The notes below the pieces were generated by a model. The model saw nothing but the letters and a program-made list of their open reading frames with translations, was not told the DNA's origin and did not search any database. The position numbers and the translations under genes were made by a program. Below are positions 1 through 60,636 of a stretch of DNA of 60,636 bases, piece after piece. This DNA comes from a virus (lineage: Duplodnaviria; Caudoviricetes). The DNA lies in IMG/VR virus record IMGVR_UViG_3300020580_000015, positions 1 through 60,636 of that record. One strand, 5' to 3'. How positions within the stretch are numbered: position 1 is the stretch's first letter; every line of letters begins with the position of its first letter.

Positions 1-263
1 CATCGGCGACGGGCGCCCGGGGCGCTGCATCGGCGACGGGCTCCCGGGGCGCTGCATCGGCGACGGGCGACCGGGGCGCTGCATCGGCGACGGGCGACCA
101 GGGCGCTGCATCGGCGACGGGCGCCCGGGGCGCTGCATCGGCGACGGGCTACCGTGGCGCTGCATCGGCGATGGGCGACTGGGGCGCTGCATCGGCGACG
201 GGCTACCGTGGCGCTGCATCGGCGACGGGCTACCAGGGCGCTGCATCGGCGACGGGCTACGCT
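1..263 (+). repeat. 27-bp in-frame tandem repeat, ~10 units here plus ~2 at the window end
   Basis: gcatcggcgacgggc-NNNNNN-ggcgct; variable dicodon encodes AR, SR, DR, DQ, AR, YR, DW, YR, YQ, YA. Confidence 0.95.
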
Positions 264-425
264 GGGAAAGTGAAGGGTGCTCTGGGTTGCGCTCTGTTGC
301 TAGTTGAGCGAGATGAGAACTATAACGCCATTGCGGCGGCCGGCGCGATTGTCGGTAAAAAAGGCATCAAGCCGGATACCTGGTATGTGCTGAAGCGTGG
401 TAAATTTACGAAGGTGGCGGAGTAA
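1..425 (+). CDS. C-terminal part of a GAASATG-repeat protein (DUF7666-like); continues from 60255..60636 across the window junction
   Basis: Open frame from base 3 encodes (ASATGxxGA)n then GKVKGALG...GIKPDTWYVL; same repeat and compatible frame at the window end. Confidence 0.8.
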   Translation, partial: SATGARGAASATGSRGAASATGDRGAASATGDQGAASATGARGAASATGYRGAASAMGDWGAASATGYRGAASATGYQGAASATGYAGKVKGALGCALLLVERDENYNAIAAAGAIVGKKGIKPDTWYVLKRGKFTKVAE

Positions 426-432
426 TATCCAG

Positions 433-744
433 ATGCACTACATCATCAAAGTGAACGAAGATGGTAGTTGGCGCCGTGTGTATGAGAAGCCGGAGCCGGT
501 CTCGGCCCAGCGCGTCATCTACGCAAGCAAGAAAGGCGGCAAACCCGTGCGCATCGGCATCAACAAGGCGAAGCGCATCGCGCACGACGCCGACCGACGC
601 GATCAGCTCATCGTGCTCGCGAAGCTTGGCCCGGGACTGCCGCGCGAGCACAGCCACCATCAGCAGCTGGTGCGCTCGCGTCACCGGTACTATCACGAGC
701 AGCACGAGGAATTCATTCGTGAGCGATCAAAAGCAGCTGCGTAA
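433..744 (+). CDS. hypothetical protein
   Basis: ATG after GGAG, phage-like codon usage, operon context. Confidence 0.6.
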   Translation: MHYIIKVNEDGSWRRVYEKPEPVSAQRVIYASKKGGKPVRIGINKAKRIAHDADRRDQLIVLAKLGPGLPREHSHHQQLVRSRHRYYHEQHEEFIRERSKAAA

Positions 745-931
745 GAACACGGTGGAGACGCTAGCGCTGCTAGTCGAGCGCTATCCTAACCTGCGGCTCG
801 GGCAGATCCTGGGTAACGCGCTGGTTGGTGATCTGTATTACACGTCGGACGTCGAGCTGGCGCGCGGATTGAATCAGCTTTTCATCAGTTTTACGCAGAT
901 GGAAGCAGCAGGGATAATGAAACATGGGTAA
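719..931 (+). CDS. small phage protein
   Basis: GTG after GAGGA; ERYPNLRLGQIL...DLYY motif typical of small phage proteins. Confidence 0.55.
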   Translation: MSDQKQLRKNTVETLALLVERYPNLRLGQILGNALVGDLYYTSDVELARGLNQLFISFTQMEAAGIMKHG

Positions 932-1000
932 GATTTGCTCCTGGTGTACTAAACCGATGTTGGCGCGAGGTATGTGCGCCATTCAATACGAGGGTAAAGT

Positions 1001-1219
1001 ATGAGCGCACCGAACTTCACCATCCTCACGCAGAAAGAGCTGACCATCGATCTGTCGCGGCCGGCGATGCAGCACATAATCTCTGTACTGGAGGGGCGAG
1101 ATCCGCCTGTCATCAGCAAGAGCGCCGAATGCGAGATTGACAACTTCCGCAACACACTTCAGAATCTCATGGAACGATCCGAACCAAAAGCTGAAAACTT
1201 CGATCTGATAGGAGAGTGA
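1001..1219 (+). CDS. hypothetical protein
   Basis: GAGG RBS; tightly packed with next gene. Confidence 0.6.
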   Translation: MSAPNFTILTQKELTIDLSRPAMQHIISVLEGRDPPVISKSAECEIDNFRNTLQNLMERSEPKAENFDLIGE

Positions 1220-1220
1220 G

Positions 1221-1583
1221 ATGATTGTCCTCGTCACAGGCGGCCGCGACTACAGCGACCGTGACACGGTACGCAAGACGTTGGACCGCGTTCACGCCGA
1301 GCACCACATCAGGCTGCTCGTGCACGGCTGCGCCACGGGCGCGGACACCCTGGCGGCGATATGGGCGATGGAGCGCGGCATCCAGCCCGCCGGCTGCCCC
1401 GCACTGTGGGACTTCTACGGCAAGCCGGCGGGTACCATCCGCAACGGCGCCATGATCCTCCTGCGGCCCGAGCTGGTCGTAGCGTTCCCCGGGGGCGACG
1501 GCACAGCCAACATGGTCGGGCAGGCGCTGCAGGCCCGCATCCGCGTCATCAAGGCCGATAACTCTGACCTGGTGGGAGGCTGA
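1221..1583 (+). CDS. YspA/DUF2493-like SLOG family protein
   Basis: VLVTGGRDY...VHGCATGAD...RN..M...VAFPGGDGTANM motifs. Confidence 0.85.
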   Translation: MIVLVTGGRDYSDRDTVRKTLDRVHAEHHIRLLVHGCATGADTLAAIWAMERGIQPAGCPALWDFYGKPAGTIRNGAMILLRPELVVAFPGGDGTANMVGQALQARIRVIKADNSDLVGG

Positions 1584-1584
1584 G

Positions 1585-1971
1585 ATGGCTAGCAGCTACG
1601 TCAACCCCGACGCCTGCGCGCCGACAGCACTGTCGAAACTCTTCTCTGAATCTTTCGAGCGCGCATGTGACCGTATACGCCGCGCTGGCGGCGACCCGCG
1701 GGCTGTGACCCGAGACGTGTTTGATCGGCTCCTGGCGCCGCACGGTATCGAGCAGCGCACGATGTTCAAGCGGGCCGCCGTATTCGCCCGCTGGCGTCGT
1801 TGGAAGCGCGGGGCGTGGGTGGTTGTGGTCACAGGCGACGGCGCCAGCACCGGCCACTGCGTCACCCTGCGCGACGGCCGCGCTATGGGTAACCGCTGGT
1901 GCCGGTTCGAGCCGGGCCGCTTCCGGTACGAGTCCCTGAGAGTGCACGCCGCCTGGAGGGTGGCCGCATGA
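1585..1971 (+). CDS. hypothetical protein, possible papain-like Cys/His fold
   Basis: N-terminal CAPTALS and later GHCVTLRDG. Confidence 0.45.
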   Translation: MASSYVNPDACAPTALSKLFSESFERACDRIRRAGGDPRAVTRDVFDRLLAPHGIEQRTMFKRAAVFARWRRWKRGAWVVVVTGDGASTGHCVTLRDGRAMGNRWCRFEPGRFRYESLRVHAAWRVAA

Positions 1972-2477
1972 TAGTCATCATGAAATATTGCGGTAAGTGT
2001 CATGAGCACACGCCGCGCGGGCATCGAGGTAGCTGTAAGCCGTGCAAGAACGCCAGAGCCAGGGTACGTCGTAGTACGCCAGAAGGTAAAGCTGCGGCAT
2101 GTAAATCCTCGACCGATTGGCGACTGAAACACCTGGATCGCGCCAACGCTACGCAGACCGCACGAAGGTCGACTCCGCAAGGTGTAGCAGTCGTGTTGCT
2201 TCAACGCGCCCGCCGTCGCGCCAAGAGCGCAGGTTTACCATTTTCTCTTAGTCTAGATTCGTTGCGACAGAAACTTGAGCGTGGCGTATGCGAGGTATCT
2301 GGACTTCCTTTTGTTTTGACGCCATTTGGCAATCCGCGTCGTCCGTCAATCGACCAGATACGGGCCGGTGAGGGATACACACCACAGAACACCCGCGTAG
2401 TGCTTTGGGGTATCAACGTCGCTTGCCATACCTGGGGACTTGAAGCTATAACTGAAATTTTTAGGAGCGTCCCATGA
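1968..2477 (+). CDS. HNH-like homing endonuclease
   Basis: CxxC pairs, basic helix, CEVSGLPF...PSIDQI...GYTPQNTRVV...N; lower GC. Confidence 0.7.
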   Translation: MIVIMKYCGKCHEHTPRGHRGSCKPCKNARARVRRSTPEGKAAACKSSTDWRLKHLDRANATQTARRSTPQGVAVVLLQRARRRAKSAGLPFSLSLDSLRQKLERGVCEVSGLPFVLTPFGNPRRPSIDQIRAGEGYTPQNTRVVLWGINVACHTWGLEAITEIFRSVP

Positions 2478-3010
2478 AAGCTGTCGGATATGTCCGCGTT
2501 TCCACAGTGGAACAGGCACAGAGCGGTTTAGGGCTGGAGGCGCAGCGCGCCGCTATCACCCGGTGGGCCGCCGAGCGCGGTCTGGAGCTGACCATCTACG
2601 AGGACGCCGGCATTACTGGCACCTCTATGGCGAAGCGACCGGCTCTGGAGCAGGCGTTGTGCGATGCAAAAAAAGGCTCCGTGCTGGTAGCCTACTCCTT
2701 GTCTCGCTTCGCAAGGTCCACCAGGGACATGCTAATCATCGCTGAGCGGCTCAAGCGGCAGGGGGCCGACCTTGTAAGCCTGACGGAAAGCATCGACACC
2801 ACGACTGCCACAGGGCGTCTAGTGTTCACCTTACTGTCCGCCCTGAGCCAGTTTGAACGAGATCTTACGTCTGAAAGAACCCGTGCGGCATTATATGCCC
2901 TGAAGGCGCGCGGGGTGAAGCTGGGGCCGAAGCGGCCGAACCCCACCGCCGGCAACGAGGCCAACCGATTGAAGTGGGAACGGATCCGTGCTAACATGGC
3001 ACCCGCCTGA
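2474..3010 (+). CDS. small serine recombinase (resolvase/invertase family)
   Basis: GYVRVST catalytic Ser, SLSRFARS, IDTTTATGRL, FERDLTSERT. Confidence 0.92.
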   Translation: MKAVGYVRVSTVEQAQSGLGLEAQRAAITRWAAERGLELTIYEDAGITGTSMAKRPALEQALCDAKKGSVLVAYSLSRFARSTRDMLIIAERLKRQGADLVSLTESIDTTTATGRLVFTLLSALSQFERDLTSERTRAALYALKARGVKLGPKRPNPTAGNEANRLKWERIRANMAPA

Positions 3011-3032
3011 AACTTGACACTAGGAGCCAAAT

Positions 3033-3200
3033 ATGACTCGCAAAGACTTTGAACTGATAGCCAGTCTGCTACGCGCGGTTGGACTAGATTACGATACACA
3101 GCAATACGCCATCACCGCTTTTGCTGACGCTCTCGCAACCGCCTACCCTAATTTCAATCGCAGCAAGTTTTTGAAGGCTGCCGGAGCGTACAAGCCATGA
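3033..3200 (+). CDS. small phage protein (55 aa, not in ORF track)
   Basis: AGGAG RBS; MTRKDFELIA...PNFNRSKFLKA. Confidence 0.7.
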   Translation: MTRKDFELIASLLRAVGLDYDTQQYAITAFADALATAYPNFNRSKFLKAAGAYKP

Positions 3201-3373
3201 TCTACGCCTATCGATGCAGCCCGTGCGACCGCGAGAAGCTGGAGCAGCGCGCGGTCAAGCACATGCTGACGAAGCTTCCCAAGTGCGATCAGTGCGGGCG
3301 ACGGATGAAGTTCTTCATCTCCAGCCCGCCGCTCGCCATCGTCAAGAATCCAGCAGCGGGGTACCGGTCATGA
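3197..3373 (+). CDS. FmdB-like zinc-ribbon protein (58 aa, not in ORF track)
   Basis: MIYAYRCSPC...CDQCG...ISSP; ATGA overlaps on both sides. Confidence 0.75.
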   Translation: MIYAYRCSPCDREKLEQRAVKHMLTKLPKCDQCGRRMKFFISSPPLAIVKNPAAGYRS

Positions 3374-3870
3374 GCGACATCGTCACCGTCCCGCTGAATC
3401 CGCCGGCAGTGGTCGGCAGCCGCCACGGACAGCAGTACAGCGACTGGGCGTACAACGATCCCGCCGGCATCGTCACAGCGGCGTACCGCAACCTGCAGGG
3501 TGTCGAGTTCGACACCTTCGTGGCCCGCGGACTGTCTGGCATCCTCGTGGCGCCGCTCTTGGCCCGCGCGATGTCGCGCAACTTTCTGATCGTGCGCAAA
3601 CCCGACGAGAATAGTCACTCGTCATGCAAGGTCGAAGGCACCTTCGGGCGCAAGTGGATCTTCCTGGATGACTTCATCTCCGGCGGCGGCACATTCCGCG
3701 CGTGCCGTGAAGCCGTCGAAAGACACGCTCGCGTGCCGCACGAGCTGATCGGCGCCTACTGCTATCAGACTCCGCCGTGGGAGTACACTGAGGCGCCAAG
3801 GTGCGCGGCGAACTGGGGGCAGTTCCGTTACTGGGATATAAACACCAACGGGTGGCTAGACAGCATATGA
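3370..3870 (+). CDS. type I phosphoribosyltransferase-like protein
   Basis: RGLSG, IVRK, WIFLDDFISGGGT PRPP-binding loop. Confidence 0.8.
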   Translation: MSDIVTVPLNPPAVVGSRHGQQYSDWAYNDPAGIVTAAYRNLQGVEFDTFVARGLSGILVAPLLARAMSRNFLIVRKPDENSHSSCKVEGTFGRKWIFLDDFISGGGTFRACREAVERHARVPHELIGAYCYQTPPWEYTEAPRCAANWGQFRYWDINTNGWLDSI

Positions 3871-4001
3871 GTGTCACTATTCGCATCATCGATTACAAAA
3901 ATCTTCGCCGCAGCTACGTGCTGTGGCGGAACGCTCACCCAGCCATCCTGGACTGGTACAAGCGGTGGATGGATAACTGGAGAGCAACAACAAATGCGTA
4001 G
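3867..4001 (+). CDS. small hypothetical protein
   Basis: ATGA overlap with upstream stop. Confidence 0.4.
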   Translation: MSVTIRIIDYKNLRRSYVLWRNAHPAILDWYKRWMDNWRATTNA

Positions 4002-4260
4002 CAATCATCCCTGGCGCGAAGCCAGTCCCGGCGTGAAGACCATCGACCCGGTGGTCAGCACCCGCAGCGCATCGTTCGCTGCATATCTATACGCGCTGCC
4101 GCGCGAGGAGCGCCGGCAGATCGAGGCGGCGGAGCGCGCGTTCGTGCTGAAGGCGAACGCCTTCACCAGTCCGCAGCGATCTGCGGCCAGGGATCATGCC
4201 GGCGGCATGCTCGGCGTAAAGGAAAACGAGCCGGCGGACTACCGCGGGTTCGTTGTTTGA
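3994..4260 (+). CDS. hypothetical protein
   Basis: GGAG RBS, codon usage. Confidence 0.55.
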   Translation: MRSNHPWREASPGVKTIDPVVSTRSASFAAYLYALPREERRQIEAAERAFVLKANAFTSPQRSAARDHAGGMLGVKENEPADYRGFVV

Positions 4261-4284
4261 CAGGGGGCAGATTTCTGTTACTCT
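4257..4284 (+). promoter_or_regulatory. sigma70-like promoter
   Basis: TTGACA-16 nt-TACTCT upstream of AAGGAG RBS of 4329. Confidence 0.6.
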
Positions 4285-4328
4285 GAAAATGTAGCTACTG
4301 TTTTTCAACCTTAAGGAGATCGAAACCG

Positions 4329-4733
4329 ATGAACCACGCAAAAATTGCGGCCGCGCTCCACGCGCTCGCCGACGCCTTCCTCGAAGGCGTAGAGACTGTC
4401 GAGACCGCCGTGACAGGCGGCAAGAAAGGCGGTAAAAAGGCCGCCGCAGAGACATCGGCGGCACCCGCTGCCGGCGCAGCTCAGACCCCCGCCCCGGCGC
4501 TCACGCCGGCACCCGCTGTTCCGACCATCGACAAGGCGAAGCTGAACGCGGCCGTCCTCAAGGTGGCCGCGAAGAGCCGTGACGCGGCGGAAGCGATCCT
4601 AGCCCGCTTCGGTGCGAAGAACACCGTGACGCTGCCCGCTGAGCAGTGGCAGGCGGTGTTCGACGCGTTCGAAGAGGAGATCGCGAAGATCGACGCGGCC
4701 GCTGTGCAGGTCGCACAGGCGTCACTGGTCTGA
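4329..4733 (+). CDS. Ala-rich protein upstream of the DUF2800/DUF2815/PolA module
   Basis: Strong RBS; Ala/Pro linker then helical AEAILARFGAK domain. Confidence 0.7.
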   Translation: MNHAKIAAALHALADAFLEGVETVETAVTGGKKGGKKAAAETSAAPAAGAAQTPAPALTPAPAVPTIDKAKLNAAVLKVAAKSRDAAEAILARFGAKNTVTLPAEQWQAVFDAFEEEIAKIDAAAVQVAQASLV

Positions 4734-4743
4734 CCGTCTAGCC

Positions 4744-4803
4744 TCCACACTCGCCCCTAGATTCACTAGTAGGGAGCGGCGAGATCCGACGGGCGGGTGT
4801 GGA
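4744..4803 (+). ncRNA. putative intergenic three-way-junction RNA structure
   Basis: 13-bp stem 4744-4756/4791-4803 enclosing hairpins ctag/ctag and cgg/ccg. Confidence 0.35.
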
Positions 4804-4824
4804 TGTGCTTTAGGAGCTGAAGCT

Positions 4825-4977
4825 ATGAAATGGAAAATGAGCATCCAGCAGTACGCGCACGAGATCAGCTATGTCTGGACCGTGCGGCAGAAAGTCAGTC
4901 TCTGGCTACGTAGCCGCACGCTGTGGCTTTCCATCTGGCTAACCGCGCGGAAAATGAAGAGGAAGTGGCAGCATTGA
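4825..4977 (+). CDS. small Trp/basic-rich protein (50 aa)
   Basis: AGGAG RBS; stop overlaps TTG of next gene. Confidence 0.5.
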   Translation: MKWKMSIQQYAHEISYVWTVRQKVSLWLRSRTLWLSIWLTARKMKRKWQH

Positions 4978-5387
4978 TCATCCACGACCGGCCGCCGAAC
5001 TTCGAACTGATTAAGGCTGCGTTCCCGGGCGCGGAGAAGCCTGGGGTTATTTTTGCGTACGCGGGTAATATTTACCACCCTACCGGTGGCGTCATTCCGC
5101 CGGCACTGATCGCGCACGAAGAGGTGCACTTGAAGCGCCAGATCATGCACGGTGCCGACATCTGGTGGGACCACTATCTGCGCGACTCCGAGTTCCGCTA
5201 CCACGAAGAGCTGTTGGCGCACGTCGCCGAGTTCAACATGCAGAAGGTCACAAAAGATCGCAACTTCGGCGCCGCGTTGTTGATGCGCACCGCCATGCGG
5301 CTGGTGGCGCCGCTGTACAATTACCAGCCTCCTCGCACCTTGCAGGAAGCGATGAAAGACATACGCCGGGAGATCGCACATGCTTAA
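4974..5387 (+). CDS. putative HExxH zinc metallopeptidase
   Basis: LIAHEEVHLKRQ...RYHEELLAH. Confidence 0.6.
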   Translation: MIIHDRPPNFELIKAAFPGAEKPGVIFAYAGNIYHPTGGVIPPALIAHEEVHLKRQIMHGADIWWDHYLRDSEFRYHEELLAHVAEFNMQKVTKDRNFGAALLMRTAMRLVAPLYNYQPPRTLQEAMKDIRREIAHA

Positions 5388-5661
5388 GAAATTCGAGAGC
5401 TGGCTGTTCCACCGTCTGTTTCCTAAACAGCGCGCCGTCATATTTTATGCGGCAAAGGTCTGTGCTGAGGCGGAGGTGGGTCGTAAGTACCGCAAAATGC
5501 TCTACAGTATGCAGCGCTCCCCGCTCGATGAAAGCGTATGGGTGCGCAAGTTCGTCACCCTCGATGCCGACTACGATAAACTGGAGCAAGAAACGTCCAA
5601 ACTGCGCACGGAGAATCTAGGCTTGAAAACCTCGTTGGCGATTCTACAAGAGCGGAAATGA
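5380..5661 (+). CDS. hypothetical protein
   Basis: GGAG RBS; overlaps neighbours; C-terminal coiled coil. Confidence 0.6.
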   Translation: MLKKFESWLFHRLFPKQRAVIFYAAKVCAEAEVGRKYRKMLYSMQRSPLDESVWVRKFVTLDADYDKLEQETSKLRTENLGLKTSLAILQERK

Positions 5662-6863
5662 GCGGCACGCACTCAATCCTGGCACCGTCCGGCTCGTCGC
5701 GCTGGCTGCGATGCGTCGGCGCGCTGTATCTGTCGCGCGGCGTGCAGGATCCAGACAAGGAACACAGCGCCAGCGGGACGTGCTCGCACTGGCTGCTGCA
5801 GTGGCAGCTTGAGAATCCGACGCTCGACCTGGACAGCTGGCTCGGCAAAGAGCTGACGTTCGGCGACAACCCGCCGTTCAAGTTCAAGATCGACGAGGAG
5901 CGTCTGGACCGCGTCCGCTCGTGCGTCGCCGTGATCAATCGCGAGCCTGGCGATATGCTGGTTGAACACCGGCTCGATACGACGCCGGTCCTGGGCGTGC
6001 CAGATCAGCAAGGGCACAGCGACATCATCAAGCTGTATCCCGAAGGCGGCGCGGTCATCCGCGAGCAGCTGTACAAGGGCGTGCTCAGCGTGCACGACTA
6101 CAAGGACGGGTACCTACTCGTCAACGCAAGGGACAACACGCAGGGTCTGATCTACCTGTGCGCCGCGATGACCGAGTTCAGCATGATCGGCGATTTCAAC
6201 GCGTTCCGATTCTGCATCCACCAGCCAAAGCTACATCACTACGACGAGTGGACCTACACGCGCGCCGAGCTGGAAGCGTTCATGGCGCTGGTGCGGCCGG
6301 TGGCGAAGCTGGCGTACGACATCTATCACGAGAACGTACCGTTCGATCCGGCGGCGCACCTGGTTGCCGGCGAGGAGCAGTGCACCCACTGCCCGGTCCG
6401 CGGCCGCTGCGTCGCGCGTGCGAAGCGCGTCATGAGTATGTTCGAGCCGCTGGTGAAGCGGCACGAGCTGGATGACAAGTCGCTCGGCATCGTGTACGCG
6501 CAGCTCGATGAGATCGAGGCAGCGATCACGGACTTCCGCGCCGAAGCGTTACGCCGTGCGAAGATCGGCGTCATACTCGAAGGTCAGAAACTGATCTACG
6601 GCAACAAGGGCAAGCGTGTGTGGGTCGACAAGGCCAAGGCACAGGCGGCGCTGGAGATGACGCTGGAGCCGGAGAAGCTGTACGAGCCGCGCGAGATCAT
6701 CTCGCCGACGCAAGCGGAAAAGATTTTGAAGAAAGGCTACGAAGCCATCGAAGATCTGGTGACACAGTCGGACCCTCAGCTCCGCCTCGTGCCGCTGGAT
6801 CACAAGGGAGAGGCGGTGACGCCTGTCCAATTTATCCCGACGCAAGAGCCGGGACTGATCTAA
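5658..6863 (+). CDS. DUF2800 PD-(D/E)xK (Cas4-like) nuclease
   Basis: HSILAPSGSSRWLRC, GHSD, DYKDG, NTQ, IHQP, C-x2-CP-x4-C. Confidence 0.85.
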   Translation: MSGTHSILAPSGSSRWLRCVGALYLSRGVQDPDKEHSASGTCSHWLLQWQLENPTLDLDSWLGKELTFGDNPPFKFKIDEERLDRVRSCVAVINREPGDMLVEHRLDTTPVLGVPDQQGHSDIIKLYPEGGAVIREQLYKGVLSVHDYKDGYLLVNARDNTQGLIYLCAAMTEFSMIGDFNAFRFCIHQPKLHHYDEWTYTRAELEAFMALVRPVAKLAYDIYHENVPFDPAAHLVAGEEQCTHCPVRGRCVARAKRVMSMFEPLVKRHELDDKSLGIVYAQLDEIEAAITDFRAEALRRAKIGVILEGQKLIYGNKGKRVWVDKAKAQAALEMTLEPEKLYEPREIISPTQAEKILKKGYEAIEDLVTQSDPQLRLVPLDHKGEAVTPVQFIPTQEPGLI

Positions 6864-6881
6864 AGCAACAGGAGATTGAAA

Positions 6882-7556
6882 ATGTCGAATGAAAATGTAC
6901 TCCGTCAGATAAAGATGGACAACGTGCGGCTTCTGCGCGTGTCGCTTACCAAACAGTACATCGGTAAGGACGCGAAAATCGATCCGACCACGGGCAAGCA
7001 GGAAGGCAAATACCACATCGATGCGGTGTTCGCCCCGACCCATCCGCAGTTCCCCGAGCTGCAGAACCTGATCCGCGGCGTCGCGACGGCGAAGTGGAAA
7101 GAGCAGACGCAGCAGACACTGGACATGATCAAGGGAAACAACCAGCGCTTCCCGCTGCAGCGTGGCGATCAGTACCGACCGGGCAAGCCGGCATACGCGG
7201 GCATGCTGTACATCAGCGCTGGAAATAAGGATCAGCCCACGATCCTCGTGACCGAGAACGGTGTGAACATCGCGAACCGGAACACGCCCGTGATCCTGAC
7301 GCCGAGTCACCCGTGCTACCCGTACGAAGGCTGCTACGCCAACGTGCTGCTGGAGTTCTACACGTACCTGTACGGCAACAGCCCCGGCCTGGGGTGCAGC
7401 GTGCTCGGCGTGCAGTTCAACAAGCACGGTGAGCGGTTGCGCGGCAGCTCGGTGGCGAGCGGCAGCGAGTTCGGATTGGTCCCCGCCGACGCGGACGGCG
7501 CGCCGGCAGGCGCGATTGCTCCGGCCGCGCAGACTGGCGGCGCAGGCTTGATCTAA
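6882..7556 (+). CDS. DUF2815-like ssDNA-binding protein
   Basis: PLQRGD, YEGCYANV, LLGVQF-type GVQFNKHGERL motif; position between DUF2800 and PolA. Confidence 0.8.
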   Translation: MSNENVLRQIKMDNVRLLRVSLTKQYIGKDAKIDPTTGKQEGKYHIDAVFAPTHPQFPELQNLIRGVATAKWKEQTQQTLDMIKGNNQRFPLQRGDQYRPGKPAYAGMLYISAGNKDQPTILVTENGVNIANRNTPVILTPSHPCYPYEGCYANVLLEFYTYLYGNSPGLGCSVLGVQFNKHGERLRGSSVASGSEFGLVPADADGAPAGAIAPAAQTGGAGLI

Positions 7557-7575
7557 ACAGAGTTCCCGAAAGGGT

Positions 7576-7676
7576 GGGGCCGAGTCACTGGTGTGGCGGG
7601 CGAGGGTGAAGTCGGACTGCAAACGAGCAATCCCAAGCTTCTTGGTTCGATTCCGAGGTAGTGATCACAAGGCCCC
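7576..7676 (+). ncRNA. tRNA-Cys(GCA)-like structured RNA with an insertion, inside an outer GGGGCC/GGCCCC stem
   Basis: T-arm cttgg-TTCGATT-ccgag 7641-7657, CTGCAAA loop 7617-7623, acceptor-like tcactg/tagtga. Confidence 0.5.
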
Positions 7677-7691
7677 AATTTTACAGGAGCT

Positions 7692-7829
7692 ATGAAGATG
7701 ACCGAAATCAGAATAAAGTTGGTGACGGAGGACCGTCTAGGTTCTCAGGTTGTAGAGCCTGTCGCCGTCGAAGTGGAAGATGACGGATCTATCACAATAA
7801 TTGTTGAAGCATGGAGACAGCCACAGTGA
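7692..7829 (+). CDS. small acidic protein (45 aa)
   Basis: AGGAG RBS; MKMTEIRIKLV...VEAWRQPQ. Confidence 0.55.
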   Translation: MKMTEIRIKLVTEDRLGSQVVEPVAVEVEDDGSITIIVEAWRQPQ

Positions 7830-8269
7830 CCGAAGCACAGAAACGATGGCCTAGCTTTGGATACATACAGGTACCGGGATTGGCTAACCGCCTAATTTCT
7901 CGCTACCTGCGCACGCAGCGCAAGAACATGCTACGCTTCTTCCAGGAGCGCGGTCTGTACGCGCTCGCGGAGAGGATGAAGCAGATCCGAAACTCAAGAC
8001 AGGGCATGCTCGCCAAGAACCGATACTTCCAACAGGTGCTAAATGAATACTCGAAACTCGCTACTCCCGCCACCGCCACCGTCACTAGCGTCCTGGAAGC
8101 CTGCTACAATCGCCGACGACCGCAATCGTCGCCGTACCGGAAGCCGCTGATCAGCAGGCTGCCGGGGACCAGCACCTGGGTGTGCCGGTACCGTAGCAAT
8201 ACCGGAGTGCACGGCTATGGACTGACGCCGATGCTGGCGTACCTCTCCTGGCGCGAGTACTTGTGTTGA
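7826..8269 (+). CDS. hypothetical protein (3' frame uncertain)
   Basis: GTGA overlap start; basic helical N-terminal half. Confidence 0.5.
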   Translation: MTEAQKRWPSFGYIQVPGLANRLISRYLRTQRKNMLRFFQERGLYALAERMKQIRNSRQGMLAKNRYFQQVLNEYSKLATPATATVTSVLEACYNRRRPQSSPYRKPLISRLPGTSTWVCRYRSNTGVHGYGLTPMLAYLSWREYLC

Positions 8270-8523
8270 TCGAGTGGCGCGACATCCCAGGATATCCGTA
8301 CTATCAGGCTAGTAGTGACGGCAGCGTTCGCTCGCTTGACAGATATGTGCAGTATCCGAACCACGTTCAGTTGGCGCGCGGCCGGAAGCTTACTCTAGCC
8401 GAAGCTGACGAGGTGAGAAAACTTCGAGCAGATGGTTGGTCTCTTCCGGCTCTATCGCGACGGTTCGATATGAATACGGGACAGCTGTGGCACATCACAA
8501 AAGATCATCAGTATGTCCGTTAA
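8263..8523 (+). pseudogene. NUMOD4-HTH remnant of a homing endonuclease lacking the HNH core
   Basis: EWRDIPGYPYYQASSDGSVRS (NUMOD4) joined directly to KLTLAEADEVR...LSRRF HTH. Confidence 0.65.
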
Positions 8524-10738
8524 AATATTATGGCTGGATTCTGAGACCAGGAGCCGAACCGACATCAGCGCCGGCACGGACCGCTACACGCGTGATTGCG
8601 AATGCCTCATTGTCACGTACGCGTTCGCCACTGACCCAGCTAAGATATGGTTCCCGCGCGTCGACCCGTTACCACCACGAGATCTGATGGATGCTCTGAA
8701 TGATCCAGAGTTTCTATTTGTAGCTCATAATGCCGCCTTCGATAGGTTAGTGCTTGAGCGCGCACTTCACCTTCGCACACCGCTGCGCCAGTGGCGGTGC
8801 ACGATGGCCGGCGCCTCCGCGCATGGGCTCCCGGGATCCCTCGATGCGCTCGGCAGGGTCTGCATGCTGACCGAGGACGAGGCAAAGCTGACGGACGATA
8901 AGGGGCTGATCCACACCTTCTGCGAGCCGAACACGGCGACCGGCAAGTTCAACGAGCCCGAAGATATGCCAGTAGAGTGGGCGCGCTTCTGCGCCTACGC
9001 CATTCGCGACACCGAAGCACTACGCACGATCTTCAATCGCATGCCGCAGGTGAACTATGCTGGCGTGAACCTTCGCAGCTGGATGCTGGACCAGCTCATC
9101 AACGAGCGCGGCTTCGGGTTCGACGTACCGCTCGCGAACGCCGCCTCAGATTTTCTTGACCTGGCGCGCGAGGCGTCGCGCAAGGTGATGCGCGCCAACA
9201 CAGAGGACCAGATCGGATCTGCCACACAGGCGAAGCGGCTGCTAGCGTACATCCGCAATCGTTACGACATCGACATCGAATCACTCCGCGCTGGTGACGT
9301 GAGGGACTACCTTGAAAGTGACGACCTGGACCCAATTCTTCGCACTGTTCTCGAAGAGCGGCTCGAAGCCGGAAAAAGTGCTGGTACTAAATTCAAGCGG
9401 GGACTTGCACTGGTTGGCCCCCAAAATCGCATCCGTCACTGGTGCCGTTGGTCAGGTGCGGGCCGTACAGGTCGTCACGCGGCACGCGGATACCAGCCGC
9501 ACAACATGGCTCGTCCGTCTATCACGGTGCGGCGGCCTCCTGGACACAAGCGAGCCGGACGCATCGAGCTGGAGCCGGTTAAAGCAAGCGTTATCGACGA
9601 TGTCATTATCCCCGGCATCTACAACAAGACTGCACTGAACAATCCGCTCGTGTACGGCGGCCCGTTCGAAGCGGTCGCCATCGCCGTGCGCCACGGCATC
9701 ATCGCCGCGCAGGGCAACGAGCTGGTCGTCGCCGACTTCAAGAACGTCGAGTCAGTGATCACTGCCTGGGTCGGCGGCGAGCAGTCGGTGCTCGATGCGT
9801 TTCAATTCTCGTTCGACAATCCGAAGGATAAGTCGAAGGATCCGTACCGCATGCTCGCCGGCAAGATGCTTGGCAAACCGCCCGAGGAAGTGAACGAATC
9901 CGAGCGGCAGATGGGTAAGGTCTGCATCCTGGCGTTCGGCTTCGGTGGCGGCGTCGCGGCGCTCGTCAACATGGCAATCGCGTATCAGATGGATCTGGAG
10001 CCGCTGGCCTTCATCGTGTTGCCGTCGGCAACGTCCGAGCAGCTAGAGAAAGCCAACAAGGCGTGGGAGCGCGCGTTCCTGACCGGCGAGGACTTCGAGC
10101 TGGAGCGCGACGTCTACATGGCCTGCGATATTTTGAAGCAGGCGTTCCGCACAGCCAACCCCGCGATCAATCAGATGCGCTACGATCTGAACACCGCGAT
10201 CCTCGAAGCGGTGGCCGACAAGAACGGTACGATCTACCACGTCGGTCGCTGCGCGATCTGGTGCAACGCTTCGTTCCTGGTGATCGAGCTGCCCAGCGGC
10301 CGCCGGCTGCTGTACGCTGCGCCGATCCTGAAGCAGGAAGAGGTTGAAGATCCGCTCGGCGGCAAGCCGTGGAAGTCCCGCTACATCACGTACTTAACGG
10401 TGCGTGGCCGAAGTTGGCGCCGTGAGCGAGCGTGGTCTGGTCTTTTCGTTGAAAACATCGTGCAGGCGATTGCGAACGACGTGCTGCGCGCTGCGATGCT
10501 GCGCGTGCACGACGACACGCTGACAGTGCCAGCCATCGCCGCGTATCTCGCGACGCTGGAGCCGTTCGCACGCACTGCTATCAGTTTACATGTACATGAC
10601 GAGATAGGTTTGGACTGCCCCAAAGGTAGCTATTCGGCTGAGAGATTCATGTCGGTAATTAAAACTAAGGAGCCGTGGATGGCTGGGCTGCCTATAGCCG
10701 CAGACATCTGGATCCACGAACGCTATGGTAAGCGCTAA
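8513..10738 (+). CDS. DNA polymerase, family A, with 3'-5' exonuclease
   Basis: LDSET, AHNAAFD, YAIRD; DFKNVE (motif A), RQMGK...FGGG (B), HVHDE (C). Confidence 0.95.
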   Translation: MSVKILWLDSETRSRTDISAGTDRYTRDCECLIVTYAFATDPAKIWFPRVDPLPPRDLMDALNDPEFLFVAHNAAFDRLVLERALHLRTPLRQWRCTMAGASAHGLPGSLDALGRVCMLTEDEAKLTDDKGLIHTFCEPNTATGKFNEPEDMPVEWARFCAYAIRDTEALRTIFNRMPQVNYAGVNLRSWMLDQLINERGFGFDVPLANAASDFLDLAREASRKVMRANTEDQIGSATQAKRLLAYIRNRYDIDIESLRAGDVRDYLESDDLDPILRTVLEERLEAGKSAGTKFKRGLALVGPQNRIRHWCRWSGAGRTGRHAARGYQPHNMARPSITVRRPPGHKRAGRIELEPVKASVIDDVIIPGIYNKTALNNPLVYGGPFEAVAIAVRHGIIAAQGNELVVADFKNVESVITAWVGGEQSVLDAFQFSFDNPKDKSKDPYRMLAGKMLGKPPEEVNESERQMGKVCILAFGFGGGVAALVNMAIAYQMDLEPLAFIVLPSATSEQLEKANKAWERAFLTGEDFELERDVYMACDILKQAFRTANPAINQMRYDLNTAILEAVADKNGTIYHVGRCAIWCNASFLVIELPSGRRLLYAAPILKQEEVEDPLGGKPWKSRYITYLTVRGRSWRRERAWSGLFVENIVQAIANDVLRAAMLRVHDDTLTVPAIAAYLATLEPFARTAISLHVHDEIGLDCPKGSYSAERFMSVIKTKEPWMAGLPIAADIWIHERYGKR

Positions 10739-11084
10739 CAAACTTGCTGCCAATAAACGTTGGGGAGAGCGCAACAAAGAGAGGATGCGCAAGTATCGCG
10801 CGCGTTGGGCGAAAGAAAAACGCGCCAAAGATCCGACTCTCTTAATGACGATTCGCAAACGAAGGGGCCTGCCTGAACCTACGCGAGCGACACCGTCAGC
10901 ATGCGAGTGCTGCGGAGTACCAGCAAGTAAAGCGCTCGATTTAGATCATTGCCACATATCTGGCGTGTTCCGCGGATGGCTGTGCAATAGATGCAATCGC
11001 GGATTAGGTTTCTTCAACGATAGCATCGAAGGTTTGATGAACGCGGTGCGCTACCTACAGCGCGCAGCCGGAGAACAGTCGTGA
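10725..11084 (+). CDS. endonuclease VII-family homing endonuclease
   Basis: CECC...LDHCH...RGWLCNRCNRGLG. Confidence 0.85.
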   Translation: MVSANKLAANKRWGERNKERMRKYRARWAKEKRAKDPTLLMTIRKRRGLPEPTRATPSACECCGVPASKALDLDHCHISGVFRGWLCNRCNRGLGFFNDSIEGLMNAVRYLQRAAGEQS

Positions 11085-11198
11085 GCGACGAAGACGACGA
11101 GTTTCGCAAACACATCTTAGGAATGGTTCAGATCCTAACCTTTGCCATCGCGCTGTGCCTTCTGGCGATGGTGTACTACACACAACCGGAGATAAATT

Positions 11199-11504
11199 AT
11201 GGACAAGACGAAGTACGAGCTGAAGGCGGAGGTGGAGACAGCGATGGTGCTCCCCAAAACGCTGCAGGCACAAACGGAGATGATGCCGTTCGCGGGCGCG
11301 ACCGTCGCGATGTACGCGGTGTACGGCAAGACCGATGACGACCGCCGCGTCTGGTGCGCCACGTTTTTAGATTCGGATGAAGCTATGGCTTGGGTGCAGG
11401 CGAGCAAGGTGTTCGGTCGCGCTGTGACCGGCGCAGTGATCGCGAAGCAACTAGCGGTCGTTGATGGTATCGCAGCCGCCACTGAGGGCGAGAAGCTGAA
11501 CTGA
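11199..11504 (+). CDS. hypothetical protein
   Basis: GGAG RBS, codon usage. Confidence 0.6.
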   Translation: MDKTKYELKAEVETAMVLPKTLQAQTEMMPFAGATVAMYAVYGKTDDDRRVWCATFLDSDEAMAWVQASKVFGRAVTGAVIAKQLAVVDGIAAATEGEKLN

Positions 11505-11505
11505 C

Positions 11506-11997
11506 ATGGCGTACAAGGATCCGGCTACCAAAAAAGCGTACGACGCGCTCTGGAAACTTAGTCCAGAATATAAGGCTAGACAGAAAGTGTACGCTAAAAA
11601 GTATCGAGCTAAGCCGGAAGTAGCAGCTGCAAGGTTGGCGTATAAGAGAATGAAATATAAAACAGACCCGACGTACGCTGCGACGGTTAAAAAAGCGTCT
11701 AGGGATTTTAGCAAACGGCTTGCTCCAGAAGCTGTCGCTGAGGAGCATCTTGTAAATTCGGTTAAGCTGATTGGGGGCATGTGCCCCAAGTTCATAGACC
11801 CAGGTCGCCGAGGAGCCCCGGATCGTATGGTGATGCTGCCGGGACATCCAGTGTATTTCGTAGAAATGAAAAAAGAGAAGGTAGGTAAATTATCCAGCTG
11901 GCAGAGTAGGTATCACGACGACTTACGTGCATTGGGTCACAAGGTGTGGGTTCTGTGGAGTAAGGAAGATGTCGACGCTTTCCTCCGTTCCATTTAA
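11506..11997 (+). CDS. VRR-NUC nuclease with basic N-terminal extension
   Basis: GAPDRMV...FVEMK...KLSSWQ. Confidence 0.85.
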   Translation: MAYKDPATKKAYDALWKLSPEYKARQKVYAKKYRAKPEVAAARLAYKRMKYKTDPTYAATVKKASRDFSKRLAPEAVAEEHLVNSVKLIGGMCPKFIDPGRRGAPDRMVMLPGHPVYFVEMKKEKVGKLSSWQSRYHDDLRALGHKVWVLWSKEDVDAFLRSI

Positions 11998-13372
11998 TCC
12001 TCGCGATTACCAGCGCATAGGTGCGCAGTTCATCATTGACCACCCACGTTGCATGCTGATCGCAGACCCTGGGCTAGGTAAGACCGGCACTGTGCTGATG
12101 ACGCTTGATCTTTTGAAGCTAGTTGGGTCGAATTACTTTCCGGCTCTAATACTTGCGCCAAAACGCGTAGCGGACGTGGTGTGGACAAACGAAGTGCAGA
12201 AGTGGTCAACGTTCAAAGACCTATCTATCGTGCAGATCACTGGTACAGAGAAGCAGCGGCTGGAGATCCTCCGCGCGCCGCGGTCCGACGTTTACGTTTG
12301 TAATTACGAACTTGTTGAGTGGCTGGTGAATCTCTGGCCGCAAGAGAAGTGGCCGTATAAAATTGTAGTAGCTGACGAGTGTTCTCGGCTTAAGGGGTTT
12401 CGCCTCAACAAAGGGACGAAGCGATCTACAGCTTTAGCTAAGATATCTCAGGTCACAGGACGTTGGATAAATTTGACCGGTACACCTTGCCCTCTGGGGC
12501 TACAAGATTTATGGGGGCAATATTACTTTTTGGACCGTGGTGAAAGGCTCAAGCGGTCGTACACAGCGTTCATGGAAGCGTACTTCATCGAGAACCAATG
12601 GACGCATCGAATCACTACGCAGCACGGCGCCGACACCGCTATCCATGAGGCTGTAAAAGACATCACGCTAGCGTTCCGCGCTGAGGATTGGCTCGACATT
12701 ACGCAGCCGCAGCTGCTGCCGGTAGAGTTCGAGATGCCGCCCGTCGCCAAGGCGCACTACAAGCGGATGGAGAAAGAGTTTTTCATGGAGGTGGACGATG
12801 CGCAGATCGAAGCTGGTACAGCTGCTATTAAGTCCTCTAAGCTTTTGCAAATATGCGCGGGCAGCGTTATCGATACGGAGACCCAAGCTACGCACAGCGT
12901 GCATGATGGCCGGCTCGAAGCCCTTGACGATGTCCTGGACCAGATCGAGCCGGAGCCGCTCCTGGTAAGCTACTGGTGGAAGAGTGACCCACCGCGCATC
13001 CTGGAGCATCTGAAGCGGCGTAAGATACCGGTTCGGCTCTACAGCGGGAAGCAGGATGAGGCGGATTGGAATGCGAGGAAGTTTCGTGTATTATTGCTGC
13101 AGGAGCAGTCCGCGTTCGGGCTGAACCTGCACGAGCCATGCCGTGATATCTTGCACTACAGCTACATCTGGAACGCTGAGCTGTGGACGCAAATGATCGA
13201 GCGGGTCGGCCCCGCTCGCCAGGTGCAAGCTGGCAAGACGGCCGTGGTTCGTGTATGGTACGCCATCGCGAAAGGCACCGTCGATCACGATGTGATCGAC
13301 AGCAATTTTGGCAAGATAACTGTAGAGCAGGCGTTCAAGCGCGCCCGCCGGAGAAGTAGAAATGGCGAATGA
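11969..13372 (+). CDS. SNF2-like SF2 helicase
   Basis: RDYQ, PGLGKT, VADEC, LTGTP, FGLNL. Confidence 0.92.
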   Translation: MSTLSSVPFNPRDYQRIGAQFIIDHPRCMLIADPGLGKTGTVLMTLDLLKLVGSNYFPALILAPKRVADVVWTNEVQKWSTFKDLSIVQITGTEKQRLEILRAPRSDVYVCNYELVEWLVNLWPQEKWPYKIVVADECSRLKGFRLNKGTKRSTALAKISQVTGRWINLTGTPCPLGLQDLWGQYYFLDRGERLKRSYTAFMEAYFIENQWTHRITTQHGADTAIHEAVKDITLAFRAEDWLDITQPQLLPVEFEMPPVAKAHYKRMEKEFFMEVDDAQIEAGTAAIKSSKLLQICAGSVIDTETQATHSVHDGRLEALDDVLDQIEPEPLLVSYWWKSDPPRILEHLKRRKIPVRLYSGKQDEADWNARKFRVLLLQEQSAFGLNLHEPCRDILHYSYIWNAELWTQMIERVGPARQVQAGKTAVVRVWYAIAKGTVDHDVIDSNFGKITVEQAFKRARRRSRNGE

Positions 13373-15038
13373 ACTGAGACCGCGCTGCCCCAAGTGCGAC
13401 AAGCTGATGATGCGCGGCGTCGACACACGAGGCAAGAAGCGCTGGGTGTGTCGCACGGCCGGCGTGCATTGCTATTCAACCGTAGGAGATCCCAACGTGG
13501 TAAAGAAACAGGACGGCTCGACGACACGGAAGGGGCCGCCCCCGAAGTTCAAGCGCTCGCTCGATTCGAAGATCTTCGTCGTCACGGCCGCGCAGAACGC
13601 GACGCCGATACACGAAGCGTTTTGGGCGTCGCTGCTGCAGTACTGCAAATTCCGTGGCGCGGAGCTGATGGTGATCCCCATCCGCTACAAGAACGCGACG
13701 TCGCGCTGGACCGAGTCGCAGGCGAATGCCGAGTGGTGGCTCGACCGACCGGACCTGCCGTACGAAGTCGCTGTCGCCGCCGGTACAACGAAGCAGGGCG
13801 AGACCGAGGAAGCGTACTACGCTCGCGTCTATCCGAATCGCAAGTACCTGTGGAACGTGCGCAAGGATCTCAACAAGAACATCACCGTGCTCGGTGACAT
13901 CAAGGTGCAGCCGACAGCCGTCAGCCCGTTGACCGGCTTCGAGGGCATCACGCACGGCGAGTCCGGCATCTTCGGTCACACGAAACTGCAGCTCAAGGTG
14001 GTCGCTACGCCGCAGGGTAAGTACCCGAAGATCCTCACTACGACCGGCGCCTGCACTGTGAAGAACTACACCGACACACGCGCCGGCAAGCTGGGCGAAT
14101 TCCACCACGCGCTCGCCGCGGTTGTGGTAGAGGTAGATGGGCCGCGCTTCCATCTGCGTCAGATCAACGCGAAAAGTGACGGCACGTTCTATGATCTAGA
14201 CTACCTGTACGACGGCACGAAGCGTAACCCGACCAACTACATAGGCTCTGGCGGTAACACACCCGCTCTCGTGATGGGTGATACGCACGTCGAGGGTATA
14301 GACCCCTCAGTGGAGCGCGCAACGTTCCAGGACATCGTCCCGTTCTTCCGTCCGAAGAAATTGTTTTGGCACGACCTGGAGGACGGCGGCAGCGTGAATC
14401 ACTGGGCGGCGAAGAACCCGTTCGTCACGGCGGCGCGGCATTATTCGAGCGCCGGTTCGGCGTCCGAAGAGTTCTATAGCGCGCTCAAATTCGTGAAAGA
14501 TCGTACGCCGGACGGCGCCACGTCATACATAGTAGCGTCTAATCACAACGATTGGTTACACCGCTGGATCCTGGATCGGGATTGGAAGACGCTGTCTCCT
14601 AAGGACCGCGGTTTCTACCTGCAGGTGGCGAGTAAGCTGTATGAGCAGTCAAAGCTACTCACGGGGGACGAAGCTGAAAGGCTAAACGCTTTCATTCTGC
14701 TAGCGAAGGAACACTTCGCAGGCGATCCCAGCGTGTCCGTGCTCGAATATGAGCAGAGCGCGCTGGTCGAAGGTATCGAGTGCGGCATGCACGGGCACTA
14801 TGGCTCGAATGGCTCGCGCGGCGGCCTGAAGAGTTTCCGCCGCATCGGTGTGAAGTCGATCACAGGGCATGAACACACGCCGGGAATCGAGGAAGGCGCA
14901 TACCGAGTGGGTACATCCACCCTGCTGTCGCGCGGCTACACGCACGGCCCCAGCTCGTGGCTGAACACGCACTGCGTGATATATCCGAACGGAAAGCGTA
15001 CATTGATCAACGTCATCGACGGAAAATGGAGGCTGTAA
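13362..15038 (+). CDS. T5 A1-like calcineurin-type metallophosphoesterase/nuclease with N-terminal zinc ribbon
   Basis: GDTH, HD, SNH, HGH, GHEH; colinear blocks recalled from T5 A1 (TAAQN, KNY..AG, FYDL, GIECG.HGH.G.NGSRG, GY..G.SSW..TH...Y.NG.RTLI). Confidence 0.8.
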   Translation: MANELRPRCPKCDKLMMRGVDTRGKKRWVCRTAGVHCYSTVGDPNVVKKQDGSTTRKGPPPKFKRSLDSKIFVVTAAQNATPIHEAFWASLLQYCKFRGAELMVIPIRYKNATSRWTESQANAEWWLDRPDLPYEVAVAAGTTKQGETEEAYYARVYPNRKYLWNVRKDLNKNITVLGDIKVQPTAVSPLTGFEGITHGESGIFGHTKLQLKVVATPQGKYPKILTTTGACTVKNYTDTRAGKLGEFHHALAAVVVEVDGPRFHLRQINAKSDGTFYDLDYLYDGTKRNPTNYIGSGGNTPALVMGDTHVEGIDPSVERATFQDIVPFFRPKKLFWHDLEDGGSVNHWAAKNPFVTAARHYSSAGSASEEFYSALKFVKDRTPDGATSYIVASNHNDWLHRWILDRDWKTLSPKDRGFYLQVASKLYEQSKLLTGDEAERLNAFILLAKEHFAGDPSVSVLEYEQSALVEGIECGMHGHYGSNGSRGGLKSFRRIGVKSITGHEHTPGIEEGAYRVGTSTLLSRGYTHGPSSWLNTHCVIYPNGKRTLINVIDGKWRL

Positions 15039-15039
15039 T

Positions 15040-15195
15040 ATGAAGTGGCTGCTAGTGTGGTGGATCATCTGCCCAGGTCATTCGCAGAAGATACACATGG
15101 AGAAGTACCAGAGCTACGAAGCCTGCGTGCACGAGATCACAACCATCCCGGTGCCGCCGGGGCGAACGCTGCGCGCACGTTGCAGCAAGGAGTAA
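15040..15195 (+). CDS. small hypothetical protein (51 aa)
   Basis: GGAGG RBS; MKWLLVWWIIC. Confidence 0.5.
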   Translation: MKWLLVWWIICPGHSQKIHMEKYQSYEACVHEITTIPVPPGRTLRARCSKE

Positions 15196-15201
15196 AGACA
15201 G

Positions 15202-15444
15202 ATGGCACAAACGAAACTTGGATCTATAGCGGAGGCCTGGGCGAACATCGCCGTCGGTTTCTCCATCAACTATTGCGCGAACCTGGTGATCCTTCCGCTG
15301 TTTGGCTTTCATAGCCTGACCGCGCGCAACAATTTTATCATCGGCTGCATCTACACCGTGATAAGCCTCGTGCGTAGCTACGTGCTGCGTCGCTGGTTCA
15401 ATGGACTGAAGTTCGGTCACGACAGTAAGCCGGCGGGAGGTTGA
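15202..15444 (+). CDS. small two-TM phage membrane protein (DUF7220-like)
   Basis: QTKLGSIAEAWANIAVG...ISLVRSYVLRRWFN. Confidence 0.75.
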   Translation: MAQTKLGSIAEAWANIAVGFSINYCANLVILPLFGFHSLTARNNFIIGCIYTVISLVRSYVLRRWFNGLKFGHDSKPAGG

Positions 15445-15445
15445 T

Positions 15446-15835
15446 ATGTCACTGTTTCCTGAAGACGACAAGGGTCGCAAGATGCTCCCCATCTTCGACT
15501 ATTTCACGCGCTATTTCCCCAAGGCGCATCGCGAGGTGACGAAGGTGTGCGTTGTCAACAACGTGCGCTACAATCCCGAGCGGGCGCCGAACGACATCAA
15601 CTGGGCGCGCGGCAAGAGTCCGAACCAACTCGGCAGCGGTTTCCGACACATGCTGGAGTCCGCGGTCGACGGCAAGGTGTTCGAAGCGGTACCGAAGAAC
15701 ATCGCCGAGCTGACCGGCATCGAGAAGGTGTACGTGCTCGCCGAGGCTGCTTGGCGCATTCACGCTGAGCTGGAGCTGACCATCGAGAAAGAGGAAGCGA
15801 AAGTGCCGCCTCAACTCGATTTACGGCACGATTGA
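15446..15835 (+). CDS. dATP/dGTP diphosphohydrolase-like domain (DUF5664-type)
   Basis: RK..P....YFP.A..EV, W.RGKS, RH, AAWR. Confidence 0.7.
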   Translation: MSLFPEDDKGRKMLPIFDYFTRYFPKAHREVTKVCVVNNVRYNPERAPNDINWARGKSPNQLGSGFRHMLESAVDGKVFEAVPKNIAELTGIEKVYVLAEAAWRIHAELELTIEKEEAKVPPQLDLRHD

Positions 15836-15846
15836 GGAGCGCGCCA

Positions 15847-16377
15847 ATGCTGGACAAACTGCTAGAATTTTTATCGAGCATATGGAACGACCTGATTCCT
15901 ATCGCGGTGCTGAACCCGTACACCGGAGGCGTACAGATCCGTTTGGGGAGAACTTTGCGCGTGCTCGGAGGCGGCAACTGGTATTGGAAGATCCCGTTTT
16001 TTGACTACATCCTCCACGACTTCGTGGTGCCGAGAACGGAGCGGCTGACGGGCATGGCGACAACGACAAGCGACGGCAAAGCTATCGGGTTCGATGCGGT
16101 GATCACGTACCGCATCTCCGATGTGGCTAAGGCGCTGCTAGAAGTGCACGACCTGAAGGACGCCATCGCAGACAGCTGCGCCGGCATCATAGGCACCGAG
16201 CTGAATACTCGGTCATGGGCCTCGATTATTCATGGTGACACGGTCGATGAGCTGACCGCGGCGTGCCGCAAGCGTGGGTGGAAGTGGGGAGTTGAGATTC
16301 AGCTGGTGCAGCTGACTGGCGTTGCGCCAGTGAAGAATTTGCGCGTGTCCCTGAGCGGCCACGCGCATGTACCTTGA
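15847..16377 (+). CDS. SPFH/band-7 domain protein
   Basis: GVQIRLG, WKIPFFD, TTSDGK, ITYRISD, WGVEI. Confidence 0.8.
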   Translation: MLDKLLEFLSSIWNDLIPIAVLNPYTGGVQIRLGRTLRVLGGGNWYWKIPFFDYILHDFVVPRTERLTGMATTTSDGKAIGFDAVITYRISDVAKALLEVHDLKDAIADSCAGIIGTELNTRSWASIIHGDTVDELTAACRKRGWKWGVEIQLVQLTGVAPVKNLRVSLSGHAHVP

Positions 16378-16400
16378 ATGGTGGTGAGTGCGAGACTTTG

Positions 16401-16430
16401 GGGCGCTTCGGCGCCCTCTTTTTATTTTAT
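16401..16430 (+). terminator. intrinsic terminator at the convergence of the early and late arms
   Basis: gggcgc-TTCG-gcgccc followed by T-rich tract. Confidence 0.8.
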
Positions 16431-17066
16431 GACGTTGACTATTTTGTGCCGATACTGCGTAGTCTGCGCCCGGTGTCTGGCTACAAAATCTTTCATTGTG
16501 ATACGACTACCTGAGACTGGCACCGTGGGTGTGGTCGGCGCTGCGGCGGATGTAACTGGCGCCTGCGCTGGGACTGGCTTCGCATCCATCGCTACAGGTG
16601 GCGGCGGTGTCGATGGCGTTTCATCCACGATGCTGCCGTTCGATACACGCGCGGTCGACATCTTATCGCCGAAATCGTCTTTCGATACCTTCGAGCTGGC
16701 GGGATCGAACATTCGGATCTTGTTGTCGTCGTACGCCAGCACGTAGCTCGGCACCTTCAGCTGCTGGGCGGTGCTGATGTCGTCTTCCGAAAACTGCGTC
16801 GAGCGTTTGCCTGACGGGTGCGAGTGGTAGGTCGAGTCAAGCGACCATCCCTTAGGTATACTCACCGCCGCCGCAAAGTGCGACCCGTCATTCTGACCCA
16901 CCGGCTCGGTTGCCGCGTATATGTTCTGCTCTTTGTTGTATAGCACCCCGCCGCCGCGCTCGAATTTCTTGGTGTCTATACCGCGTAGCGCCGCCGCCGA
17001 CGCCTCTCTGGCCGTCGGATATGTTTGATATGAGTCTGCTAATCTGGACGGTACTGGTTTTGCCAT
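16422..17066 (-). CDS. DUF4329/JAB(MPN)-like metalloprotein with Pro-rich tail
   Basis: FERGG...YHSHPSG...FSEDD (E...HxH...SxxD JAMM-like). Confidence 0.65.
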   Translation of the reverse strand: MAKPVPSRLADSYQTYPTAREASAAALRGIDTKKFERGGGVLYNKEQNIYAATEPVGQNDGSHFAAAVSIPKGWSLDSTYHSHPSGKRSTQFSEDDISTAQQLKVPSYVLAYDDNKIRMFDPASSKVSKDDFGDKMSTARVSNGSIVDETPSTPPPPVAMDAKPVPAQAPVTSAAAPTTPTVPVSGSRITMKDFVARHRAQTTQYRHKIVNVIK

Positions 17067-17067
17067 T

Positions 17068-18627
17068 TTATGTGTAGAAGAACACAGCCGCGCCGTTCTG
17101 TCCGGCGGAACCGTTGCCGTTCAAGTTCACGCCACCGCCGCCCGCCGCACCGTATGGGCTGCCGTCGCTGGCAATGCTTCCACTCGTGCCCGTGGTACCG
17201 CTGCCGGTAGTGTTAGTAGTGTTGCCACCAGACGCTGTGCCGCCGGCTCCTTGAGCCCCGTCCGCTCCTCCCGTGGCATGAATCCCCGGGCCGCCGCCGT
17301 TAGCTGTCATCGTTGTGAAGCCTGTGACCGTCCCCGCTGTGATCGATCCGGCGCCGCCCGCCGTGCCGTCCCCACCGTTGTACGCGCCGCCCGCGCCGCC
17401 TGCCGGGACGGTGTAGTTGAAGGTGCCGCCACCTCCACCCAACGCCGACGCGGCGTATACGCTGTACGAGAAGCCGCTACATCCGCCGGAGCCGCCAGTG
17501 TTGAATCCGCCACCGGTAGCCGCGTGCGCGCCGCCGCCGCCGCCACCCGACCCCCACACCTCCACTTTAACTGTTGTCGTGCCGAGCGGGATAGCGTCTG
17601 AGCCGCTGCCGCTGGTGAAGATGTGGAGCACCGTCAGGCTGGACAGGTTGATGGTGCCACTAGCGACGACAGGCGAGCCGGTGATGCTGGTCGACAGCTG
17701 GTACGTGCCGTTCGCCACACCCTGCGCGGTTGTGGCTATATTAATCCCGCCGCTGGTGATGTTGGTCCACGCACCCTGCGCCGCAGAGAAGTTCACGCCC
17801 GGCGTACCGCCCGTGCGCGTGATGTTGATGAAATAACCGGCGCCGACGTTGGTCGTTGCTGGCGTGAACCAGTTACCAGGCACCGCGGTGCCGCCGGTCG
17901 CTGTCGTGACACCGTTACCGCCAAATGTGACGGAGGTGGCGTTGATAATTTCTCCGAGCGCCGACGGACTCGAAGCGTACGGCGTGAAATTGTTCCCGTG
18001 CCAGATAGGCGTATAGTACTGCACGCCGTCGCAAGTGATAGGCAGCCAGCCGGCCGGCGAACTGGTCGCCGTGCCGGGCTTATTGGTGGCGGTAAACGTC
18101 GCCGTCTGCGCGCCGGTCGTCGCCGAGCTGTTCACGATCAGTGCAGAGTTACCTGGCAGGTTCGAAGATATCTGCAGCGGTGTGGTGCCGAGCGCGCTGG
18201 CGTTCAACGTGAGCGTGACGCCAGAGCCGCCTGTGTTGGGCGGCGGCATGGTGGCTTCGCCTGTAGGCGCGATACGAAAACCAAACGCGGAGAGCGTGGA
18301 GGTGCCCACTGTTGAGAGCTGTGAAGTGTACGGATCAACCTGCCACTGCTGAACGTTTAGTCGGTTGAAGAACTGCACACGATAGATGATCGACGGATCG
18401 AGATAGATAGCAGGGAACCTACCGAAGTTGTCCGATACGACCTTACCCGTCCCGGCCGACGTGAACGGTGTCGTCAACGTACCGTTCTGGTATACGTTGG
18501 TCGGCGTCGAGGTGCCGGACAAAAAGAATAGGTAGTACGAGTTCGCGAACTTCGGTCCAAGGTCCGACTGCGCCTCGCGATACAGCAGCCCTTCGACAGC
18601 TCGGCCCTTTATCGTTGGGTAGCTCAC
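17068..18627 (-). CDS. tail fibre/virion protein with attachment domain and Gly-rich C-terminus
   Basis: SGTSTPTNVYQ...GRFPAIYL...YRVQ; VEVWGSGGGGG Gly-rich domain. Confidence 0.75.
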   Translation of the reverse strand: MSYPTIKGRAVEGLLYREAQSDLGPKFANSYYLFFLSGTSTPTNVYQNGTLTTPFTSAGTGKVVSDNFGRFPAIYLDPSIIYRVQFFNRLNVQQWQVDPYTSQLSTVGTSTLSAFGFRIAPTGEATMPPPNTGGSGVTLTLNASALGTTPLQISSNLPGNSALIVNSSATTGAQTATFTATNKPGTATSSPAGWLPITCDGVQYYTPIWHGNNFTPYASSPSALGEIINATSVTFGGNGVTTATGGTAVPGNWFTPATTNVGAGYFINITRTGGTPGVNFSAAQGAWTNITSGGINIATTAQGVANGTYQLSTSITGSPVVASGTINLSSLTVLHIFTSGSGSDAIPLGTTTVKVEVWGSGGGGGGAHAATGGGFNTGGSGGCSGFSYSVYAASALGGGGGTFNYTVPAGGAGGAYNGGDGTAGGAGSITAGTVTGFTTMTANGGGPGIHATGGADGAQGAGGTASGGNTTNTTGSGTTGTSGSIASDGSPYGAAGGGGVNLNGNGSAGQNGAAVFFYT

Positions 18628-18628
18628 G

Positions 18629-19249
18629 TTACTGCCAGAGCGGAATGTAGTACGTCGCGCCGTCGCAGGTGAGCGGCAGCCACTTCGTAGGTGCGGTCGT
18701 GCCGGCCCCGGGCTTGTTCGTGGCCGCGAACGTCGCGGTCTGCGCTCCTGCGACCACGGTAGTGTTCGCGATAAGTGCCGGCGCGCCAGCGCCAGACCCT
18801 ATCAATTCCAGCGCGGTGCCGCCCGCCCGTGCGTTCAGCGTCAGCGTGATACCTGTGCCACCGAATATCGGGGCGTTGATAGTCATCTCGCCCTGCGCAT
18901 CGAGCACGATTTGCCCGTTGCCGGTGACCGGCATCGACGGCACGTACGGGTCAACGTCTTCGATCAAGCTCCAGGTCGAGCTGTACAGTTGAACCCGGTA
19001 GATAGTCACCGGGTTCAGGAAAATCGGCGGCATCGCGCCCGTGCCATCAGCCTGGACTATTGAGAACAGCGGCGAGGATCCGTTGAGTGCGGCCGCAGGA
19101 TACGGCAACGTGAGTCCAGCGTCCTGGTACACAATCGCCGGGTTCGTCGTGCCGGACACGTAGAAATTATAATACGCGCCGGGCATCGCAACGCCCAGCG
19201 AAGACAGCGGTCGCGCGACCGGATCATAAAACAGTTGACCTGTTGCCAT
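18629..19249 (-). CDS. short paralogue of the fibre N-terminal region
   Basis: SGTTNPAIVYQD...PPIFL...YRVQ; GAQTATF.ATNKPG...WLP.TCDG shared with downstream gene. Confidence 0.75.
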   Translation of the reverse strand: MATGQLFYDPVARPLSSLGVAMPGAYYNFYVSGTTNPAIVYQDAGLTLPYPAAALNGSSPLFSIVQADGTGAMPPIFLNPVTIYRVQLYSSTWSLIEDVDPYVPSMPVTGNGQIVLDAQGEMTINAPIFGGTGITLTLNARAGGTALELIGSGAGAPALIANTTVVAGAQTATFAATNKPGAGTTAPTKWLPLTCDGATYYIPLWQ

Positions 19250-21034
19250 TTACTCTTCGTCCTTTGGTGCGCTCTTACCTGCCGCCCGTCGTTCCTGTCT
19301 GACCTGCTCTAACCGCTCTGCCGCTGAAATGAGGGCAGGTCGGAGAGCTTTTGCAGCAGCCTCGCGCGCTTTGCTTGAACTGGCTGTGTCGGCGCCTTGG
19401 CTCTTCCACTCAGCCATCCGGTCAGCATTTGCTGCAAAGCTTGAGGACTGGAGGAGTCCGCGGTGTTCGCTGGTGCTAAAGAGTTGGTGGAAGTCGGGGG
19501 TACTGCGGATGAGTTCATCTGTGATCGCTCCTTTCTTGACTAAATCGGGAATGCTGATATCGCTGCCTTTCTCTTCAGCGTGCTCGTAGGCGGTCTTCGC
19601 CCACGACCACACGGTCTCTTGCACTTCGGCCGGCGTCCACGTCTCGCCTGTGAGGTGTGAGATCATGCGCGCGGCTTCACGCACCTTCGCGCTCATCGCA
19701 AGGTATGTTGGAGACTTGCCGGGACCGGCGGCATTTAGACTGCCGCTCATTTTTGAACCCTTGGCTGACGGGTCTATCTTGGCGAATGATGCCATCCATG
19801 CATCGTTCGTCACCTCATGCACGTTGTTGGTGAGGTTGTTATAGAAGCTGTGCACCTTAGGTCCAGACAGCTTGATGTTGGTCGGATCATACGCGGTGAG
19901 TGCACGCACGGAGTTGTTCACCCACGCATCGAGCACGTTCGAAGATCCCGGCGCCGCCTTCGCACTCTTCTGCGAACTTTGCTCCATGATGGCGCGAATC
20001 TCTGACGGATCTTCCGGTCGGCCAGCCTTGTCCCAGTTGATGAAGGTCTTCAGCGCGTTCGCGAAGTTGGTCTGCACGCTCACCTGCGGTGACATGGCGG
20101 ACAACAGGCCAGCGAAGCGCGGCGCATCTGGACCGAACTGGTTCACGATGGTCTGCGCGCTGTTCTTGTACCAGCCACGCTTGGCAGCGCCCGCGAGCGC
20201 GGCCGCGGCGTACTCTTTCGTTGCCGGCGCGCTATTGAACGCGTCGATCAATCGTTTCGTGGTGTCGGTTCGCAGCTGCGAGCGTTCTTTGTCGGTCAAC
20301 TGGTTCGTGATGTGGTGCTCGTCCGCACCGACACCTTCCTCAGCCGACTTCACGACGTCCCGCGGCAAGAGACCAGCTTTCTGATCCGCGTAGATCGTGT
20401 CCGCACCCGAGGCGCCTTTGTTGAGCGCGCCCGCTGGCCCCGAGTTAACCCAGGAGTTTTGTCCCAGCGTCTCCGCATCCATTGCGCCACGAGCTTCTGG
20501 AGAATACATCTGACGATGGGCTCGCCAAGCATTATATTCACCGTTCGCTCTGAAGCCGTTCCCTTCCGCAGCGTGACCGTAGTAATCGTGCACCGCTCGG
20601 AAGAGATCGTTGTACGTCGCATCTTTACCGCCCATCTGGATCGGCGCTTTCTCCATCAACGGATGATCGGCCGCAGCGGCATCAGATGAACCGAAGCCAG
20701 CCTCCGTCGGATAGATGCTCATGTGATTGTTGTCGCGAACGTCCGCGTGCATCTCGCGTGGGTTCTTGTACGGGTAGTCGGTGTCGAGACTGGTCTTGAC
20801 GCCGGCCTTCATCATCTGCTTGTACTGCGCCAAGGTCTCTGCCTTGAACGCTGCGTACGACTTCGCGACCTTCGGGTTCGTCGGGTCGTGCTTCATTGCA
20901 TCGTACGCGTCGGCAACATTCTTCGCGACCTTCGGGTCGATGAAGCGATAGGAATCGAGCGGCTTGTAGTCGATGCCGGCGCTCTTGGCGTAGACCGCGG
21001 CCGCTGCGCGTGCTTTGCCATTGGGTCTGTCCCA
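19250..21034 (-). CDS. C-terminal continuation (-1 frame) of the giant ejection protein; zincin-like (HDYYGH) and HhH-glycosylase-like (DUF7178-type) domains
   Basis: Frame is open 46 codons upstream of ATG 20896 with protein-like ARAAAAVYAKSAGIDY; FRAVHDYYGH; GWY...LSAMSPQ...N...GPKVHSFY...D.W...VQETVW. Confidence 0.7.
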   Translation of the reverse strand, partial: WDRPNGKARAAAAVYAKSAGIDYKPLDSYRFIDPKVAKNVADAYDAMKHDPTNPKVAKSYAAFKAETLAQYKQMMKAGVKTSLDTDYPYKNPREMHADVRDNNHMSIYPTEAGFGSSDAAAADHPLMEKAPIQMGGKDATYNDLFRAVHDYYGHAAEGNGFRANGEYNAWRAHRQMYSPEARGAMDAETLGQNSWVNSGPAGALNKGASGADTIYADQKAGLLPRDVVKSAEEGVGADEHHITNQLTDKERSQLRTDTTKRLIDAFNSAPATKEYAAAALAGAAKRGWYKNSAQTIVNQFGPDAPRFAGLLSAMSPQVSVQTNFANALKTFINWDKAGRPEDPSEIRAIMEQSSQKSAKAAPGSSNVLDAWVNNSVRALTAYDPTNIKLSGPKVHSFYNNLTNNVHEVTNDAWMASFAKIDPSAKGSKMSGSLNAAGPGKSPTYLAMSAKVREAARMISHLTGETWTPAEVQETVWSWAKTAYEHAEEKGSDISIPDLVKKGAITDELIRSTPDFHQLFSTSEHRGLLQSSSFAANADRMAEWKSQGADTASSSKAREAAAKALRPALISAAERLEQVRQERRAAGKSAPKDEE

Positions 21035-24000
21035 TCAGTAGGAGCGCCGGCCAGCGGCTTCTCGTTCATGACGCGAACGGAGCCGCGCTGATTCGACGGG
21101 CCGCGGATGCCTACCACACGCTCAGCTTTGTCGCGTAGCTCGGTATCTTTATCCATCATATCCTGATCCGCACCGTTCAGCTTCTCGCTGACGTTCTCAG
21201 AGATATCAAGAATCTTATTCTTGAGCCTTTTACCGATGGAGTTATCGCCTCTGATGCCTAGGAAGCGTTCCACGTTGTCGCGTACGTCGGTGGCTTTATC
21301 CATGACGTCTTGATCGAAGCCGTGAAGACTCTCACCCACATCTTCCATCTTATCGCGTACCTTGTTCGCGACGTCTTTCATTACTTGTACGGATCCACGC
21401 TGTCCCGAAAGTCGGCGCAGAATGTCGTTCTGCTCAGCGGTGAGCGGCTTGCGGCCGCCCATCTGCGCATTGGCAACACGCTCGTTCCGTTCATTGCGGG
21501 GTTCAATTCCAACACCGCGTTGTCGGTCACGAGCTGCAGATGTGGCGTTGTTCAACTCATTGTCGTTTTGAAACGAGAACGAACCGCGCTGTCCCGGGTG
21601 ACCGCGGAACTGTTTGGCGTCGAACTTATCCCAGCCCTGTTCCTTCGCAATAGCTTCGTGACTGGGCGCGACGTGCATGGACTCAACACCGGCATCCGTG
21701 CGCTGCGGGATCGCTGACTGTTTGGTCTTGGCGAGAACCTTCTGCATCTCAGGATCAGACAGCGGCCGGTCGGTGCTTGCCACGAGCGTCGGCTCGGACA
21801 CACCATGTTCTTTCGGTGTGAGAACAGAAGTTTTCGTGGTCTTCGCGCCGGTCGATTCGATGGCACCCTGCGCTTCCTGTTTGCTCATGCTACGGAAACC
21901 GGGCTGGCCTTCCTGTCCCTGGTGCAGGCCGACGTTGAGCGTCGAGCCTTTACCTTTCGGCGGACGCACCTCGAAGACGTGATCGCCGTGCGCCTTCAGT
22001 TCACCTTGAACGTTCTCGTAGGGCTTCGCTTTAACGTCGTAGCCTAGTTTCACGAGATTCTTATAGGCGCCTGCCTGACTCTCGGAAACCTGACTGTCGC
22101 TATGAAACGTCTGCCCGGCCTCGTGTGCGTCATCGACAGCGCGCTGCAGTGTGCGGGTACCCCACCCCTTGCCGCGCTCCGCCGCGGGCTGTGTCGCTCT
22201 ATATGATTTTCTTACGCCCAGCCCAGGTATCTCTCTGACGTCCAACCCGCCACCGTGCGGCGTGCTGTAGCTGTGGTACCGCAAGCCAAGGCTGGGCGCG
22301 TCCTCTACCTCGTGGTTGACAGCATCGCGCTGACTGAGATCTCCTACCGCGCCGCGCTGTTTGCCCGTGCGGTCAACGATGCGCTTCGCCACCGCTTTGT
22401 CGCGAGACGATTCAGATATCTTGCCGCCGAGACCTTCGACACCGCGCTCCATCGCGCGGCCGACCATGCGGCCGACGACCGGGATGTCATGAGCCAGACC
22501 CGAGGCGATGTTGCCGCCGGCTTCGAGGATGTGACCCACCGTTCCGGTGCGCTCGGTCTGAGCCGCGGCACCGGGGTAGTGCTTGTCCATGTGCAGCGTG
22601 TTGCCGGCATCGTTGATCGTCTTTAGGTTATTGAGGACGTCGGGACGATCTTTGAACAGCGCCGGAGCGTTGCGCGCATAGCGGTCCGCTGCGTTGTAAA
22701 ACTTGCGAGCGTTCCAGCTGCCATCGGCGTTCCGCGCAGCGTTGTGCATGCGGCTGATGACGTGCGCTTGTATCTCACGCAGCGCCGCCGCGCTACCTTC
22801 CGCCAGCTCACCGCCACCCAAATGCGCGCCGGCACGCAGCACGTTCAGGACGTGCTCGTGTTGCTCACGCGGCAGGTCGGCGATGTAGTCCATCACCTTG
22901 TGCTCGGGGATCGCATGATTGATGCCCTGGCTGTCAGATGGCGCCAAGAGTTTCTTGATGCCGGTAGGCTCTTCGAGCATCTGCGCGCTGTGACGTCGCA
23001 TCGCACGCGCGGCCTGGAAGAGTCCCGGGCCACCGTGTTCAGCGACGTCCATATCGAGATGGTTCTTCAGATCCTTGGCAACACCCATCGCGTTGGGGTT
23101 GCGACCCTTCTCGTTCAAAAATTCACGCATACGCTCGGCCGCATTCACGCTGCCGGGCGGTGTGCCTTTGTCAGGATCACCGATCGTCCACAATCGCTCC
23201 ATGCGTTGCTTCGCGGCGCGCTGCAGGCCGATCTCCGCATCATTGGTGAAGTTCGAGTCATCGTTCAGATAGTCACTGACCCGCTGCAGCTTAGAGATCG
23301 GTCGGCCCTGGTTCTGCGAGCGGGCGGTGTCGTAGATCTGATCGGTGGCCTTGTCGAACCATCCCTCGATACCCTGGATAGCGTTGCGCGCCACGCGGCC
23401 GCGGTCGCCCAAGGTCTGGCTGTCGACGCTGTTCTCGAATTCTGACCCGATGCTGTTGTGTACGTTCTCGGTAGCAGTGTGCATCGCGGCGTTCTCGCTC
23501 GCGACCTGTTTGCGCATCTGCTCGTTGCCGACTTCCTTCATCTGGAAATCGTCCCCGGTGGCGTTGTAGTCGCCGGTCAGAGCCGAGAGACGGCGGGTAG
23601 GGAGCTGGCCGCCGGACAGCCGGTCAATGGCGTCCAGGTGACCAGCGCGCTCGTTCTGCTGCTCGGGGGCAGGTGTTTCCTTCGGACCTTCCTCAGCTGG
23701 GGAGTTGAAGATCCGCACGGAGCCGCGCTGGCTGTCGAGCGCGTCCAGCGCCCGGTTCGCCGCATGGCGCTCGGCGGGGGTAATTGGGCCGGCAGGAGTC
23801 GCCGGCTGGGCGGCAGTTTCTTGGACGGAGGGTTGGGTCTCGGCTGCCGGCGTCGGCTCAGCGGGCTTCGCAGGAGGCGCAGCAGGGGATCTGCCGTCTT
23901 CGGTGGCTGACCGGTGGAGGGTGCCTTCGGGGGCCGGGATCGGGTTCGGCGCGGCGCGTAGCGTGTCGCCCGTGATAGGTTCGCCGGTTGGCGGCTTCAG

Positions 24001-24732
24001 GGACGGCTCGGGCGTCGGCTCGGGTGCCGTAGCTGAAGCCGCTTCACTGGCGGCGAAGCGCTTGGCAGCGCCCACGCCGGCCTTCATGCCCTTGACCCCG
24101 GCACGCACCGTGCCAGGCGCGCCGAGCGCCGGCAGGTCGGTACCGATGTCCTGGGCCACGTCGCCCACGGCCTGGTAGGCGTTGTCTGGCAGCACCTTGC
24201 CGAGGGTGCTGTCGGACGTTTCCTTGATCAGGTTCGCCGGCAGGCCGGTGAGATCGTTCGAAAACTCAGCGCCGCGCTTCGTGGCCGGCACATAGTTCGC
24301 TAGGTTGTTGACGTTCTTCGCCCACTCACGCCCACGGTCGCGACCGCGCTCAAGCGCTTTGCCGGCGAGGTCTGTGTCTCCTGTGCCTAAAGCCGCTACA
24401 GCGTCCGCTGCGCCGCTCGCCTGACCGGCAATGCTGGCGACGCCCGCTGGAACGGACAGCGCGATGCCGGCCGCAGCTCGCGGTAGACCAGTGAGTTGCG
24501 ACACTGCCTTGCGTGCCGTCGGCTGGTAGTTGCCCTGGTTCACCGGGTTCTTCATGAACTCATCGAGCGCGTACTGGGTAGCCGGATAGGTGCCGGTGGC
24601 TTTCTTGAACAGCTCCTTGGGCTCGGGCATGCCGTCCGTCGGGTCCGCCTGCGCCGCCGGACTCAGGCCGATGGAACTGGGGTCAGGCATGCCGCTGATG
24701 TCTACGTTATCATCGGCCACAGGATCGGCCAT
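20893..24732 (-). CDS. giant internal virion/ejection protein (P22 gp16 position), modular, with GNAT-like domain
   Basis: Third of three ejection-position genes; ERGKGWG acetyl-CoA-binding motif; repeated QRG[SA][VF]. Confidence 0.75.
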   Translation of the reverse strand: MADPVADDNVDISGMPDPSSIGLSPAAQADPTDGMPEPKELFKKATGTYPATQYALDEFMKNPVNQGNYQPTARKAVSQLTGLPRAAAGIALSVPAGVASIAGQASGAADAVAALGTGDTDLAGKALERGRDRGREWAKNVNNLANYVPATKRGAEFSNDLTGLPANLIKETSDSTLGKVLPDNAYQAVGDVAQDIGTDLPALGAPGTVRAGVKGMKAGVGAAKRFAASEAASATAPEPTPEPSLKPPTGEPITGDTLRAAPNPIPAPEGTLHRSATEDGRSPAAPPAKPAEPTPAAETQPSVQETAAQPATPAGPITPAERHAANRALDALDSQRGSVRIFNSPAEEGPKETPAPEQQNERAGHLDAIDRLSGGQLPTRRLSALTGDYNATGDDFQMKEVGNEQMRKQVASENAAMHTATENVHNSIGSEFENSVDSQTLGDRGRVARNAIQGIEGWFDKATDQIYDTARSQNQGRPISKLQRVSDYLNDDSNFTNDAEIGLQRAAKQRMERLWTIGDPDKGTPPGSVNAAERMREFLNEKGRNPNAMGVAKDLKNHLDMDVAEHGGPGLFQAARAMRRHSAQMLEEPTGIKKLLAPSDSQGINHAIPEHKVMDYIADLPREQHEHVLNVLRAGAHLGGGELAEGSAAALREIQAHVISRMHNAARNADGSWNARKFYNAADRYARNAPALFKDRPDVLNNLKTINDAGNTLHMDKHYPGAAAQTERTGTVGHILEAGGNIASGLAHDIPVVGRMVGRAMERGVEGLGGKISESSRDKAVAKRIVDRTGKQRGAVGDLSQRDAVNHEVEDAPSLGLRYHSYSTPHGGGLDVREIPGLGVRKSYRATQPAAERGKGWGTRTLQRAVDDAHEAGQTFHSDSQVSESQAGAYKNLVKLGYDVKAKPYENVQGELKAHGDHVFEVRPPKGKGSTLNVGLHQGQEGQPGFRSMSKQEAQGAIESTGAKTTKTSVLTPKEHGVSEPTLVASTDRPLSDPEMQKVLAKTKQSAIPQRTDAGVESMHVAPSHEAIAKEQGWDKFDAKQFRGHPGQRGSFSFQNDNELNNATSAARDRQRGVGIEPRNERNERVANAQMGGRKPLTAEQNDILRRLSGQRGSVQVMKDVANKVRDKMEDVGESLHGFDQDVMDKATDVRDNVERFLGIRGDNSIGKRLKNKILDISENVSEKLNGADQDMMDKDTELRDKAERVVGIRGPSNQRGSVRVMNEKPLAGAPTDGTDPMAKHAQRPRSTPRAPASTTSRSIPIASSTRRSRRMLPTRTMQ

Positions 24733-26630
24733 TAGTTCATACCTAACGCTTTACGCGTCGCTTTTTCGTCCTGAAGTCCATGCTTCTGCATGTACGCTCT
24801 CACCTGTGCATCATTGTATTTCGGGGCAGTGACGCCCGCGTTGGGTTTCGCTGGAGTCGGAACAGTTTCCGTCTCCATCGGGAAGTGATCCTGGTTCCAC
24901 GTCGCGAACTGATTCGCATCCTTGCCGCCGTGCAGATACGCCGGCACGCGCTTCGCGGAGTCGACAGTGTACTGTGCCACCTTCGCACCCTTCGCTATCA
25001 TGTCGCGCATCGCCGTTGGATCCATGCCGGGCGACGGGTTCAACTCAGTGAGCAGCATCTTCGCTTCCATCTGAGTCATCTTCGCGAAGATGCCTTTACC
25101 AGACTGTAGCGCCGCGACGCCCAGGTACTTGGCAACTTCCTGGTAGTCGCCGGTCATGTGATTCTGCCAACCAGCCGGCAGCCACCGAGAATACTTCGCC
25201 AGCTCCGCGTTCCACGCGCCGCCATCGTAGCGACCTTTCGCGAGCACGTCCTGCGCGGCCTTGTACATCGTCAACGCAGCGGACGCAGCGCCGATACCTT
25301 GGCTCGAATCCTTCGCGAGGTTGTTACGCGCTGCGGTTTGATTCTTCATGTCTTCGAGCACGGCGGGTGGCGGCGTGTGGCCGATCTGCGGCTTGTACGG
25401 CTCACCGTTGTTCGACGGCGTGTAGTTGTACTTGTCGTCGTGCAGCGCGTCGGTCAACTTAGGATCGATGTTGCCCTGCGCGTTGCGCGCGGCGCCAACG
25501 CCGTTCTGAGACTTCGGTGTCCCGTCGGCATTCGTACCTGGCGCATCGGCGTGCTGACCTTGAACTCTATCGAGCGCCGCCTGTGCGGTAGCTCGGGCCT
25601 CCTGCTTCTGCGCGCTGGCTGCGGGTAAGGTAGAGGCGGCGCCCGGCAGCCCTTGCTGAGACGCACGCACCATCATCCAGTCGCCGGGACCGTTGATGTT
25701 CTTCGCGCCGCCCATCTGCGCGGCCTTCCACGGAGCGACCTTGATCTTGCCGCCGTTGCCGTCGTCCATCTCGACCGACGGCGTGATCGCTTCATGCGCA
25801 AGCTTCACGTACTGGTCGGTCGAGAGACCGACCTTCTCGACGCCTGGGATTGGGATGCCCGTCACTTCATCTCGATACACTCCAGCGTCATCTTTCACCG
25901 CCTTGCGTCCGGTATATTGGTGCACGGAGCCGGCGGCGTGAGACGCGAACATGCGTGCGGCAGAGTCTTCGTCCTGCGCAGCTTCTGAGTCCGGCTCCTT
26001 CGAGAATTGGCGACGGATAGCGGCCACGGTATCAGGGTGCGAGGCTTCTAGCACGTCCATCGCGTTACCTTCCGGCGCGTCGGTTACAGCGTGCATCTTG
26101 TCAAATTCGTTATTCGCTCCGAGCTGGCTCTGTTGCGTCTGCTGCGCAATGCGAAACTCGCGCTGCGCCATCACGGCCTGCGGACCTACGCCATATTTGC
26201 CGGTAGGATCCGCCGCGTACGCCTTACTAAGCCCATCGCTCTCTTGTGGCGTTACCGCCGGTACGAAGAAGTGTTTTCGATATGCCGCATCGATCTTGTC
26301 TGGCTGATAGAAGTTTTGGTCTGGAGCGACAGCGGACTTATTCTGCGACGCTACGCCTTTAGGTTCAGCGCCTGCGCCGGATGCTTCGTCATCGTCGACA
26401 CCAGACTGATCACCCGCGCCAGTAGTCTCGCCATGCAATCGCGAGAGGATCAGCGGCAGGCGCGCCTTCAGGATCTGATTTTCCATGGCAGCAGCTTGTG
26501 TTTGCTGCTGCACGTTTTGCGTCTGCGCGCCAGCGAGACCTTGATTGGTGGTCGCAGTTGGCCCGTAGTTCTGCGACGCGATGTTCGCGAGGCCGAGGTT
26601 GAATGAGCCGTTGTCAGATATATCGGCCAT
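24732..26630 (-). CDS. ejection protein (P22 gp20 position)
   Basis: Synteny; Q/A-rich helical sequence. Confidence 0.65.
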   Translation of the reverse strand: MADISDNGSFNLGLANIASQNYGPTATTNQGLAGAQTQNVQQQTQAAAMENQILKARLPLILSRLHGETTGAGDQSGVDDDEASGAGAEPKGVASQNKSAVAPDQNFYQPDKIDAAYRKHFFVPAVTPQESDGLSKAYAADPTGKYGVGPQAVMAQREFRIAQQTQQSQLGANNEFDKMHAVTDAPEGNAMDVLEASHPDTVAAIRRQFSKEPDSEAAQDEDSAARMFASHAAGSVHQYTGRKAVKDDAGVYRDEVTGIPIPGVEKVGLSTDQYVKLAHEAITPSVEMDDGNGGKIKVAPWKAAQMGGAKNINGPGDWMMVRASQQGLPGAASTLPAASAQKQEARATAQAALDRVQGQHADAPGTNADGTPKSQNGVGAARNAQGNIDPKLTDALHDDKYNYTPSNNGEPYKPQIGHTPPPAVLEDMKNQTAARNNLAKDSSQGIGAASAALTMYKAAQDVLAKGRYDGGAWNAELAKYSRWLPAGWQNHMTGDYQEVAKYLGVAALQSGKGIFAKMTQMEAKMLLTELNPSPGMDPTAMRDMIAKGAKVAQYTVDSAKRVPAYLHGGKDANQFATWNQDHFPMETETVPTPAKPNAGVTAPKYNDAQVRAYMQKHGLQDEKATRKALGMN

Positions 26631-26631
26631 A

Positions 26632-28431
26632 TTACCAGCCTCCTGTACCGTAATCGCTGCTGAAATCTGTGCCAGATGTATCCGGTATGTTTATATCCGA
26701 CAGACTGCCGGTATCTATCTGTCCAACGTTGATGTTACCTATCCCGTCCGTACTATTAGAGATGTCGCCGGCCGTTGGTCCGTTGTTGGCGTTATATGCA
26801 TTGTACGCGCCGGAGTTGTTCGCGAACGGCGTACCGCCGAATGGGTTATTGCCACTCACTCCAGTAGTGTTTCCGCCGCCTCCACCCGTAAGCGCCCGGC
26901 CAGCTGCGCCGACCAAGCTGGTGCCAGCGCCGTTGACTCCGAAGAGTCCGCCGACCACATTCGCCGCGCCGGACACGCCCGACGCTTGCGCTTGGCCGAT
27001 ATTCTGCTGCAGTTGGCTGATATTCGCACCCGTCTGCAAGTTAGACGTCTGCAGGCCCTGATTTGCCGAAGTACCTAAGCCAGCCGCACCCATCAACTGA
27101 CTTATATAGGTGTTGTAGTCCTGCATGGCGGTGCCGGTCACGTACTGGCCGATGGCCTCTGATGTGTTCGGTGTGTACGCGTTGCCCAACGCCGAAGCCT
27201 GCCGCTGAATAGCTTGCGTGCCCTGGTTCACAGCGAACTGGTAGCCCGGCATGTTCAGGAAGTTGGAGGGATCGGCAGGCTTGCCGCCAAGCCCTAAAGA
27301 AGACTGTAGCGCGGTGTTGGCGCCCTGCCCAGTCTGCTGCTGCGTGTTCCAGATGTTGTTGATGTTACCCATCGTGGACTGCTGCGTATTGATCGCACTG
27401 TTGTCCGCGTTCTGCTGCGCCTGCGCGGCATTCTGTGCGCCGTAGACACCGGCCGCGCCTTGTATCAGGCCGGGAACTGCGCCGCCGATTGTTTGAGCGA
27501 GAGTCGAATCTGTACTAGGTGCGACGTAATTTGCGGAACCAAGTGCATTGTTATTAGACGGCGCTAACGCCATGCCGCTCGATACTGTCGCGCCGTTGAT
27601 GTTGCCGTACGTTTGCGGATTAACTGCTGCCATATTGCCACTGTTCCCTTGTTGCGGACCGCCGCCACCACCGAGCGCGCCGCCTAGATAGTTCGATAAT
27701 TGTGATGCGCCAAAACCAGCGATGGCGCCTGTGAGCGCGCCTCCGCCGAACGCGCTATTCGCGCCGCTCGCCAGCCCCGAGATCCCACCAGACAGTGCGC
27801 CAGTAGAAATATTTCCGCCCGAAAGAGCTGATCCTAAAGCGCCCGTGCCGGCTTTCACCAAGCCACTAGATAGTGTGGAATTTAATCCTGTGGCATCGCT
27901 GACTGCCCCAGTCAATCCATTAGAGGCGGCGCCACCGACCGCGCCCATCGCAGCGCCCTTACCTACGCTACCTAAGGTAAGAGGCGCGCCGGTAAGCGCA
28001 TCTCTAAGTCCAGCTCCCGCCGCTCCAGCTGCGGCGCCGCCAGCGACGGCCCCGCCAAAACCGCCGCCCGCCGCTGCCGCCACGCCTGATCCGATACCTG
28101 CGGTGGCGACACCGAGACTAAGCGCGAGAGCGGCGTTACCAACAATATTGGACAGATAGTCGTCGTGTGAAAATATCTGATTGGAGTAGTTGCTATTGAT
28201 CGCCGCGTCTATTTTCGATTGCAGCGCGGGTGATATGGCGTTGGTTTGTGCCAGATGATTGTACTGATCTAACGTCAAGCCAAACTTAGCCAACAGCGCC
28301 GACTCATCGTCGTTATAATTCTTCGCTGCTTGCGGAGATAGCACCCCGTAATTGTTGTTTTGATTCTTTGAACCGGCTGGAGCCTGCCCCATAGGCGTTC
28401 CGCCATACTGGTTCGGGGTATCATAAGTCAT
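26632..28431 (-). CDS. ejection protein, P22 gp7-like, with long Gly/Ala-rich N-terminal half
   Basis: AAQAQ...PGYQFAVNQG..AI....SA.G...YNTYISQL.G.AGLG. Confidence 0.75.
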   Translation of the reverse strand: MTYDTPNQYGGTPMGQAPAGSKNQNNNYGVLSPQAAKNYNDDESALLAKFGLTLDQYNHLAQTNAISPALQSKIDAAINSNYSNQIFSHDDYLSNIVGNAALALSLGVATAGIGSGVAAAAGGGFGGAVAGGAAAGAAGAGLRDALTGAPLTLGSVGKGAAMGAVGGAASNGLTGAVSDATGLNSTLSSGLVKAGTGALGSALSGGNISTGALSGGISGLASGANSAFGGGALTGAIAGFGASQLSNYLGGALGGGGGPQQGNSGNMAAVNPQTYGNINGATVSSGMALAPSNNNALGSANYVAPSTDSTLAQTIGGAVPGLIQGAAGVYGAQNAAQAQQNADNSAINTQQSTMGNINNIWNTQQQTGQGANTALQSSLGLGGKPADPSNFLNMPGYQFAVNQGTQAIQRQASALGNAYTPNTSEAIGQYVTGTAMQDYNTYISQLMGAAGLGTSANQGLQTSNLQTGANISQLQQNIGQAQASGVSGAANVVGGLFGVNGAGTSLVGAAGRALTGGGGGNTTGVSGNNPFGGTPFANNSGAYNAYNANNGPTAGDISNSTDGIGNINVGQIDTGSLSDINIPDTSGTDFSSDYGTGGW

Positions 28432-28434
28432 GGT

Positions 28435-28878
28435 CTAGTGTTGCCCAGCAACGCCTTTAATTTTCTCAATAGTGCGCGTGATATGACCCATTCCCAACAT
28501 ACCCGCGAGCGTGCTCTGCAATAGCGGATCGTTCGGAATCGGAAACGGTGTTGGATGACCCAGCAATGTGGTCAACCATGTGAACGTCGGACCGATAATG
28601 GCAGACATCGCCAAGCCGGTGCCGCAAATCCAGCCGATGTATGGACGCCACCCAGCAACCCACCACGAAGTTGAAGCCGCTTCAACTTTGTTGATGTCGG
28701 TCTGCGCCGTGGTGACGGACTGCAGCTGCGCCATTTCTTCCTGCAGCTGGCCCGCGGCGAGCATGGACTGCAGCTGCGCGGTAGCGGCCGCAGCTGCGGC
28801 TTTGTCCGGGACAACTTTCAAAATGATGTCGCTAATCGGCTTCAGGATGCCGGCAATACCGTCGGTTATAAGACTCAT
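28435..28878 (-). CDS. holin (3-TM, GTA-type)
   Basis: DINKVEAAS..WVAGWRPYIGW...GMLGMG..RTIEKIKG. Confidence 0.85.
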   Translation of the reverse strand: MSLITDGIAGILKPISDIILKVVPDKAAAAAATAQLQSMLAAGQLQEEMAQLQSVTTAQTDINKVEAASTSWWVAGWRPYIGWICGTGLAMSAIIGPTFTWLTTLLGHPTPFPIPNDPLLQSTLAGMLGMGHITRTIEKIKGVAGQH

Positions 28879-29375
28879 GTTGGATACTCACCTGTTAGAA
28901 AATAATTCGCGATGCGCGTGGCGCGGCCAGGTTTATCGAAGCCGTGCGGCTGCACCTCTTTTGCCCACAGGCTGGCGAGTAAGTGATCGTGCACCCCCTG
29001 CCAGTCCTTTGCCTCGATCAGCTTGATCGTCGGCCCCCACATCTCGAACTTGTGCGCCATGTTGAACGCCAGCTCTGTAAGCGCGTTCTTGCGGCAATCC
29101 GTGTCGCATGATGTGAATTCCGGCCAGCTAGATGCGAGCCGCATGGCGTTCATGATGTCGGTACTGAACCAGCGGTCGCTGGTCGACTGGACTACCGTAA
29201 AGCCTTCCCACGACCGTCCCGAAGCCGGGCGTGGCAGCAGGTGCCCACGGCCGGCGGTCCAGTTACCTTCAGTGTCAAGGTACGCTACGAGAGAATCGTT
29301 CTCTGCGGCGTCGAGATCTACCGCGAGGCGCCGATCAATTGACGGATCGAGAACTGTTTCATTCGTGATTGCCAT
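28875..29375 (-). CDS. endolysin, GH24-like lysozyme
   Basis: E-x7-D-x5-T catalytic triad (ENDSLVAYLDTEGNWTAGRGH), AFNM, SLWA, RATR. Confidence 0.85.
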   Translation of the reverse strand: MAITNETVLDPSIDRRLAVDLDAAENDSLVAYLDTEGNWTAGRGHLLPRPASGRSWEGFTVVQSTSDRWFSTDIMNAMRLASSWPEFTSCDTDCRKNALTELAFNMAHKFEMWGPTIKLIEAKDWQGVHDHLLASLWAKEVQPHGFDKPGRATRIANYFLTGEYPT

Positions 29376-29652
29376 GTTGCGTTTTCCTCACCTGAGATTG
29401 AATGTCGTGTACGGTGTCTTTGATGTCATCCACAGACTGCTTCATCGCGGAGTTCTGCTGCTGGATGATGGACAGCTGATCATCGTGCTTTGCGACGTGC
29501 GCTTCAGTTTGCGCGTTCGCGTTCCTAAGATCAGTGATCTGCTGATCGACAATGCCGCCGTGGTGCACGGTCGTATATATGCTGCCGGCTGTGGTAAGCA
29601 CCACAGCGGCGGCAGCCCAAGCAGATTCCATCGTCCACTTCAACATAGACAT
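29359..29652 (-). CDS. membrane-anchored coiled-coil protein of the lysis module
   Basis: N-terminal hydrophobic helix plus heptad repeats. Confidence 0.6.
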   Translation of the reverse strand: MSMLKWTMESAWAAAAVVLTTAGSIYTTVHHGGIVDQQITDLRNANAQTEAHVAKHDDQLSIIQQQNSAMKQSVDDIKDTVHDIQSQVRKTQHGNHE

Positions 29653-29658
29653 CTCATC

Positions 29659-29919
29659 TCACTTCGGGGATAATCCACCAAACGGCACGCCGGGTTGCGG
29701 TTGTTGCCGGGGTGCGTGCTGCTGCACGTACTGATATGCTTCCACCCACGCGATAGCTTCCATGCCATCCGATTTAACGCGCCGCAAAAACTCCAGCAGG
29801 TTGCTGGCGATGTGCGGCGGGATCGCTGCCTGTATGGTAGGGTTCACGCGCACTTCTGCGTGCGGGTGATCTTTCAACGCGTCAGCTATGTGCTGCGCTA
29901 ATTCTGTGTCGTTTGTCAT
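29659..29919 (-). CDS. hypothetical protein
   Basis: GAGG RBS; operon context. Confidence 0.6.
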   Translation of the reverse strand: MTNDTELAQHIADALKDHPHAEVRVNPTIQAAIPPHIASNLLEFLRRVKSDGMEAIAWVEAYQYVQQHAPRQQPQPGVPFGGLSPK

Positions 29920-29927
29920 GTCTCACC

Positions 29928-30290
29928 TCATACAATGCCGACCCAAGCGCCGGCAGATTTCACATAGATTCTTTGATTCGCTGTTCCAGGAGTGTCAGTC
30001 CTGAAATAAAAATCGCCGTTGTTGCCGTTGGCGTTCGAGGGAGCGCCCGAACCCTGATAAATCGCCCCTGCCTGAGATGCCCCCGCTGGAGTAGCCAAAC
30101 CTATGGTCGCGTACGGACTTGCGATGTTGCCCGTCACCTTGATGCCGTTCGCCCCGATAGCATTGCGAACATCCGCACCTTTCAACGAGTTGTTGATTAG
30201 CTTACGGAACCACGTCGCATCCCATTCCACTGGTATCGAGAGAATGTTCGCGCCGTTGATGCCTGGCTTAGTTGGTAGTGCGGTTACCAC
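29928..30290 (-). CDS. small tail-associated protein
   Basis: GSGAPSNANGNNGDFYFRTD...IYVKSAGAW motif typical of virion fibres; follows gp10-like gene. Confidence 0.6.
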   Translation of the reverse strand: MVTALPTKPGINGANILSIPVEWDATWFRKLINNSLKGADVRNAIGANGIKVTGNIASPYATIGLATPAGASQAGAIYQGSGAPSNANGNNGDFYFRTDTPGTANQRIYVKSAGAWVGIV

Positions 30291-31828
30291 TTACAAGGCT
30301 CGACCATCGCGGTCACTGAAACTGTGAAGGTGGGTGATGCGTCCGTCACTCGAAATTGCATCACCAAGCTATAATACTGTCCGACGTTCCACCAGATCGC
30401 GCGGTTCGATGTATCTCCCGGCACGCCGAGCGTCTGCGAGTCATCGCCCGAAACATCAAACGTCTCACCCCAATTGTCAGAGAGCAGTAGATCTATGCGT
30501 GGCGCAACGGACGGCGTCGGCCCCTGGCCTGCCGTCACCACTGCCTCAACACGACGTACGATCTGGCGGTTGTTCGCCTTGTAGAGCGGCTGCGTCGTAA
30601 AGGCGCACACGACCGGCGCGTTCACGTTTCCAAATTCATTCTGGACGGTGTCGTCCAGGAAACCGATGGTGCCGCTCTCTGAGTCGCCGACCAGCTGCTT
30701 ACCGAACGCGTTCAGATAGCTTAAGCCCCGGTACTGCACCTCTTGGCCGTTGAGCACCGACACCAAATCGAACCACTGCTGCGTCACGCAGTCGTATACG
30801 AGCGTGCGCTCAGCGAGCGGTATCGTCAAAATGTAGAACGGGTGTCCGTTCCAGGTCGGGCCGCCGGCAGGGGACGACAGCGCGTACATACCGGGCAGCA
30901 GCCCGAACTTGTTCGCGTTCGATAGTACCGCTTCCACGTCGGCCGTCGAAATGCGCACCGGGGTCTGGCCGCTGCGACGCCGCACCGTCAGATCGTTGGC
31001 GACCCACATCACCGAGTTGTCCTGCAGTGCGATGCTGAAGGGGCACTGCGGGTGCACGCCGTACGGCATGTAGGTGTCAGACGCGGCGCTGAACGGCGTG
31101 CCGGTCGGGTTGCCGGTGTTCACGAAACCTTCCGAGGATCGCGAACCGAACATCAAGATCTCGCGGTGGTCCACACACATCCCATAGAACGGGTCGGTGC
31201 CGAACTGCCGATTGAACGATGCGGCGGTGGTGAAGGTTATCTGCGCATTGCCAGACACCTGCCGACCGTCGTCGTTGAAAAACGTGAACGAACCGTTACC
31301 GCCATTGTTGTTCGCGAGGAACACAATGAAGGTATCGACGTACCATACGTCGATGGCGCCGCCGAGCGCCAGAAAGAACGCGCTGGTAAGTTGCTGCAAT
31401 CCGCCACCGCCAGCGAACGGCGTATACGTGAAGCAGGTGTCCGTGCCCGGTACCAGAATCACTAGGCACGCCTGGTTGTCCGTCATCCGCACGAACCCGT
31501 TACCGATAATAGCGCCAGTGGATCCCGGCACGAGAGTGAACGTACCGAAACTGTTGACCGTAAAAAGATCGAACCCAACCACGGCATACACGGTGCCGGC
31601 CATCTCCCACATGCCGCGCAGCGGGTTAGTCAGACCGCTCGGCGTGAATGGCGTTAGTCCCGGCCAACGTCGTAGGGATGCCGGCTGCTGATCTTCGCTA
31701 TCGTCTGGCTGTGTCTGCTGCGCCGGCTCCGGGTAGCAGCCGATCAGTCGCTTCGAGCCGGCGCGAAGATCGGCCAGTTGATACGAAGCGAGCGGCAGCG
31801 GTATCGATTCAAGTTGCGCCTGGCCCAT
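30284..31828 (-). CDS. P22 gp10-like tail hub/DNA stabilisation protein
   Basis: RGMW, MTDNQ, GHPFYILT, TLVYD..TQQW, SDNWGET; synteny. Confidence 0.85.
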   Translation of the reverse strand: MGQAQLESIPLPLASYQLADLRAGSKRLIGCYPEPAQQTQPDDSEDQQPASLRRWPGLTPFTPSGLTNPLRGMWEMAGTVYAVVGFDLFTVNSFGTFTLVPGSTGAIIGNGFVRMTDNQACLVILVPGTDTCFTYTPFAGGGGLQQLTSAFFLALGGAIDVWYVDTFIVFLANNNGGNGSFTFFNDDGRQVSGNAQITFTTAASFNRQFGTDPFYGMCVDHREILMFGSRSSEGFVNTGNPTGTPFSAASDTYMPYGVHPQCPFSIALQDNSVMWVANDLTVRRRSGQTPVRISTADVEAVLSNANKFGLLPGMYALSSPAGGPTWNGHPFYILTIPLAERTLVYDCVTQQWFDLVSVLNGQEVQYRGLSYLNAFGKQLVGDSESGTIGFLDDTVQNEFGNVNAPVVCAFTTQPLYKANNRQIVRRVEAVVTAGQGPTPSVAPRIDLLLSDNWGETFDVSGDDSQTLGVPGDTSNRAIWWNVGQYYSLVMQFRVTDASPTFTVSVTAMVEPCKW

Positions 31829-31832
31829 CAGT

Positions 31833-32267
31833 TCACAACCAGTTCGGGCCGCCGAAGGGCCCGCCCTGCGGGCGCGAGAGTTCTCCGAGATCGCTTTCAG
31901 TGTACTTCAGGTAGCGCTTCGTCAAACGACGCATCGCTTGAAAAATCAATGCCGCCAAATCGAAACCATTCAACGGGTCCGGCGACGGCGGAATCGTCAC
32001 ACCGTAGTGCACGGAAAGCCATCCAGCCAGGATCCATTTGACATCGCCGATGTCTTCGTCTTTGAGAGGTGCGGTGCTGTTCAGCTGCGCAATCGTCTGC
32101 GGGTACCAGCCTATGTTCCCCCAACCGTCACGCATCTGCGTGAGCAGGTTGTCGTTGAGGATAGTCATCCCGTTGGCGGACTGCGTGGGCGTAGGTTGCC
32201 GCCCTTCGCGTACGACGCCAAGCTTCTGGAAAGCTTCGGTGATGATCTGCTGATTGGTCTGAACCAC
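31833..32267 (-). CDS. P22 gp4-like head-tail adaptor
   Basis: IITEAFQKLGV...G...LND; synteny. Confidence 0.7.
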   Translation of the reverse strand: MVQTNQQIITEAFQKLGVVREGRQPTPTQSANGMTILNDNLLTQMRDGWGNIGWYPQTIAQLNSTAPLKDEDIGDVKWILAGWLSVHYGVTIPPSPDPLNGFDLAALIFQAMRRLTKRYLKYTESDLGELSRPQGGPFGGPNWL

Positions 32268-32375
32268 GCGCGCCTCTCTGAAAAATATGCCGTCTCTCCG
32301 AGCTGTCACGCCTACTTAAATTGGTGGGCGTTCACGCTACCACTCACTGGGTGAGGGCAGTGGTGGTATTTCTTT

Positions 32376-32789
32376 TTATTGCACGCGGATCCAAGTACGC
32401 GGATTCACCGCCGCTCCCGAGGCCGGCTGGAAGCCGTTCAGGGTGTACTTGTACTTGATGGTGGCAGTCGCGCCGCCGGCACCCGCAGAGGCAACCGGCG
32501 TGAGGCCGGTCACAGCTGCAAGGACGCCGTTGACGATGACGTCACCAGTGTTCGCGTTCACAGTCAGGGACGTGAGGATCTGCGTGGAGGTGATCTCCGC
32601 GCACGCGCCATCGACCGGGTTCAGCGGGAGGTTGACCGTCAGAGCAGCCAACGTACCGGTGGGGTTGACCACCAGTTGATTGGTTTGCATCGTGATGGTC
32701 GACCCTGTCACCAGGGTCGCGCCCGCGTAGAAGTCGAAAGGAACGCCTACAACGTCACCGTGACCGTAACCGACTTGGAAGTTAGCCAT
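32376..32789 (-). CDS. virion structural (decoration-like) protein
   Basis: Follows the coat gene; NPTGTLAALTVNLP.NPVDG beta-rich. Confidence 0.6.
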   Translation of the reverse strand: MANFQVGYGHGDVVGVPFDFYAGATLVTGSTITMQTNQLVVNPTGTLAALTVNLPLNPVDGACAEITSTQILTSLTVNANTGDVIVNGVLAAVTGLTPVASAGAGGATATIKYKYTLNGFQPASGAAVNPRTWIRVQ

Positions 32790-32817
32790 TTTCGTTTTCC
32801 TTTGTGGTCAGGTCAGA

Positions 32818-34101
32818 TTAAGCCGCCGACGCGACTTCGATGTTCCGCACGGCCAGCTCGGGGTAAGCGAGCACGGCGCCGACAATCGAGTCGAGACGAG
32901 CCGGGAGTACGTCGTTAGACGGATCCCACTGTTGCGCGAAGCGGATGTTGTACCCTTCGAACGCTTCCGCAGCCGTCATCTTGACGAGGGGGCTGAGGTC
33001 GAGCATCGGGGGGTTCGCAAACACAATCGCGTCCCGGTACCAGCCGAGGGACTGCTTGATCAACGCGCCGTTCAAGGCCGCGATGGGGGCAGCGCCGCTC
33101 TGACCGAAGACACTGATGACAGCGCCCGCGGCCGGAACGTTGTCCACGTTCTGGTACGCACCGCCAGTGATGATGCCCGGGGCTATGGGAATCGAGATCG
33201 CGCCCGCGGTGTCACTGATGGTCGCAGTCACTACGAACTGCTTGGGTCGGCCCAAGGACGCCTTCGTCTCGGGGTCGACTTCGTTCACGCCAGCGATGGA
33301 AATCACATCGCCCGCGTTCAGGGTGGTGCCACCCGAAGTCCAGCCGTTGGTGTTCAACGTGAACGTCGAGACGAACGCGTTGCCGGCACCGGGGTTGGAT
33401 TGACCGGCGCCGTTCACAACGGGAGCTGCGGTCGCGCCGAAAGTTCCGATGACGTGCGTCGGCAGCTTCGTGTTACGGAAGCAGACGTAGCCAGCGGCCT
33501 TGTCGGAGATCACGCCTTCCAACCACTGGTCGGAAATCGTGGACTCGGGGTTGAAGAGACCCTTGTTGTCACGGACGAAGTACCGCGAGGTTTGCGGAGT
33601 CGCCGTGAAAGTGCGCCGGTCGTCTTCAGGGGCCAGGGCTTCCGTCAGATACTGCTCGTTCTGCAGCAATTGATCGTAGGTTGCCGTGGTGTTGAAGGCG
33701 CCCGTGAACTTCGGCACGTTGTTGACTTGTCCCGTGGTGAAGTTCTCGATGCCGGCCGCCAGACGCGCCATTGCAGGTTCTAGCACTTGTTCCTGGAAGT
33801 TGTTCAGCAACATCGCGCGCTCCACCGAAGTGAAGTTGATGTCGACGCCGAGCTGCTGGTTGACCAACAGGGTGGCGAAGCGCTGTACCGAGTTCTGTGC
33901 ATTCATCTGCGGACCGGTACGGAGAGTGTACTGGAACGGCAGACGGATCGAGAGCTGTTGACCCAAGATGACCCCGTTGATGGGGCCGGGCAGCAAGCTC
34001 TGATAATCACGGTTCGTGCGACCCGTGAAGTTGCTCTTGGCGTGCAGCAAGACGAGAGCCTTGCGAGCGACCCATTGAGCGGTGATGAGTGAATTTGCCA
34101 T
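32818..34101 (-). CDS. major capsid protein, P22 gp5-like
   Basis: MANSLIT, IRLP, PAM..LA, insertion domain, RLD...G...YPELA. Confidence 0.92.
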   Translation of the reverse strand: MANSLITAQWVARKALVLLHAKSNFTGRTNRDYQSLLPGPINGVILGQQLSIRLPFQYTLRTGPQMNAQNSVQRFATLLVNQQLGVDINFTSVERAMLLNNFQEQVLEPAMARLAAGIENFTTGQVNNVPKFTGAFNTTATYDQLLQNEQYLTEALAPEDDRRTFTATPQTSRYFVRDNKGLFNPESTISDQWLEGVISDKAAGYVCFRNTKLPTHVIGTFGATAAPVVNGAGQSNPGAGNAFVSTFTLNTNGWTSGGTTLNAGDVISIAGVNEVDPETKASLGRPKQFVVTATISDTAGAISIPIAPGIITGGAYQNVDNVPAAGAVISVFGQSGAAPIAALNGALIKQSLGWYRDAIVFANPPMLDLSPLVKMTAAEAFEGYNIRFAQQWDPSNDVLPARLDSIVGAVLAYPELAVRNIEVASAA

Positions 34102-34121
34102 TGATCCTTTCCGATTTTATT

Positions 34122-35333
34122 TTAGTTCAGTCCGCGCATCTTCCGAACCTGTTCGCGGGCTGACTGTTTGCTTCCTCTGTGCTGACGCGCGAATTCTTCC
34201 ATCGACATGTTTGGGTCGAGTGGATCGCGAGTCTGTGCACGTCCGCCACCCTTCGTCGGGGTGGGAGGAGGAGGCGCCGTGGTGATGGACTTCTTTTGCC
34301 CTGGTTTCGCATCGGGCTTAGAGCCGTTCTGCTTTGATCCTGAAGCGGGTGCCGCTTCTGCCTCGATCTTCGCGATCATCTTCCCGATGGTGATGCACTG
34401 TTGGGCGGGCGACTGCTTAGCGGTGCGAACCGCCAGCGCAGGATCCTTTCCAAATTCGTACAACAGTCGGGCAGTGTGCTCCGATTGAGCGACAGCAATG
34501 CCGGCGTCCGGCGCCAACTGGTTTTGAGCCAGCACCGGATTCTCAGTCACGACCTTTTTATAATCGGGATGCGCTTTCGCAAACACCTCGATTTTTGCTT
34601 CGACCGCCTGACGTCGCTTCACAGCTTCGTCCTGGCCGGTCATCTCGCGAACTGCTTCACGAGTTCCGATCTTGATCTGATTTTTTGTCCACTTCTGCAT
34701 CTTGACGCGATACTTGTCGTTGTCGAAGGCGATATCCTCGTCGGCTAAATCCGGCATGGGTTCGTCTTCGTCAGCGTGAGGCGCAGCTGCAGCGGCGGTT
34801 TGCTCGGCCGTGGGTTTACCACCGCCCTTCAACCGTTCCAGCTCGGACAATGCGTCCTTGAGCTGGCTCTGCATGTGCTTGCCAAATATCTTCGTGCCTT
34901 CGAGCAGATCATTCAGCTCTACTATGCGTTCCTCAGCAGATCCTTTCTTGGGAGCCGGCCGAGCGGGTGACGCCTCTACGTCATCTGCATCGCCAGTCAA
35001 ATCCCCGTTGGGGTCTGTTTCATCGCTGAGTTCGACGGCTGCGGTGGACGAGTCCGCGTCTTCGTCCGAAGTCCCCGCACCAGAATCGGTCTGGTCGCCG
35101 AGTGTTCCGTCTTCGTCAACGATGGGGGCATCTTCGTCGACCAACGGATCCGAGGCTGCGGCTGCAGCACTGCCTCCCGGAGTGGCATCAACTTGACCCG
35201 CGGCGACCGCAGCTACTGCGGCGGCATCAGCGACACGGGCGGGTGTAGCACCGCGAAACGGGTTCAACTTATCGTCGACCTGTTTCTGCGGTTGCTTTTC
35301 GTAATTCTCCAAATCCTCTCTCGAAAAGGCCAT
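34122..35333 (-). CDS. scaffolding protein
   Basis: Between portal and coat; acidic N-terminus, ERI.EL, HPDY, TAPPP, SMEEF. Confidence 0.8.
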   Translation of the reverse strand: MAFSREDLENYEKQPQKQVDDKLNPFRGATPARVADAAAVAAVAAGQVDATPGGSAAAAASDPLVDEDAPIVDEDGTLGDQTDSGAGTSDEDADSSTAAVELSDETDPNGDLTGDADDVEASPARPAPKKGSAEERIVELNDLLEGTKIFGKHMQSQLKDALSELERLKGGGKPTAEQTAAAAAPHADEDEPMPDLADEDIAFDNDKYRVKMQKWTKNQIKIGTREAVREMTGQDEAVKRRQAVEAKIEVFAKAHPDYKKVVTENPVLAQNQLAPDAGIAVAQSEHTARLLYEFGKDPALAVRTAKQSPAQQCITIGKMIAKIEAEAAPASGSKQNGSKPDAKPGQKKSITTAPPPPTPTKGGGRAQTRDPLDPNMSMEEFARQHRGSKQSAREQVRKMRGLN

Positions 35334-35392
35334 GATTGTCTCCTAATTACACGGCATGCGCTGCCGCGAGGCGAGTCCCACCAGACTGAAAA

Positions 35393-37852
35393 TCAAGCAG
35401 CCTTTTTCGGCTTCTTGGGTTTGGCAGCGGCCAACGCCTTAGCGGCGGCAACCTTCTGCTCGTTCAACTCCTGTTGATGTTTCAACGTCAGCGCGTGCTT
35501 CTCGTGCATGCGCCGCATCTCGGCCTCGTGGGCCGCGGTGTGTCGCGCCAGCTCTGCTTCATGCTGCTGCTGAGCACGGGCTTGCTCTGCCTGCAGGTTC
35601 AGATGCGCGGCGCCCTGATCGGCAACGTGCTGTTGGGCTGCGTGTACAATATTCTGTTTGTGCTGCTGATCGGCGTGCGTCATATCCTGGAGGTTGCCGA
35701 CGTGCTTAGCAGCGAGATCCATCTGCGCGGACTGCGCGGCGGTCTGACTTTCCTGTGAGTCGGACTTGATCTCGTTCGCCATCTTGATGTTCGCCAGGTG
35801 CTTGCCGGCGGTCTCGAACTGAACTTTCTGCTGCTCCATCGGGCTGATCTGAGCACGAGACTGCGCTATCTGCGCGTCCGCGGTCATCTTCGTGGTCTTA
35901 CCCTGCAGCAGCTGCATCTCAAGCTGTTGCTGTTGCTGCTGCATCTGCTGTGCGGCGGACTTCTGCGAGCCGACACCGGCCGCCTTCTCCTTCTCAGTCG
36001 GCTGGATGATGCCTTGCTGTATCAGCGGGATCCGCAACCGGTTCGCCATCTCTTGCGCGTCCGGCGAGTCGATGTTCTTCGCGATCAGGTCGCTGATCAT
36101 CGGCGCGTTCTGCGGCATCGCTTCAGCAAACGAGATCAATGTATCGAGCGCTTCTTGGCGCGCGGACTGGAAGCTTGGGCCGATGGTGACTTCAACGTCA
36201 TAAGAACCCTGCGACAGATCGTTCATCACGTCGCCGGTCAGGTCGTTCTCTTTGTTGATCTCGACCATCTTCTCGACGCCGTCGTGACCAATTATGCGCT
36301 CGACACGCGCCGAGTCATAGACGGATGGGATCATGTCGACAAACATTTCCCAAGTGAGCTGCAGCGCCGAGCTGAAGCCGTCAATGAATTCGAAGCTGCC
36401 CAGGTCCGAGCGCTTCGTGTGTTGCACGAGCGCTTTGCCTGAGACGCGGTTCATATCTTCCGCGTTGCCGAGCGCTGGGTCGAAATACCCTATCGTGGCT
36501 TGAATGTCCTGGATCGACATCTGCGCGAGAGCCATCGCACCCTGCGGCAGGTCGAGTGGCTGCGTGCGGAACGGCATACCGCCTTCGGCGTTCTTGTCGA
36601 CGTTGTACGGCAAGTACGGGCGCGAGGCGACGTTCGCCTGGTTCCACTCGTTCTCGTAGCCCTTGATCATCGCCTCAGTGACGAGGTACGGCGCCTTCGG
36701 CAGGAGCGCACTGCGCTCGATCATGTCCGAGGCGCGGGAGTTGTAGCTGCGCTGCGCGTCTTTGGAGTGACGGATCAGCGACTGGAATTTCTTGCGGCCT
36801 TCGATGTTGATGTAACGACCGGGACAGCGCACGACCGGAATTCTCTTCCAGTCATAGTAGTACGGGCCTTCGAGCACGGTAGAGCCGTCGATCTTGGCCC
36901 ACATGACCTGCCACTTCGTGGTCTTACGGATCATCGGTTTGCCGGTCTTCTTGTTCGTCGCGATGCGCGTGACGCCGCTCTTCTCGAACGTCAGACCGTG
37001 CTCTTCGAGATGCTTTTCTGTTGCCTTTAGATCGGCGTCGTACTCGCGTACGGTGCCGTCGGTCATCTTCGCGATCCACTTCTCACGCGGCACGCGCTCG
37101 AAGTATTCGGCGATGCGAACTTCTTTGTCAGTGAACCAGCCGTAGCTGTCACGCGAGACAGTGAAGCTGTTCATATTGCCGTCCGGGTACAGAGACTCGT
37201 AGATCTCGTCGGAGATGCGCTCCGCCACGATGCAGCGGTTGGCGTCGGCCGCGCACGCGTCAGCGCACTGCGGATCCCACACCACTGTCTGAGGGTTCGA
37301 GATGTTGAGGACACGCAGCACCTGGTCGAAGGCGCCTTCACCGTCGTCTTGCATGTAGGTCGGCATGATGCGCCATGCACCAAAGCCGCCAGCGACGGCG
37401 AACTTGAATTGTTCCTTGTAGATCTGATCAGCACGGCTGCACTGCTCAATGGAACGGCACAGACCGGCGAATACGTCGGAGATTGCCTCAGACGCGCCAT
37501 CGGACGCGGGCCGCACCTTGCCAGCGGGGCGCGTCTGACGCATATCAGCCACCACCATGTTCACTGGCTGCAAGCAGCGATTGAACGTGTAGCACGGCTT
37601 GCCGCGGCGATTTTGGAGCACGACGGGATCCCATTGCCCCATCGCTTCGGCGTTGTAGATGAAGTTCAGATCTTCGGAGTGCATGCGACGGTTCTCTTCC
37701 CACGCACCGACACCTTCGTCATAGAAGTTGCGGATGCGCGAGAGGAGACCTTCGTTGTCCTTGATCTGGAACCCAGGCGAGTCGGGGAGCGTGCCGCGTT
37801 GTCCCGGCACGTCCCCGATCAGATCCCAGTTATCGCCTGCGTTGCCGCTCAT
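35393..37852 (-). CDS. portal protein, P22 gp1-like
   Basis: GQWD, RPAGKV, GGFGAWR, KDAQR..N, SGKA, YDV.V..GPSF.S.RQE; Q-rich barrel. Confidence 0.93.
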   Translation of the reverse strand: MSGNAGDNWDLIGDVPGQRGTLPDSPGFQIKDNEGLLSRIRNFYDEGVGAWEENRRMHSEDLNFIYNAEAMGQWDPVVLQNRRGKPCYTFNRCLQPVNMVVADMRQTRPAGKVRPASDGASEAISDVFAGLCRSIEQCSRADQIYKEQFKFAVAGGFGAWRIMPTYMQDDGEGAFDQVLRVLNISNPQTVVWDPQCADACAADANRCIVAERISDEIYESLYPDGNMNSFTVSRDSYGWFTDKEVRIAEYFERVPREKWIAKMTDGTVREYDADLKATEKHLEEHGLTFEKSGVTRIATNKKTGKPMIRKTTKWQVMWAKIDGSTVLEGPYYYDWKRIPVVRCPGRYINIEGRKKFQSLIRHSKDAQRSYNSRASDMIERSALLPKAPYLVTEAMIKGYENEWNQANVASRPYLPYNVDKNAEGGMPFRTQPLDLPQGAMALAQMSIQDIQATIGYFDPALGNAEDMNRVSGKALVQHTKRSDLGSFEFIDGFSSALQLTWEMFVDMIPSVYDSARVERIIGHDGVEKMVEINKENDLTGDVMNDLSQGSYDVEVTIGPSFQSARQEALDTLISFAEAMPQNAPMISDLIAKNIDSPDAQEMANRLRIPLIQQGIIQPTEKEKAAGVGSQKSAAQQMQQQQQQLEMQLLQGKTTKMTADAQIAQSRAQISPMEQQKVQFETAGKHLANIKMANEIKSDSQESQTAAQSAQMDLAAKHVGNLQDMTHADQQHKQNIVHAAQQHVADQGAAHLNLQAEQARAQQQHEAELARHTAAHEAEMRRMHEKHALTLKHQQELNEQKVAAAKALAAAKPKKPKKAA

Positions 37853-38346
37853 TACGTGGGCATCTCGTCGATGATAGCTCGCTGGCCGTCGCCAACGAAG
37901 ACGCCGTCAAACGTGTTGGACGGGATGTACTTCGGCGGTCCGTCGTTCTTCCACTCGTGCACGGGTTTCTTATCCTGTGTTTTTCGGCCGCTGTCGACCA
38001 ATCGTTGGTACTGGACGCGGACCTGGTTGCGAATCGAGTTGTTCTTGAAGTTGAACGGAGCGACCTTGCCCTTGCGTTCGACGACCAGATTGTTCGCGCC
38101 GGAGGTGACGTGTATGGTGTACGTCCCCAGCTTCATCTTGCGGCCGTTGTTGTCGACGCGCCGCGGATCTTCATCCTGTTGGCACTCCTCGACGATCTTG
38201 CCATCCGATGCCGGACGTTTCGTGAAACGCCAATCGACGGTCTGCGTCACCGCACCCGTCTTCTCGTCTTTGTGCTCGATCTTGTGGGCCGCTTGCTGTC
38301 GCAGGCGGATACCCTCTTCGTGCACCAGCTTCAATGTAACGCTCAT
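37852..38346 (-). CDS. hypothetical protein
   Basis: GAGG RBS; TAATG coupling to portal. Confidence 0.7.
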   Translation of the reverse strand: MSVTLKLVHEEGIRLRQQAAHKIEHKDEKTGAVTQTVDWRFTKRPASDGKIVEECQQDEDPRRVDNNGRKMKLGTYTIHVTSGANNLVVERKGKVAPFNFKNNSIRNQVRVQYQRLVDSGRKTQDKKPVHEWKNDGPPKYIPSNTFDGVFVGDGQRAIIDEMPT

Positions 38347-38370
38347 TTGGTCTCACCCTCTGTTGAAAAA

Positions 38371-39147
38371 TTAACCACTCCACACTCCGCCTTGCGTCGC
38401 CATCTCAGGCACCCAGCTGAACCACGGCAAGCCGCCATCGCTCGCGGGCGGCGCCTTCGCCACGTCGTGGCCGCTCATCACGTTGTAGCGTGTGGCGTCC
38501 ATCAAATGGTCGTTCTTTTTTATAATGTTGCCTTTCTCATCGCGACGATACAGGCGCACCTCTTTGAACCAATTAACGCAGGTGCTGAAGATGCGCAGCT
38601 GCTGCGTCGAGAGCATGTCCCAGGTCTGCACCAGCCCGGTCACGACCGTGTTGTCGGCCTTGCTGACCTTCAGCCCGAGGTTGCAGTACGTGTCGATCAG
38701 CAATTCACCGTCGGTGCCGCGCGCTTTCTGCGCCGCAGGGTCTATCACGCCGTGAATCCACGGACCGCGCCGATTGATCGCTGCGACATGTACTGCAGGG
38801 TCGGCTTGACCGCGATAGTACTCGTCGTACATCACCGCCGGGTACCGTTGGTTGCCGGCGGCGTCTTTGAATCCGTTGTCGATGTCCCAAGCGAACCAGC
38901 ACACCGCGGTGCAGTTCCAGCCCGGGTCCATCCCGTACGAGCGCGGCCAGTGGGCCGGGATATCGAACGGCTGGATCGACATCACGCTCTCGGGGATCGG
39001 GTAGATCGCGCCGACGCCGTGCCCGGGTATGCCGGACTTACGTGCTTGGAGCTGCCACGCCGGCACGCTCGACAAGATTTTCTTTTTCTCCGATTCGGTC
39101 AAATGAGCGACATCGTCCATGTCTAAAAAAACGCATGATTTAGACAT
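38371..39147 (-). CDS. terminase large subunit, C-terminal fragment (end of ATPase/hinge plus RNase H nuclease)
   Basis: AHLTE...ARKSGIP..G.G.IYP, GMDPGWN, IDPA, DHLMDATRY. Confidence 0.9.
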   Translation of the reverse strand: MSKSCVFLDMDDVAHLTESEKKKILSSVPAWQLQARKSGIPGHGVGAIYPIPESVMSIQPFDIPAHWPRSYGMDPGWNCTAVCWFAWDIDNGFKDAAGNQRYPAVMYDEYYRGQADPAVHVAAINRRGPWIHGVIDPAAQKARGTDGELLIDTYCNLGLKVSKADNTVVTGLVQTWDMLSTQQLRIFSTCVNWFKEVRLYRRDEKGNIIKKNDHLMDATRYNVMSGHDVAKAPPASDGGLPWFSWVPEMATQGGVWSG

Positions 39148-39648
39148 TTACGCCACCGCGAAGCTGTGTTTCTTGCTGCTATTTTCAGATTTAGATAGCA
39201 GTCGTAGATTTTCTGGCACATGTAGACCGCTGACGCGGGCTCCTTGTAGCGGAATTATATGATCGACAGTTAATCCTGCCGCAACGGCTTGATCGTAAAA
39301 AACCTGAATAGCGTCGAGGTCAGCCCAAGCTACGGTACGCTGAAGCTGCGCGGCGCGTCTCTTAGCCTCGTACGCGTTATAGGCGCCTCTGTGCGAATCC
39401 TTATACACCGCCAGATGTTCTCTGTTGAGCGCTTTCCAATTTTCGGAAGCCGTCAGATCTCTGGTAGGGTCTGTCGCGTATCTATCTCTCCTGCGCTGCT
39501 GTGCGCACTCTATGCAGCGCGATTCTCGGCGCGTAGACGGTTTGCCCTGCGTCGTAGTATACGAATACCAGTAAAAATCTTCTGGAGCTTTACCTTGTCC
39601 GCACATAGTGCACGGCTTGTGCTGTGGTCGTATTTTTACCTCACTCAT
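39148..39648 (-). CDS. HNH homing endonuclease interrupting terL
   Basis: CxxC pairs; TVDHIIPLQG..VSGLHVPENL....ENSSK. Confidence 0.92.
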   Translation of the reverse strand: MSEVKIRPQHKPCTMCGQGKAPEDFYWYSYTTTQGKPSTRRESRCIECAQQRRRDRYATDPTRDLTASENWKALNREHLAVYKDSHRGAYNAYEAKRRAAQLQRTVAWADLDAIQVFYDQAVAAGLTVDHIIPLQGARVSGLHVPENLRLLSKSENSSKKHSFAVA

Positions 39649-40537
39649 CGACGACCGTCTCCTCTTCCAGCTCCCACTGCTCAGTCGGCATCGCGTCTGG
39701 CTCGGGCGACAGCTCGGGCATGAACGTGATCATCAGGTCCGATACGCCCAACAGCGGCGTCTCTGTCAGCACCAGCGTGCCGTTCACTTCGCCGGGCACC
39801 GTGCTCATGAGCCGCATGCCGCACTCGGCGTAAATTTCCAGCTTCGGCTCTTCGTCGAGGTGGATCCTGTCCTGGCGCGTGCCTTGGAAGGCTTCGCGGC
39901 CCTGATCGTACGACTTAAACTGCAGCGTCGAGATGCCGCCGGACACGTGACGCACAAAAACCGACTCGAACGCATCGGCGAGACCGTGTTTCACCGTCCG
40001 CCGCACCAAAAGGTCGCCAGGAATCATCCCGGTGCCGTACGCGGACTCAACGCCGGGCTTACCGCACATCTTTTCTTGTAAAATGTCGCGCGTGTTCTTC
40101 GCGGTATCGGTCGCCAACCACATATCGATGGGTCGGTCGTATCTTCGTCCCGGCCACCAGTCAGGGTACAGCCCGGTAAGGTGCAGCGCATCCGCAAAAC
40201 AGCCGCAGTGCGTCTTACCAGTTCTGTTTCCACCGAAAAGTGCAATTTCATCGTCCTTCGCTTCTGAGGCGAAGAACTGCATCTGCTTCGGATAGTGCGC
40301 CCGACCGAGCGGGCAGTTTTTCAGCGCCGGATGGTCAGTCGGATCCTGAAACCAGGTCACTATTTGGGTCTGATCCTGGATTTTCGCTCGCTGGCTCAGG
40401 ATCTGGATCAGTTTCGTTGTCTCTGCCAGACTCAACGAGCTGATATTCTGCTTCGATAACAGACTCGTCAGCTGTGTCGGCAGCGGCGAGTAAACCCTGT
40501 CGATTAAATCTCGATAGGATTGTGGAAAGTTGCGCAT
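39641..40537 (-). CDS. terminase large subunit, N-terminal ATPase fragment (P22 gp2-like)
   Basis: YPKQ, GGNRTGKT (Walker A), FKSYDQGREAFQG, LDEE (Walker B), TETPLLG. Confidence 0.92.
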   Translation of the reverse strand: MRNFPQSYRDLIDRVYSPLPTQLTSLLSKQNISSLSLAETTKLIQILSQRAKIQDQTQIVTWFQDPTDHPALKNCPLGRAHYPKQMQFFASEAKDDEIALFGGNRTGKTHCGCFADALHLTGLYPDWWPGRRYDRPIDMWLATDTAKNTRDILQEKMCGKPGVESAYGTGMIPGDLLVRRTVKHGLADAFESVFVRHVSGGISTLQFKSYDQGREAFQGTRQDRIHLDEEPKLEIYAECGMRLMSTVPGEVNGTLVLTETPLLGVSDLMITFMPELSPEPDAMPTEQWELEEETVVDE

Positions 40538-41411
40538 GTGCCTGGTCCAACGTTAGGTTTTGCTTCACGTTGAGATCCATTTTTAGGTTCTCACCGAATT
40601 TTTCAGGAAAAAGGTTCGCAGCGATGCGTCCCAGCATCCGCGCATCACCTTTAACGGCGGAGGCAGACGCTGCGTGGTCGAAAACTGCGCGCGCTACCTG
40701 CGCGGCGTCGTCAAATGCGCGCTGAAAATCCGAGTTCGCAGACAATTCCTTGTGAAACTGCACGTTGGTGGCGCCGACGGCGCGTAGCGCCTGCTTCATG
40801 TCTGCCGTGTTGGCGTACGTGATCAGAAAAACGCGCTGCTTGTCGTCGGTCCAATCGAAATCTTCCGTAACCTGCTGCGTACGGGCGATGCCCATACTCT
40901 CTTCGAGCCGGTTCACCGCCTCACGGAACGTTGTGTTCCAGCTAAGTATCGCCAAAAACTCTGATTCGGTCCGCCCGAGCGATTCGGCGGCTAGCACGAA
41001 ATCTTTCAGCTCCGCGTACTTCTCAAGAAATTTCTTCTCGGCGGTACTCGGCTGTGCCGGACCTGCCGGCGCGGTGTTCTTCTGCGTGTACGCGCGCCTG
41101 CGCGCTTCCTCCAGCTCCGGGACGCCTTTGCCGTACACCGGCATCAAACCTTTCTCGACGCGTTGGCAGTCGACGCAGATGCTGCTGTTCGCTACGTAGC
41201 GAGCAGCGCGGTGGCCGGTGACGCATACGGCACCGGTCCAAAAGTGTTTCCAGCCGCGCGCCTTCGCCTCTTCAAGAGAGACGAAGCGCGTCGGCTGGTA
41301 ATTGTACATGTCCGGCCGGCCGTCACGCAGTGGCGCAACGGTCTCGGGCCGGATCTTCGGCCACTTCCCCCATTCGTGCTTCGGGGATCCGGGCGGATTT
41401 TCGCCTATCAT
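40335..41411 (-). CDS. terminase small subunit-like protein with extra Zn-finger and tandem HTH
   Basis: EAKARG..FWTG..C..GH...C..C; two HTH-like repeats; FPEKFG; position upstream of terL. Confidence 0.65.
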   Translation of the reverse strand: MIGENPPGSPKHEWGKWPKIRPETVAPLRDGRPDMYNYQPTRFVSLEEAKARGWKHFWTGAVCVTGHRAARYVANSSICVDCQRVEKGLMPVYGKGVPELEEARRRAYTQKNTAPAGPAQPSTAEKKFLEKYAELKDFVLAAESLGRTESEFLAILSWNTTFREAVNRLEESMGIARTQQVTEDFDWTDDKQRVFLITYANTADMKQALRAVGATNVQFHKELSANSDFQRAFDDAAQVARAVFDHAASASAVKGDARMLGRIAANLFPEKFGENLKMDLNVKQNLTLDQAHAQLSTILSRFNRQGLLAAADTADESVIEAEYQLVESGRDNETDPDPEPASENPGSDPNSDLVSGSD

Positions 41412-41950
41412 GCGCGGTGCCAGTCTTCGCTGCCCGACATGAAATTTCCCTTCCTGTCGTAGCCAGCGCTCTGCTGCCACATCAGGCACTCGTTCAACGA
41501 CTCGTCGGGGTCGACCGAGTAGATGGCCTTCTGCCAGACGAACGCGAGATCTCCGATGCCAGGGAATCCAATGCGGTCGAAGTCCACGAGAGTGATATTG
41601 CGGAAACTGAATTCCACCACATCACCAGGCTTCACCTGCATCGGAATAATTTGTCCGGTCTCTGCGCCATCCTCGAACCACAGCGTGCGGCCCGAGAGTT
41701 TGCTTGGCGCGAACTGCATGATCTTGCCGTCCGGCCCGAGCACAGGTGGCCCATCGCTGATGGATTGCTGAAACGCCACTTTGCGCCGCTGGCGGCGGCC
41801 GTAGCCAACACCAACAACCACCCCTTTATGAATTTCCACCCCCGGCGTGAGTAAAGTAGGATGGACGTACGGTAAAACCTTCACCAAAACCCGGTCGCGT
41901 AGCACGCGCACGCGCTTGCCGATGTCTTCCAGCTCTTCTGTTAGCATCAT
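41408..41950 (-). CDS. GroES-like co-chaperonin with large insertion
   Basis: LRDRVLVK, GVVVGVGYG, PMQVKPGDVVEF. Confidence 0.75.
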   Translation of the reverse strand: MMLTEELEDIGKRVRVLRDRVLVKVLPYVHPTLLTPGVEIHKGVVVGVGYGRRQRRKVAFQQSISDGPPVLGPDGKIMQFAPSKLSGRTLWFEDGAETGQIIPMQVKPGDVVEFSFRNITLVDFDRIGFPGIGDLAFVWQKAIYSVDPDESLNECLMWQQSAGYDRKGNFMSGSEDWHRA

Positions 41951-42032
41951 AGCTGGTGACTCCTCAAGTATCGAGCCGCGGCTATGAGCGTATCAGAGCT
42001 GTCTTTAAAACTGCCTATGCCATGAGGCGATG

Positions 42033-42329
42033 TCATGGCCGCACCTCGACTGCATCCACGTCAGTATCGCGCATCAAGCGAATTTTCTTACCAACACCGT
42101 AGTCAGAATCCATGCCAGCGGTGGCGGCGAAAGTGACTACGTCGCCAACTTTCGTCTCCATAGGTGTGCGTTCGCCGAGCGGGAGCATTCGTCCAGGCCC
42201 GACCGCGACCACCTCTCCTCGTAGCGTTCTTTGCCAATCAGGGAGTTTTATTACTCCCTCCGCTTTATCCAGGAGCGCCACCGCCACCAGATCGTCAAGC
42301 AATCGCTGACTGAAATCTATCTTCGCCAT
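42033..42329 (-). CDS. GroES-like co-chaperonin
   Basis: GVIKLPD, GEVVAVGPG, PMETKVGDVVTF, LMRDTDV. Confidence 0.88.
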   Translation of the reverse strand: MAKIDFSQRLLDDLVAVALLDKAEGVIKLPDWQRTLRGEVVAVGPGRMLPLGERTPMETKVGDVVTFAATAGMDSDYGVGKKIRLMRDTDVDAVEVRP

Positions 42330-42362
42330 GTTCTGTACCTCTAACCTTACAGAATGAAAAAT

Positions 42363-42815
42363 TTAATACGCGAGGCCACTCACCGTTGCGAGGGCGCACA
42401 ATTCAATGACTGCAACCACGGCGGTCGACGTGAACGGCTGGCCCGTGACGGAGTCGACGGCCGTGAACTGCATGCCGACCTGGCACAGCTGCGAGCCGAT
42501 GTACGGGAACGTCATCTGCCACGCAGACGCGAGCACCTGAAGATACATGGTCGCAGCGAACGCAGGATACGTAAACGGCGAGCCAGCCGAGCCTACAGCG
42601 CCGGCCGGGTTCAATGTGATCGGGCCGCAGTTGGGCAGCACGACGCTGTTCGTGATGTCATCGATCTCGATGCTGATCGAGGTCGGAATGACGGGCGTGT
42701 TCGTGTGATCCACGAACTGCAGATCCATGAAGATGTCCGTGTTCGGGTATGCTTTGACGTTTGCATATGGTAAAATTGGGCTTCCCTGGAGGTAGCGATT
42801 TCCAATTACACTCAC
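42363..42815 (-). CDS. putative virion protein
   Basis: GGAG RBS, GTG start, beta-rich. Confidence 0.55.
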   Translation of the reverse strand: MSVIGNRYLQGSPILPYANVKAYPNTDIFMDLQFVDHTNTPVIPTSISIEIDDITNSVVLPNCGPITLNPAGAVGSAGSPFTYPAFAATMYLQVLASAWQMTFPYIGSQLCQVGMQFTAVDSVTGQPFTSTAVVAVIELCALATVSGLAY

Positions 42816-42907
42816 GAATTCTTCTCCAGGTATGCCACTCTACCGCCAAGAGCGGTCGAGACGGATGCTGCAGTAGCAGACTCCGAGGCGAATCTGAGTG
42901 AGGATGA

Positions 42908-43234
42908 TCATCGCAGCCCTTTCATCTTGCGCTCGCCGCTCTTGCCTTTGAATTCACGCACCGGCCGAGCCGATAGGACGTGCTTCGCGCGAGCGTGAAC
43001 GGCAGTGTGCTCCGCCGTGGTCATGTGACCCGAGACCCAGCTGTCTGTCGCGTTGCGCATCGCGCGCTTCGTGTCTTCCTTCACGCGCTGCTTCTCGGTC
43101 GGCTCTTTGTAGGACGCCAGCTCTCCGTGCTGTTGGCCCTGCTCGGTAACTGACTTCTCGCCCTTCGATTTCTTGGCGCGCTTTTTGTCTTGCCCTTTCG
43201 GGGTTCTGCTGACGCCTAGGATGGCGCCGAGCAT
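42908..43234 (-). CDS. small basic protein
   Basis: K/R-rich; operon context. Confidence 0.55.
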   Translation of the reverse strand: MLGAILGVSRTPKGQDKKRAKKSKGEKSVTEQGQQHGELASYKEPTEKQRVKEDTKRAMRNATDSWVSGHMTTAEHTAVHARAKHVLSARPVREFKGKSGERKMKGLR

Positions 43235-43244
43235 GGGTGCGATC

Positions 43245-43565
43245 TCAGCCACCGACGCCTCCTTTGCCACCCGTGATCTCGAACGCTGCGGCCGCGCTAG
43301 CGATGAAGAATGAGTTGGCTGGAACCTCAATGTACATCACTGTGCCGACTGTCGCCATGCCGAGTGTGTTCATCACCGGCACGCCGGCAGTGGGGGCGCC
43401 AGCAGCGGCGATGGTGCTCTTGTTGCCCCAGGTCAAATACGCAGCTACTTTGCACACGACACGGAACGTGTTAGCGTCCAGCTGCGTGTCCGTCGCTACC
43501 TGCACCGCGGCCGCGCCGACGAGAACCGTCTGCGTGATCGGGTGAAACGTCGTGTCGATGCTCAT
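43245..43565 (-). CDS. putative virion decoration-like protein
   Basis: GGAG RBS; beta-rich, ends EITGGKG. Confidence 0.6.
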   Translation of the reverse strand: MSIDTTFHPITQTVLVGAAAVQVATDTQLDANTFRVVCKVAAYLTWGNKSTIAAAGAPTAGVPVMNTLGMATVGTVMYIEVPANSFFIASAAAAFEITGGKGGVGG

Positions 43566-43813
43566 CGATAACTCCCGCGTTTGCCAGAGCACCACTCGTT
43601 CAGGATATCGCCCTGGTTGACGTGCTTCAGCTCTTTGGATTCGCGCTGCTTGTGCGGCGCTTGTTTGTCGGACGTGTTGGTGCCTGGGCGCGGACCTGTG
43701 CGGTGCGCTCGCTTGGCGACTTTCTTCGTCTCATGATCGCCGCCACCGAGGCTGGCGCGTGGGCCGTCGACGTGCTTGAACGAGCGACCTTCAGAATTTT
43801 TCTTTTTGAACAC
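43562..43813 (-). CDS. small basic protein
   Basis: Stop-start abutting neighbours; K/R/H-rich. Confidence 0.55.
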   Translation of the reverse strand: MFKKKNSEGRSFKHVDGPRASLGGGDHETKKVAKRAHRTGPRPGTNTSDKQAPHKQRESKELKHVNQGDILNEWCSGKRGSYR

Positions 43814-44035
43814 TCAGGTCTCCGGGGCAGCGTACGTGTTTCTCTGGCCGTGCGCCCACTTATCCAGCTCGCGCTTACGGTCCGCGCGACCTTCACGGGT
43901 CTTGTGCGCGGACTTCTTCATATCTGCGTGCATAAACTCTTTCGCAACAGCGACCGGCGGACCGCCGCCCGTGGGTTTGAACCCATGAGCGACGGCCCGC
44001 ATCAGTTTCGCTTGGGCCGGGGACTTGCTTGGCAC
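43814..44035 (-). CDS. small basic phage protein
   Basis: MPSKSPAQAKLMRAVAH...VAKEF..AD motif common in phage late regions. Confidence 0.75.
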   Translation of the reverse strand: MPSKSPAQAKLMRAVAHGFKPTGGGPPVAVAKEFMHADMKKSAHKTREGRADRKRELDKWAHGQRNTYAAPET

Positions 44036-44278
44036 TTACCGCTCGGTGAGCGCTTTGTCGCCGTGCTTGTCGCCGCGGCCGCCGACTGCATCTTTGTAGA
44101 TGCTGCGCGCGACGCTGTTCAGCTCGCTCTCGCCGCCGGAGTCGCAGGTATCGGAGTGCGGCAGCGCCGTCTTCTCGGCAACACCCTTACGGCTCGCGCC
44201 GTGAGTGCCTTCAACGCCGGCTCGACGGCCCTTCAAATACTCTTCGCCCTTCATCTTGGCGTGTTCGGATTTACCCAT
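44036..44278 (-). CDS. small basic protein
   Basis: GAGGA RBS; K/G-rich. Confidence 0.65.
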   Translation of the reverse strand: MGKSEHAKMKGEEYLKGRRAGVEGTHGASRKGVAEKTALPHSDTCDSGGESELNSVARSIYKDAVGGRGDKHGDKALTER

Positions 44279-44310
44279 GTAAAAAATTCCTCTTGATTGA
44301 ATCGAAAGAA

Positions 44311-44802
44311 TTACGCGGCCGTGATGGCGCCAGCGTAGATACTCTGCATCGTGACGGTCGTCGGAGACGTGACGGTCACAATGAACGTGCGCTCGGTGTT
44401 GATCGCAAGCGTGTTGGTGCCGCTGATCGTGACTCCGGTTCCGCCCGTGAGCGTGATCACGCCCGCAGTGTTGTTGAAGTTCAGGATCGTCAACGTGTAG
44501 ACCACGTTGAACAGATTCGGCACGCCGGCCGGCGGATTGACGCCCGCGGCAAAGGTGCCAAGACCTTGCTTGTACGCAGTCGCCACCGCCTGTTGAATCT
44601 GCGCGATGATATTGACGGCGGTGTCGGTCGTCAGCGCCTGCGCGCCAGCTTGACCACTGAAGCTCGCGTACACATCGCCGGCACCTGCAAGCAGTGTCGC
44701 GGAGATCGTTCCACCGTTCTGCGTGGAGCTGTTGATCTGCGACTGCGGCAACACGGAGACCGCGTTATAAAAATCGTCTCGAAAGACGCCCAATGCTGTC
44801 AT
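44311..44802 (-). CDS. putative virion decoration protein
   Basis: GAGGA RBS; TTDTAVNII...ITLTGGTGVTI. Confidence 0.65.
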   Translation of the reverse strand: MTALGVFRDDFYNAVSVLPQSQINSSTQNGGTISATLLAGAGDVYASFSGQAGAQALTTDTAVNIIAQIQQAVATAYKQGLGTFAAGVNPPAGVPNLFNVVYTLTILNFNNTAGVITLTGGTGVTISGTNTLAINTERTFIVTVTSPTTVTMQSIYAGAITAA

Positions 44803-44897
44803 GAAATTTTCCTCGCGCTCTCAGCGCATCAAATCGACGCCGCCAATTTAATTAGCGGATAAGCAGCAGGCGGTCGTTTAACTACCTGCATGAAAAA

Positions 44898-46358
44898 TTA
44901 TGCGGCTCTATACCAAAGAGCGGTACTGGGATCCCAAGTAAATTTGCGCGCACTTAAAGCCGGGATCGCGCTCGTCGCGCCGTCTGCCACGTTGCTGTTA
45001 GCGGCGATGTCGAATGTGATGGTGAAGGCTGACTCATTGATGAGTGTGCATTCCTGGGCACCGGTCGAGGCAGTGCCCGGACCCGCTTGCATCTTGATCG
45101 TACTCACATTCGCGCCACCAGCAATAGTGCAACGTACTGTAGTAGTATTAAGAGTCGTAATAGTTGAACCGTTCGCCAAAGCTGCGGCGTTTGCCGCGAG
45201 CGGAGAATACAAATTACCATTACCAAGTTCGGCGACACCCTGAGTAGTAAGTGCATCGCCAGGTAGAATGAAACACTTACTGACCGTCCCATATTGGATA
45301 TTGGCGGTCCCGAAATTACTGAAAAATGACGGCACAGACCAATGCACGCCGGACGCCTTGACAAGGTTGAGGCCGATAGCGCCGGCCGCTGTATTCGCCA
45401 TGATGGTACCGTGGAGGGTAAGTCCTTGGATCTGACTCGTGGCCCCTACCCGAATCTCTCCCACCGTATTGGCGTTATTCTCAAAGTGGCAACTGATCAC
45501 ATAGTCAGCAACGAGCGTGCTGGTGGCATCGATATCTATGCCTACTACGGTCCCGGCGCCACGCAAACCTTCGCAATCACAAGACAACACAGAGAGCGAA
45601 TTAGAATCAACAATCGACAGGCCTATAGGCGTAAGATTTGTGCCGCTTGACCCGAAGGCTACGTTGAACAGACTCAACGCATGAGTCTGAGCGCTCGCAA
45701 ATATGTTGCGATTACGGTTCCCCTCGATCCTGCTGTTTGAAATCTTATTACCGAAATTCGAACCACTGAAAAAATCCAGACCTAAACCAAAGCCGGTAAT
45801 ACGCACTCCATCTATGATATTGTCGTGGGAACTCTCAAAGGTGATACCGTCTTGAGTAGCCGCCGTGTATATACCAGTAAATCCGAAATCTCGGAGTGTG
45901 TTACCATAGCCCGCACCGAGATTGTTCAGCGTGAGCATCGTAATGTCGTTTTGTGCTACAAGGAAACTATTAAGCCAGCCGTTGCCCGTGATCTTAATTG
46001 GGCGTGTGGCGGTGGCGCCCGCGTTAATGAAAAACCCCGTAGTCGTCGTGGGTATAAATATTGCTGCGGAGTAGTTTGCAAACTGATTCGCCTGCGCAAC
46101 GGCTGCGAGCCACGCTGCTGTATCTAGCGCGGTGTTTCCGCCAACTCCGCCGTACCGACGAAGATCCCCAGGAGGCCAGAACGGATTTACCGGCGTAACT
46201 CCAGCCGCAGCTTCAGCAGGGGTTTGAAGAAATGGCGCGAAGGCGCTGCTAGCGCTATACAGCTCAGTGAAATTCGAGTTGATCTTATCGAATGCGGACT
46301 TTGGTGAGTCGCCCTGCCCGCTGTTTGCGGGTATGGTGATAATTTGCTGCTGCGTCAT
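44898..46358 (-). CDS. tailspike/depolymerase with parallel beta-helix
   Basis: GDSPKSAFDKINSNFTELY anchor, GDLRRYG, N/G/I-rich beta-helix repeats; lower GC. Confidence 0.75.
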   Translation of the reverse strand: MTQQQIITIPANSGQGDSPKSAFDKINSNFTELYSASSAFAPFLQTPAEAAAGVTPVNPFWPPGDLRRYGGVGGNTALDTAAWLAAVAQANQFANYSAAIFIPTTTTGFFINAGATATRPIKITGNGWLNSFLVAQNDITMLTLNNLGAGYGNTLRDFGFTGIYTAATQDGITFESSHDNIIDGVRITGFGLGLDFFSGSNFGNKISNSRIEGNRNRNIFASAQTHALSLFNVAFGSSGTNLTPIGLSIVDSNSLSVLSCDCEGLRGAGTVVGIDIDATSTLVADYVISCHFENNANTVGEIRVGATSQIQGLTLHGTIMANTAAGAIGLNLVKASGVHWSVPSFFSNFGTANIQYGTVSKCFILPGDALTTQGVAELGNGNLYSPLAANAAALANGSTITTLNTTTVRCTIAGGANVSTIKMQAGPGTASTGAQECTLINESAFTITFDIAANSNVADGATSAIPALSARKFTWDPSTALWYRAA

Positions 46359-46684
46359 AACTGACTATCTGCCACATCAGGCGACTCTTGATCGGCCGTC
46401 CACACCTGCTTCGTGCTATCGTCCGCATAAACTTGATCTGCGGTTCTGCCGCTGACCGATGCGTTCGACAACCCTATCGGAATTCTGCGATTGTTCTTCG
46501 CGTCATAAATGTCCGTGCCATCACGCGACGCGTTCGAAAGATTCACGAGCGGTGACTTCGGCTGTGCGACGGGTACGGCGCCGCCGCCGTTCGCGCCCCA
46601 GGTGTCGCCACCCATCTGGACCAACGCGAATACGTCAGGGTTCGGTGTCAGCGTCTGACCGCCGTTCGCTGCTGTGCGGGCCAT
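46355..46684 (-). CDS. hypothetical late protein
   Basis: Stop-start coupling in the late operon. Confidence 0.65.
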   Translation of the reverse strand: MARTAANGGQTLTPNPDVFALVQMGGDTWGANGGGAVPVAQPKSPLVNLSNASRDGTDIYDAKNNRRIPIGLSNASVSGRTADQVYADDSTKQVWTADQESPDVADSQL

Positions 46685-47164
46685 TTACATCCCTGAGAGG
46701 TTTGGTGCGTTCGCCGGATACGTGACAACGTTCGCGACGCGCGCCGTAGCCGGCTGTGTGATGCTCGCGGCGGGTGACGGCACCTGCGGGCTCGCGCCGC
46801 CGTTCGACGGAATGAATCCGCCCTGGCCGTACGTCGAGTCACAGAGTAGTACCTGGCCGCGCGACATCTTAGCGAGCAGCGAGTCGCCGCCCGCGTTGCC
46901 GCCCTGATTCGCCGGACCCGCACCCTGCAGCGTGGTCGTGTCCTGCAGGTTCATCGGCATGAAGCCAGACGAAACCTGCGTGCCGGTCAGCTGCTGTACC
47001 GGATTCTGCGGCGTACCCGGCTCAGTGCCAAGACAGTTGTCTTGCAAGCCGCCCGGGTTCGGGTTGCCTTGCATCTGCGCGCCGTTGGGCGCCGCGCCTG
47101 GCATGCCTACGGATGTGGCGAAGGAGTCGGGGTTTGCGGTCGGTGTCCAGAACGTGTTTGCCAT
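46685..47164 (-). CDS. Gly/Pro/Gln/Asn-rich late protein
   Basis: Coupled to neighbours; low-complexity polar. Confidence 0.65.
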   Translation of the reverse strand: MANTFWTPTANPDSFATSVGMPGAAPNGAQMQGNPNPGGLQDNCLGTEPGTPQNPVQQLTGTQVSSGFMPMNLQDTTTLQGAGPANQGGNAGGDSLLAKMSRGQVLLCDSTYGQGGFIPSNGGASPQVPSPAASITQPATARVANVVTYPANAPNLSGM

Positions 47165-47165
47165 C

Positions 47166-47639
47166 TCAGCCCCCGTATACCGTCGCAGCGGTCGGCTGCG
47201 TGAACGTGTTCATTGGCTGCTGCGTCGAAGCCTGGCTGGCCTCGCCGGATGTCGGTCCTTCGGTTTGGTTCGCGCCGCCAGCACCAAAACTCTGTCCGCC
47301 GTTCGCATCGCTGTTGAGTGTGTCGCCGCCGACTTGCGTACCGGAACCGTTACGATCACCGGACGACAACGCGTCCGCCACCGTGCGACCGCCTGGGCCA
47401 GTGCCGGCGCCCGCCTGAGACGTCACACCGTAGCCCGACCCTTGCAAGTTAAGCGGCAGCGTGGCGCGCGACGCGGACGCGAGAACGGTGTCACCGCTCG
47501 CGTTGTTCGAGTTAGGCGGGAAGAGACCCACGCCAGGATTCACGGGCTGCAGGGTGGCCTGGACGAGGTTCCCTAGTTGAGTGCCTTGGAAGGGTGTGGT
47601 ATTAAGCGGCGTACCGCCCGGGGTTCCGAAGATGGTCAT
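47166..47639 (-). CDS. Gly/Thr/Gln-rich late protein
   Basis: AGGAG RBS; low-complexity polar. Confidence 0.65.
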   Translation of the reverse strand: MTIFGTPGGTPLNTTPFQGTQLGNLVQATLQPVNPGVGLFPPNSNNASGDTVLASASRATLPLNLQGSGYGVTSQAGAGTGPGGRTVADALSSGDRNGSGTQVGGDTLNSDANGGQSFGAGGANQTEGPTSGEASQASTQQPMNTFTQPTAATVYGG

Positions 47640-47895
47640 CCCTGAAAAACTCCTGAAAGCAATGTAACGTTCGCGGTCGTGGTCGAACCAGCGAGCGGCG
47701 CGCTGACTACCGATTCATTGTTGAACGGTGTCGGGCCAGTCGATAGGCTATCGTTCGCGTTCGCGATACCGTCGACAAATACTTGGTTGTTGACGCCCAT
47801 CGTAGTCGTGGCTACGTTGTTGTTTGCATTCGGCTCGCGGGCGGGCCAATCGGCGGGACGCCGAGCGGACCCGCGCCATTGTTTCCAAAAGTCAT
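47636..47895 (-). pseudogene. first gene of the structural cluster, with apparent -1 frameshift near 47840
   Basis: AGGAG-ATG MTFGNNGAGPLGVPPIGPP, then the -1 frame gives EPNANNNV...SGVFQG* overlapping the next ATG. Confidence 0.6.
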
Positions 47896-48179
47896 GAGAG
47901 ACTCCTATGCATCATAAAACAGGCGCTAAGCCTGATAAGATACCTTTTACGGTACACTCGGGTCTCTCACCACCCGTTCAAAATTCATCCCCAGTATTGA
48001 CGCGCCCTGGAGGACCGGCTACCGGTTCAGTTACGAGACGCCGCCGCCAATCGCTTTGAATAACATCGAGCCGATGGCAAACAGCAACTGATTCGTGCGA
48101 GCGAGTTCCGCCGTGACGATCAGCAACAAAGCCAGCGCAGAAACGCGATATACCGCGGTACATGCGGGACGTAAAAAAT

Positions 48180-48446
48180 TCATACTCGTTGCTCCAGCAC
48201 GGCCTGCGCCCTGCGTTTATCACCCGCTACCGCTGCGATGCAGTGGCCGCGCCACGTCGGGAACTGGCCGACGAGGTGCATGAGCGCATCGATCATCGGA
48301 GCGAAGATCTTGCCGCGCAGCTTGCCTTCGAGGAGCGCGGAGCCGGCGCGGCCGGACATTGACTCGCCGGGCTGGCCGCCAGTGATCGCGGACCCGAGGA
48401 TATCGAGCGCGAACACGAGATTGAAAACGTAGCCGCTCATCGACAT
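48180..48446 (-). CDS. conserved small phage protein
   Basis: ALD....I.GG.P.E.MS.RA...ID.L....HC. Confidence 0.7.
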   Translation of the reverse strand: MSMSGYVFNLVFALDILGSAITGGQPGESMSGRAGSALLEGKLRGKIFAPMIDALMHLVGQFPTWRGHCIAAVAGDKRRAQAVLEQRV

Positions 48447-48596
48447 TGGCTCCCTACGCGCACCTTAAAGCCGTGCGCCTTCATCATGATCAAATTCTCG
48501 TGGAGCATCGTGATCAGGCAGTGCGCCGTCTTCCAGCGCTGCTGCACGTCGCTCCACACCTGGAACTTCAGGCGGCCGTTCATTTGCGTCGTTTGT

Positions 48597-48767
48597 TCAT
48601 TTGCTCACCACCCCTCGCTGATACGCGTCGTGCTCGCGCAGGTCGGCGGCGCAGTCCATCACGCCGTGCCAGTCGTCGCGCCAAAACTTTCCTATCATGT
48701 CTTGCTTGATCACTTCGCGCTGCTCGGCGGGCGATAGTGTCGGCATGGTCGACGTGTTGGCGCTCAT
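48597..48767 (-). CDS. hypothetical protein
   Basis: TGATG coupling; DWHGVMDCAADLRE. Confidence 0.55.
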   Translation of the reverse strand: MSANTSTMPTLSPAEQREVIKQDMIGKFWRDDWHGVMDCAADLREHDAYQRGVVSK

Positions 48768-49087
48768 CAGCGTTTCTTCCATCGCTCCAACGTGCGTTGC
48801 ACGGTGGCGGTCGCGTTCTGCACTTCATCAATGTACCACAGAATGCAGCCGTCTATGCGCACGGGCAGCGGCGCCATCTTGCGCGCGAGGAGTCGGCCCA
48901 GCTCGCCGTGGCTGCACTTGAAGAGCACCGTCAGGTTCTCTCGGGTGTACATGGCCGGCGGCTCTTTGCGAGGTTCCCGTGGCTCGGCAACCGGCACGAT
49001 GGTGCGATGTTCTTTGTCGTAGACCAACGGCACGAAGGGTTTCTTCGGTGTATCTGTCCACGGGATCGTCGTTTGAATCTCACTCAC
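48767..49087 (-). CDS. AlpA/excisionase-like winged-HTH protein
   Basis: YTRENL...LGRLL...PLPVRIDG.ILWY.DEV. Confidence 0.65.
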   Translation of the reverse strand: MSEIQTTIPWTDTPKKPFVPLVYDKEHRTIVPVAEPREPRKEPPAMYTRENLTVLFKCSHGELGRLLARKMAPLPVRIDGCILWYIDEVQNATATVQRTLERWKKR

Positions 49088-49448
49088 CAGTGAATTCCTT
49101 CGTCAGCTGCTGCTCCAGATACATCGCGGCAGCGCGAGCCAGGAGCGGACTCTCGCGCAAAGCGCCGATGGCTGTATTACACCCGCCACAGAGTAAAGAA
49201 CGAACCCGACCTGTCTTATGATCGTGATCGACATGTAGCGTGCGGTCGCTGGGTGTTCTGCAAATCGCACAGACGCCATTCTGCTGTACGAACATTCGAT
49301 TAAAATCTTCGACCGACAACCCGTACAAACTCTTAAGTCGATATCTCAGGTTGTACTTTTCCTTCAGTGCCTTCGCTCTTGCCGACTCAAGGTACTTTCG
49401 CTTATATGCCGCGCGTCTGCCAATGTACGGATCTGAGGCTTCTTTCAT
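49080..49448 (-). CDS. endonuclease VII-family homing endonuclease
   Basis: YGLS...Q.GVCAIC...LHVDHDHKTGRVRSLLC..CN. Confidence 0.9.
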   Translation of the reverse strand: MKEASDPYIGRRAAYKRKYLESARAKALKEKYNLRYRLKSLYGLSVEDFNRMFVQQNGVCAICRTPSDRTLHVDHDHKTGRVRSLLCGGCNTAIGALRESPLLARAAAMYLEQQLTKEFTGE

Positions 49449-49951
49449 AACAACTCCTTAATGCTGCGGTGCGGCGGGCGGGCGGGCGGCCGACACGAAT
49501 CCAGCCCTACCCACCTTGTTAGGGCATTTTATAGACTTTTGGCCCCAGTCGTCAATATGACGATGCTGACGATGGTTCCTGTTACTTCACCGCTGGGCCT
49601 AACCTGTTTTGACCCCCCGGCGCGACGATGCGGAGGTAACCGAGACTTCCGATCCCTTAGGGGGTTTCGAGATATCCCCAAGCATTATGACAGCATGGGG
49701 TACCCCCGCACCCGACGGCCAGCAGCCAGGCAGCAGGCAGCGGCCCAGGTCGACCACGATATGGGCGTATCGTGCTAGATGATGGTGCATGCTGCACTCG
49801 CACATGAATACTATTCATCGAGAGCCAGCATAGGTTGAATTTAACCGCCATATCTTTATCGCACCGCACCATACGTCGCGAGGTGGGGGCAGTCCGTGGT
49901 CAGAGTGGGGTAGCCCCAGCGGCTAGTAGTGCGTGGTGGGGCAGGGCTATA

Positions 49952-50067
49952 TGATGATGATGGTTGATACCTATCTTACCCCACACCCCCACATATACTA
50001 TCACTACTGTATACCTAATAATACCGACTCTCACGTCTAAGGGGATAGGTATCAACTATCATCATCA
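49952..50067. repeat. 24-bp inverted repeat (23/24 match) with 68-bp spacer in the divergence region
   Basis: tgatgatgatggttgatacctatc 49952-49975 versus gataggtatcaactatcatcatca 50044-50067. Confidence 0.9.
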
Positions 50068-50078
50068 GTAGTTGACAC

Positions 50079-50108
50079 TTGACTGGGGGTAGCGGCTGGC
50101 CTTACTCT
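50079..50108 (+). promoter_or_regulatory. sigma70-like early promoter
   Basis: TTGACT-18 nt-TACTCT. Confidence 0.5.
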
Positions 50109-50144
50109 GTAATTGATACCTAACATATTGGAGGGCTGGTACAC

Positions 50145-50498
50145 ATGGGAAGCACGGTCGCAGCGCAGCGCAGCAGGCTGCACAACGAAGGATATGTGGC
50201 GCTACGCGCCAAGATCATAGCGCACTACAAGACGCTGCCATTGATGGGCCGCGAGGCGGGCGCCAAGGCGTACAAGCTGCCGCCGAAGCTTGGGCACTGG
50301 CACGATACGCACAGCGCCCTGGTGCTCTCTGTGTGCCCCGAGCTGGATGATGTGGTGCGAGCCATAGACGAGCTGCGAGCACAGCGCGACGCAGATGCTA
50401 TTGCTGCGCAGCATATCAGACGCAAGCCGGGCGGTAGGGGCTCGAACATCAGTCACCAGACGCCTGAGCTGGTTGGCGAGTGGCCGCCACGTCAATAA
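50145..50498 (+). CDS. hypothetical early protein
   Basis: GGAGG RBS. Confidence 0.6.
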   Translation: MGSTVAAQRSRLHNEGYVALRAKIIAHYKTLPLMGREAGAKAYKLPPKLGHWHDTHSALVLSVCPELDDVVRAIDELRAQRDADAIAAQHIRRKPGGRGSNISHQTPELVGEWPPRQ

Positions 50499-50577
50499 TG
50501 TGACGCACCTCTAGTATCCAGCATCAAGCCGTGCTACTCTTGAGTTGTACCCAACACCGAAGCTAGGAGCGCGAGAC

Positions 50578-51408
50578 ATGAAGACCAAAGGTCAGCACCG
50601 CGGACACTGCCAGAAGTGTGGCGCCATCCAGGTCGTGCTACCCACGGGCAAGCTGGCCGATCACGGCTACACTGTCCCCAACGGCTACTTCAAAGGCACA
50701 TGCCAGGGCAGCAACCAACTCCCGCTCCAGGTCTCGCGCGTCATCACCGACGCCATCATCCGCGCGATGAATGACCTGGCCGCACGCAACGAGGTGCACG
50801 CCATTGCACTGGGCGCCGGGCAGCTCAAGCCCGAGCAAGTGCAGCAGCTCACCGCATGGGGCAGCCGCGAATACACCTACGTTGATCGCAAGCAAGTGCC
50901 GATCATGAAGCCCTGGAGCGAGGGCACGGGCGCAGAGCGCACTGAACAGCTGAAGCTTGAGATCGGCCGGGCCGAGAGCGATGCCCACTTCTTCCGCTCG
51001 CATGCCAAGAGCATGAGCGAGCTAGCGCAGGCCGTGCACGGCACCGCACTGATTGACCGCGACGCTGAAGAGCTGGCGCGCAAGGCGGAGCGCGCTGCGA
51101 AGACCGCACCAATTGCCGGCGCGTATCGCACGAAGATCGAACAGAAGCGTGCGCTCGAAGCGCTCGGTGTTGAGTACAGCAAAGCGCGGCGCGTCATCAT
51201 GGACCGCTACCTCAGCACAGCGCACAGCGAGCGCACCGATGCCGGCAGCAACGTCTACAACAGCATGCCGTTCAACCTGCATTGCTGGAGAGCGAAGCAC
51301 ACCGCGCTGGTGCTCGACACGTATCCCGAGCTGGCGCCCACCGTTGAAGCCATCGAGATCCTCGTCATCAACCGCAACGAGATCAAGGCACGGCCGGTGA
51401 TCAAGTGA
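50578..51408 (+). CDS. hypothetical early protein with N-terminal Zn-binding motif
   Basis: GHCQKCG...HGY...C.GS; AGGAG RBS. Confidence 0.75.
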   Translation: MKTKGQHRGHCQKCGAIQVVLPTGKLADHGYTVPNGYFKGTCQGSNQLPLQVSRVITDAIIRAMNDLAARNEVHAIALGAGQLKPEQVQQLTAWGSREYTYVDRKQVPIMKPWSEGTGAERTEQLKLEIGRAESDAHFFRSHAKSMSELAQAVHGTALIDRDAEELARKAERAAKTAPIAGAYRTKIEQKRALEALGVEYSKARRVIMDRYLSTAHSERTDAGSNVYNSMPFNLHCWRAKHTALVLDTYPELAPTVEAIEILVINRNEIKARPVIK

Positions 51409-51841
51409 GCACCTTTCTGCTCCTCGTGCTCGGCATCGCGTGCACGATCTGGTACACCAACAGTGTGAGGAAGAATCGCAAATGAACCCACGCAAAGACT
51501 GGTCATGGCGGACCGATGCCGAGACGCGCAAGGCGCTCGACGTAGGTGCCAAGAAGATCAAGGCAGCCAAGGCCAAGGCTGCACCACCGAAGCAGGAGAG
51601 ACGCAAGTGAGCAGACTCATCGAGCTGGTGCGCGAGCAGATCCTTGAAGAGCTGCCGCAAATCACGGACTCGTTCATACGCGAGCGTGCCGTCGATCGCG
51701 AGATCAACAGCCTCACGCCGCTCGAACTGTTGGAGCGCATCAGCGACGCGCTACGCAAAGGCTACAGGCAGTTGTGATGGTCGACGGCCAGGCTATTTGC
51801 TTGGAGTTACCACACAATCAAATCATGGACGCGAGGTACAT

Positions 51842-52459
51842 ATGAGCATTACCGACGATCAATCAGGATTCAATGGGCTGGAAGCGTATAGCAAGGCGTG
51901 GCTGATCGCGCCGAACCCAAACAAACTCACCACGGAGAACGCTGAGAGTGAAGAGCGCAGCACCTACAAGAGCGCGACCGAAGGCCCGATTCCACTGTCC
52001 TTCAAGGGCCGGCACCTCATGCAACGCCTGCGCACCTCCACGATGGCGGCGATTCAGTTCGGCAACTGGCATGTGTTCGGCGAAGCAGTGTCGCGCAGCC
52101 GCGCCGCGATTGCTCGGCGCATGGGCGAGCTGGAAGCGCGAGTCGCGGCAGCCGATTCATTCAGTGCCTGGGCGAACAGCATTCGCACGAAGAATCTGAT
52201 CAAGCGTTGCGTAAACGCGGAGCACAAAAACCAGGAGCTGATGTTCGACTACCAACTGCTGCAACAGAAGCTGACGGACTCATTGACTGAAGTTCACCGC
52301 TCGTGGGCGGCTGAGCGTGCTGAGTGGCAGGAGCGGACCGCGATTGATGAAGCCTTCATCGTATTGCTTGGCGACCGGTTGGGCAAGCGCCTGGCGCAGA
52401 TCGACACCATACGCCGCGCATGCGACGTAGCTGCCAGCGACGCGCGGCTAGATCCGTGA
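51842..52459 (+). CDS. hypothetical coiled-coil protein
   Basis: GAGG RBS; codon usage. Confidence 0.65.
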   Translation: MSITDDQSGFNGLEAYSKAWLIAPNPNKLTTENAESEERSTYKSATEGPIPLSFKGRHLMQRLRTSTMAAIQFGNWHVFGEAVSRSRAAIARRMGELEARVAAADSFSAWANSIRTKNLIKRCVNAEHKNQELMFDYQLLQQKLTDSLTEVHRSWAAERAEWQERTAIDEAFIVLLGDRLGKRLAQIDTIRRACDVAASDARLDP

Positions 52460-52566
52460 ACGAAGAGCGCAGAATCGGCCTAATAGTAGGCATTTGCGGG
52501 CTGGTTGCGCTCGTAACGTTTGCCTGTATAATGGTGGCGCTCGGAACCAAAAACTAGGAGATTGAA

Positions 52567-53016
52567 ATGGCGAACAAATTTGACGGCGACATCCGCCCGC
52601 TCTCGAACGATCAGCGCTACATGGGCGTGGTCTTCACTGGCTCGATGAAGAACGCGATCAAGCAGGCCAAGGCCGCGCCTGATCACGGCCTGGCGCCGCG
52701 CAATCCGGCGGCAGCTCACGGCATCAGTCGCAATCGCGCGGCGCTCCTGGAGCACCTGAATCTGTTGTCGGAGCCGGCCATCGGTCACGACGTGTACATG
52801 CACGGGAAGATCGACCCAAGCATCCCGGCGTTGCGCGCCCACATAGCCGACCTTGAGACGGTGCTTCAATTCTACGTCGATGCCTTCCCAGCGTTTCGCA
52901 GCAAGCCAGTTGGAGCGCCGGGTAGCATTGAACGGAAAGCGCAGAACGTCCATATCGACTACGAGAATCTAGCGCGAAAGTTTTTGCCACAGGCTAATAC
53001 AGAGGTGAAACCGTGA
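52567..53016 (+). CDS. hypothetical protein
   Basis: GGAG RBS. Confidence 0.65.
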   Translation: MANKFDGDIRPLSNDQRYMGVVFTGSMKNAIKQAKAAPDHGLAPRNPAAAHGISRNRAALLEHLNLLSEPAIGHDVYMHGKIDPSIPALRAHIADLETVLQFYVDAFPAFRSKPVGAPGSIERKAQNVHIDYENLARKFLPQANTEVKP

Positions 53017-53309
53017 GCGCATATGATAAGGGGTTTGCCGCTGGTCTAGAAGGAAGACAGGCTGCAACTTGCCCCTATAAGTCTCAGCGCAATGCGCGCG
53101 TCCAATGGTTCGACGGATTCGATAAAGGCTGTTTAGAGCGAGAGGCAGCAAAGCAGATTCCGGTCAATCTGCCTTTCGAGCGTATACCGCAGCACGCGAG
53201 CGATCCAGGCTTTGGTCCAGTTCCGCCTGAATCAAATGTCGTATCTATTTTGAGTGTAGAGGCCGAAGTGCCACAATCCGATGTAGAAGCAGACGTGCCC
53301 CGATTGTGA
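53013..53309 (+). CDS. ribosome modulation factor (Rmf)-like domain protein
   Basis: AYDKGFAAG..G.....CPY.......W..G.F pattern matching RMF. Confidence 0.6.
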   Translation: MSAYDKGFAAGLEGRQAATCPYKSQRNARVQWFDGFDKGCLEREAAKQIPVNLPFERIPQHASDPGFGPVPPESNVVSILSVEAEVPQSDVEADVPRL

Positions 53310-53500
53310 GCAACCAACACACTGAAACGTGCGGCTGTGTCGTGACCATCGAGCCTGGTCACGTCTACACGAAGATGTGCGAGCAGCATAAGGATGAGGC
53401 GTTTCGATACACTCGGCAAGACATGATCAATAGTCTTGACGACCTGATAAGAACCGGCTTTAGAGGCAGTACCGACAACCGCGATCTAATAGGAGGATGA
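53306..53500 (+). CDS. small Cys-containing protein
   Basis: GTGA coupling; CGC...CEQH. Confidence 0.5.
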   Translation: MSNQHTETCGCVVTIEPGHVYTKMCEQHKDEAFRYTRQDMINSLDDLIRTGFRGSTDNRDLIGG

Positions 53501-53501
53501 T

Positions 53502-53870
53502 ATGTGCTTAGACATCGATCCAGAAATCAAGACGCTGAAAAATCGCGTCGTGTGGAAAGTGTTCGACAAGGAAACCGGCAAGATCGCATCGCTGCACAGG
53601 GGCGCGGTTTATCCGAAAGGTAAACTGGTCGAGCGCTCTCCCGGCCCAACCACCATGACCATGTATGAGGATACAGTCGTCGGCACGCGCGGCCTGCATT
53701 TCTTTCGCAGCAAAGCGCTGGCCCTGGCTGAGGCCCGCACCTTGCACAACACCTACATCGCCAAGTTTGCGGTGAACCCGGCGGATTTCATGTTCGCCAA
53801 TAGCACGGAAGTGATGTACGAGCGCGCAACGCGCATCAGCAACTTCATCAAGGCCGGCTACGGCGATTGA
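53502..53870 (+). CDS. hypothetical protein
   Basis: AGGAGG RBS; MCL...VWKVF...GLHFF. Confidence 0.7.
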   Translation: MCLDIDPEIKTLKNRVVWKVFDKETGKIASLHRGAVYPKGKLVERSPGPTTMTMYEDTVVGTRGLHFFRSKALALAEARTLHNTYIAKFAVNPADFMFANSTEVMYERATRISNFIKAGYGD

Positions 53871-53894
53871 CCATCAACGCACCTGGTCGGCCTG

Positions 53895-53922
53895 TTGACG
53901 GCCGGCCAGGCTGTGTTACTCT
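53895..53922 (+). promoter_or_regulatory. sigma70-like promoter overlapping a GC hairpin
   Basis: TTGACG-16 nt-TACTCT; cctggtcggcc/ggccggccagg dyad. Confidence 0.55.
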
Positions 53923-53949
53923 GGATTTGTACCTACGAGGTAAAAATTT

Positions 53950-54258
53950 GTGCGAAGTCGCCACTGGTTTTGGGCCGCAGTTATCCTGATGTTAGGTGGG
54001 ATCCTCTACATGGGACTCGCTCCCGCCGCTGAGGCGGCTACTCCGCGTGTGAGCACCCAACCCACTGTTGAGGTCGACGTGGTGTTAAAGACAGATAAAG
54101 CCTGGACGCATCGCAAGGCTACCGTAGACGCATTCAGCGACGGTAAGATAGTTGTCTGTGAAGAGTTCAAAGATAGTGTAGTCGCCCAGTGCATTGTGCT
54201 GGTAGACGACGGCGATGTTCCGATGCTGCCTGTCCGATTGTTAGAGGATAAAATATGA
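53950..54258 (+). CDS. signal-peptide/membrane protein
   Basis: Hydrophobic N-terminus ending AEA. Confidence 0.6.
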   Translation: MRSRHWFWAAVILMLGGILYMGLAPAAEAATPRVSTQPTVEVDVVLKTDKAWTHRKATVDAFSDGKIVVCEEFKDSVVAQCIVLVDDGDVPMLPVRLLEDKI

Positions 54259-55208
54259 GTCTCGGCGCATCGGCCGAAGACTGGGCACACTTCGATTTAA
54301 TACTCGGACTAGGCACCAACCTATTACCCTGCGTGCCAGCATCGTCGGACGTGAAAGTGGCAGAAGGCTCCGCGCTGGCCGGGAAGGTGGGGAAGATTCC
54401 GTCGATGATTAATGGCCGTGGTGAAGCTCATGGCCTATTAGCCTGGCAGAAGCGTGAGATCGCATCGAGTGAGGTGCAGTACTGGTCCAGCGACCGGCGC
54501 CTCAACATGTGCGTGCGCACCGGCCCGATCAGTGGCATCTATGCTCTCGACATCGACATCGACGACGATCCCACCGTCGGCCCTGACCGCGCAACTGACG
54601 TTGTCGACGCGATACACTCAACACTCGGCGCGCTTCCCACGCGATGGCGCGAGAACAGCGGCAAGTGTCTATTGATGTTCAGGATGGAGGAGCCATGCAA
54701 GAAGCGCAAGATCAAGCTCGATGCGAATCCCAAAGGTCCGGCCATCGAGCTGCTCGCCGATGGTCAGCAGTTCGTTGCCTGTGGCACGCACTCCTCTGGT
54801 GTGCGCTACCGCTGGGGTGCCGAGCTGCCTTCGAACATTCCGACGATCACGCTGGCTCAGCTGGATTCATTATGGAAGACACTGACTACCAGCTATGCGA
54901 GGAGCGATACGTCACCCGTCCCGAATGCTCTGGCCAAGGCATCGAACCCATCTACGGGTACGGACCAATCAGCGGGGGTGATGAAGACGATAAGCGAGCC
55001 AGACTGGGAACATTTGCTGGCATGCCTTCGCTTCCTGGTTCCACACGCCGCGGACGAACAAGTATGGGCGGAAATAGGAATGGCTCTATTGTCGATCAAA
55101 GATTGCGGTAAGCCGGTGCGGCAGCTGTGGCTAGACTTCAGCAGAAAAGCACCAAATTGGGAAGAAGGCGCGGCCGAGCAATGGTGGGAGGCGCACGCTC
55201 GTGAATAG
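54255..55208 (+). CDS. bifunctional primase-polymerase (prim-pol) plus start of PriCT-2 domain
   Basis: GKIP, N..VRTG, ALDIDID, GQQFVA.G.H.SG..Y.W; WAEIGMAL...W.DFS. Confidence 0.88.
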   Translation: MSLGASAEDWAHFDLILGLGTNLLPCVPASSDVKVAEGSALAGKVGKIPSMINGRGEAHGLLAWQKREIASSEVQYWSSDRRLNMCVRTGPISGIYALDIDIDDDPTVGPDRATDVVDAIHSTLGALPTRWRENSGKCLLMFRMEEPCKKRKIKLDANPKGPAIELLADGQQFVACGTHSSGVRYRWGAELPSNIPTITLAQLDSLWKTLTTSYARSDTSPVPNALAKASNPSTGTDQSAGVMKTISEPDWEHLLACLRFLVPHAADEQVWAEIGMALLSIKDCGKPVRQLWLDFSRKAPNWEEGAAEQWWEAHARE

Positions 55209-55683
55209 GCTGCAGATTTACTATCAGCTTAATAAGGAACGTCTCAAGGCGCAGGCCAGAGCACGTTACGCCACTAAGCGAGAAGAGATACGCCAGAAAT
55301 TAAATGAGTATGGACGTAAGAACAGAGTCGCAGCTAAAGAGCGTCTTCAGAAATGGAGAAAAGATAACCCCGATAAGGCTAAAGAACAATCGCGTCGGTA
55401 TTACGCAAACAGCGTAGCTAGACGGGCGCATGTAAAGCTTGAGACTGCGTACCGCCGCGCGGCAATAGCCAACAGAAAGTGCATTTGCTGTACTAATATC
55501 ATGTTTCGCACTGTTTACGCAGCGTCTGAACTGGTAGGCGGCGAGGTCGACCACATAAAAGCGATAGCGCTCGGAGGAAAGCACTGCGTGAAGAATCTAC
55601 AGATTCTCAGTGTGGAAGAGCACAAGGAAAAAACCAAGCGCGATCTAGCTGAATGTCGGAGGCTCCGTGCAGCCGCGAAGTGA
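55201..55683 (+). CDS. HNH homing endonuclease interrupting primase-helicase
   Basis: Basic helical repeats; EVDHIKAIALGGKHCVKNLQIL..EEH..KT; low GC. Confidence 0.9.
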   Translation: MNRLQIYYQLNKERLKAQARARYATKREEIRQKLNEYGRKNRVAAKERLQKWRKDNPDKAKEQSRRYYANSVARRAHVKLETAYRRAAIANRKCICCTNIMFRTVYAASELVGGEVDHIKAIALGGKHCVKNLQILSVEEHKEKTKRDLAECRRLRAAAK

Positions 55684-57346
55684 CTTTAGGCGTATATTCA
55701 ATATGGCGCGGCAGCGCGGCATGCAACGAATCGCCTCACCTGACGACTTCCCGCCAGTGGCAGCGGCCGACTCGCCTCCAGCGGCGAATTCTGATCTGGT
55801 TGATGTCATGCCACCGGAAACTCAGATAACGCCTGGCGAGCGGCGCACGATTCTTCTGATTGACGCGAACTTCCCTAACATTTTGGATGAACTGGAAGAA
55901 GTAATTAGTCCGTACGTCTACACACAAGGATCACACCTGGTTCGAACATCGGAAGCTCACAATGACGCCGCCATACAGCGCAGCGCCGACGCGTTGATGC
56001 TGGTTGGTGCATCAAAAGATTGGGCGCGCAAGCGGCTCGGCCAGCTTTGTGATTTCAAGAAATATTTATCGTCGCGTGAGGAATGGATATCAGTTAGCCC
56101 AAGTGCCGAACATGTCAACGCGATGCTCGGGCTGGGCGGATGGAGCACGCTACGCCCGCTTGACGCCATCGCCCGCGCGCCGTTTTTACGGGAAGATGGA
56201 AGCATCTGCGATGTTCTCGGGTACGATTGTGCAAGTCGTGTTTTATACATCCCAAGCACGAATTATCCGCCGATCCCAGAGACACCGACGCGTGACGACG
56301 CGGTGGCAGCGCTCGCGCGCATCCGCGAACCGTTCAATGAGTTTCCCTGGAAGGAGGAGGCATCGGAGAGCGCGTTCCTGTCGCACATCCTCGCCGAGGC
56401 CGCGCGACTAGCAATGGAGCGCTGCCCGATGTATTTCTACGACGCGCCGATGGCCGGCACTGGCAAGAGCACACTGCAAGAGATGGCCGCGCGCATCGTG
56501 CACGGCACCGAGCCGGCACTGCGCCCTTGGGTGGCCGACGAGGACGAACTACGCAAATCACTTTACGCATGTCTGATGGCGGGTGACCGCTCCATCTGGT
56601 TCGACAACGTGCCGGATGGTGTGAAGGTGCGCTCCTCTGTGCTCGAAGCGTTCCTCACCAGCGCGGTGTGGAAGGATCGTAAGCTGGGCGAGAGCATGAC
56701 CACAGCGATACCGAACAAGACGGTGCTGGTGGCTTCAGGCAACAACCTGACACCAGTCTCCGCACTTGCACGGCGTAGCCTCGTGATACGCCTCGACGCC
56801 AACACCGAGCATCTACGTGAGCGTGTGTTCAAGATCGTGAACCCGCGCCGGCACGTCATGGAGCGACGCGGTCAGATGCTCATTGACGCGCTCACGATCA
56901 TCAAGGCGTATCTCTTGACCGGCGGCAAGGAACAGATGCCGGTCGCGCTGCCCAGCTTCGAGGATTGGTCGCGCCTCGCGCGTGATCCGTTGATCTGGCT
57001 TGGCCTCGCGGATCCTGTTGTCACACAGCTCAATGAAACGGATGACGAGTCTCAGCCGCTCGGTCCGATCTTCGAGAAGCTGGCAGCCAACTTCGGTGAA
57101 CGCACGTTCACCGCTGGCGACATGGCGCGCGTCGTCGGCAGTCTCTCCGATGAGAAGAACGAGCTGAGCGACGCGCTGATGCAGATGGGATGCATGGAAC
57201 CCAACAACCCCATCAAGATCGGCTACTGGCTCCGTGCCTCGAAAGATAAAATCGGCAGCGGCTTGAAACTCGTGCACGACGGGCATAGCATGCACGGTGT
57301 GAGATGGCGGTTACGAAACACGAACGGAGATCTGACCAATGGCTGA
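55667..57346 (+). CDS. end of PriCT-2 plus P-loop helicase/ATPase (C-terminal fragment of primase-helicase)
   Basis: RRIFNMARQRG; AGTGKS Walker A, WFDN, SGNN, LARRS; GGAGG before GTG. Confidence 0.85.
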   Translation: MQPRSDFRRIFNMARQRGMQRIASPDDFPPVAAADSPPAANSDLVDVMPPETQITPGERRTILLIDANFPNILDELEEVISPYVYTQGSHLVRTSEAHNDAAIQRSADALMLVGASKDWARKRLGQLCDFKKYLSSREEWISVSPSAEHVNAMLGLGGWSTLRPLDAIARAPFLREDGSICDVLGYDCASRVLYIPSTNYPPIPETPTRDDAVAALARIREPFNEFPWKEEASESAFLSHILAEAARLAMERCPMYFYDAPMAGTGKSTLQEMAARIVHGTEPALRPWVADEDELRKSLYACLMAGDRSIWFDNVPDGVKVRSSVLEAFLTSAVWKDRKLGESMTTAIPNKTVLVASGNNLTPVSALARRSLVIRLDANTEHLRERVFKIVNPRRHVMERRGQMLIDALTIIKAYLLTGGKEQMPVALPSFEDWSRLARDPLIWLGLADPVVTQLNETDDESQPLGPIFEKLAANFGERTFTAGDMARVVGSLSDEKNELSDALMQMGCMEPNNPIKIGYWLRASKDKIGSGLKLVHDGHSMHGVRWRLRNTNGDLTNG

Positions 57347-57677
57347 GCAGATGATTACGAACACGCAGGGCGACGCACTGTCCCGATTGATCCAACTACA
57401 GGCTGGACGACATGACATCCGTCAGACCTGGTCGGGCAACGGTGTCACGGATCTGATCGCGCTGTGCAATGCGCACGCTGTCAAAGCGCGACTGTCCAAA
57501 CACCTGTGGACCAGCATGCGCGAGCTTATGACGATGCCCGAGCTACGTGAGCTACCCGAGGCGCTGCAGGCGCAGATCATGTCCATCATCTTGTCGGCGC
57601 AGGCGCTGATGGAATTGGACAACGAGAGTCACGCGAAGAAACTCGCGCAGCTGGACAGGCCGAAGGGATCGCTATGA
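57339..57677 (+). CDS. hypothetical protein
   Basis: GGAG RBS; overlaps neighbours. Confidence 0.65.
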   Translation: MAEQMITNTQGDALSRLIQLQAGRHDIRQTWSGNGVTDLIALCNAHAVKARLSKHLWTSMRELMTMPELRELPEALQAQIMSIILSAQALMELDNESHAKKLAQLDRPKGSL

Positions 57678-58429
57678 CACACAGCGCATCGGAAGTCTTC
57701 ACCATGCAGCTCGCACGCGCGGCTGCCAAGCAGGCCAACAAATTCCTGAGCGCTCGTGGCCTGCAGAAGTCTGACCGCGACGATGTGATTGCGGCCGCGA
57801 TGCTGTGGTGCTGGGAGAATCGCGACAGCTACAGCCTGACCACCACGCTGGAGACCTGGTTCATGAACGCGGTGCGCGACGCGTACAAGGGACTACAGCG
57901 CGAGGAGCTGCCGACATCTGACCAATCGATGGAGCAGATGGGTGGCGGCGATGACACGTACAGCACCGTCGCTGCGGAGTCCGCGGCCATGACGCTGATC
58001 AGTGCGCTGAATCAAACCGGCAAGATGGTGGCGGTCATGACGATGGGCGGCTACACACGCGCCGAGATGATCGAGCGCGGCATCTCGAAGCGCGCGATAG
58101 ACGAGACACATCAGCGCATCAAACAGCTGCGCCGGCTGGTGCCAGACGCCGACGGCGTGCGCCTCATTGCCAGGACGATGCCCGCTGTATCGTCAGACGA
58201 TACGGATGATCAATTATCGGAGATCGACATGGCTTTGGAACAATTGGATTTCGCACCGCCCGCCGGCAAGGACTGCCCGCCATGTTTCAGGTGCATGTGG
58301 TATTACGGATTCCTGCCAGACGGCAAGCGCGGCACGCGGCTGGAGATCGAAGATCAAGACGTGCGCGAAGCGGTGAAGAACACCGAAGCGCGCAAGATAG
58401 AAATTGCACATCAGGTAAGAGGAGAGTGA
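57674..58429 (+). CDS. ECF sigma-70-like factor with C-terminal Cys cluster
   Basis: DRDDVIAAAML.CW...LETWF.NAVRD (region 2), GYTRAEM HTH (region 4), CPPCFRC. Confidence 0.65.
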   Translation: MTHSASEVFTMQLARAAAKQANKFLSARGLQKSDRDDVIAAAMLWCWENRDSYSLTTTLETWFMNAVRDAYKGLQREELPTSDQSMEQMGGGDDTYSTVAAESAAMTLISALNQTGKMVAVMTMGGYTRAEMIERGISKRAIDETHQRIKQLRRLVPDADGVRLIARTMPAVSSDDTDDQLSEIDMALEQLDFAPPAGKDCPPCFRCMWYYGFLPDGKRGTRLEIEDQDVREAVKNTEARKIEIAHQVRGE

Positions 58430-58430
58430 A

Positions 58431-58691
58431 GTGTCTGTAGATGCAAAGATAATGACGGTGGTGAGCGCGATCAAGCAGTCGCTGCAGATGTCGGGCAGCC
58501 CGGGGTCGAGCGTGAACAGCCACCCGAACCCGTTCTTCTTGAACGTGAACGGTGAGATCGATCTGAAGCACGCCGCCACGTTAATCCTTCAGCGGCTGGA
58601 GGAATATGAGGCGGCGCTGAAGGCGCGGATCGAGAAGTCGATCAAGGAAGCCGAAGCCAAGGCGGCAGCGGTCGAGGTGAATCTGGATTAG
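58431..58691 (+). CDS. hypothetical protein
   Basis: GAGGAG RBS, GTG start. Confidence 0.6.
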   Translation: MSVDAKIMTVVSAIKQSLQMSGSPGSSVNSHPNPFFLNVNGEIDLKHAATLILQRLEEYEAALKARIEKSIKEAEAKAAAVEVNLD

Positions 58692-58773
58692 GTTAAATGG
58701 CGGGCTGGGGGGTTGCGTCCCGGTCCGCTTTCCGATTATACTGGCCGCACGTAACTTGAACCTGGAGATGCAG

Positions 58774-60240
58774 ATGGAATTTTCGACCTACCAGAACGCG
58801 ATCTTCGCCTTCCTCGCCAACACCCTCCGCAACCTGGTCGTGCGCGCTGGCGCCGGCTCCGGCAAATCCACCACGCTGATCGAGATCGTCAAGCGCCTCG
58901 TCGGCAACACCATTTTCCTCGCGTTCGGCAAGGACATCGCCGAGTCGCTGAAGTCGCGCGGCGTCAACGCCCGCACCTTCCACAGCCTCACATACATCCC
59001 GGTGACCCGCTTCTACTCGACGACGGTCCGCGCCTCTGTCGACGGCAGCAAGGTCCGCAACATGATCCGCGAGCGCTACAGCGAAGCTGATCAGCGCACG
59101 TACGGCAACTTTGTCAACAAGCTGGTGGGTCTCGCGAAGAATTCCGGCATGGGTTTTCTGATCGACGACACCGAGCAGAACTGGGACGACCTGGCCGCTA
59201 AGCACGACTTGGAGATCGAAGACGGCAAGGGCGACCACCGCACCGCGCTAGAGCTGGCCCGCGCGATGCTGATCAGCTCGAACAACGCCGCCACCCAGCA
59301 GGGACTGCTTGACTTCGATGATCTGCTCTTCCTCGCCGTCAAGGAAGGCATCACGCTACCGACGTTCGACAACGTGCTGGTCGATGAGGCGCAGGACACC
59401 AACGCGATCCAGCGCGCCATCATACGCAAGATCATGAAGCCCACCTCTCGCCTGGTAGCGGTCGGTGACCCGAGCCAAGCCATCTACGGTTTCCGCGGTG
59501 CCGACAGCGACGCGATGGACCTGATCAAGTCAGAGTTCGACGCCGACGAGCTGCCCCTGACGGTTAGCTACCGCTGCGCGAAGTCCATCGTCGAGTACGC
59601 TTCCCAGTTCGGCGTGATCGAGGCCGCCCCGGGCGCCATCGACGGCGAAGTGAAGAGCCTCAAGCGCACCGACAAGTATGTGGATCTGATGGGTGCCGCT
59701 GACCTGGTGGTGTGCCGCCTCACGAAGCTGCTGATCGAGCTGGCGTACGATCTGATGATGGCCCGCAAGCCGGCGTACATGATGGGCCGCGAGATCGGCG
59801 AAGGTCTCGTGAACCTGATCAAGAAGCAGCAGGCCAAGGGCATCGAGCAGCTGATCGTCAAGCTGGAAGCCAGCACCGCCCGCGAGGTAGAGCGCGCCAA
59901 GGCGAAGAACGACGACGCCAAGGCCGAGCGCGCTGAAGACCGCCGCGACTGCATCCTGTTCCTGGTTAACACGCTGGAAGAGAACGACCGCACGATCCCC
60001 GAGCTGATCCGCGTCATCGAGAACCTGTTCCGCAACAAGGCGGACGCGGTGGTCCTGGCGACGGTGCACAAGGCCAAGGGTCTCGAAGCGGCCCGCGTGT
60101 TCTGGCTGAACCACGACTACGTCAGCAAGTGGGCGCGTCAGCCCTGGCAGAAGCAGCAGGAAGTGAACCTGCGCTACGTCGCCGCCACCCGCGCGAAGTC
60201 TGAATTGGTCCTGATCCCTTCACCCCCAAAATCCAAGTAG
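58774..60240 (+). CDS. UvrD/Rep-like SF1 helicase
   Basis: AGAGSGKS, TFHS, DFDD, VDEAQD, VGDPSQAIYGFRGA, SYRC, TVHKAKGLE, YVAATRAK. Confidence 0.95.
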   Translation: MEFSTYQNAIFAFLANTLRNLVVRAGAGSGKSTTLIEIVKRLVGNTIFLAFGKDIAESLKSRGVNARTFHSLTYIPVTRFYSTTVRASVDGSKVRNMIRERYSEADQRTYGNFVNKLVGLAKNSGMGFLIDDTEQNWDDLAAKHDLEIEDGKGDHRTALELARAMLISSNNAATQQGLLDFDDLLFLAVKEGITLPTFDNVLVDEAQDTNAIQRAIIRKIMKPTSRLVAVGDPSQAIYGFRGADSDAMDLIKSEFDADELPLTVSYRCAKSIVEYASQFGVIEAAPGAIDGEVKSLKRTDKYVDLMGAADLVVCRLTKLLIELAYDLMMARKPAYMMGREIGEGLVNLIKKQQAKGIEQLIVKLEASTAREVERAKAKNDDAKAERAEDRRDCILFLVNTLEENDRTIPELIRVIENLFRNKADAVVLATVHKAKGLEAARVFWLNHDYVSKWARQPWQKQQEVNLRYVAATRAKSELVLIPSPPKSK

Positions 60241-60254
60241 AGGAGTTTACGCAA

Positions 60255-60636
60255 ATGACTACGATCAAGAGTTACAAAGGCTTTGATCAGAACTGGAAGT
60301 GCCGCGACATGCAATACGCCGTCGGCAACACCTACGAGCATACCGGTGATGTTGCGGCGTGCAGCGCCGGCCTTCACGCCTGTGAATACCCGCTCGATGT
60401 GTTCAACTACTATACTCCGGCTTCATCGCACTTTGCTGAAGTCGAGCAATCTGGCGTATTGAGCAGACACGATAGTGACTCAAAGGTCGCCAGTTCAAAA
60501 CTGCATGTGAAGTTGCAGCTGTCTTTTGGCGACCTCATCAAGGCAGCGATTGACTACACATTCGCACGCGCTACGCCAGAAGGCAAAAAGGCAACGGGCG
60601 ACCAGGGCGCTGCATCGGCGACGGGCTACCAGGGCG
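60255..60636 (+). CDS. N-terminal part of GAASATG-repeat protein (DUF7666-like), truncated at the window end
   Basis: AGGAG RBS; YKGFD..WKCR..QY.VG...C..GLHAC..PLDVFNYY; no stop before the end. Confidence 0.85.
   Translation, partial: MTTIKSYKGFDQNWKCRDMQYAVGNTYEHTGDVAACSAGLHACEYPLDVFNYYTPASSHFAEVEQSGVLSRHDSDSKVASSKLHVKLQLSFGDLIKAAIDYTFARATPEGKKATGDQGAASATGYQG

Follow-up and report, generated by a model that had tools for sequence, protein, structure and literature searches.

A conserved QRG peptide at the cassette borders of a putative polyvalent ejection-type phage protein: exchange joint and candidate processing site

Organization of the ejection-type gene

The window (the whole stretch of DNA analyzed, a virus record of 60,636 bases) carries on its minus strand ORF A (20893..24732), which encodes 1,279 aa and represents the N-terminal ~70% of a polyvalent ejection-type protein. 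Portal, scaffold, coat, and Hc3 genes were observed upstream of ORF A, the portal being P22-like, and a gene of the "DNA ejection" PHROG (phrog_598) was located two genes upstream. Gene order, both in the window and in 14 related loci, places the gene between the head-completion and tail-fiber genes, a position that fits the original prediction of an ejection protein. ORF A matched no Pfam or PHROG family and was not placed by sequence in the described P22/T7-type ejection families. No PDB sequence match was obtained for the neighboring 632-aa and 599-aa proteins, and the 632-aa ORF gave an Atlas lead to Inj_translocase (score 0.92), which is to be read as a lead only.

All features of the gene lie on the minus strand. 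The N-terminal region and a Pro/Ala-rich linker (aa 1-334; 23731..24732), in which aa 300-330 were modeled by AF2 at pLDDT <50, are followed by junction 1 (QRGSVRIFN, aa 335-343; 23704..23730; repeat family D1), whose C-terminal half makes up the arm at the N terminus of the helical core (aa 344-791; 22360..23703). The core is common to ~370 proteins, including relatives of ~700 aa that have no motif; phage proteins of this size form a large family in which fusions to cell-wall hydrolases also occur. The core fold matches viral proteins labeled LT_GEWL, SLT, Peptidase M15B, and LPD. In nearly all proteins, 456-459 aa separate junctions 1 and 2, and it is the cassettes on either side that differ. 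The core had no PDB relative by sequence profile, and Foldseek returned nothing but spurious helical rows from the PDB; the VIA-wide Foldseek rows were taken up by the GNAT domain described below, so that they do not extend to the core or to the second alpha/beta domain. Comparison with the phage collection gave no DNA match and only two weak protein matches, both to the core.

Downstream of the core, junction 2 (QRGAVGDL, aa 792-799; 22336..22359), with a mean block pLDDT of 59 between flanking blocks of 91 and 84, leads into a GNAT acetyltransferase-fold module (aa 800-924; 21961..22335). GNAT acetyltransferases carry an acetyl-CoA loop of the type R/Q-x-x-G-x-G/A, and both the fold and this loop were found in the module, which bears out the single GNAT-like module originally predicted. 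It is followed by an alpha/beta domain without an assigned function (aa 930-1032; 21637..21945), which is present too in the motif-less proteins P0103-P0119. Junction 3 (QRGSFSFQ, aa 1048-1055; 21568..21591; pLDDT <50 at model residues 750-760) precedes a short spacer module (aa 1056-1110; 21403..21567), and junction 4 (QRGSVQVMK, aa 1111-1119; 21376..21402) precedes an internally duplicated helical module (aa 1120-1214; 21091..21375), which ends at junction 5 (QRGSVRVMN, aa 1215-1223; 21064..21090).

Approximately 20 codons past junction 5, ORF A is broken by a frameshift at a G-run (21031..21033), which has three G here versus four in a relative (L001), and an extra in-frame, codon-sized insertion (ACT) lies just upstream. 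The remainder of ORF A is an out-of-frame tail (20893..21030), and the true C-terminal module forms the next ORF, ORF B (19250..20896; 548 aa; DUF7178 at aa 203-431), the ATG of which overlaps the stop codon of ORF A and which is contiguous with ORF A in relatives. An assembly error is unlikely to underlie the frameshift, since another assembly of the probable source run, although built from the same reads and not independent, is identical over 20700-21400 (word depth 15.6). Thus, the split at the junction linker appears to be tolerated. The split terminase was likewise rejected as a sign of poor assembly, its N-terminal ORF being of similar length (306-319 aa) in all three relatives compared, and sequencing runs X2-X4 yielded contigs of partial, diverged relatives.

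The C-terminal module had been expected to be a zincin or glycosylase. Within ORF A, only ~20 linker residues and the out-of-frame tail follow junction 5, with nothing folded, and this part of the prediction was not sustained. Nor could ORF B be supported as a zincin, glycosylase, or protease: Pfam gave only DUF7178, the best Foldseek match in the PDB had an E-value of 0.26 with a poor query model (mean pLDDT 57.7), and Atlas returned DUF7178 clusters only, at a score of 0.84 that is under its lead level. The name "DUF7178" was not found in the literature searched, supplements aside.

Together, ORF A and ORF B make up a protein of ~1,830 aa, which is probably a "polyvalent" internal or ejection-type protein made by a podophage whose portal is P22-like. 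Its layout is an N-terminal region, a helical core of 457 aa, then accessory cassettes (the GNAT acetyltransferase and the alpha/beta domain, followed by short helical spacers) and the terminal DUF7178 module, with one conserved peptide in a probably disordered linker at each cassette border.

The junction peptide in the protein and across its family

ORF A contains six copies of QRG (aa 335, 792, 1048, 1071, 1111, and 1215), with Gly codons GGC/GGC/GGT/GGT/GGA/GGC and, as the following codon, TCC/GCG/TCG/-/TCC/TCC in the same order. These copies, their coordinates, and their codons are exactly as first predicted. Five of them stand at borders as proposed, but the looser QRGV at aa 1071 (21511-21522; RDRQRGVGIEP) is not a junction; it is internal to the short spacer module and lineage-specific. 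From composition, only 0.45 QRG would be expected in ORF A; in 20,000 residue shuffles, at least six QRG were never reached, nor were at least five QRG[SA][VF], for which the shuffle maximum was 1. A six-frame scan of the window confined QRG[SA][VF] to ORF A, and the extended motif matched 38 times in the window and 15 related-phage loci (L001-L015) combined, each time inside the orthologous ORF.

In the AF2 model, all six QRG copies are in stretches with pLDDT <60, with confident domains on both sides. The predicted placement at module borders is thus matched by the model, which puts every copy in a low-confidence inter-domain stretch. The original prediction had also remarked on the lack of a prepilin-like helix. 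Type IV prepilin-like leader sites have a hydrophobic helix after the Gly; the protein sequence agrees with the remark, as the residues C-terminal to the motif are polar or linker-like.

Across 212 relatives, QRG[SAG][VFPAIT] occurs 308 times versus 7.0 expected, and at least two QRG are present in 69 of 76 close homologs, with 0.2-0.6 expected per protein. Copy number rises with protein length in the 212 proteins: the motif was found in 38/38 proteins of >1,600 aa, compared with 8/64 of the single-core relatives of 600-800 aa. The consensus of 9-11 residues is [G/D/S]-[K/G/S]-Q-R-G-[S/A/G]-[V/F/P]-x-[V/L]-[M/F]-N, and a logo of 248 distinct 27-mers has its information focused on QRG-S-V-x-[VL]-[FM]-N, the flanks staying at <0.6 bit. 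Position +3 is S at 0.69, A at 0.19, and G at 0.05, and GP follows QRG in 41 copies. QRG is retained even at core identities of 30-40%, in relatives in which other residues follow, for example GPKF or AVGDL, and Val and Arg codons within the motif vary freely. The enrichment and this retention substantiated the proposed protein-level conservation, and they indicate that it is the peptide, not merely the DNA, that is conserved. Cassettes delimited by the motif in relatives include GNAT, DUF7178, ART-PolyVal, Zeta-toxin-like, and others. No description of the motif was found in the literature searched, supplements aside, of which the architecture files of PMC5512222 might list related proteins.

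Cassettes exchanged at the motif

Internal BLAST breakpoints were concentrated at the motif: 27.0% of 9,793 fell within 10 aa of a copy, compared with 5.0% of random positions, although these counts, like the codon counts below, include related sequences and are not independent events. The identities of single modules to P0001 were uncorrelated, both for the core versus the first module (rho 0.10, n=25) and for the first versus the second module (rho 0.02, n=14). In addition, the major capsid protein was 92-100% identical (in the 12 of 14 loci covering it), whereas the ejection-type gene was 50-74% identical. The proposal that the motif coincides with module swapping was therefore supported by a fivefold breakpoint enrichment and mosaic module identities, and the motif is supported, on comparative grounds, as a module-exchange junction. 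We concluded that the motif marks cassette junctions, that selection acts on it at the protein level, and that cassettes have been exchanged at it.

At the DNA level, the motif is the top direct-repeat family within 16-25 kb of the window, with 27-nt repeats that are 74-81% identical between copies. Its codons are homogenized, with CGC at 0.85 versus 0.47 genome-wide, TCC at 0.67 versus 0.15, and zero AGY serine codons. The conserved coding sequence (CAGCGCGGCTCCGT...) may supply microhomology for cassette exchange.

These features also fit a reading in which the peptide is a mere recombination joint, kept because it offers short homology for swaps between co-infecting relatives and does no harm as a flexible linker, while the protein works uncut: breakpoint enrichment, mosaic identities, homogenized CAG CGC GGC TCC codons, and direct repeats speak for it, and our finding no protease (below) is consistent with it. 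Nevertheless, the residues are fixed where synonymous Val and Arg sites vary, QRG persists at core identities at which DNA homology would have decayed long ago, and fourteen conserved bases provide little homology for exchange; thus, we considered a joint alone to be an unlikely account.

Processing, docking, and recombination as candidate explanations

Polyvalent phage proteins are regarded as a means of bringing in a number of counter-defense enzymes simultaneously, and the junction peptide bears on how their domains are separated and swapped. Our preferred reading, to which we assign a probability of roughly 0.5, is that the junction peptide could serve together as cassette border, exchange joint, and candidate processing site. 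As a processing signal, the peptide would allow a protease to separate the cassettes in the capsid or after ejection, at possible scissile bonds R|G, G|S, or S|V. The cutting protease could be a host enzyme, an unrecognized phage enzyme, or the core itself, the last perhaps by way of a groove that holds the residues after junction 1. In its full form, this reading posits true polyprotein processing at the QRG junctions by a dedicated protease, releasing swappable anti-host effectors (acetyltransferase, ADP-ribosyltransferase, Zeta-like kinase, and others), for which the same junction would be the standard connector in swaps between phages; we regard this full form as possible but somewhat doubtful.

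RNA virus polyproteins and polyubiquitin precursors have a short conserved site between their units, with small residues near a Gly. Judged from the structural model, the present protein likewise appears to have a short conserved site at each domain border in an exposed linker, and RG-[G/S/A] resembles the ...RGG end of ubiquitin-like proteins. Those systems differ in that here no conserved cognate protease or deubiquitinase was found among the window ORFs scanned and the units are of unrelated folds. A protease site at the junctions is plausible.

The search for a junction protease covered 52 window ORFs, all but ~25 small ones, against Pfam, and within this set no protease family was found except a weak JAB/DUF4329 match; 17 window ORFs were also scanned against PHROGs. 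The JAB/DUF4329-like match (16422-17066) is sub-threshold, and the gene was rejected as the dedicated junction protease: it is present in one of five related records and missing from two 100%-complete relatives that still have motif-bearing proteins, and among the downstream flanks of related loci, those of L004 and L011 alone showed it. No peptidase family was detected in the ejection-type protein or in the homologs scanned, and no prohead protease was matched in the structural genes; a maturation protease is not known from P22-type heads. SEA-type autoproteolysis cleaves G|S in a G/SVVV motif, with a Ser nucleophile directly after the Gly. About one quarter of the copies have Ala or Gly in place of Ser after QRG, and universal Ser-driven self-cleavage, SEA-type included, is thereby ruled out. 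When the core without its arm (aa 355-789) and the peptide of junction 5 (aa 1200-1239) were submitted to complex prediction, without controls, the score was 0.01 against a mark of 0.32, a result that speaks neither for nor against binding.

Processing has precedents among polyvalent proteins, which were predicted to be processed into separate domains by embedded zincin-like, assemblin-like, or other peptidase domains, the accessible part of the report naming no site motif (Iyer, Burroughs, Anand, de Souza, and Aravind 2017; PMC5512222). The ORF A/ORF B protein resembles those described there in being a giant phage protein with unrelated enzyme domains (GNAT here; ART-PolyVal, Zeta-like, and ParB-like in homologs) and a predicted entry into the host with the DNA. 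It is a single polypeptide, encoded by a phage beside virion genes, that joins at least two domains unrelated to each other and biochemically different. Of the hallmark domains of polyvalent proteins (ART-PolyVal, LPD, and zincin-like MPTase), ART-PolyVal was found in homologs P0046 and P0059 but not in the window protein, and MPTase was not found in the 11 homologs scanned; Zeta_toxin and GNAT domains were found in homologs as well. Unlike the polyvalent proteins covered in the part consulted of PMC5512222, it has no detectable peptidase domain and instead a defined junction peptide at each cassette border. Phage P1 DdrB, as cited there, is a head-packaged phage protein that undergoes proteolysis in a single event attributed to its own C-terminal metallopeptidase domain, without a repeated motif in the same part of that source. 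The 2811-aa virion polyvalent protein gp47 of phi24B, a proposed ejection protein, is comparably large and belongs to a podophage of ~60 kb; it differs in having LPD domains and a MuF-C metallopeptidase, and the portion of the preprint available says nothing of a repeated junction motif (bioRxiv 10.64898/2026.04.10.717836). Podophage ejection or internal virion proteins of the T7 gp16 type share, as far as the excerpted source goes, a gene position past the head-completion genes and mosaic domain swapping (PMC8954989), and the core fold is shared with phage proteins labeled LT_GEWL, SLT, or Peptidase M15B. The present protein differs in that it showed no sequence-family match to P22 or T7 ejection proteins, and its cargo is a multi-cassette train of cytoplasmic-type enzymes.

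Were the peptide cleaved, a new site-specific protease would be implied, along with a naturally occurring modular linker; an uncleaved peptide would still be a clear protein-coding "connector" that organizes domain shuffling in an arms-race gene. In either case, a junction peptide of ~10 residues in hundreds of copies offers a handle for finding cassette trains in metagenomes.

A docking motif was also considered, in which the V-R-[VL]-[MF]-N-x-P half would mimic the arm at the N terminus of the core and tether each cassette to the core, to a neighboring subunit, or to a shared partner in the virion or host, so as to aid packing or an orderly ejection. The C-terminal residues of junction 1 (RIFNSPAEEG) form a coil modeled by AF2 at pLDDT ~94 and packed on the core, and this confidently docked arm is kept by motif-less relatives; arm-like sequence, by a loose pattern, is present in 27 of 46 alignment rows that have no [QEM]RG there. 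Several proteins have two tandem copies (e.g., QRGSVRVMNAPGEES...ARLFTSPKKEG), which also favors docking, and the conservation, lying mostly C-terminal of QRG, is as compatible with a part in docking or structure as it is with cleavage. Nevertheless, the invariant part is QRG and a small residue rather than the hydrophobic half, the QRG-GPKF and QRG-AVGDL of other lineages are unlike the arm, and docking leaves unexplained why a tether would stand at every cassette border and at borders only; we therefore judged it rather improbable as the whole explanation.

Finally, that the repeats are DNA sites at which a small serine recombinase (2474-3010) deletes or swaps cassettes is very improbable. 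A Resolvase-family gene (E 3.7e-42) is present and kept in three of three near-complete relatives, and the motif DNA forms a family of direct repeats. However, contigs aligned to 20700-21400 showed no joints, no dyad symmetry was apparent by eye, identity between copies over 27 nt reaches just 74-81%, and the conservation tracks the amino acids.

Motif-bounded cassettes in the polyvalent protein

The QRG-[S/A]-[V/F] motif is a junction element that is conserved at the protein level and bounds exchangeable cassettes of a polyvalent ejection-type protein. ORF A (20893..24732, minus strand), which encodes this protein in the window, has a product of 1279 aa with six QRG tripeptides (aa 335, 792, 1048, 1071, 1111, and 1215), compared with 0.45 expected from its composition; after residue shuffling, none of 20,000 sequences contained six QRG and none of 20,000 contained five QRG[SA][VF]. 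In a six-frame scan, QRG[SA][VF] was found in no other ORF of the window. The motif positions and the codon differences between copies in the original prediction were confirmed exactly in nucleotide coordinates.

We addressed the distribution of the motif using 75 homologues (759-2074 aa) from a word-indexed search and an exhaustive search with aa 300-1279, which returned 427 proteins at E <= 0.001 (best 150 of 427 listed). At least two QRG were present in 69 of the 76 close sequences (0.2-0.6 expected), which demonstrated that the motif is conserved in homologues. In 212 proteins among the matches listed, QRG[SAG][VFPAIT] occurred 308 times compared with 7.0 expected, and the motif became more frequent with length (8/64 proteins at 600-800 aa, 23/29 at 1000-1300 aa, and 38/38 above 1600 aa); the short relatives consisted of the N-terminal region and the helical core between junctions 1 and 2, and nothing more. 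The logo of 248 distinct occurrences was [G/D/S]-[K/G/S]-Q-R-G-S(0.69)/A(0.19)-V(0.70)-[R/Q/G]-[V/L]-[F/M/L]-N(0.52), with uninformative flanks. When the downstream half of the motif was used as the anchor, QR preceded 161 of 184 copies, ER preceded 9, and MR preceded 5. Distant lineages retained QRG, followed by GPKF or AVGDL.

Splitting each protein after QRG and clustering the pieces revealed a grammar of N-terminus, core (almost always 456-459 aa), GNAT-containing cassette, short spacers, optional cassettes, and terminal module. The domains observed in homologues were ART-PolyVal, Zeta_toxin, GNAT, and GP88, as well as ParB by precomputed labels. As predicted originally, module swapping coincided with the motifs: among 9,793 internal (non-independent) BLAST alignment ends, 27.0% were within 10 residues of a motif and 39.9% within 20, versus 5.0% and 10.0% of random positions, respectively. 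In addition, module identities to the homologue P0001 were discordant, with low rank correlations; in particular, P0002 showed 93% identity in the core, 68% in cassette module m1, and 94% in the C-terminal module, P0007 showed 71% in the core and 89% in m1, and P0032 showed 61% in the core and 89% in a spacer. Between related loci, the coat protein was 92-100% identical (12 of 14 loci covering the coat gene) and the polyvalent gene 50-74%.

An AF2 model of aa 300-1239 (alignment of 101 rows, mean pLDDT 80.5) placed the helical core at model residues 46-485 and a second alpha/beta domain at 631-733, and also contained helical hairpins. The motifs started at model residues 36, 493, 749, 772, 812, and 916. 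Around each of them the pLDDT either was <50 or dipped (block means of 54 and 59) relative to well-modelled domains on both sides; none was therefore placed inside a folded domain, in agreement with the predicted module borders. At junction 1, the residues VRIFNSPAEEG after QRGS were modelled as coil (pLDDT ~94), forming an arm packed against the core. Comparable arms, such as PRFTPPDQEG, were found in relatives without the motif; with a loose pattern for the arm, 27 of 46 rows that lack [QEM]RG contained one, and some proteins had two copies in tandem. Since the junction 1 arm packs on the core in the model and motif-less relatives have such arms, this arm may be the origin of the hydrophobic half seen in the common motif variant.

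Possible functions of the motif

Given the junction role, we estimated about even odds that the motif is a processing site, as originally proposed. The motif is found at all borders and nowhere else, forms a short conserved island in disordered linkers, and has an invariant core of Arg-Gly plus a small residue, all of which favour processing. Polyvalent proteins are already known, and their processing has been predicted in print (PMC5512222), which also favours this reading; our literature search found no account of the junction motif, a motif-based cassette grammar, or the DUF7178-ending family. Two points argue against a processing site: the conservation of the motif is skewed to its C-terminal side, and no protease was found. 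Apart from one weak JAB/DUF4329 match, no peptidase was detected in the window by Pfam (52 ORFs, all but ~25 small ones) or PHROGs (17 ORFs), and no peptidase domain was observed among 11 homologues. The matching gene (16422-17066, minus strand, 214 aa), the last of the structural operon, scored 27.9 bits for DUF4329 (cut-off 28.6), with a weak Prok-JAB match too. It is accessory, being present in loci L004 (record G003) and L011 and absent from two complete relatives that still have the motif in their proteins. The Ala and Gly variants rule out universal Ser-based self-cleavage.

Rather than being cleaved, the motif could act in docking or be purely a recombination joint, both of which we considered less likely. 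The DNA bears on the latter. The window and 14 loci together supplied 33 motif copies, in which CAG CGC GGC TCC varied less than expected from the codon usage of the genome (CGC 0.85 vs 0.47, GGC 0.85 vs 0.55, and TCC 0.67 vs 0.15), with no AGY serine codon, and the Val and Arg codons after the QRGS part were degenerate. Within 16-25 kb of the window, the three QRGSV copies ranked first among direct-repeat families; the repeat is 27 nt long, and two copies share 74% and 81% identity with the one used as reference. These patterns fit common descent of the copies, with similarity kept by recombination, and selection on the peptide. Action at the motif DNA by the small serine recombinase (2474-3010, plus strand; Resolvase domain, E 3.7e-42), which is conserved in all three near-complete relatives (50-86% identity), is a DNA-level explanation of low probability.

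Frameshift ahead of the C-terminal module

ORF A is out of frame over its final ~48 residues. ORF B (19250-20896, minus strand, 548 aa), a predicted ORF whose ATG overlaps the stop codon of ORF A, matches residues 1104-1651 of P0002 at 94% identity (515/548), and in P0002 the counterparts of ORF A and ORF B form a single protein. The frame break was located at 21031-21033, where the window has three G and the relative L001 has four; an additional in-frame ACT is present in the window just upstream. In another assembly made from the probable source run, 20700-21400 was identical (word depth 15.6), and a contig of a relative in a different run had four G. P0013 also has an apparent out-of-frame tail, in the same linker. 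The G-run may act as a switch that controls fusion of the C-terminal module, or be a hot spot for mutation.

Because the gene is broken and its C-terminal part continues in ORF B, the module after the last motif contains DUF7178 (Pfam E 9.7e-11). The zincin/glycosylase module originally proposed there was not borne out: neither Pfam nor Foldseek gave a zincin or glycosylase signal in the C-terminal module, for which the structural model (pLDDT 57.7) is too poor to exclude such a fold. Terminal modules had two forms: ~605 aa with DUF7178, and ~510 aa with a C-terminal part resembling the DUF7178 form by eye. A common C-terminal tail (...PKEMWQRIVKRLAK) was observed in P0018, P0021, P0028, P0087, and the ~510-aa terminal modules despite very different cassette content, and may be a common C-terminal signal.

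Phage identity and gene neighbourhood

The window is an entire virus record of 60,636 bases. The ORF A product matched no Pfam or PHROG family, and its placement as a probable ejection or internal virion protein therefore rests on gene position and the fold of the core, which matched 46 viral proteins in BFVD at E <= 0.001 (best 1.6e-18), several labelled LT_GEWL, SLT, Peptidase M15B, or 'large polyvalent protein associated domain'. Upstream of ORF A on the same strand are the genes for the portal (phrog_156, E 4.6e-121; ~34% identity to its best database relatives, of which some carry the annotation 'phage P22 like portal protein'), scaffolding protein, major head protein, head-closure protein Hc3, lysozyme, a 632-aa protein for which the Atlas gave a lead, and only a lead, to P22 Inj_translocase (score 0.92), and a 599-aa protein (26632-28431, minus strand) matching the PHROG 'DNA ejection'. 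In the 599-aa protein, conservation among relatives was limited to ~aa 300-507, and the N-terminal half was replaced.

Downstream of ORF A, paralogous 206-aa and 519-aa genes (17068-19249, minus strand) were taken from their position to be tail fibres; they have an N-terminal part in common (40-46% identical). In relatives (L001-L012), sequence corresponding to aa 253-329 of the 519-aa protein recurs downstream in two or three copies, which look like alternative ends for a tail fibre. The large terminase (38371-40537, minus strand) is in separate ORFs (298 aa with Terminase_6N, 166 aa, and a 258-aa nuclease part), a split that is conserved, since all three relatives likewise have an N-terminal ORF of 306-319 aa. 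Further genes encode an SPFH/Band 7 protein (15832-16377, plus strand), a YspA-related SLOG protein (1221-1583, plus strand), endonuclease VII (49080-49448, minus strand), and a DUF2800/PD-(D/E)XK nuclease (5658-7556, plus strand) adjoining an Enc34-type ssDNA-binding protein.
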